From a virus, in IMG/VR virus record IMGVR_UViG_3300045107_000413, positions 58,513 through 122,512 of that record: a stretch of DNA of 64,000 nucleotides; one strand, given 5' to 3'. The notes below the pieces were generated by a model, which saw nothing but the letters and a program-made list of their open reading frames with translations, was not told the DNA's origin and did not search any database. Both the position numbers and the translations under genes were made by a program. This document shows, in pieces, positions 1 to 64,000 of the stretch (within the stretch, counting starts at the first letter, position 1; each line of letters opens with the position of its first letter).

Positions 1-882
1 GCCTGTCGTGGTGAACTGGTTTGCGCCGGGGGAGGTGAGGGCGCTGTAGCGTTTGGTCGAGTAGACCGTGTTGTTATTGGCTGCGACTGGCACGGTTTCA
101 CTCACCGTATTGCCGTAGTTATCCTTGCCGGACAGCGTGATCGTGCCGGTGGCGCTGTTTCCGGTCAGGGCGAAGATCAAAAACATGCCGGGAGAGGACG
201 GCGCGCTGGTCAGCGTCATGGTGGACGCCTTTGTCGTGGCCGCAAGCAAGGTCGGCGGGGCGGCTGGCACCGTCGTGACGGTCGGGTTGCTCGTAATGAG
301 CATGTACAGCAGCCAGAGTTGATCGGCGTAGACCGATTGATCGAGTTTGTCCAGCGTTGCCCAGCGGTGCGTCTGCTGCACGCGGAAGTCTTTCCAGAGA
401 ATGCCGCGCCGGTCAGAGGGCGAAAATCTACCGATATGCTCTTCCGCATCGGCCTCACAGGGGATGAGGTACTTGCCGGCGGGACTGGCAAAGACCATCA
501 CCTGGCAGGGCAAGAGGCCCGCAGAGAGCGCGAGGCCGGAGGCACTCACCGTCAGGAACGCCTCTGTCGTGGTAAACTCGACAAAGCCCTGCGCGTTCTG
601 CGGGGCGGCTGCCAGGTGATAGGTCTGTGACGTGAGCGGGGAACCGGCCACGTTCGTCCCCGTGATGATGACATTCCCGGAGCCGGGATTGCCGATGATG
701 TAGACGTGCAGGTGCGCCCCCGTCGTTGCCATGCCTGCCTGATTCGGCTGCGTGGTCAGGCTCATCGTCGCCGCCCCTGCCGTCTCTGCTAACAGTAATT
801 GTTCCCCCTGGTTCTGTTCCAGCGTGAGCCGCACCTGTTGCGGGATACCGGAAAAACCCTGTACGGTTGGTGGATAGGGCAT
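1..882 (-). CDS. Putative major tail/tube or other virion structural protein (runs off the left edge)
   Basis: Open frame read manually from ATG at 882 (MPYPPTVQGFSGIPQQVRLTLEQNQGEQLLLAETAG...) to position 1. It is absent from the ORF track because there is no stop in the window. Thr/Ala/Gly-rich and directly downstream of tail-completion genes. Confidence 0.6.
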   Translation of the reverse strand, partial: MPYPPTVQGFSGIPQQVRLTLEQNQGEQLLLAETAGAATMSLTTQPNQAGMATTGAHLHVYIIGNPGSGNVIITGTNVAGSPLTSQTYHLAAAPQNAQGFVEFTTTEAFLTVSASGLALSAGLLPCQVMVFASPAGKYLIPCEADAEEHIGRFSPSDRRGILWKDFRVQQTHRWATLDKLDQSVYADQLWLLYMLITSNPTVTTVPAAPPTLLAATTKASTMTLTSAPSSPGMFLIFALTGNSATGTITLSGKDNYGNTVSETVPVAANNNTVYSTKRYSALTSPGANQFTTTG

Positions 883-948
883 TGTCTAACTTCCTCTCAT
901 CCCCACTACTCTCCTCATCCTCACCCACTGAGGAAGAAACACTTGTGT

Positions 949-1188
949 CTACTCGCCCGCAGTTTGCCCCGCTACAGTCTCAGGGGCGGGCGGCGTGCGT
1001 CCCTCGATTGCCCCGGAGGTCTCTGCGTCCTGCCCGCTTGCCTCACCCGCTTGCGGCGCTGGCAGTATCTCCGTCGCCGTGCGCGCGTCGTAGTCCACCA
1101 GAAAGGTGCCGGGGCCGTGCGAGGCTCCAGGAATACCGGGGAGCGGCCCCGGTGAAACCAGCGTTACCGTCTCTTGCATAGATATCAC
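949..1188 (-). CDS. Small hypothetical protein in the tail module
   Basis: 79-aa ORF tightly packed between structural genes. Confidence 0.5.
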   Translation of the reverse strand: MISMQETVTLVSPGPLPGIPGASHGPGTFLVDYDARTATEILPAPQAGEASGQDAETSGAIEGRTPPAPETVAGQTAGE

Positions 1189-1189
1189 C

Positions 1190-1714
1190 TCAAGGGATAC
1201 TGAGCAAAATGTTGTACTGTTGTTTGACTAAAACTGTAAAATTCCACAATAAATAGACGCGGCCATTGGGAAAGCGCGATGGTACTGCCTGATCGGTCTG
1301 CCCGTTGTCTTCTAAAAGTGAGAAGACGGAGGCAATGGGCTGACTCGGATTATTCGGGTCAGGCACCATGACGTGACTGGCAAAGGTCGGCAGCACAATG
1401 TCCTGCGCCGTGAGCATGCTCACCATCGCGGCTTCAGAGTCCTGTTCGTACTCCCAACCGGAGGTCATCTTAAACATCACCTCATCCTGCACGCGCCAGC
1501 CGATTTGCGTGCCACCTGACCCCATATGCGCCACTTTGCCGCGTGGGTCAACGACTTCCACAAAACTGCTGTAGGGCGTCGGGTCAAAAACTGCTCCGAG
1601 TTTTGCGATACCGTAGACGGGCTGGTTCGTCGCCGGGTTGATGATGCCCTGCAAGAGCAGCACTAACCCCTGCCCGATAGCGAGCCGGTTACTAGCCATA
1701 AGCAATGCGTCCAA
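1190..1714 (-). CDS. Putative tail terminator/completion protein
   Basis: About 170 aa, between an HK97 gp10-like gene and the putative tube gene. The call rests on synteny. Confidence 0.5.
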   Translation of the reverse strand: MDALLMASNRLAIGQGLVLLLQGIINPATNQPVYGIAKLGAVFDPTPYSSFVEVVDPRGKVAHMGSGGTQIGWRVQDEVMFKMTSGWEYEQDSEAAMVSMLTAQDIVLPTFASHVMVPDPNNPSQPIASVFSLLEDNGQTDQAVPSRFPNGRVYLLWNFTVLVKQQYNILLSIP

Positions 1715-2108
1715 GTGCAGTTTCTACTGCTATCTCCACATCCGTCAGCACCGCCTGCTGGTTAGCATTCATGGCAGGGATGAGATACGGCTCTGCCGGG
1801 TCATTGGGGAATACCCTGCCCAGTGCATCTGGGCCATGAAAAGAGAACTCTCGCCTGTGTCCATAGGGAACGCCCACACTGACCTGTATCTCATAGCGAC
1901 TATCAGGGACAACTTCAATAGACCCCGCCAGTGTCCCCTGCGGGTTCCTGAATGCAGACCAGGTATTGGCAACGGCGGCGTTCTTTACCGTCTCCGCCCC
2001 CTTTAGCAATGCCGCCTGCACGGCAGGGGAAAGATAGGCTTCCCAACCTGAGAAGCGCGCAATCTCTGCGAGGGATTGCGGGTCGAGTGATACACTCCAC
2101 GGCCCCAT
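1692..2108 (-). CDS. HK97 gp10-like tail-completion protein
   Basis: Motifs GTLAGSI, YGHRREF and AEPYLIPAM resemble the gp10 family pattern (G.L..SI / Ya..vEfG / a.PfL.PA). Confidence 0.65.
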   Translation of the reverse strand: MGPWSVSLDPQSLAEIARFSGWEAYLSPAVQAALLKGAETVKNAAVANTWSAFRNPQGTLAGSIEVVPDSRYEIQVSVGVPYGHRREFSFHGPDALGRVFPNDPAEPYLIPAMNANQQAVLTDVEIAVETALGRIAYG

Positions 2109-2124
2109 CTGTTCCTATCCTTCC

Positions 2125-2256
2125 CTAGCCCCCACTACAGCGCGACGTGGTGCTGCGGGAGGAGGAACTACTCGACTTGCGTGAGGCCGTTGAGCGTGAG
2201 GCCGAGGAAGACGACTTGCGACTCGTGGTGGAGCGCGAGGTGCTACTACAGGCCAT
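2125..2256 (-). CDS. Hidden 43-aa Ser/Thr/Arg repeat peptide
   Basis: Translates as MACSSTSRSTTSRKSSSSASRSTASRKSSSSSSRSTTSRCSGG*. It has an AAGGA RBS, uses varied Ser codons and fills the gap upstream of the ATG at 2108. Confidence 0.55.
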   Translation of the reverse strand: MACSSTSRSTTSRKSSSSASRSTASRKSSSSSSRSTTSRCSGG

Positions 2257-2414
2257 GTTCGTGCGTCCTTTCTTTCAGGTTCATTTCGATGTTGATGATA
2301 AACAACTGGACGGCATAGACCGCCAGGATGACGATGAGGCCAAGTGAGATACCTGCCCGTAACTCCCTGCACAGGTGGCAGGAGGGCCAGAACATATCTT
2401 TCATCTCCATAGGG

Positions 2415-2684
2415 TTACACTTTCTCAATCCAGTGCCACGTGTGATGTATAGTACCTGCCGCATCATAGTGCGCCGATGTTGCCCAGAAGAGGCCCGGCG
2501 GGGAGACAATTCCCAGGATAGCCCCGGCGTCATTGGTACCGTCGGCAAAGACGATGAGATTGACCATGCCATCACTGCCAGTAACATGCGGGTCACTCCA
2601 ATCCCGCACCACAATCGCGGGTCGGTGCTGCCCGTTGGAGAGGACGTAATGCACAATACGCCCTGCTATGAGTCCATCCATCAT
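2415..2684 (-). CDS. Phage hypothetical protein (GRIVHYV...RPAIV type)
   Basis: ATG at 2684 with an AGGAG RBS. The motif GRIVHYV..RPAIVV..VNLIVF..W.W is familiar from phage late regions. Confidence 0.6.
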   Translation of the reverse strand: MMDGLIAGRIVHYVLSNGQHRPAIVVRDWSDPHVTGSDGMVNLIVFADGTNDAGAILGIVSPPGLFWATSAHYDAAGTIHHTWHWIEKV

Positions 2685-2694
2685 CTTTCTCCTT

Positions 2695-2994
2695 CTAGGG
2701 CGTGACGCCCGTATACTGACTGACTCTGGATTCCCAATGCGTCGAGTAGACGGCGGCGCGCCCAAACACGCTGTACATGACCTTGCTCGTCTGGTCAATC
2801 AGGTAATCCCCGCGCTCTGGGATGCTCTCTGCAAAGTCAGGCGCATCACAGTAGACCTCAAGGCTATCGGTGGGGATTAGCCCGCCCGCGTTCATGACCA
2901 GTTCGATGTTGACCGTATCTATTTGTACCGGAACATCCCGTGCAATGATGCGCCCGTTGCGCTGAAGTGATATGGTATTCGTCACAAATGCCAT
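2695..2994 (-). CDS. Putative head-closure (stopper) protein
   Basis: 99 aa, follows the adaptor gene, GGAG RBS. Call by synteny. Confidence 0.5.
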   Translation of the reverse strand: MAFVTNTISLQRNGRIIARDVPVQIDTVNIELVMNAGGLIPTDSLEVYCDAPDFAESIPERGDYLIDQTSKVMYSVFGRAAVYSTHWESRVSQYTGVTP

Positions 2995-3009
2995 TACTGC
3001 CCACTCCTC

Positions 3010-4191
3010 TCAGGCGACGGCAATACTGCTATAGGACGATAAACACAGCAGCGCCTCCTGACACAAAAACTCATACGTGGTGCCAGCGATGTAGCGCCGC
3101 CCCCGGTCTACCTTGCGCTTGCCCATCTGAATGCTCTCCAGGCCCGCCAACCCCTGCTTGTTCAGCGCGCGTTGCCCTAAGATGTAGGACGTTTGCGCAA
3201 TGGTCGCGGCGGTGACTTGATCGGGGATTTGCGCCGTGTAGTCCGCCGTCACCACGTCGCTAGAGAGCAGGGGACTGGCAAAGGTCACGCGCCCCTCGGT
3301 GTAGTTTGCGCTGTACCCACTGGCAAATACCGTGCCTGCCGGGTACGCAACAGCAGGGGTGAAACTGCTGATCGGCAGCGTCGTTGCCCCGGCACTTGCC
3401 CCAGGACTGGCAACGGTGACGATGAGGGCCGTTTGCCCCGTGCCGTCATTCACAATCAGGCTGCTCCCCTGTGTGATGGCCTGTGGCAGTGCCACCACAG
3501 GCAGTGACGTATAGGGCGTCCCTGCGGTAAGCGCGCTAGAAAGGGATGCTGCCACCTGCGGGATGCCGTTTTTGTAGATGACGGGCGGCACCGGCGGGAG
3601 CGTCTGCGGCTGGATAGAGAGGGCTTGCGTGTACGTCGTTGCCCAGAAGCCACGCGCAGCCGTGTAGTTCTTGAGATCACCGCTTGAGACCGAGCCGTTC
3701 ATGGCATAGGTGTTTGAGAGCGTATCCCCGTAAAAGGGGAGGTAGTACCCGCGTTCGTAATCAAGCTGAACAATAGGTGGATCGAGGCCAAGCATGGTGA
3801 GGACGGGCGCAAGGCTGTACGTGATGGAAGTCAGTGGCACAATCTCAATGTACCAGCCAAATTGATTATAGGCCACATCGCTATTTTGAATCGTTGCTAC
3901 AAAGGGCGCACCGGTATTTGACATATTTGCAACCTGAATGTTATACCTGAGCGCACGTCTCACTGGTACGGGTACATTCGGGATACGTACACGTCTTCTC
4001 TGTGGGTCCCACGGAAATTCAACCCATGCTACGCCTGGCTCGAAGCCCCCTAGACGGGGATCAAATGCCATAAATGCATCAACGTCCGTTTCTGCACGAG
4101 CAATAGAACGGGCAAGTACAGTATCAGTGATGTCAGAGGAAAAGAGTGCATCATCATATAAGCGTGCCATTGCAGGGGTGAGGTACTTCAT
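3010..4191 (-). CDS. Putative head-tail adaptor with inserted beta-rich domain
   Basis: The likely start is ATG 4191 after a GGAGG RBS (MKYLTPAM...). The N-terminal ARAETDVDAF and C-terminal IPDQVTAATI are adaptor-like helices. Confidence 0.6.
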   Translation of the reverse strand: MKYLTPAMARLYDDALFSSDITDTVLARSIARAETDVDAFMAFDPRLGGFEPGVAWVEFPWDPQRRRVRIPNVPVPVRRALRYNIQVANMSNTGAPFVATIQNSDVAYNQFGWYIEIVPLTSITYSLAPVLTMLGLDPPIVQLDYERGYYLPFYGDTLSNTYAMNGSVSSGDLKNYTAARGFWATTYTQALSIQPQTLPPVPPVIYKNGIPQVAASLSSALTAGTPYTSLPVVALPQAITQGSSLIVNDGTGQTALIVTVASPGASAGATTLPISSFTPAVAYPAGTVFASGYSANYTEGRVTFASPLLSSDVVTADYTAQIPDQVTAATIAQTSYILGQRALNKQGLAGLESIQMGKRKVDRGRRYIAGTTYEFLCQEALLCLSSYSSIAVA

Positions 4192-4240
4192 GCCGCACCT
4201 CCAAAAGTTCCATAACCTTGCTTCTGATGTGGCATGAGGC

Positions 4241-4269
4241 TTGACAGGCGAGCGGCTTTGTAGTATACT
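4241..4269 (+). promoter_or_regulatory. Sigma70-like promoter for the GIY-YIG gene
   Basis: TTGACA-17 nt-TATACT. Confidence 0.65.
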
Positions 4270-4349
4270 TGTTCTAAATAAACAAGTGTTTGCCTCTGCG
4301 AATGTGTCACCATCCCAGAGGCGTGACGATATGAAAGTGAGTTCATACC

Positions 4350-5384
4350 GTGAGTGATATTGTACCACAAAACCCGCCTGAACAAACTCCTCAACTTCCA
4401 AGAACTCCTGGCATCTATCATCTGCTCAACATCATTACGGCGCATTCTTACATCGGGTCTACCACAAACCTTCATAAACGAAAGACTGAACACCTGAATT
4501 CCTTGAAGAAGAATGTTCATCCCAACATTCACCTGCAACGTGCTTTTAACATTGATGGAGAGGCGGCATTTACATTTCAGGTACTTGAGCATGTGAGTGA
4601 CCCCTCCCTTCTTTTAGAGCGTGAGCAGTATTGGATTGATACACTCAAGCCCGAATACAACATCAGCAAACTAGCCGCTACTAATCTTGGAACAAAGCGC
4701 ACTCCTGAGCAACGTGAAAAAATGCGCAAAGCCCAACTAGGGAAGAAGCATCCTCCTGAATTTGGAGCTAAGATATCTGCTGCTAATCGTGGACACAAAC
4801 ATACCCCCGAAACTATTGCCAAGATATCTGCTGCAAAGAAGGGCAAGCCCTCAAAAAGTAAAGGGAGACCCAAGAGTGAAGAGACAAAAGAAAAGATACG
4901 TAAAGCCCAGGCTGGTAAACCACGAAATCCTGAATCTATTGCAAAGGCAAAAGCCACTCGCAGGGAGAGACCATATAAGCACACCTCTGAGGCCCGTGCA
5001 AAGATATCAGCAGCATCAAAAGACAGAGTAGTTAGCGAAGAAACACGTGCAAAACTAGCAGAGGTAAACAGGGGAAGAAAGCACACTTCTGAAGCACGTG
5101 CCAGGATGAGAGAGGCCCATAAGGACAAGCCTGGCCCTAATCTTGGGAAGCAATTTACCTCTGAGCATCGGGCAAATCTAAGTACCGCCCATAAAGGGAA
5201 ACCAGCCTGGAATAAGGGAAGGACTTGTACCCCTGAAGAAAGAGAGAGGAATAGTGCTAGCAAAACAGGAAGTACATGGAGTCCCTTGCGCCGCGCCCGC
5301 TTTGAAGCCAAAAAGGAAGCCAAGAAAAAGGCACAGCAAGAAAACCAGCCTCCTACTTTATGGGACAATGAAGGCACTGTATAG
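4350..5384 (+). CDS. GIY-YIG homing endonuclease with NUMOD3-like repeats
   Basis: GIYHLLN...YIGST..L.KR..EH, LEREQYWID and PEYNI motifs, followed by many H(T)xE(T)RAKIS repeats. More AT-rich than the flanks and on the opposite strand. Confidence 0.92.
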   Translation: MSDIVPQNPPEQTPQLPRTPGIYHLLNIITAHSYIGSTTNLHKRKTEHLNSLKKNVHPNIHLQRAFNIDGEAAFTFQVLEHVSDPSLLLEREQYWIDTLKPEYNISKLAATNLGTKRTPEQREKMRKAQLGKKHPPEFGAKISAANRGHKHTPETIAKISAAKKGKPSKSKGRPKSEETKEKIRKAQAGKPRNPESIAKAKATRRERPYKHTSEARAKISAASKDRVVSEETRAKLAEVNRGRKHTSEARARMREAHKDKPGPNLGKQFTSEHRANLSTAHKGKPAWNKGRTCTPEERERNSASKTGSTWSPLRRARFEAKKEAKKKAQQENQPPTLWDNEGTV

Positions 5385-5494
5385 TCCGTCTCCGCACGGG
5401 CAATGCTGCGAGGGAGAACAAGGTCAGTCACGTCACTGGAAAACAGCGCGTCATCAGAAAGCCGGGCCATTGCCGGTGTCAGATACTTTGGCAT
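5384..5494 (-). pseudogene. Orphaned 5' end (about 37 codons) of the adaptor gene
   Basis: MPKYLTPAMARLSDDALFSSDVTDLVLPRSIARAETD duplicates the N-terminus at 4191, then runs into the antisense of the HEG. Confidence 0.8.
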
Positions 5495-5531
5495 GTCCTC
5501 ATCCTCCCTTCCACATCACTCCCTCAATGCC

Positions 5532-6092
5532 CTACACTACCCCATCAATATAGGTGAGCGTATAATCCCCTGCCGTACCAGACAGCACGGTATAGAACAG
5601 GCCATGGTCACAGACGCACGCGAACTCGAACACCTGCCCGGCTGCTGAGGGCTGGATGACCGCAAAGACGCCCGCGCTGGCAGGAAGGTCAGAGAGGCCC
5701 GGCGCGCCATTACGCAAGGTGATCGTCACGCCACTGCCCGGCTGATTGATGAGCAGCCGCCCCAGGTAGGTTGGGCTGCGGGAGACGATGCTGTAGGCCC
5801 CGCTATGGTTGTTGGCGAAGTCGGCGCTAAAGGTGCCAGCCGAAAGGTTGACTGCACTCACCCGCACATTTTCTGCCGTCCCCGTTCCCCCTGCGATATT
5901 GAGCAGTTTACCTACCACGATGCCGGACATGCTGGCAGGGGTCACGACCACGCCCGCCCCTGCCGTAATTGTGGTGGCAGAGGTGGTATTGACCGCCTGC
6001 CCTGCGCCAACAAAGGCGCTGCCACTGGTGAGCGCGTTCAGATGGAGGGGCGTGTATTCCCCGATGGGGGAAAGTGGCTGAAAACGTCCCAT
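5532..6092 (-). CDS. Virion structural/decoration protein
   Basis: Shares a domain of about 70 aa (VNTTSATTITAG...FANNHSGAY) with the 6096-6815 product. Lies downstream of the major capsid gene. Confidence 0.6.
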   Translation of the reverse strand: MGRFQPLSPIGEYTPLHLNALTSGSAFVGAGQAVNTTSATTITAGAGVVVTPASMSGIVVGKLLNIAGGTGTAENVRVSAVNLSAGTFSADFANNHSGAYSIVSRSPTYLGRLLINQPGSGVTITLRNGAPGLSDLPASAGVFAVIQPSAAGQVFEFACVCDHGLFYTVLSGTAGDYTLTYIDGVV

Positions 6093-6095
6093 GCC

Positions 6096-6815
6096 CTAGC
6101 CTCGCGGTTGCAGGTTATTGATGCTTACATAGTCCAACTGTACCGTTGCCGCCGGGGAGGCCAGGCCCGTCGCGTCATTGCTGAGGCGTTGGATGGTCAG
6201 CACGTCCCCCGGCTGGATGATGGTGGCACTCGTGGGGGCAAGCACCTTCAACTGGCGTGGGGCATAGGCCGTCTCCGTCACGCCCGTCCCGTTGTAGGAG
6301 ATTTGTGCCAAACCCGTCCCGACAATGGTGTATGCGCCGCTATGGTTGTTGGCAAAGGTTGCGGTGAAGGTGCCAGCCGCATAGGAAACGGCGGTCACCA
6401 CCACATACTCTGCCGTACCGGTGCCACCGGAGACGTAGAGGATGCTCCCGACCACAATGTTCTGCATACTGGCAGGCGTCACGACGACGCCGGAGCCTGC
6501 CGTGATCGTGGTGGCGCTTGTCGTGTTCACCTGATTGAGGACCGTTCCCGCCCGGTACTGCCGGATGAGCCAGCTATAGAAGTGGGCGCTTGCCCCCGTC
6601 ACTGCCGCCTCCGGCACAATCGTGACCGCCCGCAGGGAGATGGCATTGTAGGGAATGACGCCCTTATTGGTAGCGGACAACTGCGTCAGATCAGGGATGG
6701 TGAAGAGCGCGTACTCGTAGTCATTGGCTGAGCCTGCCGTCCCTGCCGGAATGCGTACCGGCGGGGCAAGCGGCAAGTCCACATAGGCCCCCACTAAACT
6801 CTGCACATGTACCAT
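6096..6815 (-). CDS. Virion structural/decoration protein
   Basis: Contains the paralogous domain above. Beta-rich. Confidence 0.6.
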   Translation of the reverse strand: MVHVQSLVGAYVDLPLAPPVRIPAGTAGSANDYEYALFTIPDLTQLSATNKGVIPYNAISLRAVTIVPEAAVTGASAHFYSWLIRQYRAGTVLNQVNTTSATTITAGSGVVVTPASMQNIVVGSILYVSGGTGTAEYVVVTAVSYAAGTFTATFANNHSGAYTIVGTGLAQISYNGTGVTETAYAPRQLKVLAPTSATIIQPGDVLTIQRLSNDATGLASPAATVQLDYVSINNLQPRG

Positions 6816-6817
6816 TG

Positions 6818-7354
6818 CTACACCTCTTCCTTGCGGCTGGTCAGTTCATTGAGCATCTGCCGCGCTAAGGCCTCGGCCTTTTCGCGCCCAACGAGGGCAA
6901 TGAACTTCTCCGGGTCAAGCATGGCAAGGGCCTGTGCCACATTGCCGGGGGCAAGCGGGTCGCGTCCGAGCGCGCGCGCAAAATCGGCGGGTTCGGCGTT
7001 ATTGGGGAAAATGTGGGATTTATCGACCAGGCCGCGCTTTGTCCAGGCCAATGCATCCTTGTAGGGGATGTTACGCAGCACGCCGCCGGTTGCCGTGTAG
7101 CCGTCAAAGAGGCTCACACGGTCAAGGGGGAGTGCTGGCGTACCCCAACCCCTGAGTACCACGCACACAGGGTCATCTGGCTCAAAGGTGGGTGCGGCGG
7201 GCTGTGCGGGTGCCACCTGCTTGACTGGCATTGCCGCGTCCTGAACTGGCTTTGTCTCTTCTTTTTCTAAGAGAACTGTCATACTTCTTCCTCCCGGCGC
7301 GGGCGCGTTTCGCTGCTGCGTTGGCGCCCGCGCGCTTGCACTACTTTTTCTCAT
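6818..7354 (-). CDS. Hypothetical protein downstream of the major capsid gene
   Basis: 178-aa ORF, coupled to its neighbours. Confidence 0.55.
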   Translation of the reverse strand: MRKSSASARAPTQQRNAPAPGGRSMTVLLEKEETKPVQDAAMPVKQVAPAQPAAPTFEPDDPVCVVLRGWGTPALPLDRVSLFDGYTATGGVLRNIPYKDALAWTKRGLVDKSHIFPNNAEPADFARALGRDPLAPGNVAQALAMLDPEKFIALVGREKAEALARQMLNELTSRKEEV

Positions 7355-7372
7355 CAGACACCAGCCAATTCA

Positions 7373-8629
7373 TTAACTGTAGACGCGCCTGACCTTGCCC
7401 ATGAAGAGCGGGGCATTGATTTCCAGACCCCAGAGGCCGAAGATGATATAGCGTGAACTGAGCTGGTTATCCACGCCGGAGGGGATTTCCAGCACGGTAA
7501 AGCCGTCCTTATAGAGCCAGCGCAGCATCGTGTGACGGGTATCGATGACGTAGAGATCTTCTACCGTCGCACCCGTCGTCGGGCTGGTGTAGGTTCCCAT
7601 CGTGGAGCCGGGGCAGGGCAAGATGTCCAGCAGGCCATCGGCGGCAAGGATTTGATTGGCGCGCACGCCGGGGATAATCTCATTCTGGTTATCGTTGTAG
7701 CGGCGGTTATCCTGATTCTCCTGATCCAACGCCTCTTTGGCGCGCATGGTGGACAGCACCAGATTCGGATGCCCGCCGTTATCCGCAGAGCGCGCACTGA
7801 TGCTCTGAATGGACCTGGTGAGGTTCAGTGTTCCCTGGTCAAGCTGAATGGCATTGTCACTACTATAGTTTGTGCTGGCAACTGCACCCAGAATCATGCG
7901 CATGCCGTCAAAGCCGTTGGCATTGTAGTTGCCTGCCTCGCTGGTCAGGGTACCGGAAGAATAGGAGCCATTGCCCTGAAACAGGTAGTATTGCACATCA
8001 CGGGACAGGACAATGAGGCCATTATTTATTTCAGTTGCCAGCGGGTTATAGGGTGCGCCGCCTGCCGCAACTGCCGCCTGCTCCTTGAAGGACACGCCAC
8101 GCCCGGTGGCCAGCACCGCAATGGAGGTGGTCTGCCGCGCAAGGGTGGTCTGGTTGTAGCCCACGTTGCCAAGTTCAGAAATGGCTGTGCTGCCGAGGCT
8201 GTTTCCATCAGGTGCAGACATAATATTATAGGCATGCACGAGTCCATTTGACTGCCCATGTGGGATGACATCATATGCTGGAAACTGCGTCACGAACTGC
8301 GCGATGAGCGGGGCTTCCAGGTCTTGTCGAATCATCACCGAGCCGCCGGAGGTCCCGCCGCCGGTTGAGTCAAGGATGGACTTCGTATGCACGTTATTGC
8401 GCAGGGCGTCCTCCATCCCTTCATAGGAGAGCATTTCACCCAGGACACGTTTGGTCAACTCACGCTGTTCCTCACGCTGCTCTCTGGTCTGCGGAGTATG
8501 GGCAGCATGAACAAAGTAGTCATTGACCTGCTTTGGGGTGAACTCTTTCAAGAGAGTTCGGACTTGCTTATCCCGCTTCTGAATATACTGTGGGTCTCGC
8601 GGGTGCAAGGTTGTGGTAATAGGTTCCAC
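7373..8629 (-). CDS. Major capsid protein (HK97-like fold)
   Basis: 418 aa with IRQDLE, YYLFQGN, GFDGM and DLYVID motifs and a C-terminal FGLWGLEI. Sits upstream of the head-completion genes. Confidence 0.8.
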   Translation of the reverse strand: MEPITTTLHPRDPQYIQKRDKQVRTLLKEFTPKQVNDYFVHAAHTPQTREQREEQRELTKRVLGEMLSYEGMEDALRNNVHTKSILDSTGGGTSGGSVMIRQDLEAPLIAQFVTQFPAYDVIPHGQSNGLVHAYNIMSAPDGNSLGSTAISELGNVGYNQTTLARQTTSIAVLATGRGVSFKEQAAVAAGGAPYNPLATEINNGLIVLSRDVQYYLFQGNGSYSSGTLTSEAGNYNANGFDGMRMILGAVASTNYSSDNAIQLDQGTLNLTRSIQSISARSADNGGHPNLVLSTMRAKEALDQENQDNRRYNDNQNEIIPGVRANQILAADGLLDILPCPGSTMGTYTSPTTGATVEDLYVIDTRHTMLRWLYKDGFTVLEIPSGVDNQLSSRYIIFGLWGLEINAPLFMGKVRRVYS

Positions 8630-8882
8630 CTGGCATCATCCTGACATCACTTCTAACCCATCCACTGATGCCGTGGCTTGCTATCTTGACGCCTTAGCTG
8701 AGAGGCAGCCGAAGGCGGGAATTGCGCATGCTGCACATTCTTCGGGGTATGCTCTGCCTGACACATCTATCAGGCATCACGGGTCAGTCATTGCTGTTTG
8801 CCCGTCTAGCAAAAGAATAGCACAACAGGAGAGATTCTGCAAGGAGTATGCTAGAATAGAGGCAAAGAGAAGGAGGAAGACT

Positions 8883-9107
8883 ATGACCGACAAATACCCC
8901 GTGACGGAATGTTCCGTCTCTCCATCTGTCCTGTTTCGCTGTCGCTTCTGTCAAGGTTGGATTGAGTCACGGCAAAGCGGCCCCTATCACGTCTCAACGA
9001 CGGACGCTTGTTCATGCTGCGGGGCGGGCTATCAGATAGACTGGCAAGAGGGACGTGACCAACCGGTGATCGTCATGTGGGAGCGGGAGGCAGAGGAGAC
9101 AGTATGA
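8883..9107 (+). CDS. Small Zn-finger hypothetical protein
   Basis: CRFC and CSCC pairs, GGAGG RBS. First gene of a + strand operon. Confidence 0.55.
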   Translation: MTDKYPVTECSVSPSVLFRCRFCQGWIESRQSGPYHVSTTDACSCCGAGYQIDWQEGRDQPVIVMWEREAEETV

Positions 9108-9319
9108 TACTCTTTTTGCCTCATCCATCCTATACAATCATCACGGTTTGTCGGGGAACTGCCTGTACCGTCTATGAGATTGCGCCAGCATATCCCCTCT
9201 GGTACGTCATTGCCGTCTATGTGCTGGCAGTCTGCGTGATTGTCCTGCTTATTGCTGTGCTGTGGGACATTGGCAGAACGCTCTGGAAAGAACACAAGCA
9301 ACAGAAAGAAAGTGAGTGA
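9104..9319 (+). CDS. Small membrane protein
   Basis: One hydrophobic helix, ATGA overlap with the upstream gene. Confidence 0.5.
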   Translation: MILFLPHPSYTIITVCRGTACTVYEIAPAYPLWYVIAVYVLAVCVIVLLIAVLWDIGRTLWKEHKQQKESE

Positions 9320-9325
9320 GACACC

Positions 9326-9823
9326 ATGAGAGAAGCAGATGCATGGGAACAAATACAAACCATAGAACAAGGTATGAAACTCATCCATGAGATGAACTGG
9401 AAAGACATGACTACGCAGCAGAAAAATCGGTTCATTGCAGAAGCACTCTTCGGGCATGAGATATATGCTGCCTTTGCGCCGGGAAGTGAAACGGAACTGG
9501 ACTACGGGATGTTTGTTTCTGATGCTCGTGGAGTGAGGCGTATTGAGGCTATCCCGCCCTATAGCACCAGCATGGATGCAGCATGGCAGGTGTTACAGGC
9601 ACTCAAAGAGCAAGAAAAGCGCCTGCCTGAGCGGGAAAAACATCATCTTTCCAGTGCCTTTATGCAAGCCCTTGACACGCACTGGCATGACGACTGGGGT
9701 TTGCCCGTCCTCGGTTTCTGGAACCTTGTTCATCTCACCCCTGAACGTATTTGCTATGCCGCCTGCCGCGCTATCGGGGTACTGGACGCGGAGGGCAACG
9801 TGCAAGAGAAGGAGACGGTATGA
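9326..9823 (+). CDS. Phage ABA-sandwich-like protein
   Basis: PPYSTSMDAAWQVL and TPERICYAA motifs. Confidence 0.6.
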   Translation: MREADAWEQIQTIEQGMKLIHEMNWKDMTTQQKNRFIAEALFGHEIYAAFAPGSETELDYGMFVSDARGVRRIEAIPPYSTSMDAAWQVLQALKEQEKRLPEREKHHLSSAFMQALDTHWHDDWGLPVLGFWNLVHLTPERICYAACRAIGVLDAEGNVQEKETV

Positions 9824-10038
9824 ACTACCCACAGACCACCGCAGACTTTGAAGCCATCTACTACCCCGACGGGCAATGTGCCGCTGTCTGGCAATGCAGT
9901 AACAGGGGCGTGGTGCTGGCCTATGACCCGTTCTCACCGGAAGTTGCCATGTGGTTCTGTGAGCAGTGCTGGCAAGAGTACGAGCAAGATGGGTTCGACT
10001 GGCTGACGATTGTTGAGGACAGGAGAGGACAGGGATGA
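9820..10038 (+). CDS. Hypothetical protein
   Basis: ATGA-coupled ORF with a CxxC. Confidence 0.5.
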   Translation: MNYPQTTADFEAIYYPDGQCAAVWQCSNRGVVLAYDPFSPEVAMWFCEQCWQEYEQDGFDWLTIVEDRRGQG

Positions 10039-10430
10039 TAGTCGCCTTTATTGTTGTGTTTATCATTATTATCCTCACCTGTCTCTGCATGGCACTTGCT
10101 ACCCCGCCTGATGTCAAGCGGTTTATTCCGCCAGCCAGTCACACCCCACAGGTCACGCCTACCCCTGATGCCTTCCCGTTGCACTATCAGAGTCCCTATC
10201 TCCCGCCACAACACCCGCCACAGGTCATTGCTTTGCCCATCTCCCCCTACACCGGACAGGAATATGACCCGGCATGGTTCAGCGAGATGGGCGGCGGGCA
10301 ATCCAACCGCGCCACGCTTGCCCTGATGAAGCACATAGAGCGGGAGATTGACGGGCGCAAGGGCGGCGTACCGAAGGATGAGCCGGAATACGAACAGGTA
10401 CAGGCCCCATATCCAGAAAGTGAGCAGTAG
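10035..10430 (+). CDS. Hypothetical protein with N-terminal membrane anchor
   Basis: Hydrophobic N-terminus followed by a Pro-rich region. Confidence 0.55.
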   Translation: MIVAFIVVFIIIILTCLCMALATPPDVKRFIPPASHTPQVTPTPDAFPLHYQSPYLPPQHPPQVIALPISPYTGQEYDPAWFSEMGGGQSNRATLALMKHIEREIDGRKGGVPKDEPEYEQVQAPYPESEQ

Positions 10431-10886
10431 ATGAGTCTCTTCCCACAGGATGACATCCGCAGGGCTTTGCGTATGACAGGTATCGCTCATACAGAAGAGG
10501 ATGTACTGGCGATACTGGCAACGGGCGGAGCGTTTGCAGGCAATATATGCCATCTTATTGCGAATAACCCGCTTGCCATGAGCGAGCAGACGCGCCATGA
10601 TGCAAAGGAAGTGCTGCAACAGATGCTTGAGGAAGCGCGCACACAGGAGAAGCGCAGGGAGCGACAAAGCCGTGCTGACTTCCTCAAGCACATTGACCCG
10701 GCATCAGGTGGGAAATGCAACTGGAAGGGGTGTGATGCGCTGGCAAAGACACGGGCAACCATCCGCCGTCCTGATGCGCCTGACATGGAGGTGCGCTTTT
10801 GCCGGACGCACTGGCTGGAAGTGACGGACTTCTTCTTTGCATTGGAACGGGAAGAGGCAGATAGACAGGCGTTAGCAGGAGAGTGA
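10431..10886 (+). CDS. Hypothetical Zn-finger protein
   Basis: CNWKGC...FCRTH. Confidence 0.55.
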   Translation: MSLFPQDDIRRALRMTGIAHTEEDVLAILATGGAFAGNICHLIANNPLAMSEQTRHDAKEVLQQMLEEARTQEKRRERQSRADFLKHIDPASGGKCNWKGCDALAKTRATIRRPDAPDMEVRFCRTHWLEVTDFFFALEREEADRQALAGE

Positions 10887-10889
10887 GCA

Positions 10890-11183
10890 ATGGGTGAACG
10901 CAACTGGTACCGTCGCTATCATGATGCCCGTGCCTATGCTGATGAGCAGGCAGAGGCATATGAGCGCGGGGAAACTATCCAGAACTGGCGACAGGTATCC
11001 GAACAGGGAACAGATCAGCGTCGTGAACTGCTGACGGGCGCAGCGTGGGTAGCATGGGCCTATCAAATCGCAGCAGAGAACGCCACTTCGCTGGTGCATG
11101 CACGAGGAAAGCAGTGGCAGTACCTTGTTGATGAGTGTGGGCGACTGACACAAGCCTATCAGGAGAAAGCCTCTCATGAATGA
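10890..11183 (+). CDS. Hypothetical protein
   Basis: Coupled ORF with an RBS. Confidence 0.5.
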   Translation: MGERNWYRRYHDARAYADEQAEAYERGETIQNWRQVSEQGTDQRRELLTGAAWVAWAYQIAAENATSLVHARGKQWQYLVDECGRLTQAYQEKASHE

Positions 11184-11394
11184 TGTGCAATGCGCCTGTC
11201 CCGCCGCCGATGCACGGCTCTGTATTGCTATCCGCTATAACTGTGATCTTGAGGATGTAGAACGGGATGAGGAGTACCCGTGCTGTTGCCATAGCAGAGA
11301 AGAGGATGACGATACGGAAGAATGGCAACAGTTCGTAAGAGAAATCGGCACGGCTATTCACCAGTTGCGGGTAGATATGGGCTGGACGGTGTAG
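11176..11394 (+). CDS. Small Cys-rich hypothetical protein
   Basis: Overlapping start, CAC and CCCH. Confidence 0.5.
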   Translation: MNDVQCACPAADARLCIAIRYNCDLEDVERDEEYPCCCHSREEDDDTEEWQQFVREIGTAIHQLRVDMGWTV

Positions 11395-11407
11395 CGAAGG
11401 ATAGGCA

Positions 11408-11644
11408 ATGGATGAGGAACAGGAAGCCCGACAACTGGCAATGCAGACCATGATGACGCAGAGAGAGGCGCGGGCATTCCTCTCTCTGGTGGCTGACTGG
11501 CAGCGCAATCACCCCGTCAGTGAGGCGGCAATGGCAGAGATCAAACAGACAGCGATAGAAAGCGCCTATTGCAGCAATGACAGCCCGCTTGCGGTACTTC
11601 AGGCGCTCTATCAGGCATACAAATGGAGTTCAAAGCGGGGATGA
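11408..11644 (+). CDS. Hypothetical protein
   Basis: ORF with an RBS inside the operon. Confidence 0.5.
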   Translation: MDEEQEARQLAMQTMMTQREARAFLSLVADWQRNHPVSEAAMAEIKQTAIESAYCSNDSPLAVLQALYQAYKWSSKRG

Positions 11645-11734
11645 GGCGGTTAGAACGGGAAGCAGGTCAGAGCCTTGAGGGGCTGAGAAGCATTGATTTT
11701 CAGGCGTGGCTTGATATGACAAAGGAGAGCAATA

Positions 11735-12130
11735 ATGCCTGATAAACTTGACACCGTGCAAGAACTCGCAAAAATTCGCCATGACCTACTCGTCTGGGCG
11801 GGTTATCATCGTGGCACAGGCATCAGCGAAGAAGCCATGCCGCGCTTTCATGAGATTATTGACCATCTCTCTCTGCTCATCCCTGAGACCGTCATCGTAC
11901 AAGGTGGCACGTGTTGGGCCTGTGGCATGTGGGGGCAAGATATGACATGGTGGCATGTGGGACTGTATGGAGATGACGGCAAGATGCATCTCAACAAGCG
12001 CATGAGTTATCTCATCCATAAGGGCAAGGAGTGTACGCGACTGGCAGAGGAGAAAGCGACGGCTGAGTACAGAGAGCAGGAGAAACAGCGTAGCAATGAA
12101 CAGGATATGGGATATGACCAACGCCCCTGA
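11735..12130 (+). CDS. Hypothetical protein
   Basis: AAGGAG RBS, CWAC. Confidence 0.55.
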   Translation: MPDKLDTVQELAKIRHDLLVWAGYHRGTGISEEAMPRFHEIIDHLSLLIPETVIVQGGTCWACGMWGQDMTWWHVGLYGDDGKMHLNKRMSYLIHKGKECTRLAEEKATAEYREQEKQRSNEQDMGYDQRP

Positions 12131-12380
12131 GTCTGAACAGAGAAAGGCCCTCTTCTTGCTCTCAGGAGATGAGCAATGGTTACAAATCAGCACGCCGTTA
12201 GAAGAGGCTATCCTGAAAGCGGCACAGGAAGGGTCTGATGACCTTGATGCGCTGCTACAGGAAGCATGTGAGCAGTTGGATGAGGACGTAGCAAATGGCC
12301 TGCTGGATAAGGTAGAGCAGATTATGCGGGAGAAAGTATATGATGCACGGAAATGGAGGATAGATGAACATGGACAATAA
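12096..12380 (+). CDS. Hypothetical acidic protein
   Basis: Overlapping ORF in the operon. Confidence 0.5.
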   Translation: MNRIWDMTNAPESEQRKALFLLSGDEQWLQISTPLEEAILKAAQEGSDDLDALLQEACEQLDEDVANGLLDKVEQIMREKVYDARKWRIDEHGQ

Positions 12381-12708
12381 CTTCCTTTCAGCAGACCAGT
12401 TCTGGCATCTCTACCAGCAACAGGACAGACGCCGCTTGCTCTATGGAGAATGGTTGATAGAGACAGAAGAGGAAGCGCAGTTACGGGAACTGGCAGCATA
12501 CTACCATACCATCTGTGACGCCTATGACCGCCGTGTGTGCAGTGGTATCTTACTCCGAACAGGTGAAGCCATGCCCATGACAAGAGAAGAAGTACAGTTG
12601 GTGAACCGTCATGCCTTTGCCGTGCGAACACAGGTCATGCGGATGGCGGCAGAATATGGTTTTACAGAGCGGCAGGTGCATGAGGCAATCAAGCGATATG
12701 CGAGGTGA
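12364..12708 (+). CDS. Hypothetical protein
   Basis: GGAGG RBS. Confidence 0.55.
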   Translation: MNMDNNFLSADQFWHLYQQQDRRRLLYGEWLIETEEEAQLRELAAYYHTICDAYDRRVCSGILLRTGEAMPMTREEVQLVNRHAFAVRTQVMRMAAEYGFTERQVHEAIKRYAR

Positions 12709-12711
12709 GAG

Positions 12712-12963
12712 ATGAAACTGATTGAGGCCCTTGTGGTGGCACAGCAGGAATACGGCATCTATGGGGACTGGAAAGCCATCCACGCCTACAACTACACGCT
12801 CGGACGCGCCCCTGGTGGCATGTATCTGGCCTTTGCAGGCGCGGCCCTCGTCTCGCAAAGTGAGCGACTGGAAACAGTGCTTGCCGCACTTGGGGAAGAG
12901 TACCCGCAGGTGCTAGGAGACGAACGTTGGAAAGTGTCACGGTGGGAGGAGCAAAAACCATGA
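12712..12963 (+). CDS. Hypothetical protein
   Basis: GAGG RBS. Confidence 0.5.
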   Translation: MKLIEALVVAQQEYGIYGDWKAIHAYNYTLGRAPGGMYLAFAGAALVSQSERLETVLAALGEEYPQVLGDERWKVSRWEEQKP

Positions 12964-13343
12964 AGCCCCTCAAATTCCGTGCATGGACGGGCAAGCAGAT
13001 GCTGTATCAGGACAAGCAATATCTTGCCTCCTTTATTCGGCACGTGGTGCTACAAATCAACCTTGACAGTGAGCGTGGTTTTCAGCGGGCGCATGAGGCG
13101 TATTTGCCGGATGGGAAGAGTATTGATGACTACCTGCTGCAATGGACGGGCCCGCTGGACATAGCAGGCAAAGAAATATATGTGGGAGATATTGTCCAGT
13201 TCCAGACCTTTGATGGATGGGGCATTGTGCGCTTTTGCGCCCCTGCGTTTGTAGCATCAGACCACTCTTTGCGCGGCTATGAGGTAGAGGTAGTGGGGAA
13301 TATCTATGAGACACCGGAACTGCTGAAAGAGGTGAGGGCATGA
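12960..13343 (+). CDS. YopX family protein
   Basis: LKFRAW, LLQWTG..D..GKEIYVGDIV and EVVGNIYETPELL. Confidence 0.9.
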   Translation: MKPLKFRAWTGKQMLYQDKQYLASFIRHVVLQINLDSERGFQRAHEAYLPDGKSIDDYLLQWTGPLDIAGKEIYVGDIVQFQTFDGWGIVRFCAPAFVASDHSLRGYEVEVVGNIYETPELLKEVRA

Positions 13344-13666
13344 TAGAACTGCTCTTGATGGTAAGTCAGGGCAATGATGACTATCAGGTTGCCAGTGCGC
13401 TCATGCTTGCCGTTCCCAGAGTAGGGGAACATCTCAGTGTCAGCATGAGCAGTCCCTATTCAACGGCCAATCCCATCAACGGGGCGCACTTTCTTGTCAA
13501 GTCAGTGACCTATCACCTACTCAATACTACGCCCGTTCAGGGCTGGATGAACCCGTATCGGGGCATGGAGTCTACAATGGTAGAGGTGATAGTAGAGCCA
13601 TTGGATGAGCAAACAACCGCATACGTTCAGCGCGTCATCCAAGAACAGAGCGAGCAGGCACTATGA
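13340..13666 (+). CDS. Hypothetical protein
   Basis: ATGA-coupled. Confidence 0.5.
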   Translation: MIELLLMVSQGNDDYQVASALMLAVPRVGEHLSVSMSSPYSTANPINGAHFLVKSVTYHLLNTTPVQGWMNPYRGMESTMVEVIVEPLDEQTTAYVQRVIQEQSEQAL

Positions 13667-13908
13667 GTGAATTGCGAGACGGGGAATACCTCGATCATGG
13701 TACCATTACCGTCACCTACCACTGGCGGCATGATCGTTCTGTTGAGGATGAAACCAGCCAACTACTGCACCTGCATTTCACGCAGACGAACACCCGCTTC
13801 TTTGTACGCCATGCCACCGTGCAGGAGCCGATACGCGGCATCGGGAAATTTCTGGATGAGGCGATACTGGACTACCTGAAGCATAAACTCAGCCCGTTTG
13901 ATCGGTGA
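13663..13908 (+). CDS. Hypothetical protein
   Basis: ATGA-coupled. Confidence 0.5.
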   Translation: MSELRDGEYLDHGTITVTYHWRHDRSVEDETSQLLHLHFTQTNTRFFVRHATVQEPIRGIGKFLDEAILDYLKHKLSPFDR

Positions 13909-14100
13909 GAGGCAAGAGAATGGAGAGTGACCTGCACTGGCTTCCCATTGAGCCATCACCAGAAGAAATCGCGTGGGCAAAGCATGGAAGCCGTGCGGCA
14001 GGGCTATCTTCAGGCATTTGCCCTGCCGCCTGAACGGCTTGAGGAACTGCTGGCAGAGATGGACACGAACAGGGTGTATGGGCAGCATCAGTCTATCACA

Positions 14101-14135
14101 AAGCCACCTTCCCTCGATTAGTGGGAAGGTGGCTT
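14101..14135. terminator. Hairpin between convergent transcription units, at the distal end of the array
   Basis: 13-bp stem AAGCCACCTTCCC / GGGAAGGTGGCTT. Confidence 0.65.
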
Positions 14136-14769
14136 ACTCGTCTTTTCTGTCTGTTCGTTCTGTTTGGCTCACTCTTCTTGTATGCCCTCTCAGCTTTGTT
14201 GGCTCGCTCTGTCTATATACCCGTTCAACACCGATGGCTCATTCACCCATGTTGCCTGCTCACACTCTTTTATTCACTCCGATTATTTGCCTGCTCAGCC
14301 TCAATGGTTCGCTCTTCTCGTATGCTCTTCATTCCGTGTGACTCGCTTACGTCTTTGCCCTGTTCTCATCTCTGGCTCGTTCACATCCCATTGCCGTCTC
14401 TTGCTCGTTGACTCATTCTGCTCCCATGCCCCTTCATTGCACATGACTCGCTTCTGGCTTGTGCCTGTTCACAACCTCTGGCTCACTCCCTTTTTCCTGC
14501 CTGTTCCTCTCTTGTGGTTCACTCTACTTTTGTGTCTGCTCACCTCAAATGGCTCACTCGCAGTCTATGCCTGCTCTGTTGATGTGGTTCACTCTGCTGA
14601 TATGTCCGCTCTTCGTTTGTGGCTCACTCAACCACCATGTCCTCTCAGTGTTGTTGGCTCATTCACCTGTTCTGCCTGCTCATTTCCTATGACTCACTCA
14701 CACTCCCTGCCTGCTCGATTCTTATGATTCGCTCTGACTCTCTGGTATCTCAACGCTTCTGATTCATTC
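14130..14769 (-). repeat. TIGR-like dual-repeat guide array (18 units, about 35-nt period)
   Basis: There are 19 copies of a 10-nt repeat (+ strand TGGCTCACTC; - strand GAGTGAGCCA), starting at 14130, 14165, 14200, 14235, 14270, 14305, 14339, 14373, 14409, 14444, 14479, 14515, 14550, 14585, 14620, 14655, 14690, 14725 and 14760. They alternate with a 9-nt repeat (TGCCTGCTC; - strand GAGCAGGCA). The unique spacers between them are mostly 8 nt. Confidence 0.88.
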
Positions 14770-15780
14770 AGATTGCTGCTTGCGCTGTGCCAGCCCCCGC
14801 TTGAAACGGGCAATTTTCACGGCAAGGGAGGCGTGATCGGGCATCTCCGGTGCGCTGACTTCTTCCTCATTCACTGCGTCTAGCACAGAGAGGTCAACCA
14901 GTTCTTCATCCTGTGCCACCTTCAAGTCAGCAGGCAGCGGCCAGTAGGGCGGCTTGATGAGGGCGCTATGCCCTAAATGGGAAAGCACATACGGCTCCGG
15001 CGGGGTCTCTTTGTACTCTGCCTCATACCAAACGTAGTGGAGATGCGAAAGAAAAAGTTTGACGGCAAACCGTCTGGCGCGGGCGTGAATGTGGGCGGGC
15101 GGGAGTTTGCCGGACTCATAGCAGGCGCGCGCCTTTGTATCGGTGCCGTAGCGTTTCTTTTGCAGGGCAAGGGCGGCTTGATCAGCAAACAACCCTAACT
15201 CATTAGCTTCTATCTCTTGCGCCTTGCGTCTGGCGTAGACATGCCCGTAGATGTCACGGGGTCGGTTTTGTACTTTGCAGAAACTCTCCCCGGCAAGGAA
15301 ACAAACGACCTTGAGTTTGGCATTCCAGGGCCGCTTCTGTCCCTTCTCCCACGTCACCGACGGGTTAAAGCCTGCATAGGAGATAATGTGTCCGGCGTAG
15401 GGGGCCTGCGTGATGTCGATATGGGCCAGCAGCCCTGATGCCAGTACGGGGCCGATGCCGGGGAGAGCGCGCAGCCACTCACCTACAGGGGATTGGGCGC
15501 GGCTGTAGGCATCCAGGGCCTTCTGGATGTTTTTTTCCAACCCCTCGGCATTGCCATACATCCACCTGATGAGGTCATGGGGTTCGCCTGACTCAGCGAG
15601 GGCGCGCATCTGGTTGCCGAAACGAATCCGGTAGCCTTGCACGGTATAGTAACTATCGACAAGGTACCGTGCCTCAGCTTGCGTCATCGTCTCCGCCGCC
15701 TTTTTCAAGTCCTTGCTCAGTCGCACAAACGGCTCTAAAGTGGCTTCCGCTAGTTCAAGCGCGGGGTCAGTCGTGGTCAT
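14764..15780 (-). CDS. Tas-like (TasA-type) IS110/Nop-domain RNA-binding protein
   Basis: ATG 15780 with an AAGGAG RBS. Motifs include YRIRFGNQ, LRALPGIGPVLASGLLAHID, SYAGF, WNAKLK and AHIHARARRFAVKLFLSHL. No N-terminal DEDD RuvC is visible. The stop codon overlaps the first array repeat. Confidence 0.85.
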   Translation of the reverse strand: MTTTDPALELAEATLEPFVRLSKDLKKAAETMTQAEARYLVDSYYTVQGYRIRFGNQMRALAESGEPHDLIRWMYGNAEGLEKNIQKALDAYSRAQSPVGEWLRALPGIGPVLASGLLAHIDITQAPYAGHIISYAGFNPSVTWEKGQKRPWNAKLKVVCFLAGESFCKVQNRPRDIYGHVYARRKAQEIEANELGLFADQAALALQKKRYGTDTKARACYESGKLPPAHIHARARRFAVKLFLSHLHYVWYEAEYKETPPEPYVLSHLGHSALIKPPYWPLPADLKVAQDEELVDLSVLDAVNEEEVSAPEMPDHASLAVKIARFKRGLAQRKQQSE

Positions 15781-15874
15781 AGGTTCCTTCTCCTTCTTGC
15801 AAGAATGATACGTCTTGTTGAGAGGAGTATAGCAGGAAGAGGAGCATCGTGCAAGGGGTGATGAGAGAAAAGTC

Positions 15875-16636
15875 CTATGCAGGCGTTGGTTGTGCGGAGA
15901 GTGAGCAGTAGAAGCGAATCTCCTCAGCAGAGAGCGCGTCTTCCAGCGCCACCTGCTCCCACTCTGGCGGGGCAATGCCGTCTATCTCATCGGTGATATT
16001 GCCCCCGTGTCTTACGCAGATATAGGCCGATGGGTCACGCACGGCTATCAGCGTCACGTCCCGCTCTAGCAACCCTTGCAAGTAGCGCGCATCTTCCCCC
16101 CTGTTCACCTCCGCAAAACGCAGGCCATCTACCCAGAAATCACGCCAGAACATGAGCGTTCCCGCGCGTACCCCATGCCTGAAGAGGGCATCATGCACGC
16201 GCGCGGAGGGCTGCCAGAGCGTCATATTACGGGTTCTGAGCAACCTGTCCATGTGCAGGGCGCTCACTTCCCCTTCCTGACTGAGCAGGGGCGCAACTTG
16301 CACAGAGAGGCGGTGCGGTCTATAGACATCATCATCGTCCCAGAGGGCAATGATATCCCCGTGTGCTAGCCCGCAGGCCATGTTACGTTTTGCGCCGAGG
16401 GTAAGGCCGGAAAGATCGCCGGAGAGCAGGCAATAGAAGATGTTGGGTTCGACGGTCATGCTCATCATGGTAAGCGGGCCGAAGCCTGCATGTTCGTCAA
16501 TGATGATGAGTTCTTTCGCGGGATAGTCCTGCTTTTTGAAAAGTTCAATAGCATGCGCAACAAAACGATGTCTGTTTTTCGTTGGCATAATGCAGCTAAT
16601 ACGAGGATATTCCACCACATCCACCTCTTCCACCAC
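15875..16636 (-). CDS. Glycosyltransferase family 2
   Basis: ISCIMPTKNR, QDYPAKELIIID, LGAKRN, WDDDD and GED. Confidence 0.88.
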   Translation of the reverse strand: MVEEVDVVEYPRISCIMPTKNRHRFVAHAIELFKKQDYPAKELIIIDEHAGFGPLTMMSMTVEPNIFYCLLSGDLSGLTLGAKRNMACGLAHGDIIALWDDDDVYRPHRLSVQVAPLLSQEGEVSALHMDRLLRTRNMTLWQPSARVHDALFRHGVRAGTLMFWRDFWVDGLRFAEVNRGEDARYLQGLLERDVTLIAVRDPSAYICVRHGGNITDEIDGIAPPEWEQVALEDALSAEEIRFYCSLSAQPTPA

Positions 16637-16771
16637 GTTTTAAGGCTATGATAGCACAGCCAATGACAAACAGGCAAAGTGTCCATTCAGGCTATGCATT
16701 GGATTCTTTGCCTGTTCCCTCGTTTCTATAGGCAGGGAACAGTCCCGAATAGTTCTATGAAGGAGAAAGAG

Positions 16772-17428
16772 ATGACTACGCAACCCGCACAAGCACGCCT
16801 TGCCCCTGATACTCGTCCGAAGGAGCCAGTACTGGTACAGGACATCACCGGCTCCTATGATGACCCTGCCTCACCTGTCGCAGGCTCCCCTTCCAAACGC
16901 TATCTTGCCACCAGCATTGCCCGTATCCTCGTTTCAGAACTCTCTGAGCAGGACGCTGCTGCTGCCGATGAGAGTGCAGAGAGCGGCAAGGGAGGACTCC
17001 TGACCTACTGGTTTGCCAACGGCACCGCCGATGAGTTAGGCGACCTCACGCCTGCAAACTTCAGCCAGAAGTGGGATGAACTGGATTGGGGCGGGCCAAC
17101 CTACATCATGCCCGCTCTTCAGAAAATGGAGGCCAGTTATCACGAGGAGTTTGACCGCCTGCCAGAGTCTATCCGCCCGATTCTCATGGCCGTCATCAAT
17201 ACTGACGGCGCGCTCGCTGACCTCAATGCTGCCACCCGCTATCTTCAAGCGGCGTCCGGCTGGCTCTACTGCTATGTCGTAGTGCTTGGCTACGGCCCAG
17301 AGCATGACCGCGCCCTTGCCGCATGGCAGCAGATAGCCGCCAGTAATCCCCATGTGCGCGTGGAATCCGTCAATGCTTCTACCGATGCCCACGCTATCGC
17401 ACAACGTATCCTGGCAATGGTACAATAA
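16772..17428 (+). CDS. vWA-like domain protein
   Basis: MIDAS-like DITGS, GGPTYIMPAL and NTDG. AAGGAG RBS before ATG 16772. Confidence 0.65.
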   Translation: MTTQPAQARLAPDTRPKEPVLVQDITGSYDDPASPVAGSPSKRYLATSIARILVSELSEQDAAAADESAESGKGGLLTYWFANGTADELGDLTPANFSQKWDELDWGGPTYIMPALQKMEASYHEEFDRLPESIRPILMAVINTDGALADLNAATRYLQAASGWLYCYVVVLGYGPEHDRALAAWQQIAASNPHVRVESVNASTDAHAIAQRILAMVQ

Positions 17429-17447
17429 GCAAGCGCAGACACACAAC

Positions 17448-17478
17448 GGGATGTGTTGACAAACTGTCAACACATCCC
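17448..17478. terminator. Bidirectional hairpin
   Basis: GGGATGTGTTGACA-aac-TGTCAACACATCCC between convergent genes. Confidence 0.7.
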
Positions 17479-17504
17479 TCTTGAGGCCGCCTGTAGAGCC
17501 AATG

Positions 17505-18149
17505 CTATCGCTTGCGCACACTCACCTGCATATCTCCCCACGTCAACTCAACATCCTGCTTCACCCCCTCTAGCAAGGAGTCTCCCACCACACGGCAAGC
17601 GAGCGCCGCCAGCACCTGCGCAAATGGCCTCGTCAACGGATACTCACACGGCCCCTCTATGCCGTCTTGCGGTATCAGGTAATCTGGCTCCCACAACCCA
17701 GAGCCATACAGCCCGTCAGCACTGAAACCCACATGCAGACAGGGGATATCATAGCACAACGCGCTTGCAGAAACCGCCTTGCGTCCTGCACGGTTATCCA
17801 GCGCGTCAATAATGAGAGCAGCACTCACTAAATGCCCGCCTGCGCTGTTCTCATCCAGCAGCACAGCAACGGGCGTGATTTTTGCAGCAACGGCGCGATA
17901 GAGCGCATTTGCCAGCGCCTTGACCTTCCATGCGCCGATATCCGCGCGGACATAGGGCTGGCAGGACAGGTTGCGCTCCTCTACCCGCCCGTTGTCAATC
18001 AAGGTCAGGCGGGCATAGCCCATGCGGGCAAGGTTTTCTGCAATCGGGCCACCGAGGGAGCCAACGCCGCAAATGGTGATGGGCATGTCACGCACCTGCG
18101 CGAGACTCCGGTATTGTTCTTCATGGTAGAAGGGGCTTTGCATGTTCAT
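17505..18149 (-). CDS. ThiF/E1-like adenylyltransferase
   Basis: GVGSLG, LARMG, LIDNGRVEERNLSCQ, KVKAL and DALDN. Candidate catalytic Cys in GPCEYP. Confidence 0.9.
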   Translation of the reverse strand: MNMQSPFYHEEQYRSLAQVRDMPITICGVGSLGGPIAENLARMGYARLTLIDNGRVEERNLSCQPYVRADIGAWKVKALANALYRAVAAKITPVAVLLDENSAGGHLVSAALIIDALDNRAGRKAVSASALCYDIPCLHVGFSADGLYGSGLWEPDYLIPQDGIEGPCEYPLTRPFAQVLAALACRVVGDSLLEGVKQDVELTWGDMQVSVRKR

Positions 18150-18433
18150 GTGATATTCTCCTTGTACCAGTCTGGTCTAGGAAACCTACCGCTAAAGGTG
18201 ATTTGCTCCTCTGCTGTGCAGGTAATGTCCGTAGCATCATCCCAATAGCGTTCTAGCGGTTCCCCTTCAGGCAAGTAGGCCACAATGATAGCAAAACGGT
18301 CATCCCCTGCGGTACCCGTATGCCACCAGGGATAGGCAGGGTTGAAGACGAGCGGGCGTACATCCTCAACTGATGCCGTCTGAAAGCGGTACCGCCGCCA
18401 CTGTGTACTAGTCATCGTCCTCATCTCCTTCAT
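18146..18433 (-). CDS. Hypothetical protein
   Basis: Coupled to its neighbours. YPWWHTG and FSGRFPRPDW. Confidence 0.55.
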   Translation of the reverse strand: MKEMRTMTSTQWRRYRFQTASVEDVRPLVFNPAYPWWHTGTAGDDRFAIIVAYLPEGEPLERYWDDATDITCTAEEQITFSGRFPRPDWYKENIT

Positions 18434-19328
18434 ACTGTTGCCAGCCAGGGCGGTGTTCCATCACGCTCACTAAACTGGTTAAGTCGAATTTCCTATCCTC
18501 ACCAGAGAGGCATATCCCTGATGAGATCACGGTCATATCCCGTGCGACGGTAGAGCGGTAACGGTGCGTCTCACTGCCATCGCTCCACTCAACCACCAGA
18601 TAGCCCGCCTGTCCCTGTGTGGCTTCCATCTCCCGGAAACTGATGAGTCGCCCGCCCGCCTTTGCGAGCGCATGCCGGAGCATCTCCTCTACCGCCCGCC
18701 CGCGCTGCCTCGCTTGCACTCGTGCCACATCTACCTGATGGAGTTGGTCCAGTACCAGCACGCGCCGCTCAGAACTGGACAGGCCCGTAAGGGAGACGCC
18801 CGCCTGTGCCTCCCGCAGCCGCTCGCCGTGTTCCGGGTCAGCGCGCATATCCGGGCCATCGTACCAGCACGTCGCGCCATCAACGCGCACAATGACGCGC
18901 TCGTATCGCTCTGCCCCGTCTGATGGGTCACAGAGGTAGACGGGGAAGGGGTCATCGGGCATCTGGAAGCGCGTCATTGCATCAGAGGCATTGTAGGGGA
19001 GGGCGTACCAGGCACCGGCGCGCTTGCGGCGCTCATCAGGCCAGAGCAAGAGGGCGCGAAGCGCAGGGAACTGCTCTAAGTATTCGGCCCGTTGCCAGGG
19101 GAGTGCCTCTGCTACCAGCATTACGCTCCGGCTATCACGCGGGCGGAAGCACCCCCAACCCACAAAGGGGCGTTCAGGGATGAACTCATAGACCATGCCG
19201 CCGTCTATGCGCGTCCTTACCTTGCCATGAGGAAGCAGGGGCGCGATGATGGAACGGGCAAGCAGGGAACGCTCGGACTCGGCCATCTGGGTGATGAGAC
19301 GTAGGGCATCATGATAACGTTTGGGCAT
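18408..19328 (-). CDS. Hypothetical protein of the Ro/ThiF cluster
   Basis: 306 aa with a C-terminal ISSGICLSGEDRKFDLTSLVSV carrying a lone Cys. Confidence 0.7.
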   Translation of the reverse strand: MPKRYHDALRLITQMAESERSLLARSIIAPLLPHGKVRTRIDGGMVYEFIPERPFVGWGCFRPRDSRSVMLVAEALPWQRAEYLEQFPALRALLLWPDERRKRAGAWYALPYNASDAMTRFQMPDDPFPVYLCDPSDGAERYERVIVRVDGATCWYDGPDMRADPEHGERLREAQAGVSLTGLSSSERRVLVLDQLHQVDVARVQARQRGRAVEEMLRHALAKAGGRLISFREMEATQGQAGYLVVEWSDGSETHRYRSTVARDMTVISSGICLSGEDRKFDLTSLVSVMEHRPGWQQYEGDEDDD

Positions 19329-19629
19329 CTTTTTTCTTTGTTCGCTGCTCTATTTCTTCCGCAAGGGCAGAAGAGACAGGGAGTTGATAGAACTTGAGGG
19401 CAAGAAGCGCCTTATCAACGGCTCCATAATCAAAACCATGCTCACTGACAAAGAGGGTTGTTATAGCATCAAGGGCTTGATGGAGTTGCATGACATCATA
19501 CTCCAAACAACGGGCATAAGTACGCAGGGAACTTACCTTCTGTTCCGTTTGGCTCATACTCTCAGCATACTGACTGAAAAGCCGATCACTGTCAAATCCT
19601 CGTGTCGTCATCTGCTCCTCCCTGTTCAC
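19309..19629 (-). CDS. Hypothetical protein
   Basis: Overlapping ORF in the operon. Confidence 0.5.
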   Translation of the reverse strand: MNREEQMTTRGFDSDRLFSQYAESMSQTEQKVSSLRTYARCLEYDVMQLHQALDAITTLFVSEHGFDYGAVDKALLALKFYQLPVSSALAEEIEQRTKKKDAQTLS

Positions 19630-19645
19630 GCATCACGTCGCCTGC

Positions 19646-19969
19646 TCAAGACGCTCCTCCACTTTCCGGCAAGGGTGCTTCGAGTTGTTGTATCCTTTTC
19701 TGTATTTTCTCCATGTCAGGCCAGCACTCCATATCTGATATTTCATCAAGACGGCGTTGGATAATGACAGGAGAAGCAAAAGGCGAAGCAGAACTCAGGA
19801 CATGGAATGCGAAATCATAGGCGCGGCAGGCAATGAGGTGTTGCACGCCCTGAAAATACTCCTCATAACTGGCAATCCAGGTATTTTCTCGGTAATGATT
19901 CCATGCTTCATCGAGTTCCTGAATGAGCAACGTTGCAAAGCCTGCAAAGTGGCTGTCACGCTCACTCAT
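19646..19969 (-). CDS. Hypothetical protein
   Basis: ATGA-coupled to the TROVE-like gene. Confidence 0.5.
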   Translation of the reverse strand: MSERDSHFAGFATLLIQELDEAWNHYRENTWIASYEEYFQGVQHLIACRAYDFAFHVLSSASPFASPVIIQRRLDEISDMECWPDMEKIQKRIQQLEAPLPESGGAS

Positions 19970-21435
19970 GCCCTCACCTGCTCTTTCTGGTCAGGACGCA
20001 CTGGAAGGGGTGTCGCCATGATGGTATCGATGAGTTCTTGCCGTGAAGGAGCAGCGAGGAGTGCAAGCAGAGACGGGTACGAATAATAGTCGCTCTTCTC
20101 AACGGGAAAGGTACTAAACTCGATGCCTGCCTTGCGCAAGCCGTCCTCAAACTCCCTATTCGGTGTTCTCGTTGCCACAATACATACTGCTGGTCGGATA
20201 TGCAATGCCTCGCTATACTCCCGGTAGGCATCGACAAAGCGCGGGGCGGTGACTTCTTCCTCATCCGTCACAATCACAATCTGCTCTACCAGTACCCCGT
20301 CTTTGCGCATCTTGACCAGGGGCGCGCCAATGGCAGTAGAGCCGTTAGCCTTGATGTAGCGAAATGCCTGCTCCCAATCAGAAAGCAGTGGGCGGCGTCC
20401 CTCTGGCACTGTCACCGTGATGGGGAACGCCTCACTGTCAAAGGCGTAGACGAAGAGGCCGTGCGTAGCGACTGCTGAGACCAGGGCGGCAATCTGCTTT
20501 GCCACCTCAATGGCCGCGCTCATGGAACTGCTCTTATCGGCAAAGATGGCCGTCGGGCGCGTAATCTCTGTCTTCTCAGCGATACGAGCATCTGTCACTT
20601 CCAAGAGCTTTGCTTCCGTCTCTGCGTCCAGTGCGACCTTCTCCGCCGCTTTCTTTGTCTTGAGGGTCGAGACCCGCCTGTCCTTCTTTGCCCCCTCAAG
20701 CTTGCCGTCAATAAGCTTTTTCAGGTCGGGGTGATCGAGCGCGCCGCGCCGCTTCAGCATGCCCATGCTATTGATGACCTCCTGCGGGGTCATGGCCTCC
20801 ACCAGTGCTACCAGCAGCGCAGGGGTGACAGACTTCACGGCGGCAATGGCGGTAGGATAGGGGATGCTATGCGCAAGGATGAGGCGCGCCTGCTCGGTGC
20901 TGTCCTCCGTCTTTGCAAGCTTCTTGAGGGCTGCCTGTGGGCTTCCCTCCGGCGGTAGCCCATCAAAGAGGATGGCCTGGGCGCGGGGGCTTGGGTGAAT
21001 GTGCAGGGAGGCATAGAGGTGCTTCATCGCAGCACGGGCGCGCAACACCGCCCCGTCGAACTGCTTCTCGTTCTGCTCACGGGTTGAGAGATAATGAGCA
21101 ATGGCCGTGCGCAGGGAACGCGGGACTTTCTTGCACTCTTTCGTGGCATGATCTAACACGCGGGCGACCTCATAGGGGGCAAGCGATTGCAAGAGCATCC
21201 AGGCCGCGCCGCGAAACTCTGGATACTCAGAGGTGGCAAGGTGCGCCACAAAGAGGACTTTGTGGTCGCGCACTTCCCCACGCGCAAAGTACCAGGGGGC
21301 GAGGTGCGCATAAAAGAGCGGGTCACGGGCAAGGGCGTCGGTGTGCAGGGGTGCCAACTCTGCCAACTTGCGGTGCGGCGTCGTGAGAAAACTGTTGAGG
21401 ATGCCGAGACGCACATCCGTTTCAGTCTGTTCCAT
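19966..21435 (-). CDS. Divergent Ro60/TROVE-like protein with C-terminal vWA domain
   Basis: Helical N-terminal region (DPLFYAHL, MKHLYASLHIHP). The vWA domain has a MIDAS ADKSSSM plus NGSTAIG and IVIVTDEEE. About 490 aa and near Y-like RNAs. Confidence 0.75.
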   Translation of the reverse strand: MEQTETDVRLGILNSFLTTPHRKLAELAPLHTDALARDPLFYAHLAPWYFARGEVRDHKVLFVAHLATSEYPEFRGAAWMLLQSLAPYEVARVLDHATKECKKVPRSLRTAIAHYLSTREQNEKQFDGAVLRARAAMKHLYASLHIHPSPRAQAILFDGLPPEGSPQAALKKLAKTEDSTEQARLILAHSIPYPTAIAAVKSVTPALLVALVEAMTPQEVINSMGMLKRRGALDHPDLKKLIDGKLEGAKKDRRVSTLKTKKAAEKVALDAETEAKLLEVTDARIAEKTEITRPTAIFADKSSSMSAAIEVAKQIAALVSAVATHGLFVYAFDSEAFPITVTVPEGRRPLLSDWEQAFRYIKANGSTAIGAPLVKMRKDGVLVEQIVIVTDEEEVTAPRFVDAYREYSEALHIRPAVCIVATRTPNREFEDGLRKAGIEFSTFPVEKSDYYSYPSLLALLAAPSRQELIDTIMATPLPVRPDQKEQVRA

Positions 21436-21778
21436 CGGGTTTCTCCTTCTTCTTGTTTCGTATCACCTTCACAATGGTGACAATGGCCTCAATTACGTCT
21501 TTCGGCATGTCCAATTCTTCTAAACACAGATAGAGCCATGCCCATTGTTCTGCCTCGGTAGGGATGCCTTCGGGGTTATGGAGAAACAGGTTCGCATCTA
21601 TCCTGAGCCACTCTACCAGTTTCGTAAAACTCTCAATATCAGGGAGTTTGCCACTGGCAATACGGCTCATGGTTGCCACACTCACCCCCGCCTCTTTTGC
21701 CGCTTCATGGATGGAGAGGCCGTTTTTTGTGAGATGAGATTGCAGGGTCGCACTGAAGAGGGTACGGTCAAAACTCAT
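21422..21778 (-). CDS. XRE-family HTH regulator
   Basis: LSIHEAAKEAGVSVATMSRIASGKLPD. Confidence 0.85.
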   Translation of the reverse strand: MSFDRTLFSATLQSHLTKNGLSIHEAAKEAGVSVATMSRIASGKLPDIESFTKLVEWLRIDANLFLHNPEGIPTEAEQWAWLYLCLEELDMPKDVIEAIVTIVKVIRNKKKEKPDGTD

Positions 21779-21793
21779 CCCTGATCTCCTTCT

Positions 21794-22225
21794 CTACAAA
21801 AAGATGGCATTTCCTTCCTGATGATGCACGAAATTTTCTTCAAGCATCTGTTTCCACTGCTCTGCCGTCGCACCATAACTCCCAAACGTGGTAGCATGCT
21901 CAGCACACCACGCACATAACTCATCGAGACTGGCAAAGACAGGGGATTGTGGGGAGCCTTCCGTCGTGGTTTCCCATAATTGATAGCCTTCCCCTTCTGG
22001 CGGCTCTAAACAGGTGTAGTTGACATACTCATTGCCATACCCATAGTTCACGGTAGGGAACTTGAGGAGTCTACCAAAATGCAGTTCCAGCCCGTGCCGT
22101 TCCTCATAACTCATCTCAGGGAAGTATTGCTCAAGCAGGCTTTCAAAGGATATCATGTACCCCGGCCATATCTTATCAAGCGGCCAGTCAAAGTCTAATG
22201 GAACACGTTTTAAGACTCGACCCAT
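21794..22225 (-). CDS. Phage hypothetical protein
   Basis: MGRVLKRVPLDFDWP...GYQLWETTTEGSPQSPVF. Confidence 0.6.
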   Translation of the reverse strand: MGRVLKRVPLDFDWPLDKIWPGYMISFESLLEQYFPEMSYEERHGLELHFGRLLKFPTVNYGYGNEYVNYTCLEPPEGEGYQLWETTTEGSPQSPVFASLDELCAWCAEHATTFGSYGATAEQWKQMLEENFVHHQEGNAIFL

Positions 22226-22257
22226 GATCTTCTCTCCTTCTCTTCAGTACAAAATTA

Positions 22258-22851
22258 TCACCGTGACCGTATATGCATGACGCGCTTCTCCCAGAGTGCA
22301 GGCAACCGCTCAAGCACAGCCTGATTGGCCTGCCGCACCGCCTCTGTAAGATGGACGGCGCGTTTCTGGTAGTGGGGTGAGGCCAGCCAGTCCGGGTACT
22401 CCGTGCTTCCCCTGTCCTTATTGCATTTGCGACACGCTGTGAGCAAATTCTCAGGGATAGTTGGCCCGCCGCGTTCCCAGAGGAGAATGTGGTCAACGGA
22501 GAGCGGAACGCCGTCACGCCCACAGTAGCGGCAGGTGTAGTTATCTCGCTTGAAGACGGCCCACTGCATATGCATATCAATCTGGCGCTGGCTCTTGCGC
22601 AGGATAGCCTTGCTGAGCGTGCCAGAGGCGTCCGTGAGCAGGATTTCTGTTTCCAGCAGGTCAGTTTGCCGTAAGAAGACTTCCCACTCAGCAAGGGTCA
22701 TGGGAAGCAGGCGCATTTGCGCGATGCCCTCTTCTTTGTCAGGCAGCAGCGTGAGCAGGCAGTCATCAGCACTGGCCCACAGCGCGCCTGCAATCTGGTA
22801 GCGCGTGCCGATGTCGTAGAGGTTGATGTCTGTCAATGTAGTTGTGTCCAT
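22258..22851 (-). CDS. HNH endonuclease-domain protein
   Basis: VFKRDNYTCRYCG, VDHI, GG....NLLTACRKCNKDRG. Confidence 0.88.
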   Translation of the reverse strand: MDTTTLTDINLYDIGTRYQIAGALWASADDCLLTLLPDKEEGIAQMRLLPMTLAEWEVFLRQTDLLETEILLTDASGTLSKAILRKSQRQIDMHMQWAVFKRDNYTCRYCGRDGVPLSVDHILLWERGGPTIPENLLTACRKCNKDRGSTEYPDWLASPHYQKRAVHLTEAVRQANQAVLERLPALWEKRVMHIRSR

Positions 22852-22885
22852 GTGTCTCCTTCTCTCAAAAATGGGTACAACAAAT

Positions 22886-23047
22886 CCGGGGCGTACAAGT
22901 TGCGTGAGCAGTCAAACAACGGTGCGTCTACCAGTTTCGCCACATGTTCACAGGAACATGAGAGGACTCGAACCCCTACACCCTATCAGGTACCTGCTTT
23001 TAAGAGCAGGAATGTATGTATGCTCATGCCGTCGGGGTACGCCCCGG
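22886..23047 (-). ncRNA. Y-RNA-like permuted tRNA mimic 4 (Leu-like)
   Basis: The closing stem CCGGGGCGTAC/GTACGCCCCGG encloses, in 5'-3' order, an anticodon-like hairpin (CCTGC..GCAGG), a variable arm, a T arm (GGTTCGAGTCC), a loop-closed acceptor stem and a D arm (TGGCGAAACTGGTAGACGC). Confidence 0.8.
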
Positions 23048-23058
23048 CATAAAATAGC

Positions 23059-23204
23059 CTGGGACGCGCAAGTTGAGCGGGCCGATAACACGCCTTTACC
23101 ATTTGGCTATCCGGGCAAGGAAAGAAAGCCCGGACTAGGAATCGAACCTAGATACTGCGAGAAGCAGATTGTTTGTATGCCTGCCCTGTTATGGCGCGTC
23201 CCAG
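23059..23204 (-). ncRNA. Y-RNA-like permuted tRNA mimic 3
   Basis: Closing stem CTGGGACGCGC/GCGCGTCCCAG. T arm CTAGGTTCGATTCCTAG, then closed acceptor TCCGGGC..GCCCGGA, then D arm TAGCCAAATGGTAAAGGC. Confidence 0.82.
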
Positions 23205-23220
23205 AAAGATGAGACCGGTC

Positions 23221-23359
23221 TATTCCGTCTGAGTTGAGCGAGCCGTGTTTCCGGTTTCCCGGCAACGATGGGACTTGAACCCATTACACTAACCTTAAGA
23301 GGGTTATGCTCTACCAGATGAGCTACGTTTGTAGGCTTGCTCTGTTATGAGACGGAACA
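23221..23359 (-). ncRNA. Y-RNA-like RNA 2 with a canonical-order tRNA-Lys(CUU)-like core
   Basis: Closing stem TTCCGTCT/AGACGGAA. D arm TAGCTCATCTGGTAGAGC, anticodon arm TAACC-CTCTTAA-GGTTA and T arm ATGGGTTCAAGTCCCAT. The acceptor is only about 4 bp and there is no CCA end. Confidence 0.78.
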
Positions 23360-23398
23360 GGCAAAGAATAAGAGCAAAGAAAAAGAATAGTATGTGTA

Positions 23399-23543
23399 TG
23401 AGCCGCGCAAGTTGTGTGGACTGTGAACCGTAGGCGCTCTACCACTGAGCCAATCCCCCTCGTGGGGGATGATGGATTCGAACCACCGACTTCCTGCTCC
23501 AAAAGCAAGGGTTTGTACGTCTACACCGTTATGGCGCGGCTCA
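23399..23543 (-). ncRNA. Y-RNA-like permuted tRNA mimic 1
   Basis: Closing stem TGAGCCGCGC/GCGCGGCTCA. Anticodon-like CTTGC-TTTTGGA-GCAGG, T arm GGTGGTTCGAATCCATC, closed acceptor TCCCCC-ACGA-GGGGGA and D arm TGGCTCAGTGGTAGAGC. Confidence 0.82.
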
Positions 23544-23554
23544 ATATGTGTTAT

Positions 23555-23767
23555 TTACCCATACACCGCTTCAGGGCGCACGATGATAGCCGTCTGCTCG
23601 CGCACCACGACGTGCGCGGCTAGCTTGTCGGCAGGCATATCCAGGTATGCTGCCGCCGCCTGCTTCAGTCGGGCGTCGGAGGCGGCTACCGGAATATCCA
23701 GCAGGCCGTAATCGCTGATCTCATGACTGCGCCCGTCTACCCGCACGTGAACCATCTGTGTTGCCAT
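23555..23767 (-). CDS. Small ubiquitin-like (beta-grasp) protein
   Basis: 70 aa from ATG 23767 with an AAGGAG RBS. MVHVRVDGRS...IIVRPEAVYG* ends in an exposed C-terminal Gly. Co-oriented with the ThiF gene. Confidence 0.7.
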   Translation of the reverse strand: MATQMVHVRVDGRSHEISDYGLLDIPVAASDARLKQAAAAYLDMPADKLAAHVVVREQTAIIVRPEAVYG

Positions 23768-23997
23768 CGTCGCGCTCCTTCCACTATCTTCCCGTGTTGT
23801 GAACAATCTTCTATGGAGAATAATACTACGGTCTGTCAATGGGGACAAGGGATGGGACTTTTGGGCAAGAAGAAAGCCTGCTCATTGATACCGGTGCGAA
23901 CAGGCTCAGGAACACCGTTGAAAGGAAATTTCAATGGATACTGCGATCAGTGTTGTCCAAACCTCCCCAAAGAGGTTACTTGTAGTATAGCACAGCC

Positions 23998-24510
23998 TTA
24001 CCCCTCTGTCTGCCGTGCAGGCTTTGCGCGTTTGCGTGGCGTCGGCTGCTCAAGCTTCTCAAGGATGGTCAGGAGACGGGCGTCCATCTCCAAAATGCGC
24101 GCGTCCTGAGCATCTAAGTGGTGGACAATCTGCTCAATATCATGGTAAGAGCGCATCGTCGTATGATACTGCTCATCGGCCTGAAGTTCCTGATGGCGGG
24201 AGAGAACATTCTGGGAAACCATGATGACGGGCAAGAGCGTGAGTTGGATGAGCGTTTGGGAAGTCCACGCGACGAGGAGCGCCACCACCGGCGGGAGAAT
24301 GCCTAAAATACCGAGCAGGCCGACAAGGGCGAGCAGCACAAAGAGATAGGCGGTTGGCATCGTCCCAACGGTGGTTGTCAGCCAGAGGGCAAGGGTATCA
24401 TTGAAACTCTGCCGCTCCTCTGCATGCATCTCATTGACGTTGACCGCCCGGTGAGGGTGTTGAGTATGCACATAGAGCGTCTTTTGCTTTTCTCTGTCTT
24501 CATGTTCCAT
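23998..24510 (-). CDS. DUF1003-like membrane protein
   Basis: SFNDTLALWLTTTVGTM, LPVIMVSQN and two to three TM helices. Confidence 0.7.
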   Translation of the reverse strand: MEHEDREKQKTLYVHTQHPHRAVNVNEMHAEERQSFNDTLALWLTTTVGTMPTAYLFVLLALVGLLGILGILPPVVALLVAWTSQTLIQLTLLPVIMVSQNVLSRHQELQADEQYHTTMRSYHDIEQIVHHLDAQDARILEMDARLLTILEKLEQPTPRKRAKPARQTEG

Positions 24511-24751
24511 AGTCTATCCCTTCTAGTCGCTTCCATTCCTTGCCGTCAAGGTCATAGCGCCACTGATACCACGCCCGCACGGGCGGCAGATGCGCGTCTT
24601 CTGAGACGGCAGGGATAGCCGGGTGTTCCACCAGCACAAAGAGCGTCTGCTGTAGTGGCTGGTGTTCGATACTGAAGATGCGACACCCCTCCGGCAACTG
24701 CAATACCCGCGCTAACTCTGCATAGGAGAAGCGGATAGAGCCCTTGCTCAT
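24500..24751 (-). CDS. Hypothetical protein
   Basis: GAGG RBS, overlaps its neighbour. Confidence 0.5.
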   Translation of the reverse strand: MSKGSIRFSYAELARVLQLPEGCRIFSIEHQPLQQTLFVLVEHPAIPAVSEDAHLPPVRAWYQWRYDLDGKEWKRLEGIDYGT

Positions 24752-24927
24752 GCCTCACCTCACCACCAACGCCAGTACCAGCGCAATAAGGGCAAACAGG
24801 GCAAGGATACCGTAGATGACCGCCCGCAAGATGTCCCGCCTGACCCCTGCGCTGATGGCGATGTCCCCCGCCCGCACACAGACAAAGAGCAGGACAATCA
24901 CCGGAAATTGCAAGAAATGGGTCATAC

Positions 24928-25536
24928 CTACCTCGCTTTCACCAGTTCCCAGAGTCGCTTGATATGCCGCGCATCATCTATTGCCCGGTGGAGTCCTGCT
25001 TCCTGTGGTGGCAGCATATCATCCGTGATCCCCTGCGCATCAAGGATAGCCTGAAGCTCATGAATATAGTGCGGCAAGCCAGCAGGAACGTCTAGCATGG
25101 TGCCAAACACCTGAGCAAAGGCTACATAGTCATAGGCCGTAATCCAGCCCCGTAACTCAATACCTTCAGGGGTACCGGAGGAAAAACCGAAGAAGCCGAG
25201 AAGATCACGTCTCATTTGCGCCCGTGTGCGCCAGGGACAGCGATGACGCAGGCCGTAAATCTGGTCTACGCATTGCCCCTTCCTGTGCTGTGCTTGCGCG
25301 CCGTAGAGCGTTCCCAGAGAATAAAGCGGGCCGGGAGGTTGCTGGATATAGGGGCAAAGGTCAAGATGCATGATGACATTATCCTTCACCCACTGGCTGG
25401 CTTTGTCGATGTTGAACTCGCTGGATTGCAGGTAGAGTTCGCGTCCATCCTCACACACAATGCCAATGCTTATCAGATCAACGGTTTTCCCGTCATCAAT
25501 GAACTCGCTGTCCACATAATAGATCGTTCGCTTCAT
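24928..25536 (-). CDS. DEDDh 3'-5' exoribonuclease (Rv2179c/RNase AS-like)
   Basis: YVDSEFID, LISIGIVCEDGRELY, AYDYV and HRAIDDAR. Confidence 0.85.
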   Translation of the reverse strand: MKRTIYYVDSEFIDDGKTVDLISIGIVCEDGRELYLQSSEFNIDKASQWVKDNVIMHLDLCPYIQQPPGPLYSLGTLYGAQAQHRKGQCVDQIYGLRHRCPWRTRAQMRRDLLGFFGFSSGTPEGIELRGWITAYDYVAFAQVFGTMLDVPAGLPHYIHELQAILDAQGITDDMLPPQEAGLHRAIDDARHIKRLWELVKAR

Positions 25537-25835
25537 TGCTTGCCCTCTTCCCGCGCAATCTCCCGCTCCGCCTCTTCATAGGAGACGCCTGCTATGCAGG
25601 CCCTCCGCTCAATGCCCTGCATCCGCGCCTTATACGCCAGTTGCCGGTTCACCTCATCGGCAACACGGCGCACGTCGCTCGGCGTAGCATTCTGCACCGT
25701 CACAATGGTTGGTGCTACTGGCATATCGGCAAGGGCGCGGCGCACCTCTTGCCGGATGAACTGCCGGATAGCCTCCACCTGCTCAGCAGCAAAGGGTGAC
25801 TCAGGGGATGGGGAATAGTCGTCTGTATCTGTCAT
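25533..25835 (-). CDS. Hypothetical protein
   Basis: ATGA-coupled to the exonuclease gene. Confidence 0.5.
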   Translation of the reverse strand: MTDTDDYSPSPESPFAAEQVEAIRQFIRQEVRRALADMPVAPTIVTVQNATPSDVRRVADEVNRQLAYKARMQGIERRACIAGVSYEEAEREIAREEGKQ

Positions 25836-25836
25836 T

Positions 25837-26466
25837 TCAATTCTCCAGATAGCCGTTGTGTAAAAAGCCATGATAGCGTTCCGTTGCAATGCTTCCCACA
25901 CCTGCGCCACAAGTTACCCCGGATTTGTCTACCGTGACAGTGGGGGCTTCACCGTGTCGTATCCAGCAATGGTGTTTCTCCTGTTTGTGGTCATCAGGCA
26001 TGGTACAGTTGTTTGCCTGACTATCGATAGCCCAATCACCGCCGGGTGTTTTCACCATCAGGTTATGCTTGCCCTGTGGAACATGAAACCGATCAAGCCA
26101 GGGTGCTTCCCACATCGCCCCGGCAGGAGCCTCCGCTATCGTCATTTCCTCTCCGGTATCCGCCCGTCGCCAGAGTTGCTCATCAAAGCGTTGCCATGCA
26201 TCACTCTCCTGAAAAGCGTAGCCACAGGTACAGGTAAGCGGCCAGCGCGGGTCATCATGCGCTGGAATGGGCTTGAGGCCGTTGATGATAGACCCCTCTT
26301 CATTGCGCTCTATTGGCTCTTCACACAACGGCGTACTGGCTGAGTGATAACTGTATTTGCCGGGATAAGCAGAGCAGCAGTCCGGTGTATTGTTGCGGGA
26401 AAAACGGCGCAACTTGACCCTGACTCGCTCCGTCGGCTCCAACAGGAAACACGGAATACGTCCCAT
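25837..26466 (-). CDS. Cys/His-rich hypothetical protein
   Basis: C-terminal HCWIRHGEAPTVTV...GSI...YHGFLHNGYL. The family is uncertain. Confidence 0.6.
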   Translation of the reverse strand: MGRIPCFLLEPTERVRVKLRRFSRNNTPDCCSAYPGKYSYHSASTPLCEEPIERNEEGSIINGLKPIPAHDDPRWPLTCTCGYAFQESDAWQRFDEQLWRRADTGEEMTIAEAPAGAMWEAPWLDRFHVPQGKHNLMVKTPGGDWAIDSQANNCTMPDDHKQEKHHCWIRHGEAPTVTVDKSGVTCGAGVGSIATERYHGFLHNGYLEN

Positions 26467-26624
26467 GCTATCCCCTTCCATATGAGCGATGCTCACTATC
26501 ATTTTCATTTGTCGGGTCGCCAGAGAGCCGCTTTGCTGCCAGAAGCAGCAGGAGCAGCGCCAGCCCGATCACTACGAATTTTCGTGACTTTTGCAACATT
26601 GCCCCAAATTCATACCCAAAACCC

Positions 26625-26653
26625 TTGACAATTTCTAGCGTATGCGCTATAAT
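26625..26653 (+). promoter_or_regulatory. Consensus sigma70 promoter
   Basis: Perfect TTGACA-17 nt-TATAAT. Confidence 0.8.
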
Positions 26654-26720
26654 AAAACTATCAGAGGTGAGGCGATGGGCCTCCCCCAACACCTAAACAA
26701 CCAAATAAAGGAGGTCACAA

Positions 26721-26936
26721 ATGACCACATCCATCAAAAACCCTACTCTTATCATCACCATCCAGCCCCGGTGGGCAGGGAAGCGGGACACCTACGAAAC
26801 CTGCCTCTTCACCGCCGAGGAAATGGAGGAGAAGTTGGAGGAGAGCGGGCGCAAGGGAAATCTCTCCTGGGCCAGCATCACCCCCAAGAAGGGCGGGGAA
26901 ACCCGGTACCTGTACTTCGACAGGTACCACTACTAA
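26721..26936 (+). CDS. Small hypothetical protein
   Basis: AAGGAGG RBS, downstream of the consensus promoter. Confidence 0.65.
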   Translation: MTTSIKNPTLIITIQPRWAGKRDTYETCLFTAEEMEEKLEESGRKGNLSWASITPKKGGETRYLYFDRYHY

Positions 26937-26945
26937 ATCCCCTTC

Positions 26946-26971
26946 AAGCCCCGGCAAACGCGCCGGGGCTT
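26946..26971 (+). terminator. GC-rich hairpin
   Basis: AAGCCCCGGC..GCCGGGGCTT followed by a T/C-rich run. Confidence 0.55.
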
Positions 26972-26999
26972 CTCTCTTTGCCCAAAGAAAGGATATCCC

Positions 27000-27200
27000 A
27001 TGAAACGCTACACCACCAGAGAAGCGGCAGAGCGGCTCGATATCGCCCCCGTCACCGTGCGCCGCCATATCGAGCAGGGGCATCTCTCCGCTGAAAAGTG
27101 CGGGCGTGACTACTTCATCACCGATGAGGAGTTGGCGCGCTTTGCTGCCATTACTCGCAGGCGCGGGCCACGCCCGAAAGGGTTGCCTGCTACTCAGTGA
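27000..27200 (+). CDS. HTH_17/excisionase-like DNA-binding protein
   Basis: YTTREAAERLDIAPVTVRRHIEQGHLSAEKCGRDYFI. Confidence 0.85.
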   Translation: MKRYTTREAAERLDIAPVTVRRHIEQGHLSAEKCGRDYFITDEELARFAAITRRRGPRPKGLPATQ

Positions 27201-30200
27201 ACGGGTCATCAATGAACGGGACATCCACCACGCCCGTTGCCTGCTCATAGGCTTCCCAGTCATCCATACGCATATTCGTGCGCTGCTCTGCTGTAAGCGG
27301 CGGGCGTTGCCCCTTGCCGACACCTACGGGCCATCTGCGATAGCGGGCGGGCATCATGCCACTCATCGTTGGCACCTGTTTGGTGATGAGTTGGGTGAGG
27401 GCGGCTAACTCTTCCCTGCTGTACTGCTTTGTCTCACCGCCCGTCTGAAGCAATTCCTCAAAACTGGCGATATTATCAATTGCCATGCTGGAAACGGGCG
27501 TCACCGTGCGGCTAAAGGTGGTGGGACGGCCAAGCGGCATATCCTTGAGTTTGCCGACCGCCTCCAGCGTGGCGCGTACCTCGTTCTGCAAGCCTGCGAG
27601 CTTCGTGCGCGCCTCCCCCATTGCGCTGTCCACGGCTTTTGTGACGTTGGCGGTGATGATGTCCTGTGCGCTGACACCGGCAAAGGTCTGCTGGATTGCG
27701 GCCTTGATGGCATTGGAGAGTTCAGCAGAAGCGAGCATGGAGTAGTCGGGGCCTTCACCCATCTGTCGTGCCTCCGCCTGCGCTTCCTCGACCGTGGTGC
27801 CGTTGCCCTGGTGCGCCGTGCCATCGCCTGAGACACCCTTGCAGGCGTCAGGATGCATGGCGGCGACCATATCATGAATGCTCTGCAACCGTTGCCGGTT
27901 CGTGGCATTGATTTCACGCCCCTCTTTGCGCTTGACCCCGTTGGCATCCATGCTGTAGAGGCCGTAGGGAGCCGCCTGTGCCTGACCTGCGCTCTCCTCA
28001 TCGTCATCACTATCTGCGTCGAGGTCAGGCACGTGCATGAGGGTCATCAGGCCGTCCACGTAGCCGTCAATGCGCCCTGAGAGCATTTCCAGCGCGTCAC
28101 TACACTCATCTAACTGCGAAAGCGTGGAGATGACCGTCTGCGCATCGGCGTCATTCTGCACGAGGTTGCATTTGGTGGCAAGCATGGCAGGGGTGACTTC
28201 CAGCAGGCCGAGGGACTTGCCGATGTCATTGTAGAGGCGCAGGGCCGCGTGCTGAATATCGGTGAGTGCGGGCGCAGCTTTGCCGGTCAAGGCCATTTCT
28301 TGCCCTTCTACAGGGCTTCCAGGGGCATGTGTGAGAGCCTTGCTCGCTGTGCGGGATTCGCACTTGTCACAGCAGTCACAGTCAGGCTTGCCCGTGCAGG
28401 CATCGCAGCAGCCACAGCCGACAGCTTTGGTAGCGTCTGGCGGGTCTATTGTCTTCTCCTCATCGCTATGGTGATCGTGCTGGCTATCATTGGAATGCCG
28501 ATGGACATGAGAGTGCTGGTTATCTCCTCCCTGGCTTGAGTATGCATGATGAGAATGCTCATGCTCACCAGTAAATGCAGCGTGAGAGCCGTCTTCATTG
28601 ATCGTGACGCTGCCCGCCTTTGTCGTGTCTTCCTCCTCCACGATGTCCTGCCGGATGAGGGCCTCCCCATTCTCCGTATCCAACACACCCTCTGCTTTGC
28701 TGGCAAGCCAGGGAATCCACCCGCCGCCGGACTCCTTCACGTAGAGGATGCCGCCATGCTCCTCCGTCTCAAAACCGAGCGCCTGCATACAGGCCGTTTC
28801 CTCAGCATAGAGGGCATCCATACTCTTGTCTTCCTTTTCCCACGGAACCACCCATTTCGGGTCGGGGGAAAATTCGCTGTTGATGCGCCCGTACATGGTT
28901 TTGACTTTTGCTTTCATCGCAGCGTCATCCCCGCCAAATTTGCCGCCGCCCATGCCCCCACTGAGTACGCCCGCACAGGCCCGGCAACCAAGCGGGACAA
29001 TCTTGGGAGAGCCATCTGAGACGTAGCAGAAGGGCATCTTGAAGCCGCTCTGCTTATCGCTATTGTCGGGGTCATACCAGAGGAAGCACTGACGAGCCTT
29101 ACTTGCCACAATGTCCCCATCATCATTCTTTGCCCAGGCGAATATCTGCTGCTCCGCTTTACTGCCTGTCCACTCTGTCTTTATGTCCATGAGCGGCCAT
29201 GAGGTTTTGCCCGATGCCGCCTTTGTACTATCCAGATCATCATTATCAAGGGATTGCTGCTCTACATCCATTGCGGTAGTATCCTGTGGAGTTGCTGTTT
29301 TCTGCTCTACGACATGCTGCGCTAAGAGGGAAGAGACTTCATCACGGGAAAGGGATTTCTTGGTACCGGTACCAGCGTCGAGGTAAAAGCCCTCTTCTCC
29401 ATCGAGGGTATACATCACCCGCGCCGTCTGCGCGCCACGCGCCTTGATACGGGAGAGGTCGCTTTTCAGGCCATCACTGGTGATGTTGTCAACAATGGAG
29501 GCATAATCACGGGAGAAGAGGGACTTGAAGGCGGGGGCAAGTTGCTTTGCCGTCTCAGCATCACCATCTACCAGTGAGCGAGCAAAACGGCCTTTGATCG
29601 CGTTCTCAACCCAACAGCGTTGATTCGCAGGCAAAGAGACAATTGAGAACTCAACGGCCTGTACGCGCTTGATGATAATGGGTGAGTTCGGGTCATTGGG
29701 GTCAGCAAAGTCCCATTCCAGTACCAGACAACCAACGGATGTTCCTAAGCGCAGTTTCGATTTGATGATGAGGTTATAGGCCCGTTCCGCCGGAGGATGG
29801 TCAACCGCCATTTCGGTTGCCAGCCAGAGATCAGCAATATGGTTTTGCAACTGAATCATGGGTTGCCCGTAGAGTTTGCCCATGATATTGTCGAGGTTAT
29901 ACGAGTGATCAGAGAAGATCAAGAAATCAGGGTCAAGGTGCGTCATATCCTCTAATGCAGAGAGGGCCATGATGTCGCCTTGCAAGTCCATGATGGTAGA
30001 GGAGCCGCGCATCTGCACGATGGGGCGGCTCCTATCTGCATCTGGAATAGGGATAAGCCCGGCTGTCTTCATCGAGCCGGTATAAATGCTGAAGTCTGCG
30101 CCCACCAGTTTGCGGGACTGCGCAAACTCCCGCGAGAGTAAAGACGTATCTACCGCCACATTCACCACCACTTTCACTACCCACCACATCCCATGTGGCA

Positions 30201-30201
30201 T
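27190..30201 (-). CDS. Large prohead protease/scaffold protein
   Basis: N-terminal HK97-type protease motifs (DLQGDIM, FSDH, GTSVG, EFSIVSLPAN), then a long acidic, His-rich and Cys-rich extension. The exact start is uncertain. Confidence 0.8.
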   Translation of the reverse strand: MPHGMWWVVKVVVNVAVDTSLLSREFAQSRKLVGADFSIYTGSMKTAGLIPIPDADRSRPIVQMRGSSTIMDLQGDIMALSALEDMTHLDPDFLIFSDHSYNLDNIMGKLYGQPMIQLQNHIADLWLATEMAVDHPPAERAYNLIIKSKLRLGTSVGCLVLEWDFADPNDPNSPIIIKRVQAVEFSIVSLPANQRCWVENAIKGRFARSLVDGDAETAKQLAPAFKSLFSRDYASIVDNITSDGLKSDLSRIKARGAQTARVMYTLDGEEGFYLDAGTGTKKSLSRDEVSSLLAQHVVEQKTATPQDTTAMDVEQQSLDNDDLDSTKAASGKTSWPLMDIKTEWTGSKAEQQIFAWAKNDDGDIVASKARQCFLWYDPDNSDKQSGFKMPFCYVSDGSPKIVPLGCRACAGVLSGGMGGGKFGGDDAAMKAKVKTMYGRINSEFSPDPKWVVPWEKEDKSMDALYAEETACMQALGFETEEHGGILYVKESGGGWIPWLASKAEGVLDTENGEALIRQDIVEEEDTTKAGSVTINEDGSHAAFTGEHEHSHHAYSSQGGDNQHSHVHRHSNDSQHDHHSDEEKTIDPPDATKAVGCGCCDACTGKPDCDCCDKCESRTASKALTHAPGSPVEGQEMALTGKAAPALTDIQHAALRLYNDIGKSLGLLEVTPAMLATKCNLVQNDADAQTVISTLSQLDECSDALEMLSGRIDGYVDGLMTLMHVPDLDADSDDDEESAGQAQAAPYGLYSMDANGVKRKEGREINATNRQRLQSIHDMVAAMHPDACKGVSGDGTAHQGNGTTVEEAQAEARQMGEGPDYSMLASAELSNAIKAAIQQTFAGVSAQDIITANVTKAVDSAMGEARTKLAGLQNEVRATLEAVGKLKDMPLGRPTTFSRTVTPVSSMAIDNIASFEELLQTGGETKQYSREELAALTQLITKQVPTMSGMMPARYRRWPVGVGKGQRPPLTAEQRTNMRMDDWEAYEQATGVVDVPFIDDPFTE

Positions 30202-30219
30202 CCTACTTGACAGTATAGC

Positions 30220-30426
30220 TTATTTGCCCGCTTCCTGCGAGACCTCAATCACGCGCCAACTCGGATGTAACGCCTGCTCTGCTGACACCAGGGAAACACT
30301 CAACACCTCAAAGTCCGTGATAACACGCACACCTTGCTCATTGACGTGGCTTTTCTGGCGCATGCCGCTCAGTGCCAATCCTACTTGTGGCGCATGCTGA
30401 CGCCGATACCTGCGATGCGCTTTCAT
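30220..30426 (-). CDS. Small ORF resembling a prohead-protease fragment
   Basis: RVITDFEVLSVSLVS resembles IIKRVQAVEFSIVS in the adjacent protease. Confidence 0.4.
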   Translation of the reverse strand: MKAHRRYRRQHAPQVGLALSGMRQKSHVNEQGVRVITDFEVLSVSLVSAEQALHPSWRVIEVSQEAGK

Positions 30427-30429
30427 GTG

Positions 30430-30729
30430 CTAGTCCTCATCTAATGCCCGCTCATGACAGTTCGGGCATGTCCAATCCGCCATCTGTCGCTCCATCATAG
30501 TACGGTATTGCATATTCCTGATCTTCTTTGCCGCCCGTTCTACTTCACGAGCAATCACTTCCCGCAGTGAGATATGCTCCTGTTCTCCTTCACCATACGG
30601 CATGAGGGTATCGAGATCATCAGAAAGCAACTCGTCTTCCCAATTGAGCAAGAAGCGGAGCGGATTGTAACTCTTGCTCCAATAGTCATCCTGCTGCCAG
30701 CCACACTGATGGCAATGAAGATAGGCCAT
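30430..30729 (-). CDS. Zn-finger hypothetical protein
   Basis: CHQC...CPNC. Confidence 0.6.
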   Translation of the reverse strand: MAYLHCHQCGWQQDDYWSKSYNPLRFLLNWEDELLSDDLDTLMPYGEGEQEHISLREVIAREVERAAKKIRNMQYRTMMERQMADWTCPNCHERALDED

Positions 30730-30897
30730 TAGCCATTTCCCCCATCCGTGATCATACTATTCTCATCCTTGTGTAATGGCTCACAGGACAGGAAAAGCCG
30801 GAGCAATGCCTGCTCAAACCGCTCACTACAGAGACGCTCTGGCGGTATCGGGTCATCCAGTGCATCATGGAGTTCCCGCAAAAGAGCTTTTCTCTTC

Positions 30898-31326
30898 TCA
30901 TCCATTGCTGGTACCCTCTGTACTTGCACTCTCACTCCCCTCCTTCTTCCCGTTCGTCTTTGCCGGCGTCGGGTCAACACTCTCCCCACTACCCGCATCA
31001 GCACTCACTGGCACACTTGCCGCCTCAGCACTCTCCAGCACGGCCTGCTCCGCTTCCGGTGGCTCGGTAGTGCTGGCAGGGGCAACGGCAGGAAGCTCCA
31101 CCGTCTCCTCGAACATGAGGCTGTCCTGTGGGTGTTCGGGGTAGAACATGCGCGGCTCACTAGGGAACTGGATGAGCAGAGCAAGCGGGTCAGGGTCATA
31201 GGCGCGGGATGGGTCAAGCCGAAACGCGCAGGAGTAGACTGGCATGCCGTCCACCTCGATGAGAGAGTGCGTAAGCATGCCCTGGAAATCAGATGCTTCA
31301 ATGATTTTCGGATTGTTCAGTGTCAT
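30898..31326 (-). CDS. Hypothetical protein with acidic tail
   Basis: GGAGG RBS. Confidence 0.5.
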   Translation of the reverse strand: MTLNNPKIIEASDFQGMLTHSLIEVDGMPVYSCAFRLDPSRAYDPDPLALLIQFPSEPRMFYPEHPQDSLMFEETVELPAVAPASTTEPPEAEQAVLESAEAASVPVSADAGSGESVDPTPAKTNGKKEGSESASTEGTSNG

Positions 31327-31544
31327 GGGAATACCTCCATACTATCTTGTTCAGGACACTCATCGGATGCCTTCCGTGAATAGTGTGCAAGAAACCGCTC
31401 TGCTACCTGCATGCTCACTTCTCTTCCCCAGTCTTCCAGTTCCTCCCATGTCCAGAGAGGGGGAGCGCCAGGGCGCGGGACGGTCGCAAGAACCTCATTA
31501 TACAGATCATGCAGCACCTTGCCATGCATTTCACGCTCATCCAC
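31323..31544 (-). CDS. Hypothetical protein
   Basis: GGAGG RBS, coupled. Confidence 0.45.
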   Translation of the reverse strand: MDEREMHGKVLHDLYNEVLATVPRPGAPPLWTWEELEDWGREVSMQVAERFLAHYSRKASDECPEQDSMEVFP

Positions 31545-31702
31545 GGTAATACCTCCACTACTTTACAAACAACAAACGGATTGCGCTAATGACATGCTTC
31601 ATATCAGCTAGCATGGCGGCTTTCAAGCGCATACAGGCAGCTTGCAGGTCACGCACCGCGCCATTGAAGGTATGCGTTCGCAGATATGCCTCAATTTCCT
31701 CA

Positions 31703-32263
31703 TCATTCATGCTTTGCCTCCAATGGTTCCAACACTTCCACATAAAACGGGCCGCGCACGCCCGCGCTATGCCGCTCTGCTCCAGCAAGGGCTAGCTCAA
31801 GCCGGATCAATGGCTTGAGGGTAGGGGTGGCATAGAGAACGCCGAGCGCCACATCTTCCCCACAGCCAACGGCATCATAGCCGTCAAGGGATTCTCCCAC
31901 CTGATAATCTGCATCAATGGTGAAGAGGTGGCCTGCAATGCCTACCAGGAAATGCCCCGCCGACTCCTGCTCATTGTTTTTCTGTGCGTAGCCGCCAGAT
32001 TTCAGGCATTCCCGCACCGCGTCAATGAAGGTGGTTGCCATGAAGCGTTCGAGGTCAACTGTACTGTCATATACTGGCGGCGTGAATGCAAAGCGGAGCA
32101 ATTGCAGCATTCTAAACGAGGTGGTCGCCCCGAAGAGATAGCCGCCATTGTGAAACACCTTCCTGTCTTTACGGATGGTGAGGCTATAGCCACCCACGCC
32201 CGCGCTATCACCGCCGATGTAGACACGCCCATCGTCATCGATTAGCCCAACAATACATGTCAT
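31703..32263 (-). CDS. HslV/proteasome-beta-like Ntn peptidase
   Basis: N-terminal M-T-CIVG (Thr nucleophile), IGGDS, KVF and AVGCG...ALG. Confidence 0.75.
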   Translation of the reverse strand: MTCIVGLIDDDGRVYIGGDSAGVGGYSLTIRKDRKVFHNGGYLFGATTSFRMLQLLRFAFTPPVYDSTVDLERFMATTFIDAVRECLKSGGYAQKNNEQESAGHFLVGIAGHLFTIDADYQVGESLDGYDAVGCGEDVALGVLYATPTLKPLIRLELALAGAERHSAGVRGPFYVEVLEPLEAKHE

Positions 32264-32504
32264 ACGCTTCTAATTATCCTCTTCTATGGCAAAATACGTC
32301 ATCTCTCGATACAACGGTTCTCCCACCAGCATCTCCGTCCGTTCCCCTATCGGCACGACAATAGGAGACACTGGCATGATGTAGCCCTGCTGTGCCTGCA
32401 CTATCCGGCGTAAGACGAGCGTCACCGACGGCGGGAGGGGAATGCATTGCCCGTCTTCAGTGCGTAGGGCAAGGGTTTCTGGCAAGTTCAGCATCATTTT
32501 CCTC

Positions 32505-33179
32505 TTATACCTGAACGATATCATAGCCATGCGGACAGCCGCCGTGAGCGGGCATTTCGGGCAATTCCGACCATTGTGACAGGTCAAAAAGCTGCCCTGC
32601 CACCTCAGCACAGATATCATTGCTGGCGGTGTCGGGGCTACACAAGATGGCGTAGTCACCGCCTTGAATAACTTCCCCCGTCTCGCTATCTACGACATCT
32701 CCGCTCTCTACGTCCATGATAAACGCATCAGTCCCATCGTAGTTGCCCTGCCCGCACGTATAGTTTGCGACCTGTTTGCTCTTCCACAGAGCAAGCCCGC
32801 TCACAAATGCGCTTACCTTCCCCACCAGATCACGCACCGCCTCTCGCACACTGCCATAGAGATCAGCCCATCCCGCCGTAAGCAACCCCTTCTGCTGCTT
32901 CTCCACCTCTAATACCCGCTCTAAGAAATGCGAAAGAAGCGTCTGGTACGTCTCTGCAATGCTCTCTGCTGCCTTATGCGCTTGCTTTTGCGCCCGTTCA
33001 ATGTCACGCTGAGATGGCTCCCAGATGGGAAGGGCATGGACGGTGTGCTGTGCTTTCCGGTAGGCGCGCTGCATGGCAGAGAGGCGCGCCGTTGCCAGAT
33101 GACTGGCAAGGATGGTCACGTCCTGCTCGGTCATGGCATAGGCTTTCATGATAAGCGCAATCAAGGCAGCATCGGTCAT
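32505..33179 (-). CDS. Putative minor head protein (SPP1 gp7/Mu F-like)
   Basis: Lies downstream of the portal gene. C-terminal ..IC..VAG...MPAHGGCPH resembles the P.H..C.C motif. Confidence 0.55.
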   Translation of the reverse strand: MTDAALIALIMKAYAMTEQDVTILASHLATARLSAMQRAYRKAQHTVHALPIWEPSQRDIERAQKQAHKAAESIAETYQTLLSHFLERVLEVEKQQKGLLTAGWADLYGSVREAVRDLVGKVSAFVSGLALWKSKQVANYTCGQGNYDGTDAFIMDVESGDVVDSETGEVIQGGDYAILCSPDTASNDICAEVAGQLFDLSQWSELPEMPAHGGCPHGYDIVQV

Positions 33180-33442
33180 GGGTTATGGCTCCAGTTCCCC
33201 TTCTGCAAACGCCTGCTGAAATGCCTCTTGCTCCTGTGCTGGCATTTCTATCACCTCAACACCCTCATCAGTACGCAGGGCAATGCCAATGCCATTCACA
33301 CCCTGCATATGCAGCATCCTCATCAGTTCAGTGATGGCTTGCCGGTCGAAGTTGCCCTGAAAGATGAGCAGATATTTCCTGTCAGGTTTCAGTTCAATGA
33401 CATTGGATACCGCCCGTAGTGGGTCGGTAGTCATATGCTCAC

Positions 33443-33856
33443 TCACTCCTGTTCTCCTTCCTCGCAGCCAAAGCCGCCCTCTTCTGTCTCCCCTGCTGCG
33501 TATTGCTGCTTTGCGACCTCGGCCAGTTGCGCCAGGCCCGCCTGCACATGGGGCTTGCTCCACGTCTCATCCCATGTCTGTTCCTCCTCTCGTACCAGCC
33601 GTTGCAGCGTCTCCCGCTCTGCCTCTAGCCATGCCAGCAGATTGAGGGCGGCTTGCGGGGAGAGGTCAAGGATGCGCGTGCGACGGGCATAAGCAGAGGC
33701 CGGAATGGTCAGTGTGACTTTCTGCCAGGAGCGCACGGTATGCGCGTCTCCATTGAACCTACCCCCATAATAGGCGTTATACTCGACTTCCAGGGGGCGT
33801 GTGTCATCACTGATGCGCGTCGTTTTGTGGTCAATCTCCTGCTGTAGCGGGATCAT
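33443..33856 (-). CDS. Hypothetical protein
   Basis: GGAGG RBS. Confidence 0.5.
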   Translation of the reverse strand: MIPLQQEIDHKTTRISDDTRPLEVEYNAYYGGRFNGDAHTVRSWQKVTLTIPASAYARRTRILDLSPQAALNLLAWLEAERETLQRLVREEEQTWDETWSKPHVQAGLAQLAEVAKQQYAAGETEEGGFGCEEGEQE

Positions 33857-33868
33857 GCTGCCTCCCTA

Positions 33869-34153
33869 CTATAGCCGTGTATCAGGGGAAGTCAGCACGT
33901 TGTCAATAGCCTGACATAAGGCATCTACCAATGCCAACTCATGCGCTGAGAGTTCCTGTTGCTCTGCGGGCAAGGAGAGCGAGAAGGTGACAACGACGCG
34001 CTTACTCACCTCCCCGTCACGCAGGGAATGTACACCCCGCCCCACCGCACCGACAAGGCGCATAGCTGAGGCTGTCTCTGTGGAAAAAGCGGTAGAGAGC
34101 CGCTCAATCTCTGCCTGTAGTTCATCTAGCCGTGTGGTTGCTTTCATGTCCAT
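33869..34153 (-). CDS. Hypothetical protein
   Basis: AAGGAG RBS, follows the portal gene. Confidence 0.5.
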   Translation of the reverse strand: MDMKATTRLDELQAEIERLSTAFSTETASAMRLVGAVGRGVHSLRDGEVSKRVVVTFSLSLPAEQQELSAHELALVDALCQAIDNVLTSPDTRL

Positions 34154-34155
34154 GC

Positions 34156-36231
34156 CTATGCTCCTTCTTGCTCTTTCAAGGCGTGCGCCCCGCGCCGTTC
34201 CACATCTCCAAACAAGGCTTTGATCGTCGCTTCAAGCTGCGCCCGCGCCGCCAGTTCCTCACTGCTGCGCCGGTGTTGTGCTGCTCCTTCCTGTGGCACG
34301 GCGCGCCCATCAGCTTTTGCCAGGTGCGCGGGCGACCAGGCGACACCGGGGCGGCGCAGGTCATACGCACTTCTCGTATACGAACGCTTGAGCAGGGCCT
34401 TTGCTGTGCTTTCTGCGCCAGCCTCACCAGATGGGCTACTTCCCGCCTCACCCCCGCCTGTTGCGCTGCCTGTCGCGTCTGCCTGCGCGGCGGAGGTAGC
34501 GGCTCCATCATCGGACTTGCCCATGTCATCATCACTGGCGTCATCACTGCTAATGCCCTCGTCGCTATCTGCGTCGATGCCACCGGAGGCGTCCTGTGTG
34601 CCAACGGGCGGGGCATAGGCACCGTAATCTCCGTCATAGGAAAGCCAGGGAATTGGGCCATTCTTCGAGGGGACGTAGTAGGTGTTGCCGCCAGGAACGG
34701 GTTCCTCCCCGCGCATGAGCAGCATTTGATTAAGCGTCGCGGCAGGAAGGCCCGCCAATCCGTCTTTGGCAATCGCCATATCACGCTCAAAATGCATGCG
34801 CCGTGCGACTTCCGAGACCTCTGGGAAGACGATGCGCAAATTGAGGCTATCAATCCCCTGTCGCCACGCCGGGCCGTATTTACGCGGCGCAAAGTCGGAG
34901 AGCAATTCCAGGTTGAGATAGACTTCAATCAAGAGCAGCAGGGGGATGTAGCCCTTGTCATTGGAGATTTCCTGCTGCGTCTGCGCGGTGGCCCGGTTGA
35001 CGTCCCCGACAAAGCTGAGATCAGCCAGCGTCAGGCCGAAACACGAGGTGATCTTGTGTACCATGTACTCCTGGTAACTCATGAAGAGTTGGTCGCTCAT
35101 GGAATAGATGACGGGCAGCACCTGCGCCGCCTGCGGCCCGCCTAAAAACATCAGTTCGCGCCGCCCGGCAATCTCGCTTTCATAGATGCTCTGCAATTGC
35201 CGGATTTGCTGCGTCGAGGCACCGGGCAGGTTGACGATATTAGGCGGCGGCTTGTCATCCACCATGCGCATGGCCCGCTCGGTGGCTTTCAGGTCGCTCA
35301 CAATCGTATCGGCCAGCACCTGTACCGGGCCTAACCCGAAGCGGTAAGACGTGGGGTCATTGAAGGCCACAATCGCCTCGTCATTGCGTAGAGGGACTTT
35401 CTTGCCAAGCCCGCTATAGCCCGGCTCCTGGTAGAGATAGCGCGGCTCGGCAGGGTCGCCTGACCAGGCCGGGTAAATCTTGATGTTGGCGGCGTCCTCA
35501 CAGTAGATGGCCTGCGGTACCCGTCCCTTGAGCGTCATGCTCTTGGTGAGGCACCCTTGCCCAAGTGTCAAGAGGTCGCGCACGAACTCCCCGATCAGCA
35601 TCGGCCACGTATCCCTGACCTCATTGGGCTGGTCAAGGAGCGCCTGTACCTGCTTCAGCACCGCCTTGTTGTAGGGCTTGCGCTCATCGGCGGGTAGCAC
35701 CGCCAGGTCAGCACGCGCGACTTTGCGGGAGAGAAAGTTGAGCGCGGAATTCACCCAGACATCCCCCTCTGACCAATCTCGCAGGCGCCGCGCATTGTTG
35801 ACACCGACAGGGTTGTTCTTATCCGTCTCAGTACCCGCCCAACCGGAAAGCGTGCCTTGATTGCCTCCCCGGCTCCCGCCTGTGGGGCTGGCAAGGGTCA
35901 CATCAGGGCTGCGTAGGGCCGCTTGCCGCAGTTCTTCACGGGAGGCAATGTCTTGCAGGTAGTGCGCCAGTTGCGGGTACTGATGCAGGAGCCGCGAGGC
36001 ATAGGTGAGGTCAGGCAGCGCGGGCGTCTTTGTGCTGAGGGCGCGTTCGTCGGCGGCGCGCTGGGCAAGGGCAAGCGCACGTGTCAACTCTAGCCAGCCT
36101 GTGCGCAGCGCCGCGTCGTCATAGAGGGTCTGCCAGTTGACTTCTCCCCCACCGGAGGATGGCGCAATCGCTGGTTGCTGTGCCTGTCTTCGCTGCTGCT
36201 GTTTGCCCCTACGGGCATGTTTGCCGCCCAT
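34156..36231 (-). CDS. Phage portal protein
   Basis: LLDQPN, GLGPVQV, ITSCFGL, VNRATA and LNQMLLMRGEEPVPGG. Downstream of TerL. Confidence 0.9.
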   Translation of the reverse strand: MGGKHARRGKQQQRRQAQQPAIAPSSGGGEVNWQTLYDDAALRTGWLELTRALALAQRAADERALSTKTPALPDLTYASRLLHQYPQLAHYLQDIASREELRQAALRSPDVTLASPTGGSRGGNQGTLSGWAGTETDKNNPVGVNNARRLRDWSEGDVWVNSALNFLSRKVARADLAVLPADERKPYNKAVLKQVQALLDQPNEVRDTWPMLIGEFVRDLLTLGQGCLTKSMTLKGRVPQAIYCEDAANIKIYPAWSGDPAEPRYLYQEPGYSGLGKKVPLRNDEAIVAFNDPTSYRFGLGPVQVLADTIVSDLKATERAMRMVDDKPPPNIVNLPGASTQQIRQLQSIYESEIAGRRELMFLGGPQAAQVLPVIYSMSDQLFMSYQEYMVHKITSCFGLTLADLSFVGDVNRATAQTQQEISNDKGYIPLLLLIEVYLNLELLSDFAPRKYGPAWRQGIDSLNLRIVFPEVSEVARRMHFERDMAIAKDGLAGLPAATLNQMLLMRGEEPVPGGNTYYVPSKNGPIPWLSYDGDYGAYAPPVGTQDASGGIDADSDEGISSDDASDDDMGKSDDGAATSAAQADATGSATGGGEAGSSPSGEAGAESTAKALLKRSYTRSAYDLRRPGVAWSPAHLAKADGRAVPQEGAAQHRRSSEELAARAQLEATIKALFGDVERRGAHALKEQEGA

Positions 36232-36436
36232 TGTCCACCTCTTCCACTTTCCATGCCCCTGATTGCACGTGCTTCAGGGTCTGGATGAGTGCGGGTATCG
36301 CTTCCCTGTCAATCAGTGTATTGCCGCCCGTATCATCACGCAGGGTAATAAGCCCATCGTCGTATTCGGGCGGGACATCCTCCACCACAACCCAGAATGA
36401 CGGGTTGACCTCAAGGATAACCTCACTCATGGTCAT
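36209..36436 (-). CDS. Hypothetical protein
   Basis: Coupled ORF. Confidence 0.45.
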   Translation of the reverse strand: MTMSEVILEVNPSFWVVVEDVPPEYDDGLITLRDDTGGNTLIDREAIPALIQTLKHVQSGAWKVEEVDNGRQTCP

Positions 36437-36773
36437 GCTCTCCTAGATAGGAACGCCACTCAAAGGCGGCATTTTCGAGATGCCCCATTGCCTCAAGTAA
36501 CTCCTGCGCCCCGTGCAGGATGTCCCAGTACCGCGCCCCATCCGGGCCAATCTCTTCCATGACTGCCGCAGTGCGCAGGAACGCATCGTGCAGGGGATGG
36601 AGCAACTGCTCAAAGGCATCAGGGTCACGGGGTAGTGCTAGCATGCCTGCCGCCCCTTCAAGTGTTGCCCCTGGCGCTTTATCTCCCGCCACTACCTGGG
36701 TAGCATTGCCACTCTTTTCCCATTGCAGGGGAGCGATGGGCATATCCTGTATATCCATTCTATCCTCATCCAT
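36423..36773 (-). CDS. Hypothetical protein
   Basis: Coupled ORF. Confidence 0.45.
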   Translation of the reverse strand: MDEDRMDIQDMPIAPLQWEKSGNATQVVAGDKAPGATLEGAAGMLALPRDPDAFEQLLHPLHDAFLRTAAVMEEIGPDGARYWDILHGAQELLEAMGHLENAAFEWRSYLGEHDHE

Positions 36774-36972
36774 ACTTGTTAATCACACTTGCCCCGCCAG
36801 TCCGCTCACAGGTATGCCGAAACGTGCCTCTGGCCTGTACGGGGAGCCAGTAGGTGCGGTGGCAGGAGAGGCACGTGGTCTCGATAGCGATAATGCGCCC
36901 GCCCTGCATCTGCACCCGACTCTTGCCAATCATGGTGATGGTGATAGCGTCTTTATTCTGCTCAGTGTCCAT
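36766..36972 (-). CDS. Small Zn-ribbon protein
   Basis: CLSC..HTC, GGAGG RBS. Confidence 0.45.
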   Translation of the reverse strand: MDTEQNKDAITITMIGKSRVQMQGGRIIAIETTCLSCHRTYWLPVQARGTFRHTCERTGGASVINKYG

Positions 36973-38395
36973 AGTAGGTTCCTCCCTGTATTTGACGCAA
37001 TACCCGTGAGAGTTGCGCCTGTCGCTCGGCTATGCGCTGCCCTTCCTCATCATCAGGTGTCTCGTGCATGGGGGGAAGCGTCTCTGTGGCATGAGAAGAG
37101 GCGGAGACGAGGGCAATCTCTGTCCCGGCAATAGCCAGTTCTGTGATTGCCCACACCAGCGCGTCCATGCGGTTGGGGGAGGGCTTGCCAACTTCCCAGG
37201 TACATTGTTCGTCCTCTAAATAGGGCAAGTTACCCACGTGATGCGCCCTGTTCTGCTCATAGAGCGCCACGACAGGTTCTGCGCGCAGGTGCTTGCCCCG
37301 ACTGGCGTGTACGGACTTGTAGGAGACGCTCTCATCAATAGTACGCAGCACGGTTTCTATCAGGTCGCCCCCGTTGTTAGCTTCCCCTACGACGCGGTCG
37401 GCCTTGAAGAGATAATAGGCTGTGATGACCGCCTGCGCCCAATCGAGGGGCGAGCCTTTGAGGGTGTAGTCGGCCAGCACATAGGCATGCCCATCGGTGC
37501 CTTTACCTGCGACCACGATACCTATCTCATCGGAGCCTTCATTGTTCGTGACCGCCGGGTCAACGCCAACGACGATGCGTACCAACTCAGGAGCTTTGAC
37601 GACTCGTGTACGCTCTAAGAGATCACGGTTCCAGAGCGCGCCCTCGACATCTTCTAAGAGTTCCGCGAGTAATTCTTGTCGTCCAATCCGCGTCCCAGAG
37701 TACCTTCCTACAACTTGCTCTAAGAAGGTGGGGGCAAGGTTCTCCTCATTTTCATAGGTTGTCCCGTGTGTCACATGCGTTGTTTTGTGTGAGAGGAGAC
37801 GCTTGATGAGTTTCGTGACTTTGGGCGTCGTGGTCGCGCATACCTGCGGGTTATCCCCTAAGCGCAGCCCGAACATGGCCTGATCCCATGCATCTTCATA
37901 TTGCCACGCCCCTGGCTCATCGGCCCAGAGCTTTTCATGCTGCGGGCCGCGCAGGGAGTCTGGCTCATCGGCGCTATAGGTGGTCGCCTGCGCCCCGTTG
38001 GGCCAGACGAGGCGGCGGCGTGACGGTTGGTAGGTAGGCCGTTCCCAGACAGGAGAGATCGCCAGGATACCGGACTCACCCTCTACCATGACATCGCGCA
38101 CGTCAGCGGCGGTACGCCCGATGAGTCCAAGCCTGCTGTACGTGCGGGCCTGCTTGCGCATCCATTCCGCGCCGCTTCTCGTCTTGCCAAACCCACGCCC
38201 GGCCATAATCAGCCACGTTGTCCATTGCCCTGCGGGTTCCAGTTGCTTCTCTCTTGCCCATGCTTCCCAGAGATAGCGCAGTTGCAGGGCCTCGGCATCC
38301 GTTAGCGTCCGCACAAACGCGGCTTTCTGCGTGCGAGAGAGGCGAGCAAAAGCCCGCGCTGCTGAGAAATCCAGTACCTCACTCTTTGCGGGCAT
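36962..38395 (-). CDS. terL: Terminase large subunit
   Basis: Walker A AGRGFGKT, LRGPQ, WADE, TTTP, nuclease VGVDPA and SPNRMDALVWA. Confidence 0.95.
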   Translation of the reverse strand: MPAKSEVLDFSAARAFARLSRTQKAAFVRTLTDAEALQLRYLWEAWAREKQLEPAGQWTTWLIMAGRGFGKTRSGAEWMRKQARTYSRLGLIGRTAADVRDVMVEGESGILAISPVWERPTYQPSRRRLVWPNGAQATTYSADEPDSLRGPQHEKLWADEPGAWQYEDAWDQAMFGLRLGDNPQVCATTTPKVTKLIKRLLSHKTTHVTHGTTYENEENLAPTFLEQVVGRYSGTRIGRQELLAELLEDVEGALWNRDLLERTRVVKAPELVRIVVGVDPAVTNNEGSDEIGIVVAGKGTDGHAYVLADYTLKGSPLDWAQAVITAYYLFKADRVVGEANNGGDLIETVLRTIDESVSYKSVHASRGKHLRAEPVVALYEQNRAHHVGNLPYLEDEQCTWEVGKPSPNRMDALVWAITELAIAGTEIALVSASSHATETLPPMHETPDDEEGQRIAERQAQLSRVLRQIQGGTYYGH

Positions 38396-38972
38396 GATCT
38401 TCTTGCTCCTGTGGCAGTGCGGTGAGTTTGTTGAGTAGTGCGTCACGCGCCCCGTTCACGTCAATGCTGCCGCTATGCTCAATCTGCTGCTTCTCACGGT
38501 ACTCCGGGAAGTGCTTTTTGATGAGCATGGCGAGCAGGTTATCTGACACCACGCGCTCCATCATGGGTTTTGTGCGGCGCATCACGGGATTGCCCTTGCT
38601 ATCAATGACCGGCTCACCTGTTTTGCTATTGGTGACTGGCACCTCTTCCCACACGATGCGGCCCATGCTGATGACGGGCCGCTCATACCCCTCCATCGCG
38701 CGCTTGCGGAACTCAGCCAGCGCCAGATCAGCAAAGTCGCGCTCGGCCTGATGTACGGCAAAACTGAACTGTTCGTCCTGCTCCATCCAGATGTAGTAGG
38801 TGCTTCTATCGATGTTCGCGCGGCGGCAGGAGAGCATGATGTTGCCGTTCAGGCGGTAGGCTTCAATGAAGGTTTCTTGTGCAAGGCGGCGTTCGGCTTT
38901 CGTCAGGTGCCTGCCACTCCTACGACTGGATGTGCGCGTAAAGGATGTTGGGCTGTTGACCTTTTCAGACAT
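38379..38972 (-). CDS. terS: Terminase small subunit
   Basis: N-terminal HTH (GNIMLSCRRANIDRSTYYIW), SDNLLAMLIK..FPEYRE. Upstream of TerL. Confidence 0.82.
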   Translation of the reverse strand: MSEKVNSPTSFTRTSSRRSGRHLTKAERRLAQETFIEAYRLNGNIMLSCRRANIDRSTYYIWMEQDEQFSFAVHQAERDFADLALAEFRKRAMEGYERPVISMGRIVWEEVPVTNSKTGEPVIDSKGNPVMRRTKPMMERVVSDNLLAMLIKKHFPEYREKQQIEHSGSIDVNGARDALLNKLTALPQEQEDHARKE

Positions 38973-40338
38973 ACCTCACCTCTTCAACCTTGCTGAGAAC
39001 GGTAGTATAGCAATGCCGTGCAATGCTTTCCATGAAGCGCGGGGGAACAGAATTGCCGATTCTATCCCATGCATCTCCAATTTTGCCGACAAATTGAAAG
39101 GCATCAGGGAAAGAGGCAAGGCGTTTACATTCATTCAGGGTAATCACCCGCTGTTCTGTGGGATGCCAGAAGTGATAATGCCCTAGCCCGCCTGCACGCT
39201 TCAGCGTGCAGGCGGGCGCGTTCCATTGCAGCCGGGTACGAGAATAATGCCCCGGTTGCGTCTCTCCCTGCTTGACCATCTTCATAGCCTGATAAATCTT
39301 CGTATGACTCCCTACCCTATCCCCCGTACCATCATCCTTCACGCCCTCAAATGCTTCTCGCACGGTAGCAGGTCGCGTCTCTGCTTGCGGGTGACTCGGT
39401 TCTATCCCCAGATCATTTCTCACTCCAATGAAGATGACCCGTTCCCGTGACTGCGGCACCCCGAAGTACATGGCATTCATCAACTGGCATTTCACAGTAT
39501 AGCCAGAGGCTTTCAGTTCTCGCATGATGATGGCAAAGACATGCTTCATATGTCCCTTGACCATGCCAGAGACGTTTTCCATCACAAAGACTTTCGGTTG
39601 TAGTCCTCGTATCAGACGTACTGCCTCTTTGAAGAGGGTATTGCGCGGGTCATCAATTTGCCGCTTTCCGGCAGTTGAGAACCCCTGACATGGTGGGGAT
39701 GTCTCAAAAATATCCAGTTCTCCGGGCTGTAAGCCTGAAAGATCAAGCAGTTCCTCTACTGTAACCGTGCTGATGTCTCGATGAAGGACGGGTGTTCCCT
39801 TGTGGTTCAGTCGGTAGGTGGCAACGGCATTCTCATCCCATTCAATAGCAAAGAGGACGTTCGCCCCGGCCCACTTCATGCCCAGGCTACTTCCTCCACA
39901 TCCACTGAAGCTAGAGCCGCAAGTGAAGAGGCGAGGCGTCTCAGGATTGATCGGCTTGTTGATGAAGTCTAATGGCATGGGCTGTAAGTCCTTTGCTGAA
40001 CCTCTTTGCAATAGCTCAGCACATCTGTGCTGAGCTATTGCAGCCATAAAACGGGGCGGGACGCTATTGCCGATGCGCTCTCTGCCGTGTCGCGCATCAG
40101 TCCAGCGGAAAGCATCGGGGAAAGAGGCTATCTGAGTTGCTTCCTCTATGCTCAGATTGCGAATACCTGTCTTTGTCTTGAGTTGAAAATCTGAAGAGGT
40201 CCTGGTAAGCGTCACACAGGGGCGAGAAGCAGAAACCCAGGGATTAATTTTCATACTTCTGCTGGCCATGGCATCAGGGATGATAGTTTTCAAGGGGATA
40301 GACTGCATCTGTGCTTTGGGATGAAAATCTACCATCAC
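38965..40338 (-). CDS. C5-cytosine DNA methyltransferase with an extra N-terminal copy of the TRD/motif IX-X module
   Basis: FSGCGG, SPPCQGFS, ENV and QSRERV. SFPD...IGNSVPP occurs twice. Confidence 0.92.
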   Translation of the reverse strand: MMVDFHPKAQMQSIPLKTIIPDAMASRSMKINPWVSASRPCVTLTRTSSDFQLKTKTGIRNLSIEEATQIASFPDAFRWTDARHGRERIGNSVPPRFMAAIAQHRCAELLQRGSAKDLQPMPLDFINKPINPETPRLFTCGSSFSGCGGSSLGMKWAGANVLFAIEWDENAVATYRLNHKGTPVLHRDISTVTVEELLDLSGLQPGELDIFETSPPCQGFSTAGKRQIDDPRNTLFKEAVRLIRGLQPKVFVMENVSGMVKGHMKHVFAIIMRELKASGYTVKCQLMNAMYFGVPQSRERVIFIGVRNDLGIEPSHPQAETRPATVREAFEGVKDDGTGDRVGSHTKIYQAMKMVKQGETQPGHYSRTRLQWNAPACTLKRAGGLGHYHFWHPTEQRVITLNECKRLASFPDAFQFVGKIGDAWDRIGNSVPPRFMESIARHCYTTVLSKVEEVRYV

Positions 40339-40919
40339 TTCTTCCCCTTACCTGTCTTCAAGCACACCTTCCCGCACTCCTGGCATAACTCGGTATCCAT
40401 GCCCTCTTCTATGGACTCATCAAACTCTTTGAACTGCACATCAGGCCTGTCAGATTGCTCATCTTGTGTAAGGTAGTCATTGCCTAATGATTCGAGCATC
40501 TGCCTGAGTGTCTCATCATCCGTGCCGAGGGAGGCAAGGTCATAGCCTGCATGCTTTTGCTCTTCTAAGAGGGCGGCAAGGGCCGTTTCATCGTCACTGC
40601 TATTCTTGCTCAGTTCATTGTCAGCAATGAGATAGCCCTTGATTTGAGCAGGTGTCCAGTCAGCAGGAAGGACATCGGCGCGTAACTCCGTGTAGTTCAG
40701 TCGCTTTGCCGCCTCAACAATACCATGTCCAGCCACGATGAGATACCCTGTCGGGCCATCCTGAACCACAATAGAACGCCCCTGTCCAAATCTTGACAGG
40801 CTTGCTACTAACTGGCGTACCTGCTCATCAGGATGAGAACGGTAGTTGTCTGGATGTGGTCTCAGTTGTGCAATCGGGACAATCCGATTTTCTTTGATGA
40901 CACCCTGCTCGCTCATCAC
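40335..40919 (-). CDS. ParB/Srx-like N-terminal domain protein
   Basis: LRPHPDNYRSH, IVAGHG and IADN. Confidence 0.85.
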   Translation of the reverse strand: MMSEQGVIKENRIVPIAQLRPHPDNYRSHPDEQVRQLVASLSRFGQGRSIVVQDGPTGYLIVAGHGIVEAAKRLNYTELRADVLPADWTPAQIKGYLIADNELSKNSSDDETALAALLEEQKHAGYDLASLGTDDETLRQMLESLGNDYLTQDEQSDRPDVQFKEFDESIEEGMDTELCQECGKVCLKTGKGKK

Positions 40920-40923
40920 ACCC

Positions 40924-41484
40924 TCAACTATTCATCCAGTTACCAGTACCCGTTACCGCACTCACCTGCGCCGTCGTCGGCCCGACACTCACCGGCGGAG
41001 GCGCGGGGACAAGGGGCGCAAGCACTGCGGGCTGCGCCTGTGGATGTGCCATCCCTGTCGTCGGTGATGCGCTACTGGTGGGAATGCCCGTTTGCAGAGG
41101 AAGAGACGACTGCGCCGCCTGCTGCATGGCCTGCTGGATGAGGGCGGGGAGCATGGCCTGCGCCCACTGTGGCAGGACGCGCAGCATGGTCTGCTCAATG
41201 GCCTGTGTGATGGCAGCAGGGCTGCTACTGGTGGCTCCGGTGCTATCGGCTACCGCCTGCTCCACCTGTGGGATGAGGGCGGGATAGCCTTTAGCAAAGG
41301 CGGCAAAGAAGGCGGCAGCCAGCACGGTGACGAAGTTTTGCCAGTTGATGAGCGTGCCGTTTGCCGAGAGGTAATGCTCGGCGGCAGCAAGGAGCGCAAT
41401 CACGATGCTGATTGCCAGGCTTTCCAGCGTATGCAGCACGACCGCCCAGCTGCGGGTCACGTGAATGTTGAAGAGTCTAGCCAT
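40924..41484 (-). CDS. Putative holin
   Basis: Two TM helices, immediately after the endolysin gene. Confidence 0.65.
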   Translation of the reverse strand: MARLFNIHVTRSWAVVLHTLESLAISIVIALLAAAEHYLSANGTLINWQNFVTVLAAAFFAAFAKGYPALIPQVEQAVADSTGATSSSPAAITQAIEQTMLRVLPQWAQAMLPALIQQAMQQAAQSSLPLQTGIPTSSASPTTGMAHPQAQPAVLAPLVPAPPPVSVGPTTAQVSAVTGTGNWMNS

Positions 41485-42829
41485 TGCTTCCTCCTGTGGA
41501 TGGTGATGAAGACGGTACAGGCGCACTTACCCGCGCAAGGGCCGCCTGTAACTGTGCGCTTGCGCCGCTCACATCGCGCACAAATGCCTGGTAGGTGGCC
41601 GTGTCGGGCTGCTGCTCTAGCGCCGCTTTCTCGCTAGCCAGTTGTGCGTAGTTGGCCTGAAGCGTGGCATTTGCAGATTGCGCGGCCTGCAACTGTGCGC
41701 TGGCGGCGGTGAGTTGGCTTTGCAGTGCGCTATTCTGCGTCTCTAATTGCCCGTTTTGAGCTTTGAGAGCGTCTGCATCGCTACTCAACTGCTTATTGAT
41801 GTTGGTCAGGGAGATGACTTGCGCCTGTGCGTCAAAGAGGGGGTCAATGTGGGCAAGGTAGCAGTCCCCGACCGTACCGGTGGGATTGTCCATCTGCCTG
41901 CGTGGATCGAAGACGACCACGCCGCGTTCGAAGCGTTGATAGGCCACGTCCTGCTTGCCGGGGAGATACGCCTCGGCGCTTACCGGCAGGCCGAGGATGG
42001 AGAGACCGGCATAGTGGCCCTGCGCGTGCGTCGGGTCAAGGGCGCGGTAGAAGGCCAGGATGCCGTGCGAGACGTGAAAGGCGTAGTGCTTCGGGTTTTT
42101 CGGGTCAATGATTTTGCAGTACCACACGTCGGGGGCTTCCTCGGTGAAGTAATTGAGGGCCTGGGCAAGGCTCAGGGTAGTGGGTGCGGTGCTTGTCGTC
42201 ACAAGGGGTATTCCTCCTTCTTCTAGCAGGGCAATGTTGGCATCTGTGCTACCGACCCCCGGCGTGTTGTACCTATCTGTGAATTGCCAGTAGGCGTAGC
42301 TTTTCCAGGGGAAGGGCGCAGGCGGGCGCACGTTGGGGTTGTTGTTCCATGCAGCAAGCCAGAGCGGATATGTGCCGAGTGCGCTCTCTTGCAGGCGGGC
42401 GGTGATGTAGGCGGAACTGGCATAGATGCCGGGGAGCCTGCCGTAGTGGGCGGCTATGGCTTCTAGCCAGGCAAGCGCCCATGCAGCGGTGGCCTGCGGA
42501 GCCGAAACTTCATAGTCGAGTATAATGAGATCATGCGCGCCGATAGCCCCTCCGATAGCGCGGGCGGCAAATGCTGCCTCTCGTGCTGGGGTGTTGCCAG
42601 AAATGTCGGGTCGGGCAAAGTGATAATGGAGAATGGAGGTGATGCCTGCCGCCCGTGCGCCTTGTAGGTAGCCGTGATAGTGCGGGTCAACGATGCCCGC
42701 CCCTTCTGAGGCTTTGAGGGCAACAAGGCTCAGTGCGCTGCCGTTTTCTGACCATGCTTTGTATTGGCCCCATGAGACGGCTTGCGGGGGCGTATTCCAT
42801 CCACTGAGGTCTGCGAAACGTGCGGTCAT
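41477..42829 (-). CDS. Endolysin (GH25 muramidase, cell-wall-binding region, coiled coil)
   Basis: DLSGW, KASEG, YHFA, LDYE, LWLAAW, WQFT and DANI, then LGLPVS..QRFERG. Confidence 0.9.
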   Translation of the reverse strand: MTARFADLSGWNTPPQAVSWGQYKAWSENGSALSLVALKASEGAGIVDPHYHGYLQGARAAGITSILHYHFARPDISGNTPAREAAFAARAIGGAIGAHDLIILDYEVSAPQATAAWALAWLEAIAAHYGRLPGIYASSAYITARLQESALGTYPLWLAAWNNNPNVRPPAPFPWKSYAYWQFTDRYNTPGVGSTDANIALLEEGGIPLVTTSTAPTTLSLAQALNYFTEEAPDVWYCKIIDPKNPKHYAFHVSHGILAFYRALDPTHAQGHYAGLSILGLPVSAEAYLPGKQDVAYQRFERGVVVFDPRRQMDNPTGTVGDCYLAHIDPLFDAQAQVISLTNINKQLSSDADALKAQNGQLETQNSALQSQLTAASAQLQAAQSANATLQANYAQLASEKAALEQQPDTATYQAFVRDVSGASAQLQAALARVSAPVPSSSPSTGGSNG

Positions 42830-43275
42830 GCTTCCACCCTCTCCTCTTCCATCTCTTCATCCAGAAAGACGGGATAGCGTTTGGCAACCAGATCACCCTC
42901 TTCGCCAGAAAGATAGCGTTGCACGCGCTCTACCGCCGTTGCCCATCCTTCTTTGCGATGCTGGCTACAGGAGCGGCAAACGGGAACCACGTTGCCCTGT
43001 ATGACGCCCTGCACGTGATGCATGGTTTCTAGTCGCTCAAAGGGGCGTACCAGGCAAAAGGCACAGGAGCCGGAGAAATCTGAGAGGATAGCAAGCCACT
43101 CTGGCAGGGTAAGTTTTGCCGGAAGCTTTGCGCGGCGGGCAGCGGAGAGGGCTGTTTCCAGCCGGTCAAATTCCCTGAGTGCGTCTTTTGAGATGCAGTG
43201 CTGGCAGAGACCATAAGACGTGCTGGCTTCAAAGGCCAGAAAGCAAAGGGCGCAGATAGAGAGAGATTTACTCAT
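42826..43275 (-). CDS. HNH-like protein
   Basis: LTLPEW...CAFC...NVVPVCRSC. Similar to the 48558-49010 product. Confidence 0.7.
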   Translation of the reverse strand: MSKSLSICALCFLAFEASTSYGLCQHCISKDALREFDRLETALSAARRAKLPAKLTLPEWLAILSDFSGSCAFCLVRPFERLETMHHVQGVIQGNVVPVCRSCSQHRKEGWATAVERVQRYLSGEEGDLVAKRYPVFLDEEMEEERVEA

Positions 43276-43931
43276 GGACGGGCCTCCATTGCTTCTACCC
43301 ATGTAAGAAACTGCTGTATCGGCTCCCCTAATACCGTCTCATCCCTGTAATGCCATTGTCGGATTGCATTGCCAACCGCCTCATACTTTGCCCAATCTAC
43401 TGCCAGAAAGATGCTCCATGAACCATCAGTATCTTGCGCCTTTTTCTCCCAGACACCGGACTGCTGAGTAGCAAAGGCTTTGTAGGCATAGGGAATAAGT
43501 TCATGGGTATAGGCAATTGCCACTGAAAGCAAATTCCCTGTCCGCGCCTTTGTGATATATGCCTGTACCGTGATATGAGGATACAAATAGCCCTCATGAC
43601 GGTGTTGCAGTTGCCAGAGACGTTTCTTGAGTTCCGTATCCGTTCCACTGCTACGAGACTTGCGAATCGTAAACGTCCCCCAATCCTTCTCCCCCCACTG
43701 TATCCGTGAAGCAATGCCGCGCATCACGCCCCGTTCAGGGCGTTTCTGAAACCCGTCAATGCCAGCCAGGATGTCTAAGTCCTGAGCAAGAGAAATGTCA
43801 GCTTTTGTCTCGACAGGGCAATATTCACCGCCGCCACACCATGAGGAGATGGCAGGCCAGACAAGGCGTTGCATATCAAAGGCACTATCGCCGAGGTTAC
43901 GCACCCGAATTTCCCGCATACCCCACCTCAC
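43272..43931 (-). CDS. Hypothetical protein (possible nuclease fold)
   Basis: LDILAGIDG, IASRIQW and TFTIR. Downstream of the methyltransferase. Confidence 0.55.
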   Translation of the reverse strand: MRWGMREIRVRNLGDSAFDMQRLVWPAISSWCGGGEYCPVETKADISLAQDLDILAGIDGFQKRPERGVMRGIASRIQWGEKDWGTFTIRKSRSSGTDTELKKRLWQLQHRHEGYLYPHITVQAYITKARTGNLLSVAIAYTHELIPYAYKAFATQQSGVWEKKAQDTDGSWSIFLAVDWAKYEAVGNAIRQWHYRDETVLGEPIQQFLTWVEAMEARP

Positions 43932-45279
43932 ATCCCCGCACCTGCGCTATCTCCAACATTTCCCGCGAAATATCACACCCCCGTGCTACCCGTCCTAAGC
44001 GATGGGCAGCAAGCACAAATGTCCCTGTTCCGGCAAAGCAGTCAAGAACCGTATCCCCTGGCTTTGTGCTATGCTGAATGAGGCGTCTTGCCAGTTCATC
44101 AGGCTTTTGCCATGTATGGTATCTATCGCCCAAACGTCCATCAGGGGCATTGATCTCCTGTACGGAAAACTGCTCATTCATCAGAGGGCAATCCAGACGG
44201 GGCGCGTTCAGACCAATATAGTACAGGATTGCCTGCCAGTTCTGCTTATATGTATTGACAGGAGAAGGGCCAAGTGTATTTTTATATGTCCATACCAGCA
44301 CTTGCAATAAACGCAAGTGAGCAGGCACAGGCACATTCAAGTATGCTCGCAACTCATGGGGATATGCGCCTATACAGACATACGCCCTCCCTGATGTCTT
44401 AACCTTAGATAGGGCAAGAGGAAGCCAGTCATGAGCAAAGGTATCAACATCCTCAATATCTGTTGAATAGGGAGGGTCAGTGATGAGCAAATCACACGGT
44501 GACTGCTGTGGAAGCCACGCCTTCCATGATGCATGAGCAAGTACAGGCTTAGATGGGGATACCTGCGCCTGTGCATCTCTCTCTGTCATCTTGATATCAA
44601 GAATAGCCGCCTTTGCCGTTTTCGCTTTGCCCGATGCTACTCTATTGACTACTTCACGACGTTGCAGTTCTGGCAACTTTGCAACAACCTTTGCTTCTGG
44701 GATAGTAAGCGTGCCGCTCAGTACAGGCTCTTTCAGTTCAGGAGCCTGCTCTACAATTTTCTTTGCCTCTTTGACATAGGTACCACTTGCGCCAACCATA
44801 GCACCTGCCTGGTTTGCTGCTTTTGTTTGTACAACGGGCATCTGATGCGAAACCTGGGACAATATTGTCCCAGGTTTCGCATCAGATGCATTTTTTGCCC
44901 TTATCATTTCAATCTTTGATGGTCTCCCACCAGTTCTATTTTCAGCTTCCCTTGCCAACTGCTGCTCTATCTCAAGAGCAGACATGGCCTTTTGACTGCT
45001 AGTAAGGTGCCGCCTCTCAAGATTAAGGTCAACCACGAACAGCACAAGTGAACCATTCCCGCTCCATTCCCGATAGCGCGGCTCAATGCCCGCATCTAAA
45101 CAGGCTTTATAGCGGTTACGACCATCTATGATCTTGTCTTGATACGTCCATATCGGCTCACGAAGTCCATTCATCTTGATACTCACAACAAGACGCTGGT
45201 ACTCTTCATCTCCCATCATCGGAAAGATGTTTGCAACCTCATGAAATTCTCTACAAGTTGGCGCTACAGTAACCGTCAT
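43897..45279 (-). CDS. ParB-like domain fused to an N6-A/N4-C DNA methyltransferase
   Basis: IIDGRNRY, TDPPY, HTWQKP and VLDCFAGTGT. Confidence 0.9.
   Translation of the reverse strand: MTVTVAPTCREFHEVANIFPMMGDEEYQRLVVSIKMNGLREPIWTYQDKIIDGRNRYKACLDAGIEPRYREWSGNGSLVLFVVDLNLERRHLTSSQKAMSALEIEQQLAREAENRTGGRPSKIEMIRAKNASDAKPGTILSQVSHQMPVVQTKAANQAGAMVGASGTYVKEAKKIVEQAPELKEPVLSGTLTIPEAKVVAKLPELQRREVVNRVASGKAKTAKAAILDIKMTERDAQAQVSPSKPVLAHASWKAWLPQQSPCDLLITDPPYSTDIEDVDTFAHDWLPLALSKVKTSGRAYVCIGAYPHELRAYLNVPVPAHLRLLQVLVWTYKNTLGPSPVNTYKQNWQAILYYIGLNAPRLDCPLMNEQFSVQEINAPDGRLGDRYHTWQKPDELARRLIQHSTKPGDTVLDCFAGTGTFVLAAHRLGRVARGCDISREMLEIAQVRGCEVGYAGNSGA
44838..44889. repeat. 52-bp perfect palindrome inside a CDS
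   Basis: GCATCTGATGCGAAACCTGGGACAAT|ATTGTCCCAGGTTTCGCATCAGATGC. Confidence 0.95.
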
Positions 45280-45536
45280 CCCCCTGTTTCCTTCTCTTCT
45301 TGCTTGTACTGTGCTGCCGCATACTCCCGCAGCATCACGCCCTTCCATGCCTGATATAAGCCCATCTCCAGCGGATGTACTTTGGGCAAGAGCAGGGCGT
45401 CCAACAGTTGCTCATAGGTGAGACTTTCCACATGGCCCTCCGGCGGCGTGATCTTCCCGAACTCCGGGCTATTCACGGTGATAGCCTCTTCCGAAGGAGG
45501 TGTCGTTTTCACCTCACCTGTGCGCCGTTTTGCCAT
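45276..45536 (-). CDS. Hypothetical protein
   Basis: RBS present, coupled. Confidence 0.5.
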   Translation of the reverse strand: MAKRRTGEVKTTPPSEEAITVNSPEFGKITPPEGHVESLTYEQLLDALLLPKVHPLEMGLYQAWKGVMLREYAAAQYKQEEKETGG

Positions 45537-46699
45537 TTCTTCCTCATCTCACCTCATCACACATACACAAGAACGGGAGCGCGGGCGGCGGGCCTGTCGT
45601 TGGCGAAGCCTGGTACCAAATGGGGTTGGGTATAGGAGAAAATCGGACTTGTCCACATCATCACACGTGCCACCGCCCACGTCCTTCTCTCCAGTATAGC
45701 ACATCCCCCGCCCGCTTACCGTAGCAGCATCACCAGCAGATACGCCGCCAGTAGCACACTCACCACAATTGCTACATACTCCCGCACCCGTGCCACCATG
45801 CCCTCACGCTCCCTTTCTTGCTCAGTGGAACAGGCGGCATAGCCTGAAGGAGAGGCAAGCCATGCCGCGCCGCCAACGTACTCACCACCACCAGGGCCAC
45901 CGCCACACCCAATTGAGTACGTCTGCCTGTGTGACGATGCCCGTTATCCTATCGCTTGCCCGCCAGCACTTTCGCCCGCTCTCCATAGGCCCGCGCAAGC
46001 TTCCTGTCAGGGGACGGCGCGGGTGGCACGCCTGCGTACTGACACTCGGCATGAGCCTCCAGAAATGCGCGCCGCTTCCTGTCCTGCGACTGTTCATGCA
46101 GGGCAAAGGTGAGTGTTGCCCCGCAAAAACAGCGCACGCCGTCAGGGTAGCCCATACGCGCCACAACGGTAAAATGTGGCGGGAGGCTACCACGTTTCTG
46201 TATCATCATCGTCTCCCTTCTCTCATGCACACAAAAAGGCACGAATGACCGATAGTAGTCATTCGTGCCTGCATTACCCGCAATGGGTGCTATCAGCACA
46301 GAAGAGAAAAATGTCCGGGTGCCGTGATGCAACGTGAACCCGCCTCAAGGCCCGGACTCCCCAACGGGTTTAGCTCCATCACTGCGGTCATTTGCTACGC
46401 CGGTTTCTTCGGCTTGTTGAACTTGCGATAGTTATATTCTATCGACGGGTTATGTCCATGCTGCAAACGGAAACTGATATAGGCCTCTGCCATCTTGCGC
46501 GCCAGTTCCCGAAAGGAGAAGAGTTCTCGCAGCATGTCCTTTGCCTCCTCATCCCTATCCAACTGGCATGCAAGTTCCAACGTATCTTTGCTGATACGCA
46601 CGGCTGGCAGGTTCCCATTGGTGTCTTGACACGTCGGCATCGGCATTCCCCACAGAAAAGACGCTTCTCTCAAGAGAATGATACCATGAGCAGGGTATT

Positions 46700-47020
46700 C
46701 TAGCAAGAGCGCGGCTTGCCCCGCGCGTCCCGTTCCTTTGCCGCCCGCTTTGCCTGCACGGCGAGCCGTCTTGAGGAACGCTGTTTCGGCAGATGGCAGA
46801 CCCTTCTATAGCGGGCATAGAGGCGGTAATACCGTTTCTTGCCGATGAGCCACTTCATCGTTTCGGGCGGGTAGATGAGCAAGAGGGCCTTTGCCTGCAC
46901 GTCTGAGAGGTGACGGCCCCATGCCTGCATAGCACGCCCGCATTGGCGAATAGCAGCAAGCAACTCCTGAAAACGTGGCTGTGCCGCCTGCATTGCCTCG
47001 GCAAAGGGAAGATCAGGCAT
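46700..47020 (-). CDS. Hypothetical basic protein
   Basis: Coupled ORF. Confidence 0.45.
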   Translation of the reverse strand: MPDLPFAEAMQAAQPRFQELLAAIRQCGRAMQAWGRHLSDVQAKALLLIYPPETMKWLIGKKRYYRLYARYRRVCHLPKQRSSRRLAVQAKRAAKERDARGKPRSC

Positions 47021-47343
47021 TACGCTTGCTCCTCAACTGGCTCCCATCCCTGCTCTATCGGGAATTGCCGCACCGCTAACCACTCATACAGTTCGTCCCT
47101 GCTCATGTTCAGGCTGATATAGTGCGCCTCCTGTGCAACTACCGGCGCGCCCATGCCCTTGCCTGCTTCCCGGTGCGGATACGTCACGGCAAAGACGGCC
47201 ACCTGGTAGGTCTGTCCACCCTGTGTCACCAGCACGTGATAGCGTTTGACGGGAAAGAGGACGAGCAAGCCCGTCACATAATCCCACGTCTCTGCCTGCT
47301 GCTTGCTGGAGAGGGTGAGGGCGCGTTCCAGCCCTATACTCAT
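47020..47343 (-). CDS. Hypothetical protein
   Basis: Coupled ORF with a GGAG RBS. Confidence 0.5.
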   Translation of the reverse strand: MSIGLERALTLSSKQQAETWDYVTGLLVLFPVKRYHVLVTQGGQTYQVAVFAVTYPHREAGKGMGAPVVAQEAHYISLNMSRDELYEWLAVRQFPIEQGWEPVEEQA

Positions 47344-47588
47344 GCCTGCTCTCCTTGCGGCTTTGTGCGCGCCGCCTTCTTTGCCAGATTACGCGCGTAG
47401 CACTCCCCGCAAAAATAGATGGTCACACCGCAGAGGCCGGCAAACGCGCCACTCATGCGGTACTGAAGTTCTGCCTCTGCTGTACAGTCCGTAGTCGCGC
47501 ACTGCCGCAAGAGGCGGGTTTGCAGGTCAATGACGGGTGCCTGTGCGGCAGGGGACTGCTCCCGCCTGCTCAGAAAGGGTAATCGCAT
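47340..47588 (-). CDS. Small Zn-finger protein
   Basis: CATTDC...CGEC. Confidence 0.5.
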   Translation of the reverse strand: MRLPFLSRREQSPAAQAPVIDLQTRLLRQCATTDCTAEAELQYRMSGAFAGLCGVTIYFCGECYARNLAKKAARTKPQGEQA

Positions 47589-47677
47589 ACATGCCTCCCT
47601 GAAAGTGGTATTTCTTCATACAACGAACGGGGAGGCGCGGGTAGCACGCTGAATGCTTGTGTAACTTTATGGATGAG

Positions 47678-48583
47678 TTACAATCTGATGTAATCAACGG
47701 CATTATCATCAAGATTCAGTTTGCGCTTCTGATAGCGTTCCGTCGTGCGCGGGTCTTCATGTCCGGCGGCATACTGTACCTGCATGAGACTTGCCCCCTC
47801 TTCCAGTGCCAGTGTAATAAAAGTTGCACGCAGGGCATGAGGGCTGAGGTGCAGGATGCCGATCTTTGCCCCGTAGTGCTTTACTAACCGCTCAATAAAC
47901 TTGTCGCTTATCTGCGCCCCTGTCGGTTTCCCCCAGCGGTCATAGCCGGTAAACAGTGGACTCGATAGGGGTGCGTCCTGTCTGCCTGCCGCCACAAGAT
48001 ATGCAGTAATGGCCCGATGGACGATCACAGGGAGTTTCACGATGCGCCGCTTGTTGCCCTTGCCGTGCTGAATACTCAGGACGTGATACCCCTGCTCTAT
48101 TGTCATATCCCCAATGTGTAACCCCGCGCACTCAGTACGCCGGATGCCGGTGTAGAGGAGCAGGGTCACAACAGCATAGGCCAGTACCCCGCGCTCATGG
48201 GTCATGTCAATAGCGGCAAGTAACGCCCGCGCCTGTGCTTTCTCAAGGGCAATGTAGGGCGTCTCATTGGCAACCTTGAAGCCCTTGACCCCCACAAACG
48301 GATTTTTCTCCCGCTTGCCTGCCTTGATCTGCTCCTCAAGAAGTCTTCGCGCAACAGAGAGCATACGCTTTGCGGTAGCAGGTTCATATCTTTCCGAGAG
48401 GTATGCACGATAGGCAACGGCATCTGAGTACAGGAGAGACGCAGGAGAGAGATCACATTCCAGCAACCAGAGGGCAAACACTTTTGCGTCATGCTCATAA
48501 ATGCGTTTAGAGCGTTTGCTCAGTTGCCCCGTCGCATCTTGAAGAGACTGTGAGAAATCAAGCATTGTTGGAAGATTGCTCAT
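47678..48583 (-). CDS. Tyrosine recombinase (XerC/D-like)
   Basis: TGIRRTE, GKGNKRR, PHALRAT, AGH and TTERY (R-K-H-R-H-Y set). Confidence 0.93.
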   Translation of the reverse strand: MSNLPTMLDFSQSLQDATGQLSKRSKRIYEHDAKVFALWLLECDLSPASLLYSDAVAYRAYLSERYEPATAKRMLSVARRLLEEQIKAGKREKNPFVGVKGFKVANETPYIALEKAQARALLAAIDMTHERGVLAYAVVTLLLYTGIRRTECAGLHIGDMTIEQGYHVLSIQHGKGNKRRIVKLPVIVHRAITAYLVAAGRQDAPLSSPLFTGYDRWGKPTGAQISDKFIERLVKHYGAKIGILHLSPHALRATFITLALEEGASLMQVQYAAGHEDPRTTERYQKRKLNLDDNAVDYIRL

Positions 48584-49010
48584 GACGTACCCTCTCTATT
48601 CCGTCTGACACTCGTTTGAGCAGGTCTGGATGATGCCTCCCTTTTACCACATTGCATTCTCTACAGGCAGGAACGCAGTTATCCTGTGTTGTCCCTTTTG
48701 TTCCATGATGGAGAGGGACGATATGCTCTAACTCCTCATAAGGCTCACCACAATAGGCACAGCAATAGCGATACTTCTCAAGAGTTGCCAGCCATTCTGA
48801 AAGCAGCAGGGTTGCTGGTAAGAGACGTTCCCGCGCACGGGCATTCGCCAACTGGACAATACGCGCCTCACGTTTATAGCGAGTACGCAATGCCTCTTCC
48901 CGTTGATGCATTTCTATGATACGCTGCCCCGCCTCGATGACCTTCATCAATCCATCGAGAAACTGAAAGAATCGCTCAGACTCAAAGAACTGCTTGATTT
49001 TCTCTCGCAT
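48558..49010 (-). CDS. HNH endonuclease
   Basis: CAYCG, EHIVP and NCVPACRECNVVKG. Confidence 0.85.
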   Translation of the reverse strand: MREKIKQFFESERFFQFLDGLMKVIEAGQRIIEMHQREEALRTRYKREARIVQLANARARERLLPATLLLSEWLATLEKYRYCCAYCGEPYEELEHIVPLHHGTKGTTQDNCVPACRECNVVKGRHHPDLLKRVSDGIERVRHEQSSNNA

Positions 49011-49052
49011 CTTTTTTACCCTCTCCTGTCTGTAAACGCAAATTTACGGACG

Positions 49053-49682
49053 CTACATCGATCTATTTTTACTCATCGATACGCCTGTGTCAAGCCCCTC
49101 TATACAACAATCTCGCTGCGCCTCTCTCACCCTCTCACCCGCAACCCCTTCTGCAAATGCAGCGACCTGTGCCAGCAATGCCTCTCTCTCCCCGCTGTTG
49201 TCGATAACCGTGCAGGGAACCGTTGCGGGCGGGGTCTGCACGCGGTAGTAGCCGGTGAGGATGTCCTGTGGGATGAGGTGACCGCCGCGTGCGGCGCGTT
49301 CTGTGCAGCGTGCCGTACAGCAGGCAAGGGGCGCATCCACAAAGAGGGGATGGAGCGATGCGGCAAAGGCAGGCGAGAAGCAGGAGAGCGCCGCGTCATA
49401 GTCGGCGTGGGCAATTTCGAGGAGCAGGTGAGAGGCATGGAATACTGCCAGGCGCGCCGTTGCCATTTGTTCCAGGCGGAGGAGGCAGGCGGGGTAGATC
49501 GCGTAGTCCATCACGCGAAAGCCGCCGGTGACCGGCTCCCACCAGTCAGCAGACTCGTAATGCATTTGTTCAAGGGCGGCATACTCACAGAGATGCAGGC
49601 TCTCCCCGGCAAGCATCCCCTGCAAGAGCGCGGCAATGGTAGACTTGCCGGAGCCGGGGCGACCCATGATGAGGATGTTCAT
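49053..49682 (-). CDS. P-loop nucleotide/polynucleotide kinase-like protein
   Basis: ILIMGRPGSGKST and lid motif R..R. Confidence 0.75.
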   Translation of the reverse strand: MNILIMGRPGSGKSTIAALLQGMLAGESLHLCEYAALEQMHYESADWWEPVTGGFRVMDYAIYPACLLRLEQMATARLAVFHASHLLLEIAHADYDAALSCFSPAFAASLHPLFVDAPLACCTARCTERAARGGHLIPQDILTGYYRVQTPPATVPCTVIDNSGEREALLAQVAAFAEGVAGERVREAQRDCCIEGLDTGVSMSKNRSM

Positions 49683-50076
49683 GGCTGTTTGCCCCGGCTT
49701 TCCCGCTCCTGCTGTTTGCGCAAAACGATATACTCCGCAAATGCTACCCATCGTTCCAGGATAGCTTCCCATTCTTTCTTACGGGCATAGCGTTCCCGTC
49801 GTTTTCTCTTGCGTTCCTCTTTTGTTTGCATGAATTATCCTTTCATGAACCTGTTTAGTTATTCGCCTCCGGTATGGGTAATGGCCCCACATGCCCCGCA
49901 GGGAACGTACAGGCGATGCCACTCCCGACACGCAAAACAGAGCAGCACGCCCTCATACAAGGCAAGGCACTCCTCACAAAAGCGATGCCCGCAATGGGCG
50001 CAGGCGCGTATCTCTCCTGGGCTACCAAAAATCAGGCAGTTGTGGCAACCGAGTGCCAGGATATACTTCTTTGGCA

Positions 50077-50307
50077 TCATGCTTCCTCCTCTACTACCAG
50101 TCGGTAGCGACATGCCAGATCGGGCAACTCCTCTATCAGCCCCTTGCGCTGCAACTCTTCCAGCGCGGCGTCATAGACCGTGCCAGGTATCCTTGTATGG
50201 AACTCAGTGCGGGAGACGCCGAGGGCATCTGCCATGTCCCAATCCGCCAGATACGCCGCCTTTGTGATGAGTAGGATACGCAAGATATCCCAGGCTAGTT
50301 TGCTCAT
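50077..50307 (-). CDS. Small winged-HTH protein
   Basis: ALEELQRKGLIE. Confidence 0.5.
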   Translation of the reverse strand: MSKLAWDILRILLITKAAYLADWDMADALGVSRTEFHTRIPGTVYDAALEELQRKGLIEELPDLACRYRLVVEEEA

Positions 50308-50858
50308 GCCTGCTTCTCCTTCTCTGCCGCCTCACTGAGCAGAGAGACCACAAAGCCCAGGTTATTGCAGCAGATGCAGGCCACTTCCCGCGCATCCAGC
50401 GCCGCCTGCACGGCTGCAAGATTTTCGCTCTGGTCATCGACAAACAGCACCTCATCCACTGCTGCATGCCCGTCAAGGTACTTTAACACCTCTTCTGTTT
50501 TGAGAACAGGTGACTTGCGATAATCCCCGTCCTTGCGCATCAGGAGCGTATGCCACTGTACACCCGCGTCAATGAGGCATGCTCTTGTGGCCTGCCGCAG
50601 TTGCTCAGGGCGTCCTGTCAGCAGCACGATCTGATAGCCCAGATGATGCATGAGGCGGGAAAGGGCCTGTGCAGCACCGTCTATAGGGCTATCCAGTGCA
50701 AGCAGGGCGGGGTCAAGGAATATCTTCCAGTTGACTGAGGCATCAGGCTTGCGGGCGCGCTCAAGACGAGCAAATATGTCACAAATCACGCCGTCAATGT
50801 CAATGAAACAGACCTTCGTCAAGACGGTGCTCCTTCTCTCTTTGCAAACGGTTGCCAT
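50304..50858 (-). CDS. HAD-family phosphatase (PNKP 3'-phosphatase-like)
   Basis: DIDG, LTGR, LLMR..GDYR...K and FVDD. Confidence 0.82.
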   Translation of the reverse strand: MATVCKERRSTVLTKVCFIDIDGVICDIFARLERARKPDASVNWKIFLDPALLALDSPIDGAAQALSRLMHHLGYQIVLLTGRPEQLRQATRACLIDAGVQWHTLLMRKDGDYRKSPVLKTEEVLKYLDGHAAVDEVLFVDDQSENLAAVQAALDAREVACICCNNLGFVVSLLSEAAEKEKQA

Positions 50859-51043
50859 GTCTCTAGCAGGATGCGCAACTCCTGCGGGATGTGGTCATAG
50901 GCTACTGAACCGTCAAAGTCATAGGCCACGATGCCGACATCCTTCACAAAGCCGTTCACGGCATGATGGTTCGGGTTGATGGCATCAATACGCACCTCAT
51001 GGCCGTTCTGGGTGCGGTAGATGCCAGGACGTAAAACGTTCAT
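50819..51043 (-). CDS. Hypothetical protein
   Basis: AAGGAG RBS, YRTQNG. Confidence 0.5.
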   Translation of the reverse strand: MNVLRPGIYRTQNGHEVRIDAINPNHHAVNGFVKDVGIVAYDFDGSVAYDHIPQELRILLETWQPFAKREGAPS

Positions 51044-51120
51044 GTTTCTCCTTCTCTCTCACAGACAAGGGCAGCATCTCCTACCCCTGTCTCATCCTAC
51101 TTCACTACTGCCGCCTGTTC

Positions 51121-52167
51121 TCACGCCTGCTCTGCCGCGTACTCCGCAATGGCTAACTCGACCATATGCACCTCATCGGGGCTAAAGGAGGAGGCGACGG
51201 CTGATGCCAGAATGGGGCGATCTAAGACTTCCCCGGCTTTCTCCGCAAAGGACTCCGCCGTATTCTTACACCAGCCTGCCTTCACGCCCTTGTTGAAGAT
51301 GCGCAATACGTCCTCACGGGAGGCGGGAGCCTCTGTTGGCTGTACCGGTGAGGGCGCAGGCTCACTCGCTTTGCTGGCGCGGTACTCTTGTGTCAGTTGT
51401 CCGATGAGGTCTTTTGCCTGAACATAGGTGAGGGCGTTCAGGTTCTCCGGTTCCGGCTTGCCGAGCCGCTCACAGAGCTTCAGGATACTTGTCTTCTGTT
51501 GCTCTGTTGCATCAACCGGCTCAGGCTTTTCAGGAGTAGGCTGTGGGCGGGATGCAGGGGTGACAGTAGACTCAACGACCGGCCCCGTTGGCACGGGGTT
51601 ATCTGCCTGCTCCATCTCTTCCTGTGTATAGACGCCTGCCATTTCCGCAGGGAAGGCGCGGCGCAGGGCCAGGGCCTCACAGACCTTTGCCAGCATGAGG
51701 TCGGGCATCTTTGCCCATAACCCCTGCGGTTGCCCGTCTTTCTTGCGCACCACGTAACTCTCGTACTTGGCAACGGCATAGAGGGGCTGCGCAAAGTCAC
51801 GACGCAGCACCCCCACACGGGCGGCGGCAGGCGGTGCGCTTTCCAGCCAGACATCGAGCCAGATGCCGTCTCTGCCGCACCACTGCGGCCCGATTTGCCC
51901 CGCGTACTTGCCAGAGCGTTCTGCGAGCAGACGATAGCCGTCTATAGACGTTTGCACCGACATCTTCGTGCCGCCAACTGCGCTGTCATAGCGGGAAATG
52001 GCATAGATTTGCCGCGAAATGGGGTCAAGGCCCGTGCGCTTGCAAATCTCGATAAAGAGCAGAAATTCATCATTGGTCACCGTGGGCGCAATCGTCTTGC
52101 GAATGAGCGTCAACTGCTCCTGGGTAAAGGGATTACTACTACGAGTCATGACCGCCTGATTTGCCAT
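51121..52167 (-). CDS. bet: Phage single-strand annealing protein (Bet/RecT family)
   Basis: [18 protein letters not shown] and [23 protein letters not shown]...GVYTQEEM. Confidence 0.92.
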
Positions 52168-52170
52168 GTA

Positions 52171-52494
52171 CTATACCTCTTCTTTCTCTTCAAGTCTTGC
52201 CCATTCTGGGCGTCCGTCAAGTCTGCCGCGCACTTCTACTTCAATCGGCTCGCTACTAACTACCCGTCCATAGCGCCGGTCAGTCTCCCGTCCCAGATAG
52301 TGCGCAAATTTCAGGGTGAGAGCGATCTGCTTTGCCGTTGTCATGCTAACCCCTTCCAGCACCACATAATGCACGGGCCACTCTTGCAAGTAGGTCGCCC
52401 GCACGCCGTAGGTATGCAGGAGCGCGGCGGTGAGAATCTGCGTCTCCTCAAACCGGAAGGGATACGGATTGCGTATCCAGATGGTCACATTCAT
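52171..52494 (-). CDS. Hypothetical protein
   Basis: Coupled ORF. Confidence 0.5.
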   Translation of the reverse strand: MNVTIWIRNPYPFRFEETQILTAALLHTYGVRATYLQEWPVHYVVLEGVSMTTAKQIALTLKFAHYLGRETDRRYGRVVSSEPIEVEVRGRLDGRPEWARLEEKEEV

Positions 52495-52892
52495 GATACT
52501 TCTCCTACTGCCTCCGCAATCAGGCGCAACTCATACGCCTCATCCTTGCGCTTTGCCCCGCCTGCACGCCAGCCATACTTTGCCAACGCAGCACGCTCTG
52601 CCTTATCGGGGTCAATGGCATGGGCGGCAAGCCAGTGCAGGGCTACCGGATACGTCTCATCCTTGCCCTCTGCCGCATCAATACAGGCGGCGTAGTACAA
52701 CACATCCGCCGCCTCATGCAGCACGTGCAAGGGCGTCTTCGTAACCCCTGCTTCCAGCAACTCTTCCTGCTCATGGCGGTACTTTGTGAGCAGGATATGC
52801 AGGGGTTGCAAGCCGTCTACCAGGTCAGTATAGCCCCGGTAGACGGCAATCTGGCGGGCGTAGGTGACGAGGGTTTCTTGTGTATTCATCAT
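52491..52892 (-). CDS. MazG-like/all-alpha NTP pyrophosphatase-like protein
   Basis: EQEELLEA...HEAADVLYY. Confidence 0.5.
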   Translation of the reverse strand: MMNTQETLVTYARQIAVYRGYTDLVDGLQPLHILLTKYRHEQEELLEAGVTKTPLHVLHEAADVLYYAACIDAAEGKDETYPVALHWLAAHAIDPDKAERAALAKYGWRAGGAKRKDEAYELRLIAEAVGEVS

Positions 52893-53162
52893 GTCCTTTC
52901 TGAGAGCAGATCACATCTGCTCCCACATGTGACTATGCCTCATGCTTCTCATGACAGCGGCGCGTCCTTCCCACGACCATCGCAGAGGGCGGCTGCTGAA
53001 TATGGCGGGCATAACTTGCAGGCGTGTAGCCAGGATAGGGTATCAATCGCTGCGCATGGCCGCAATTGAGCGAGACAATCACGGCGCTCTCATCATGGGT
53101 AATGCTCGTCACCTTTGCCATTTTATAGCCTTTATGGTCGGTGTTCCCCGGATTTGCCATTA

Positions 53163-53714
53163 CTATGCTCCCTTCTCTTGAGATTGCAAGGCCACGTGAA
53201 TATTTGCCAGCGCCAGCATGATCTGGCGGTAGTACCCCTCGTCAATGCGCCCCGCTTCCAGCCCTCGTTGCAGGTAGAACTCGATTTTGTACCGCAACCG
53301 CTCCAATTCCTGACAGGCTTCTACCAACGCGGGCGCGCTGAGAAAGGCAGGGAGCAAATCACTATTATCCTCATAGACCAGCGCCGCCACATCGATGCCC
53401 TTTGGAGTGTCGCGCATAATGGCGCGGGCGGGTGCGCTATTCAATTCAGAGGGCTTGTAGGTTTCACCCACCCACAGCAACGGGGAAACCTCATGTACCT
53501 CATGCTCTTTGCCGATGAACCGACGCCCCTTGTAGGCAAAAGTGACGGGGAAATCACCCGTCTCAAAGGCACTTTTGCAGGAATTGCACACTTTGATAAC
53601 GGGAAAGCCCCGATAATGCGAACCGAGCAACGTATAGCAATCGGGCTTCTCATCCGGCCCGAAGGGCTGCCATGCCCACGCCGCCTCTTGCTCTTTACAT
53701 GCCTGACATTTCAC
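53163..53714 (-). CDS. Hypothetical Zn-finger protein
   Basis: CQAC..CNSC, SAPALVEAC. Confidence 0.55.
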   Translation of the reverse strand: MKCQACKEQEAAWAWQPFGPDEKPDCYTLLGSHYRGFPVIKVCNSCKSAFETGDFPVTFAYKGRRFIGKEHEVHEVSPLLWVGETYKPSELNSAPARAIMRDTPKGIDVAALVYEDNSDLLPAFLSAPALVEACQELERLRYKIEFYLQRGLEAGRIDEGYYRQIMLALANIHVALQSQEKGA

Positions 53715-53804
53715 GTTGTTTCTCTCCTTCTCTCTTGAGGAACTACTTCACACAGCCCCTCATACTATTCTACCATTCTTTATTGCCCGCTTGCTTGCGG
53801 AACC

Positions 53805-54329
53805 TTACCACACCTTTTTCTGTACATGAGAGGGCATGATGTAGGCAACCGTATTGCCCTTGCCCATTGACACCCGCACCGGACACTCCCCGACCGACTT
53901 ATCCCGGTAGTCGATACTCTCAAACAGGAAATTGCTGAGTAGCGAGGCGCAGTCCGCAAACACGTCGAGGTACGCCTGTTCCACGTACACACTGGCCTCA
54001 TCCTCTGCAACGAGCAGGCGGGCATTTTTGCCGCTATCCATCTCCCGCTTGTCATTGCTGACAGAGAGGCGGGCGAGTGCGGGCAAGGCTTCCAGTTTCG
54101 CCCACTGCTCCTGCGTCTCGGTGACCAGACGGGGAATGTCGGTCATGGGATACCGGCGCAAGAGGTCATCCGTTTTGAAGGTGCGGTAGAGGGCGGCAGG
54201 TACTGCCACGAACAGCACCTCCTCATGATAGCCGGAAGGGATGATGCGCACAAAGCGACTGGCCTTGAGCATGGCAAAAAGGGCCTTTTCACGGATGCCG
54301 AACATATTGGCGCGGACGGTCGTAGTCAA
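53805..54329 (-). CDS. Hypothetical protein
   Basis: GAGGAG RBS. Confidence 0.5.
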   Translation of the reverse strand: MTTTVRANMFGIREKALFAMLKASRFVRIIPSGYHEEVLFVAVPAALYRTFKTDDLLRRYPMTDIPRLVTETQEQWAKLEALPALARLSVSNDKREMDSGKNARLLVAEDEASVYVEQAYLDVFADCASLLSNFLFESIDYRDKSVGECPVRVSMGKGNTVAYIMPSHVQKKVW

Positions 54330-54791
54330 CTATTTTCTCCTCTCTTAATAGCCGCGACGCCCGCGACCATACATCATTTTCGTATTTGCGGCCCGCTGCG
54401 CGCGGTGTAGGCACGAGCTGCACAGCCAGCGCGGGAATGCCTTTGACCCGGCATTGATGAGTCCTTTCCGGCTCCGGCGTCGGCATTTCTCACAGCACTC
54501 CGGCGCAACCGGCTCAGGGATATCCTCGTCAGATGTATACGGGCCACTGAATGGCCCTACGTCCTCTGGCATGGCCTGCTCCTTCCTACAATTGCCGCCC
54601 ATAAAAGAGATTCTCTCCCTCAAAATCAGTCAGCAGACCCGCCGCTAGCGGGAGATTGATGCACTCCTGAAAAAGCGCATCATCTCGATGGCAGGGACAG
54701 GCAAGATCGCTACAGAATGGGCGGGACTCGCTGTGCAGCGGCGCATCCCCGTCCTCATAGGGGATGAACCAGACTACAGGGGACATATCCA

Positions 54792-55043
54792 TTACAGCAC
54801 CTCCCGTCGCGTGCAAATGTAAAGACGGCCATCCCTGACCGTCACGGCGTGACACGCGCTACACTCCTCTGCATTGCCGGTACTCTGGTAGGTGTAGGTG
54901 TAGAGGACGGTCACGAGCCATACCGGCTGGCTGACTTCCTCCAGACGCTCTACGCGCTGGACTGAGTGATTGCCGGTGCGCCGTATATTACGTACCAGCG
55001 CGAGGACATATGCCTCAATGTCGGCGCGGGAAAACTCTTCCAT
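54792..55043 (-). CDS. Hypothetical protein
   Basis: GAGGAG RBS. Confidence 0.45.
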   Translation of the reverse strand: MEEFSRADIEAYVLALVRNIRRTGNHSVQRVERLEEVSQPVWLVTVLYTYTYQSTGNAEECSACHAVTVRDGRLYICTRREVL

Positions 55044-55333
55044 GACTTTCTCCTCTCAGAAACTATTGACCATTCAGATCGGCTTGATATTGCGCCTCTT
55101 CCGCTTGCCAGCGCGCAAGGTACTGCTCTAGCGAGAGCAAACGGATATGACCGGTGCTGGACACATCAATGCCGTGCTTGCGGCAAAAACCAACGGTCAG
55201 GCGCGTGGGAAAACTGCGCGCCCGCCAGAGATACTTTTCCGCCGCTTCCTTATCCAGCCAGGATGCAGGGGAATACGGATGCGCCTCCATCGCCAGCCTC
55301 AATTTCTTCTCTGCCATTTCAATACACCTCTCA

Positions 55334-55774
55334 CTAAAACGGCGGCTCTCCGATCTCCTCATCAGAGAGACCATCACTCCAACAACTACAAAACGGCGGA
55401 TCGGGCTTGCACACGGCCTCTGACCAGCCACAAGCAGAACACCGCTCTTCCGCATCGATATCGAACGCCCATCCGCACTGCGGGCAGCGCCCTTGCCCTG
55501 TGCAAGCCCAGCACTTTATGGGCGGCTCATCGAAGTGGACGCTGTCTTCCAGCCCACTCATGTGGCAGAACTTGCAGCATGTCACGCCGTAGCGCGCCTC
55601 CCATGCCTCATAGACCGCTTCCTGAGCCGTCATTTGCGCGTCACATTCGGGCGTGTGCAGGCGAATGGGAAGCAGGCCAGCATGAAACTCATCCTCGATA
55701 TGGGCAGGGAGGTCATCCACATGAAATCTATCCATCACCTCACCTCCCCCTACGCGCCATAGCACCGATAGCAA
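55334..55774 (-). CDS. Cys-rich Zn-finger protein
   Basis: Multiple CxxC motifs. Confidence 0.55.
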   Translation of the reverse strand: MLSVLWRVGGGEVMDRFHVDDLPAHIEDEFHAGLLPIRLHTPECDAQMTAQEAVYEAWEARYGVTCCKFCHMSGLEDSVHFDEPPIKCWACTGQGRCPQCGWAFDIDAEERCSACGWSEAVCKPDPPFCSCWSDGLSDEEIGEPPF

Positions 55775-56481
55775 TAGCCAGAGCGCGAGAGCTTCCCGCA
55801 GGACTGGCAGTACACCGGTTCGTCCTCAAAAGACTCCCGCCCCTCTTTGAAGCGGGAGATGTAGGACGGCACGCTCATGAACTCTTCCCATGCCGCCTGT
55901 AGGGCCATCTCCTCGGCGCGGGCATCATAGGCCGCGTCAAGGGCGGCATGAATGCCATCCTGCATGGACACATACATCTCTGTGAGCGCGGCGGTAATGC
56001 TTACTTGCCCCGTGCGATGTGCCAAACTGGAAGCGGCGGGGGTCACTTCCAATTGGCGCATCTGCTCCGCCGTATAGTAGGAGACACCGCCGATTATCAT
56101 CGGCGGCTCGTCATAGGGGGCGGGCAGACCGGCGGCTTTTGTTGCCTGCGCGGCGGTAAGGAAGCGCAGGGGGTCATGGTTGAAGGTGGAAGCGTGACGG
56201 GCCAGAATAGCTTCTGGCTGGTACTGCACGCGCTCTTTGCAGACCTCTGCTATGGCGCGGCAATGCTTACAGGACTTGACTGAGGGGCAATTGCACTCCC
56301 ATGCAAGGGAGGCATCATTCCAGCGCACGATATAGGAGTCTGCTACCGTATCGCTATTCACGCGGTAGAAAACCTCACCTGCCGTGATGGTGATGCCCTT
56401 CTCCGTGAAGGAGCGGCGGGCGGTAGAGCGGAAAATAGCCGCTGATTGAATTTCGGCTGGCTTGCGAACTTGCGTCTTCAT
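55750..56481 (-). CDS. SWIM-like Zn-finger protein, first leftward early gene
   Basis: WECNCP...CKHC and C-terminal CQSC..CYRC. Confidence 0.65.
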   Translation of the reverse strand: MKTQVRKPAEIQSAAIFRSTARRSFTEKGITITAGEVFYRVNSDTVADSYIVRWNDASLAWECNCPSVKSCKHCRAIAEVCKERVQYQPEAILARHASTFNHDPLRFLTAAQATKAAGLPAPYDEPPMIIGGVSYYTAEQMRQLEVTPAASSLAHRTGQVSITAALTEMYVSMQDGIHAALDAAYDARAEEMALQAAWEEFMSVPSYISRFKEGRESFEDEPVYCQSCGKLSRSGYCYRCYGA

Positions 56482-56531
56482 GGTCTAGGAAGCCTTTCTT
56501 GTTCATGGTCAGTATCCATCTGACACTTCTT

Positions 56532-56612
56532 ATTGTAGCATGAAAACAAACAGTTGTCAATAGTTTTTTACAGTTTTCTGTCTTGACAAAGAAAATTCCT
56601 ATGTGTTATAAA
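56532..56612. promoter_or_regulatory. Divergent promoter pair (switch-like region)
   Basis: Minus strand: TTGACA-17-TACAAT at 56560-56532. Plus strand: TTGACA at 56583, then TATAAA. AT-rich, with repeated ACAGTT/AACTGT. Confidence 0.65.
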
Positions 56613-56644
56613 CTGTTATAGACATTTTGCGAAAGAGGTGAGAC

Positions 56645-56866
56645 ATGGAAGACAGGGCAGATTACATTTCAATGGAAGAGGCAGCAAACCAACTAGGAGT
56701 AAAGCGGGTGACGCTCTACTACTACATCAGAACCTTAGAACTTGAACCCAAAAAGTTCCCACTGGATAAGCGCAAGTATCTGAAAGTGAGTGATGTTGAG
56801 TATATCAAGTCACTCAAACATGCGGCAACAGAGGGAAAACAGAAAAAGGATGAAGATGCAGCATAG
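56645..56866 (+). CDS. HTH DNA-binding protein
   Basis: ISMEEAANQLGVKRVTLYYYI. Confidence 0.82.
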   Translation: MEDRADYISMEEAANQLGVKRVTLYYYIRTLELEPKKFPLDKRKYLKVSDVEYIKSLKHAATEGKQKKDEDAA

Positions 56867-56960
56867 CTGGAACACGCGCTCTCTGGCTTCCTAGACCAAT
56901 TAGCAGCGCGTGTTCCCACATTGAGCGCCTTTATTATAGCACACAAGTAAGTACCGTAGT

Positions 56961-57344
56961 ATGGAAGAGACACAAGAATCATCATTTCCAGGATTTTATT
57001 ATCCTGAAGACGACTACTTCACCCGTATCACCAATGACTGCTATATTGAGTTCGCAAAGATTGACAACATTGCTGAACTGAAAATCATTCTCTATATCGC
57101 CCGTCACACGTGGGGATTTCAAGAGTATGATAAATGGAAAGAGATTTCTGTAGATGAGTTCATGTATGGGAGATATTCAGGTGATGAACGCTTGGATGAT
57201 GGTACAAGACTCAGTGAGCAGTCAGTACGCAATGGACTCAGCAAAGCAATCAAACATGGTTATGTACTGGAGAAAGTGATTGCTCGTGATCGGGCCAGAA
57301 TTCGCAAGTTTTACAAGCTCAAAATGTACCCTCGCAAGCAGTAG
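56961..57344 (+). CDS. Replication initiator-like wHTH protein (possibly truncated or frameshifted)
   Basis: FTRITND, AELKIILYIARHTWGF and TRLSEQSVRNGL. AT-rich iteron-like repeats follow. Confidence 0.65.
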   Translation: MEETQESSFPGFYYPEDDYFTRITNDCYIEFAKIDNIAELKIILYIARHTWGFQEYDKWKEISVDEFMYGRYSGDERLDDGTRLSEQSVRNGLSKAIKHGYVLEKVIARDRARIRKFYKLKMYPRKQ

Positions 57345-57519
57345 GTCTAAAGTTTGTGCCTATCACCATAAAGTTTATACCTATTTCCCTAAAGCTTAGG
57401 GAGAATGTTATAGCTTTTAGACCTCGTACTATAGGAGAAACCTTTAAGAGAAACTTGTTGGAGAAACTGTAGGGAGAGACGTGTTCAATTTTTCTGAAAA
57501 ATTGAACACTGCACACACT

Positions 57520-57972
57520 ATGCACATGATACGAAAAGCCTCTCTTTCTGACCTTGATGCCATTAAGCATATCGCTGACACAAACAAAGATACCATCGGC
57601 TTTGTGATGCGCCCCGCGCTCCAGATGGCGCTAGCAAAGCACTGGCTCCTTGTAGCAGAGCAGGAAGGGCGGATCATTGGTTTCTGCAATTATCGCCACT
57701 GCCGCAATGGACAAACCACGATTTATGAACTCTGCGTCTCTGAACAGTACCGGAGACAAGGAATAGGGCGCGCCCTGGTTGAAGCAGTAGCAGGGGAATG
57801 TGTATCCTATATCCAGTTAAAAGCGGTGGCTACAATCTTAGCAAATGACTTCTATAAGCATCTTGGTTTCGTCCTTGTAGGGCAAGAGCAGGGACGAAAA
57901 CGCCCGTTGAATGTATGGAGATACTATGCTCAACCTGATTTACTGTGCTGGTGGGAACCCCCTTCTCGTTGA
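57520..57972 (+). CDS. GNAT acetyltransferase
   Basis: YRRQGIGRAL and ANDFYKHLGF. Confidence 0.88.
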   Translation: MHMIRKASLSDLDAIKHIADTNKDTIGFVMRPALQMALAKHWLLVAEQEGRIIGFCNYRHCRNGQTTIYELCVSEQYRRQGIGRALVEAVAGECVSYIQLKAVATILANDFYKHLGFVLVGQEQGRKRPLNVWRYYAQPDLLCWWEPPSR

Positions 57973-58588
57973 TATTGCCTGTGAAGAGGGCTGGCTACTC
58001 GGAATCCGTTCTGATGCCTCCCCCATGCGATACCCGCCCATCTTTATTGATATTGACTACAAGCACCCCGACTTTGAAAAGCATCTTGCACTAGTCGCTC
58101 ACTATCATCCGCAATATGCAACCGTCCCCGACCTCTCTGAGCAGGAAGTAAGCAGGCAGGACGTAGAGCGAGCTATAGCACAGGCAGAGCAATTACAGGC
58201 GTATTGTGAAACGGTACTCATCATTCCCAAGCTCTCAGGACAGATAGCCCTGCTCCCTGAATATATCGCCATCGGGTATAGCGTCCCTTCCCGCTACGGG
58301 GGCGCACAATACCCATTATGGGAACTGGCGGGGCGGCGTATTCACCTGCTCGGCGGCTCTCCGCGCAAGCAATTTCAGGCATACCTGCACCTCTCGGCCA
58401 TAGCAGAGGTGATGAGTGCAGATGCAAACTATCATCAGGCGCAGGCTATCAACTATGCGATGTACTGGCAGCGTGACCAGTGGCATTACCATCCCCGCAA
58501 GGGAGAGCCAGATGCAAGAGACCTCTATCCTGAATGCTTTCGCTGGTCATGCAGAAACCTGATGCAAGCATGGAAGAAACTCATTTGA
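57926..58588 (+). CDS. TGT/DpdA-like-fold protein (DUF6610-like)
   Basis: FIDIDY, ATVPD, IIPK, GYSVPSRYGG, IHLLGGSP and SADAN. Confidence 0.55.
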   Translation: MLNLIYCAGGNPLLVDIACEEGWLLGIRSDASPMRYPPIFIDIDYKHPDFEKHLALVAHYHPQYATVPDLSEQEVSRQDVERAIAQAEQLQAYCETVLIIPKLSGQIALLPEYIAIGYSVPSRYGGAQYPLWELAGRRIHLLGGSPRKQFQAYLHLSAIAEVMSADANYHQAQAINYAMYWQRDQWHYHPRKGEPDARDLYPECFRWSCRNLMQAWKKLI

Positions 58589-58880
58589 CATCCACCCCAT
58601 GCATAAATGCAGGGGATTCCTGAGCCTCACGACTCAGGTTCCTGTTTCAGCGAGGCGCGCCCGACGAGCTTTCGCCCGTCCTGGTCTTACCGCCTCTCCG
58701 CAGGCATTGACGGCGAGTCCCGCCGCAAGAATATTGTTCGCGGCATTGATATCACGGTCATGGGAAGTCCCACATTCGGGACACGTCCAGTACCGGATAT
58801 CCAGCGTTAAGGAGTCAAGGACATGCCCACAGGTATGACAACGCTTAGAAGAGGGATAGAAGCGATCAATCTTGATAAGG
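58586..58880 (-). mobile_element. tnpB: IS200/IS605 remnant (3' end of tnpB plus right end)
   Basis: [15 protein letters not shown]...[20 protein letters not shown]. The right-end hairpin GGAATCCCCTGCATTTATGCATGGGGTGGATGTCAA ends in TCAA. The 5' part is missing. Confidence 0.88.
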
Positions 58881-59153
58881 CCCGCAAGCGCATGCCCTCT
58901 GTCAGGGAGGTGCGGGAGAGCCTGCCCGCCGATATGCGGCATCTGGAAGTGGTTGACCGGCAGGACTTCATCTGCGTCCTCTTCCCGGCAGGCACATCTG
59001 CTGCTACCTGCCAGCGCGTGAGAGGCGCGCTACAGGCGGCAGGCTTTGAAACAGAATAACGTGAGGTGTTGCCCGCCGCGCTACATCCAGAGATGCGCCA
59101 CATGGGTAGGTCTGGTGATGCGGGCGGGCATTGTGAGAGAAGGAGAGAGCATT

Positions 59154-59402
59154 ATGTCCACTGCGATTCAGGTAGGAGATCGCGTCTCCTACGACGTGAA
59201 CGGGACGCGCCGTGAGGGCTACGTGCTGCGCGAAAGCCCCGGTCAGTCCATCCCCGGAGACCCCGCGTTTCTGGTCTCCAATACCCACGAGGTCGGGCGC
59301 AAGTATGCTATCCGGGCCTCCCTGCTGACGAAAATCCCCGACTATGAAAGGGATGCGAGGCATCATGACGAGAAGAAGCGGCACTTCAGGCAGGACTGGT
59401 GA
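59154..59402 (+). CDS. Hypothetical SH3/KOW-like protein
   Basis: IQVGDRV, AAGGAG RBS. Confidence 0.5.
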   Translation: MSTAIQVGDRVSYDVNGTRREGYVLRESPGQSIPGDPAFLVSNTHEVGRKYAIRASLLTKIPDYERDARHHDEKKRHFRQDW

Positions 59403-59403
59403 C

Positions 59404-59832
59404 ATGACTCACCCCGACCTTGCCCGCTATCACGCTCTGCTCACTGAGGCCCATGCCCTTGCACGCTCCCTCTTCTGGCGCGTCATGCTCACAGCAGAGA
59501 CGGTAGATGCCATTGCAGAACGGCTGCGCGCTCTCCTTGTGGGGCGCGCCTTCATCATGAGAGACAGCGTACAGGTCTACCCGCGCAGCCGACTGAAGGG
59601 CATCACCATCGGGCGGTGTGAAGAGTTTGATGAGGCATGGGTAGACCTATTCGTGCAGATGGAGAACGGCCCGCGCTTCACGTTCTCTACCGCTGCCTAC
59701 GGCATGTACAGCGCGCCCGTCTTCTGCTTCGGGTCGGAGTCCGTTACCATAGAGCGGGTCAAACTGGCGCGGCCTCCGTATGGCTACCCGCAGCGGATTG
59801 TGTTTGCTATCGAGGAAGAAGAACATCTATGA
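59404..59832 (+). CDS. Hypothetical protein
   Basis: Coupled ORF. Confidence 0.5.
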   Translation: MTHPDLARYHALLTEAHALARSLFWRVMLTAETVDAIAERLRALLVGRAFIMRDSVQVYPRSRLKGITIGRCEEFDEAWVDLFVQMENGPRFTFSTAAYGMYSAPVFCFGSESVTIERVKLARPPYGYPQRIVFAIEEEEHL

Positions 59833-60062
59833 GGGGGCGACGAAAAGTTCATCGTGAAAAGGCGTCACCTGAAGCCTATCCCATCTTGCAACCTATCTAC
59901 GGCGGACGCTGGCAGGCGCATGGAGACGGATGGGCGGTAGATGGGGATAGCAAGGAAGAGGCAGTAGCAAACTACTGGAAGGCCGTTGCGCGGCATAAAG
60001 AAATCCTGGCACTGCCACCCTGGCATCACAATCCTGACAATCCTCATCATACCAAAGATTGA
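59829..60062 (+). CDS. Hypothetical protein
   Basis: ATGA-coupled. GDSKEEAVAN. Confidence 0.45.
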   Translation: MRGRRKVHREKASPEAYPILQPIYGGRWQAHGDGWAVDGDSKEEAVANYWKAVARHKEILALPPWHHNPDNPHHTKD

Positions 60063-60063
60063 T

Positions 60064-60111
60064 AGACAGAGGGGCGGGAAGTCAGCATCTTGACTTCCCG
60101 CCCCTCTGTCT
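60064..60111. terminator. Long hairpin between convergent genes
   Basis: 21-bp stem AGACAGAGGGGCGGGAAGTCA / TGACTTCCCGCCCCTCTGTCT. Confidence 0.75.
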
Positions 60112-60114
60112 TCC

Positions 60115-60372
60115 TCATCTCCACGTTTCTAGCACATCCTGTACCCGGCTCGCATCAGCATTCTTCACATCCAGCACTTCCAACCGCTCACTTCCCTGCC
60201 CCCTGAAGGTGAGTTTCTTCCTGCCGATGAAATAGAAGCTGCTGTCCATGCCAGTATAGGCCGACTTCACCAGGCTACGCCGCCCAATCAACTTGCCCTC
60301 ATAGACAATAGCCACATCTGTGATCGTCAAATAGCCGCCAGAAACACGAATACGCAAAAGTTCCGTTGCCAT
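60115..60372 (-). CDS. Small protein, possibly bacterial PH-like
   Basis: GGAGG RBS before MATELL. Beta-rich with a C-terminal helix. Confidence 0.55.
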   Translation of the reverse strand: MATELLRIRVSGGYLTITDVAIVYEGKLIGRRSLVKSAYTGMDSSFYFIGRKKLTFRGQGSERLEVLDVKNADASRVQDVLETWR

Positions 60373-61358
60373 TGATAGTCCTCCCTGCAAAGAAATATGA
60401 GAATAATCCCTGCATTGAAGTCTATCAATATTGTCAAGGTATTTTTGTTCTAATAGACACAACACCGCCCGTATCCAGAGCAAGATACGGGCGGTGTTGT
60501 GAATCGTCCGCTGGTTGTGCCTTATACATTATGCAGACACCCCTTCAGACCCACATGCCTGAAGGGTTCACAGGGCAAGTATAGTACGGTGCTATGGAAA
60601 GCAGGGCGGGATAGGAGAAGTGGGCTATCAGATGCGCACAACCGGTCAGGAAGCGCGCAAGTTTCCTGACCGGTTGTGGTGTTGATCGTCGTATCCCTGC
60701 TATTGAAGCCATTTCATTGCAGAGGCACATCCCCTGCACAGAGAGTATAGCACAAAACGCAGTTACGCGCATGGGTGGGGGATGCCCATGCGCGTAGTTG
60801 CTGTGCATAAACGAGGTACAGCCCTATCCTACCAGAGATGCACTCCACTGACAACCTCCCAGGACGATCAACTTGCACTTCTCCCATCCTCACTCATACA
60901 GACGCACAAAATTGCTCATGATAAAAATCTTTCCCATCCGTTTCCCACGCGACAAAGTACGTGCCATTCTTCCACCTCATCCATTGCAAAAGTCATGACT
61001 TTCGCGTATTGAGTGAACATGAACAAACTGTCATACTTCTCTATTGACACTCATGAATAGACTCTGCTACTCTTGAGAGAGGGGTACATCTATTCACCTA
61101 TCCTACTAGCATCATGTGCATGCCGGTTGCGGTTTCTTTACTGGAAACGCGGGAGATGTTGCGATTTCTTCACCGCTCTGGCTATCCTGATGCGATCTCT
61201 GGCGCGCTATCTTTCCGGTAGAGGCTTCTCAGGCGTTTCTCAGCTTTGTATTGAGAGAATTGAATATGAGGCAGAGACTTGAAGAAAGAGAGAGCAGGTT
61301 GTAGTTTCTCCATCTACTTGCAATTGCAGAGAGATTTGCAGGAAAATAGAGAAAAGGC

Positions 61359-61387
61359 TTGACAAAGCAATGCCTGCATGGTATGCT
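61359..61387 (+). promoter_or_regulatory. Sigma70-like promoter
   Basis: TTGACA-17-TATGCT. Confidence 0.6.
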
Positions 61388-61451
61388 TGCTTATGGATGT
61401 TTCGGAATGCTTAGGAAACATCAGGAACACTCAGAGGGAGAAACAGAATTT

Positions 61452-61652
61452 ATGGGAGTGCTTATGGCAGAAGAGCGGGAATTGACGCTGACTCAGGTTG
61501 CCGCTCGTCTCGGCGTGACGGTTGAAACGGTGCGTCCTCTGCTACAAGACGGCACTATTCCGAGCAGGAAGCAGGGCAGGCAGTGGCGGGTGTTGGAATC
61601 GGATGTCGAACGGTACATAGAGGCGACCCGCAAGCGGGAACGCAGGCAGTAG
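61452..61652 (+). CDS. HTH_17/excisionase-like protein
   Basis: LTLTQVAARLGVTVETVR...GRQWRV. Confidence 0.82.
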   Translation: MGVLMAEERELTLTQVAARLGVTVETVRPLLQDGTIPSRKQGRQWRVLESDVERYIEATRKRERRQ

Positions 61653-61906
61653 AGGCGGGAGAAAGTAGCCGATCCCGAACCGCGAGAACAGTATCGGCTA
61701 CCCAGGACGACTCCCTACTAAAGAAGCACCGATGCGTCCTCTCAGGGCATCATTGCGCCTTTTTAGCTAGCAGTAGTCTAGCATGAGCAAGGCCAAAAGT
61801 CAACAAAGCAGACGGAAGTTGACGCCTGTAGCCAGAAGTTGAAAGCTGCTGACGGATGAGGTACTATTTCAAGAAGTGACTGTGTATATTCAAGCGTAGA
61901 AAGAAG

Positions 61907-62197
61907 ATGTTGATGCAGGAAGCAACGCAGCAGAATCCGTCACCGCAGCAGGATTGGCAACACACCTATCTGAACCTGAAAGAACTCTGTCAATATTTGC
62001 ACGTCTCCCCCTCAACCGTTGAGCGCATGATGCGAGAGGGCCTGATACGAGGGTATCGTATCTACCGGCAAAACATCCTGTTTAAGCGCGCGGAGATTGA
62101 TGAGTATATCGAGCATCACCCGATTGAGGAAGAGCGGCGCCTGGCCCGCCGTCCGCCGCTTTCACGGAAGACGAACCGCAACCAGAGCGTCCCGTAG
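61907..62197 (+). CDS. HTH_17/excisionase-like protein
   Basis: YLNLKELCQYLHVSPSTVERMMREG. Confidence 0.82.
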   Translation: MLMQEATQQNPSPQQDWQHTYLNLKELCQYLHVSPSTVERMMREGLIRGYRIYRQNILFKRAEIDEYIEHHPIEEERRLARRPPLSRKTNRNQSVP

Positions 62198-62266
62198 GAA
62201 TATCCCTGTAGTGCGGGAGATGGCTACAGGATGTAGCCAGCGCCAGAATGAGAGCGAGCAAATGCT

Positions 62267-63292
62267 ATGCCGCTTGCGTTCGAGAGTGAGGGTGCCTGGG
62301 GGCAATGCCTCACCTATTTTCTGGCAAGTTGTCACAGCCCGGCCACGCGCCGGACATATCAAGTTGTGTTGAAACAGTTTTTTACGGGGGAAGTCATGCC
62401 GGATATGGTAAGTAAGCAGGACGTACTCGCATTCTTGCACAGGCCGCGCAGCGAGCGAGAAAGCATCATCGGGCCGCGCAAGATGCCGCGCCCGGCCAGC
62501 GCCTCGCTCTACAACCTGCGCCTGGCCGTCCTGCGCAAGTTCTACGCCTTTGCACGGGAGTACACCGTGACCGGCGAGGGCGGCGCGCCTGCCCCCCTCA
62601 TGACACGTCCTTCCCCCTGCGCAGGGATTGCCTACCGGGAGACGCCGCGCAGGTATCGCTACATGAGCGAGGAAGAGGTGGTGCGCTTCTTTGCCGCCAT
62701 CCCCGGTGACACGCTGGAAGGTCTGCGTGACCGCGCCATCTTCCTCTTCTACTTCTGGTCGGCGCGCCGCCGCTCAGAAATTGCCCGCCTCGTCTGGGGC
62801 GACATTGAGGCCAGCAGCGCCGTGCCGTCGGGCTACATCTATCATTTTGTGGGTAAGGGACGGCCAGAGGTGCGCGACTCTGCTGAGCTGCCTGCCCCGG
62901 TCTACCGCGCGCTCATCAAGTACCTTGAGGCATCAGGCCGCATGGCCCATATGTGCCCCGACAGCCCGCTCTTCGTGCGCGTTCACCCGATTTCCAACTA
63001 CCCCCTGCGCTACCACAACCGCCCCCTGCACGGCACGACCATCAACCTGCTCATGAAGCAGTATGCCCGCAAGGCAGGGCTGGACGACAGCCGCATCACG
63101 CTCCATTCTTTCCGGCACACGGCGGCACGGGAGCGACACGCAGCGGGGGCCGATGTGCTGGATGTGATGCGCCTGCTGCGGCATACGAGTTTGCGGCATA
63201 CCTACGAATATCTGTTTTTGCTGAGCGGGGAGGCTGATAGTACGCTGCCGCTCATTGCAGAGAAGTTTTCAGGGTTGGAAGGGGGTGAGTAG
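62267..63292 (+). CDS. Tyrosine recombinase/integrase
   Basis: RDRAI, ARRRSEI, GKG, LHSFRHT, LRH and TYEY. Confidence 0.9.
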   Translation: MPLAFESEGAWGQCLTYFLASCHSPATRRTYQVVLKQFFTGEVMPDMVSKQDVLAFLHRPRSERESIIGPRKMPRPASASLYNLRLAVLRKFYAFAREYTVTGEGGAPAPLMTRPSPCAGIAYRETPRRYRYMSEEEVVRFFAAIPGDTLEGLRDRAIFLFYFWSARRRSEIARLVWGDIEASSAVPSGYIYHFVGKGRPEVRDSAELPAPVYRALIKYLEASGRMAHMCPDSPLFVRVHPISNYPLRYHNRPLHGTTINLLMKQYARKAGLDDSRITLHSFRHTAARERHAAGADVLDVMRLLRHTSLRHTYEYLFLLSGEADSTLPLIAEKFSGLEGGE

Positions 63293-63295
63293 AAA

Positions 63296-63844
63296 ATGAG
63301 GTGGTATGTCACCAAGCCAACGGATAGCCGGGGACGTGTTTTAGCAGACCGGCACTATTCACGTCAGAAGCCGGGAACGCCAGAATATGCCCCGCCGGGG
63401 CGCAAACTGGTACTGGTGGATACAGATGCGTATGCCCCTGCGATCACCGCCCTCTGGATTACCTCGTGGCCGTTTGCGCAGTTCGTCAACCGTGACTATA
63501 AGGACGCATGGCTCTGCTGTCTATTCCGCAACGAGAGCGCAGTGCTTTCCAGTGAATTGATTGTGGAAGCCATAGCCGCAACACGCTGGAAGTATGGTAC
63601 ACCGCCCGTCTCTGGCATGGTCACGATGATTGATGCGGCAAAGGTGACAAGCCGCAATCCCGGTTACTGCTACAAGATTGTTGGTTTTGTGCATGTAGGC
63701 TACACAAAAAGCGGCCTGCACATGCTGCAATTGAAACCGGAAGACATGCCAGAGGCAGCAATGCCAGGTGGCACACGAGCGAAGCAGATAGAGGAAGCGC
63801 GCCACTATGAGCAGTTATCTTTATTCACAAGAGGAGTATCGTAG
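63296..63844 (+). CDS. Putative Mom-like/GNAT-fold protein
   Basis: ADRHYSRQ, FRNES..LSSELI, VTMID and NPGYCY..GF. Family inferred from motif resemblance only. Confidence 0.5.
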   Translation: MRWYVTKPTDSRGRVLADRHYSRQKPGTPEYAPPGRKLVLVDTDAYAPAITALWITSWPFAQFVNRDYKDAWLCCLFRNESAVLSSELIVEAIAATRWKYGTPPVSGMVTMIDAAKVTSRNPGYCYKIVGFVHVGYTKSGLHMLQLKPEDMPEAAMPGGTRAKQIEEARHYEQLSLFTRGVS

Positions 63845-63928
63845 GCACGACGGGCAAGCGCGGTGATAGTTGCGTTAAGGGTCTATAAGTTCATTGATGC
63901 CCGTTTTACCGGAAGGGAAGAGTGAGAC

Positions 63929-64000
63929 ATGAAATGTCTTTCCATTCAGCAACCGTTTGCATGGTTGATTGTCAACGGCTATAAAGACATCGAGAACCGC
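63929..64000 (+). CDS. ASCH-domain protein (partial)
   Basis: MKCLSIQQPFAWLIVNGYKDIENR. Confidence 0.85.
   Translation, partial: MKCLSIQQPFAWLIVNGYKDIENR

Follow-up and report, generated by a model that had tools for sequence, protein, structure and literature searches.

The 64,000-nucleotide stretch of phage DNA analysed here, hereafter the window (IMG/VR virus record IMGVR_UViG_3300045107_000413, positions 58,513 to 122,512), carries genes for a small Gly-ended protein, a 306-aa Cys protein, a ThiF/E1-like enzyme and a Ro60-like protein together with an array of Y-RNA-like units, and this core set forms a conserved and mobile cassette which is found across many bacterial phyla and phages. 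The arrangement of the genes is more than chance, since their order and strand recur in dozens of genomes. We favour, with slightly better than even confidence, the reading that the cassette is a ubiquitin-like conjugation module functionally coupled to a Ro60-Y RNA RNP, for which RNA quality control, defence or counter-defence are candidate roles. No description of a combination of Ro/Y-RNA and ubiquitin-like tagging genes was found in the literature searched.

Layout and spread of the cassette

One promoter-like and one terminator-like site, both recognised by consensus scan only, enclose the full gene set in the window and delimit a candidate transcription unit (23848-17448; this and all further features lie on the minus strand). 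The promoter-like site, TTGTCC-17-TATTAT (23820..23848), is located upstream of the small-protein gene and matches the consensus at 9 of 12 positions, a resemblance in sequence only, and the terminator-like hairpin with its 14-bp stem (17448..17478) stands directly past the ThiF stop. All parts named in the original prediction, which had described a phage-encoded system, were indeed present on this strand where it had placed them.

We surveyed the surroundings of 80 bacterial Ro-like genes and found the small protein at 59, the 306-aa protein at 60 and ThiF at 57 of them, on the strand of the Ro-like gene in every occurrence; where the flanks reached 5 kb or more on each side (47 loci), the triad was complete in 34. 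In the viral survey the cassette was found on 22 contigs (31 locus rows), with the bacterial order kept and with the small protein in 27 rows, the 306-aa protein in 29, a JAB peptidase in 28 and ThiF in 27. Thus co-occurrence in other genomes, on which the prediction depended, is wide in bacterial loci and viral contigs alike, and the notion of a phage-specific system has to be given up, as the cassette also resides in bacterial chromosomes of several groups (Ktedonobacteria, Pyrinomonadaceae, Obscuribacterales, Gemmataceae and others). In the tree the window and 32 Ktedonobacteria/Chloroflexia rows formed one set (SH-aLRT 100), within which the window copy clusters with the Ktedonobacteria versions, and JAB is missing in both. 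This grouping and the shared absence of JAB fit an exchange between phage and a Ktedonobacteria-type host. When pairwise distances were compared among the four proteins over 39 loci, they correlated with r of 0.85-0.97, to which shared ancestry contributes, and none of 500 permutations gave values equally high.

These observations also bear on the possibility that the genes are neighbours with no joint mechanism, that is, that the Ubl-type operon and the Ro-Y RNP are separate units which often share a mobile or defence island and act independently. Such independence would suit the Ro-like genes that stand without the triad in 7 of the 47 well-flanked loci, the Obscuribacterales, in which the triad lies ~7 kb away from the Ro-like gene, and the tRNA arrays and other mobile-looking genes that flank many loci. 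We nevertheless regard it as unlikely, because the strand is identical in all cases, the order is fixed across phyla and the 22 viral contigs, the Y RNAs in most bacterial loci have the tag gene on one side and the Ro-like gene on the other, a single promoter-like and a single terminator-like site bracket the set in the window, and the protein distances are correlated to the degree given above.

The remaining genes of the window set are local inserts outside the conserved core. The HNH endonuclease (22258..22851; Pfam HNH 8e-11) has relatives at 5 of the 80 bacterial loci, in those upstream of the small-protein gene, and none in the viral loci examined (31 locus rows, 22 contigs), and relatives of the XRE-type HTH protein (21422..21778; Pfam HTH_3 1.7e-5) were found at 0/80 bacterial Ro-like loci, so that neither is conserved as the member of the system it had been proposed to be. 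The same holds for a 143-aa ORF (21794..22225), for two small ORFs of 107 and 106 aa (19309..19969) and for a 95-aa ORF (18146..18433) at the place where other lineages have the JAB peptidase: none belongs to a family in four libraries and none has relatives in the 80 bacterial loci. The slot of the 107- and 106-aa ORFs is filled by a second vWA protein in 20 other loci.

The Ro60-like protein and the Y-RNA-like array

The 489-aa protein (19966..21435), which had been predicted to contain a TROVE toroid, indeed models as a Ro60-type ring plus vWA (AF2, pLDDT 85.1), the helical ring comprising approximately residues 1-290 and the vWA domain that follows having an intact MIDAS motif, as D300, S302, S304, T367 and D391 are identical in all 26 sequences compared. 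The top Foldseek matches of this model were all Ro60 (9nfa, 8.5e-12), with human 9nen (TM 0.56), Deinococcus 2nvo and phage phiLo 9l5y among the further ones, and its profile matched the phiLo structure 9l5y with an E of 3.4e-5. The TROVE-vWA assignment is made because of this profile match and the fold search; the sequence libraries do not back it, as neither Pfam nor NCBIfam named TROVE and the protein is too distant in sequence from known Ro60 for the Pfam model.

The RNA array lies, as predicted, close behind the 70-aa gene, the first of its four units beginning 12 nt past the stop. Unit 1 (23399..23543; scan, alignment and pair counts) is permuted in a YrlA-like order, namely closing stem, anticodon-like arm, T arm, closed acceptor-like hairpin and D arm, and its T arm, hairpin and D arm aligned to Rfam YrlA with 29.1 bits, below the 69-bit threshold. 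Unit 2 (23220..23360; scan and alignment) holds a tRNA body in normal order, in which the shared closing stem surrounds a D arm, an anticodon arm with CUU and a T arm with no full acceptor stem; its Rfam tRNA match of 49.7 bits covers model positions 4-67 of 71, the acceptor ends being absent. Unit 3 (23058..23205) and unit 4 (22886..23047), both supported by scan, alignment and pair counts, are again permuted, the latter with a long variable arm, and they matched YrlA weakly with 16.6 and, over the full length, 16.5 bits. Thus Rfam gave one tRNA match among the RNA units and sub-threshold matches only to YrlA, and ARAGORN called 0 tRNAs within the 64,000-nt window.

All 50 units returned by a strict Y-stem pattern scan lay on the gene strand, and the opposite strand and shuffled sequences gave none. 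Over 45 units, 91.4% of the helix 2 cells were paired, and both partners had changed in 6 of its 7 pairs; for the T arm the figures were 96.4% and 4 of 5 pairs, against 35-52% pairing in slid controls; the pair count of helix 1 is circular, as its pairing was a requirement of the scan. The Y RNAs of a cassette number from one to several, and their bodies are tRNA-like. An anticodon-like arm, present in many units, and a tRNA body in normal order, present in some, set them apart from known Y RNAs.

The closest known RNPs are those of Ro60 (Rsr) with Y RNAs, such as Deinococcus Rsr, Salmonella rsr-yrlBA-rtcBA and Thermus phage phiLo with Yrl1/Yrl2. They share with the cassette the TROVE ring and vWA fold, Y RNAs encoded right beside the Ro gene and 5' and 3' ends that pair into a closing stem, and YrlA has the same body order as the permuted units (T arm, hairpin, D arm). 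Unlike the Salmonella locus, the phage record has no RtcB, and the cassette partners, in contrast to those of known Ro60 loci, are the Gly-ended small protein, the Cys protein, ThiF and sometimes JAB. Phage-borne examples are known, among them phiLo Ro60 with Yrl1/Yrl2, and the words ThiF and ubiquitin are absent from the phiLo paper (PMC12135203).

The candidate tag, the Cys protein and ThiF

The 70-aa protein (23555..23767; tail RPEAVYG) is encoded by an ORF whose ATG is preceded by the Shine-Dalgarno GGAAGGAG. Its homologues are conserved and 65-89 aa long, and in 51 of 51 a C-terminal Gly abuts the stop codon within the tail RP[EQ]Ax[YF]G (RPEAx[YF]G in 50, RPQAIYG in one), in which one Gly follows an aromatic residue in place of a Gly-Gly. 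The protein belongs to no Pfam or NCBIfam family and to no known Ubl family by sequence, and its best PDB profile matches were weak and to ribosomal protein uL23 (E 0.002). The label 'Ubl' is a reading, and we call the protein a candidate tag with a putative beta-grasp fold.

The 306-aa protein (18408..19328), a family of 1250 clusters whose gene is placed between the tag gene and JAB/E1, is on its AF2 model (pLDDT 89.2) and conservation a candidate Cys carrier with an E2-like role. The model has an N-terminal helix, two OB-like barrels, a long helix and a small alpha/beta domain with Cys273, in which inspection gave the order helix, four strands, Cys loop and helices. Foldseek found nothing at or below 1e-3; OB-type structure matches reached Z 5-6 only, and the best matches of the C-terminal part were mixed at Z about 5-6 (RWD chain 5.0, Sec3 5.8). 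No UBC/E2 structure match was found, Prok-E2 and UQ_con matched 0 of 49 family members, and the HPN motif is absent from the family consensus. The original prediction had spoken of a lone Cys; the protein has four, of which only Cys273 (GICLSG) is invariant (57/57 in one sequence set and 49/49 in another). D278, D282 and S285 are likewise invariant in the 49 sequences, and no His is.

The short ThiF/E1-like adenylyltransferase (17505..18149, 214 aa; Pfam ThiF 8.7e-22) has a GxGxxG nucleotide loop and the residues D52, K75, D118 and C168, none of which varies among the 55 sequences compared. Its profile matched TcdA, Uba1, SAE2 and MoeB in the PDB, all between 1e-15 and 1e-18. TcdA acts on tRNA (t6A), and its chains were nominally first (9.8e-18), level with the E1s, which together with the weak uL23 likeness of the small protein would suit a ThiF acting on RNA or a small molecule, with the 70-aa protein as an RNA-binding or chaperone protein and not a tag. 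This we consider very unlikely, since the Gly directly before the stop is invariant in all small-protein homologues and RNA-only chemistry would need neither a JAB peptidase nor an invariant-Cys protein in the operon. MccB was also among the PDB matches (4.7e-14), and given the conserved C-terminal tail of the small protein, ThiF could nucleotidylate or cyclise this end into a modified product that is no transferable tag. The prospect of such a peptide maturation is slight, as the substrate would be a conserved protein of 65-89 aa in place of a short leader-core peptide, export and immunity genes are missing from the conserved neighbour clusters that were named, and the constant link to the Ro-like gene and Y RNAs would be left unexplained.

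In relatives of the cassette the JAB peptidase (Pfam Prok-JAB 1e-6) is encoded between the 306-aa gene and ThiF (at 13 bacterial loci and in the 28 viral rows counted above), and it is absent from the window and from the entire phage record. The invariant C-terminal Gly, the invariant Cys273 and JAB in relatives strengthen the reading, at the heart of the original prediction, of a Ubl/E1/Cys-carrier module tied to the Ro-Y RNP, although the prediction's phage specificity, its HNH and HTH members and its lone Cys have fallen away.

A ThiF-type enzyme beside a Gly-ended small protein could also serve a sulfur relay, in which the small protein is a thiocarboxylate carrier activated by ThiF, Cys273 forms a persulfide and the sulfur goes to the tRNA-like RNAs or tRNAs. 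TtuB/TtuC of Thermus and Urm1/Uba4 are Ubl sulfur carriers for tRNA thiolation which are also conjugated to proteins, JAB-type peptidases can be part of such systems, and the cassette resembles them in that its E1-like enzyme and its Gly-ended small protein are linked to tRNA-type RNA. To this relay would fit the best NCBIfam matches of ThiF, which are ThiS adenylyltransferases, all under cut-off, the conserved tRNA-like T arms, and the 306-aa protein with its OB-type barrels, on which RNA could sit. We judge the relay improbable all the same, as no thiolation enzyme (PP-loop ATPase, rhodanese or cysteine desulfurase) is among the conserved neighbour clusters that were named, the tail lacks Gly-Gly, and the JAB that is regular in other lineages fits deconjugation better, though a dual role is compatible with it. 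Likeness to ThiS/MoaD is also wanting in the small protein, for which hhalign gave a probability of 3%, and in five genomes the ThiS model matched other genes and never the small-protein gene.

Proposed mechanism and known tagging systems

The favoured conjugation module would consist of tag, E1, Cys carrier and sometimes JAB. ThiF would adenylate the small protein at its C-terminal Gly, and the tag may then form a thioester on Cys273 of the 306-aa protein, perhaps via ThiF Cys168, and move from there to a target; JAB, in the versions having one, would take it off. The Ro ring would hold the Y RNAs at the closing stem with the tRNA-like body displayed, and the OB-type barrels and the Ro vWA/MIDAS domain may join the tagging enzyme to the RNP, whereby tagging would be steered by, or aimed at, the cargo of the RNP. 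The conjugation target is a matter of conjecture, as is the earlier suggestion that the system counters anticodon-nuclease defences.

Two further groups of known systems invite comparison. The PRTRC cassette (NCBIfam TIGR03734-03742) combines ThiF-family, small Ubl-like and E2-like proteins on mobile DNA. The window ThiF matched PRTRC_ThiF at 2.1e-7, its 30.5 bits falling short of the cut-off of 144.75, and the NCBIfam PRTRC models matched neither the 70-aa nor the 306-aa protein; PRTRC is not known to include a Ro-like protein or Y RNAs. Prokaryotic ubiquitin-like conjugation operons (Bil, type II CBASS with Cap2/Cap3, and Bub) consist of Ubl, E1-like, E2-like and JAB proteins, and the fuller cassettes share their content and order (small Gly-ended protein, Cys protein, JAB, ThiF). 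The cassette ThiF matches Cap2 chains and the E1 part of the PADLOC CBASS E1-E2 models (3.4e-15), and for the other proteins of the window cassette PADLOC gave no system model beyond weak HTH and HNH matches. The cassette departs from these operons in that no known Ubl or E2 family matches its tag or its Cys protein, the Cys protein has OB-type barrels, and the operon adds a Ro60-like protein and Y RNAs.

Layout and conservation of the cassette

The cassette occupies the minus strand of the window from about 23848 to 17448, and its genes are all co-oriented. A promoter-like site, a consensus match only, stands just 5' of the first gene (23767-23555), which encodes the small protein, a 70-aa candidate tag with GGAAGGAG 5' of its ATG and a C-terminus reading ..RPEAVYG. 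An ORF-free stretch of about 660 nt separates it from an HNH gene named by the library scan (22851-22258), which is followed by a 143-aa ORF, a gene for an HTH protein (HTH_3 in the library scan; 21778-21422) and the 489-aa ORF of the Ro-like protein (21435-19966). Small ORFs, one of 107 and one of 106 aa, then lead to the ORF of the 306-aa protein (19328-18408), and a 95-aa ORF to the gene for the 214-aa ThiF (18149-17505), the last gene, directly 3' of which a 14-bp terminator-like hairpin was noticed, again by consensus match only. With small corrections, ORF layout and library scans confirmed the set of co-oriented minus-strand parts described in the original prediction. The 70-aa, 306-aa and 489-aa proteins were left unnamed by these scans, with the sole exception of phrog_850 'RNA-binding protein', which matched the C-terminal vWA part of the 489-aa protein at 9e-5. 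The virus record (IMGVR_UViG_3300045107_000413) comprises 122,512 bases and encodes portal, large and small terminase, head protein, endolysin, integrases, RecT and polynucleotide kinase. Since the record is rated complete and carries phage structural and packaging genes, this copy of the cassette is truly phage-encoded, as had been claimed. A blastn comparison of the cassette region with the phage collection gave no match.

In an alignment-based scan with one genome per species the Ro-like protein had 243 relatives. Keeping the best 80 matches gave 79 distinct loci, and one more came from the single-protein scan, which by itself found one locus, making 80. Within these 80 loci (best 80 of 243 matches) the window queries detected ThiF in 57, the 306-aa protein in 60, the small protein in 51, HNH relatives in five and the remaining window ORFs in none, and with homologues added as queries the first three counts became 57, 60 and 59. 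Every gene detected of the triad (small protein, 306-aa protein and ThiF) shared the strand of the Ro-like gene. The predicted co-occurrence in other genomes was borne out at the 47 loci of this best-80 set with flanks of 5 kb or more on each side, where the full triad was present at 34, one or two of its genes at six and none at seven. The commonest order was small protein, RNA units, Ro-like gene, 306-aa protein and ThiF; in Obscuribacterales about 7 kb separates the Ro-like gene from the triad, whose three genes are contiguous. The hosts belong to Ktedonobacteria, other Chloroflexota, Pyrinomonadaceae, Obscuribacterales, Gemmataceae and Armatimonadota, with one cyanobacterium and a few others, and their loci are mostly on large chromosomal contigs. 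IMG/VR yielded 22 contigs with a Ro-like or 306-aa gene, many of them longer than 200 kb. Among 31 viral locus rows the small protein was found in 27, the 306-aa protein in 29, the JAB peptidase gene in 28 and ThiF in 27, in unchanged order, with the Y-type units mostly upstream of the small-protein gene and with likely tRNA arrays often flanking the cassette. Across 39 loci the four proteins' pairwise distances correlated at 0.85-0.97, partly owing to shared descent. Taken together, this is strong comparative evidence for a real cassette and a real coupling.

The Prok-JAB gene (Pfam 1e-6) that marks fuller versions of the cassette was also noticed between the 306-aa gene and ThiF in 13 bacterial loci among the best 80 of 243, and both the window and the Ktedonobacteria copies are without it. 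A tag, a Cys protein, JAB and an E1 are what known prokaryotic ubiquitin-like operons consist of; the relatives' cassettes share JAB with these Ubl-E1-E2-JAB operons, whereas the window copy lacks it.

We also examined the origin of the phage copy with a midpoint-rooted tree, built by a quick method from 96 Ro-like proteins. The window protein and 32 Ktedonobacteria/Chloroflexia rows formed one set with SH-aLRT 100, inside which the window protein was the first branch, and other viral copies took at least three other positions in the tree. The proteins nearest to the window's come from metagenomes (90%, 72% and 69% identity), followed by named Ktedonobacteria at 60-64%. The phage copy would fit exchange with a Ktedonobacteria-type host together with local insertion of the HNH, HTH and small ORFs.

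The Ro-like protein and its Y-RNA-like units

The AlphaFold (AF2) model of the 489-aa protein (pLDDT 85.1) shows 18 helices and then an alpha/beta domain. When this model was compared by Foldseek, Ro60 occupied every row to rank 12, leaving out ranks 11 and 13, which are extra chains of entries already listed. These rows had E values of 8.5e-12 to 1.2e-8 and TM scores of 0.43-0.56 over about 460-540 columns, the best structures being 9nfa (8.5e-12), human 9nen (TM 0.56), Deinococcus 2nvo and phiLo 9l5y, and isolated vWA domains ranked after them. As judged from the model, the protein is a Ro60 relative with a predicted helical TROVE ring and, C-terminal to it, a vWA domain, which upholds the TROVE-vWA identity first assigned to it. 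No curated TROVE sequence model of Pfam or NCBIfam matched the protein at E up to 0.01, and a single-sequence search gave no PDB relative. A profile of 26 sequences reached the Ro60 of Thermus phage phiLo (9l5y/9kop) at E 3.4e-5 over residues 29-400. All 26 aligned sequences share D300, S302, S304, T367 and D391, which we read as a probable vWA MIDAS motif.

Four RNA units were located on the minus strand between the small-protein and HNH genes, unit 1 at 23399..23543, unit 2 at 23220..23360, unit 3 at 23058..23205 and unit 4 at 22886..23047. ARAGORN reported zero tRNA in the window, and the one Rfam tRNA-like match there (49.7 bits) covers model positions 4-67 only. None of the units reached the gathering threshold of the YrlA family (RF02553), the best scoring 29.1 against 69 bits and other window matches 16.6 and 16.5 bits; the 29.1-bit alignment places T arm, hairpin and D arm. 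All four units build a closing stem from their own 5' and 3' ends, and all four also have a conserved internal loop (CAUAAC-type opposite CAACUU), a UACAAAC-type motif and a further helix, helix 2. In units 1, 3 and 4 the T arm is followed by a closed hairpin and then the D arm, a permutation known from YrlA, and unit 2 has a tRNA body with normal arm order.

A first regex for the 5' motif gave almost no matches. A strict pattern scan of the 80 related loci and the window detected 50 units on the gene strand, none on the opposite strand and none in shuffles, and a looser, noisier stem scan gave 143, nine and 20, respectively. We aligned 45 units and examined helix 2 and the T arm, neither of which is demanded by the scan. 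Helix 2 was paired in 91.4% of cells with both-side changes in six of its seven pairs, and the T arm in 96.4% with both-side changes (covariation) in four of five, against 35-52% in slid controls. The pairing of helix 1 proves nothing, since the scan itself imposed it. The anticodon-type arm seen in 31 of the 45 units, with 25 different triplets, is a hint only, because the scoring favoured that shape (U33 and R37). Scan and alignment support the four tRNA-mimic RNAs which the original prediction had placed here. The window units appear to be Y-RNA-like, with a YrlA-type closing stem and a tRNA-like body, and are putative ligands of the Ro-like protein.

Candidate tag, carrier and E1

ThiF was the one triad protein with a named family, matching Pfam ThiF at 8.7e-22 (77.9 bits against a cut-off of 28.1). 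Its profile matched 71 PDB sequences at E up to 1e-5, and G28, G30, G33, D52, K75 and D118, which make up the nucleotide loop, Asp and Lys, are invariant, as in a ThiF-type nucleotide-binding domain. Cys168, a candidate catalytic Cys for a thioester, is invariant in 55 sequences; the PDB alignments reach about residue 144-152, and Cys168 lies beyond. ThiF scored alike against TcdA, E1s, MoeB and MccB, and the clade therefore does not decide the chemistry. The window ThiF scored 30.5 bits with the PRTRC_ThiF model of the PRTRC cassette, far below its cut-off of 144.75, and the other PRTRC models of NCBIfam matched none of the window proteins.

The small protein had been described as Gly-terminated, and 51 of 51 homologues indeed stop directly after a Gly, within a tail RP[EQ]Ax[YF]G that reads RPEAx[YF]G in 50 and RPQAIYG in one; this tail is probably flexible. 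No Pfam family was found among 50 members, the ThiS model did not find the small protein in five genomes, and hhalign to the known Ubl family (ThiS/MoaD) gave a probability of 3%. Weak PDB matches were to uL23, and the ESM Atlas returned unnamed clusters only. The family comprises 4297 clusters at 90% identity, the best 120 of which are all 'hypothetical' and without Pfam.

The 306-aa protein was thought to have a lone Cys. The window copy has four, among which Cys273 alone is invariant (49 of 49 sequences), in the context GICLSG.D..FDL.S. The same 49 sequences hold zero invariant His, which makes a Cys-His peptidase less likely and favours a carrier. The model (pLDDT 89.2) runs helix, two barrels, long helix, four strands, Cys loop and two helices, and we read its last domain as having the predicted element order of a small UBC-type fold. 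For the barrels, the similarity is to the OB folds of IF1, uS17 and proteasomal ATPase N-domains, and does not go beyond Z 5-6. Foldseek gave no match to the whole model at or below 1e-3, and the VIA lists were dominated by the OB domain. Residues 203-306, taken from the whole-protein model, gave mixed rows at Z 5-6, including the RWD-type 5mu3_D (Z 5.0, 71 aligned). The UQ_con and Prok-E2 models matched none of the 49 members at E up to 5, and the consensus lacks an HPN motif, reading DLTVxSSGICLSG up to and past the Cys. A PDB profile search gave nothing real, the ESM Atlas gave no named match to residues 180-306 with a poor model (pLDDT 0.46), and BFVD returned weak S1/IF1-type rows only. 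No longer or fused forms of the protein were found, which counts as weak evidence. This family comprises 1250 clusters at 50% identity.

Possible role and other genes around the cassette

The original Ubl/Ro reading is partly supported: strong comparative evidence sustains the cassette and its coupling, and a candidate Ubl-E1-carrier chemistry is likely; the target of tagging and a role in conflict are conjecture. Ro60-Y RNP function is poorly understood outside a few bacteria, bacterial Ubl operons are already known, and bacterial ubiquitin-like systems have been tied to phage conflict only recently. The joining of Ro-Y RNP and Ubl-type genes is a combination of known kinds, with two large unnamed protein families. 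The widespread cassette offers a concrete, testable link between the Ro60-Y RNP and ubiquitin-like fields, with a defined candidate tag, an E1, a candidate Cys carrier and often JAB beside an RNP with tRNA-like RNAs, and it occurs in cultivable Ktedonobacteria as well as in phages.

We consider it improbable that the tRNA-mimic Y RNAs serve as bait or substrate for the tagging enzyme. As bait, the Ro-Y RNP would show tRNA look-alikes with varied anticodon-type loops, and captured tRNA-attacking or tRNA-handling proteins would then be tagged by the OB-bearing Cys carrier; as substrate, the RNA itself would receive the tag, giving a protein-RNA conjugate. If either were true, bacteria and phages would have a ubiquitin-like system that is guided by RNA or acts on it, and RNA-directed tagging would give ubiquitin-like modifiers a new means of targeting.

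PMC12135203 already describes Ro60-Y RNA RNPs, among them RNPs of phages with neighbouring Y RNAs. Outside Burroughs and Aravind 2016 (NAR 44:8525), the likeliest place of a prior mention, the papers searched gave no link of Ro60, TROVE or YrlA to ThiF, E1, JAB or Ubl. The accessible portion of an Asgard virus preprint (10.1101/2021.07.29.454249) lists Ro60 and E1-like genes separately, and that of a jumbo-phage review (PMC7824862) treats TROVE with a tRNA-like partner in RNA repair only. PMC7159879 was rejected as a TROVE source, its 'Trove' being that of 'treasure trove'.

At five Pyrinomonadaceae loci (L030-L033, L035), HNH relatives with 37-44% identity over 63-81 aa were noticed just upstream of the cassette, some 300-500 nt from its small-protein gene. 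Since they adjoin five cassettes, the HNH link may recur beyond this phage. A second, separate vWA protein (Pfam VWA_4, 1.1e-12; L003:11523-12326 and 19 other loci) lies between the Ro-like and 306-aa genes in 20 of the 80 loci (best 80 of 243), and the window has two unrelated small ORFs at this position. T-loop motifs stand in dense runs within a few kb of the cassette in several bacterial (L023, L030-L035, L039, L040) and viral loci (L089, L091, L108, L109, L111); these runs are likely tRNA gene arrays, with up to about 17 members.

Just upstream of the cassette, on the same strand, the phage encodes an RNase AS / Rv2179c-like 3'-5' exoribonuclease (24928-25536; NCBIfam 1e-39, below cut-off; phrog_2259 3.9e-36) and a DUF1003 protein (23998-24510), neither of which has relatives in the 80 related loci (best 80 of 243). 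3'-5' exonucleases are known partners of Ro RNPs. The polynucleotide kinase (50304-50858, minus strand; phrog_415, 1.3e-22) is an RNA-end-healing enzyme, and the whole phage record, in which no Prok-JAB, RtcB or RNA_ligase (PF09414) was found, is without an obvious sealing partner for it. An HslV-family peptidase (31703-32263, minus strand; phrog_1040, 3.6e-17) is phage-encoded, and residues 138-302 of a 1003-aa ORF (27190-30201, minus strand) match a major head protein family. The minus-strand ORF at 14764-15975 matched NCBIfam 'TIGR-Tas system RNA-guided endonuclease' (NF052498) at 8.8e-56 over residues 102-316, with 189 bits against a cut-off of 100, and also PHROG 'transposase' at 6.4e-46; it is possibly a phage-borne TIGR-Tas-type nuclease.
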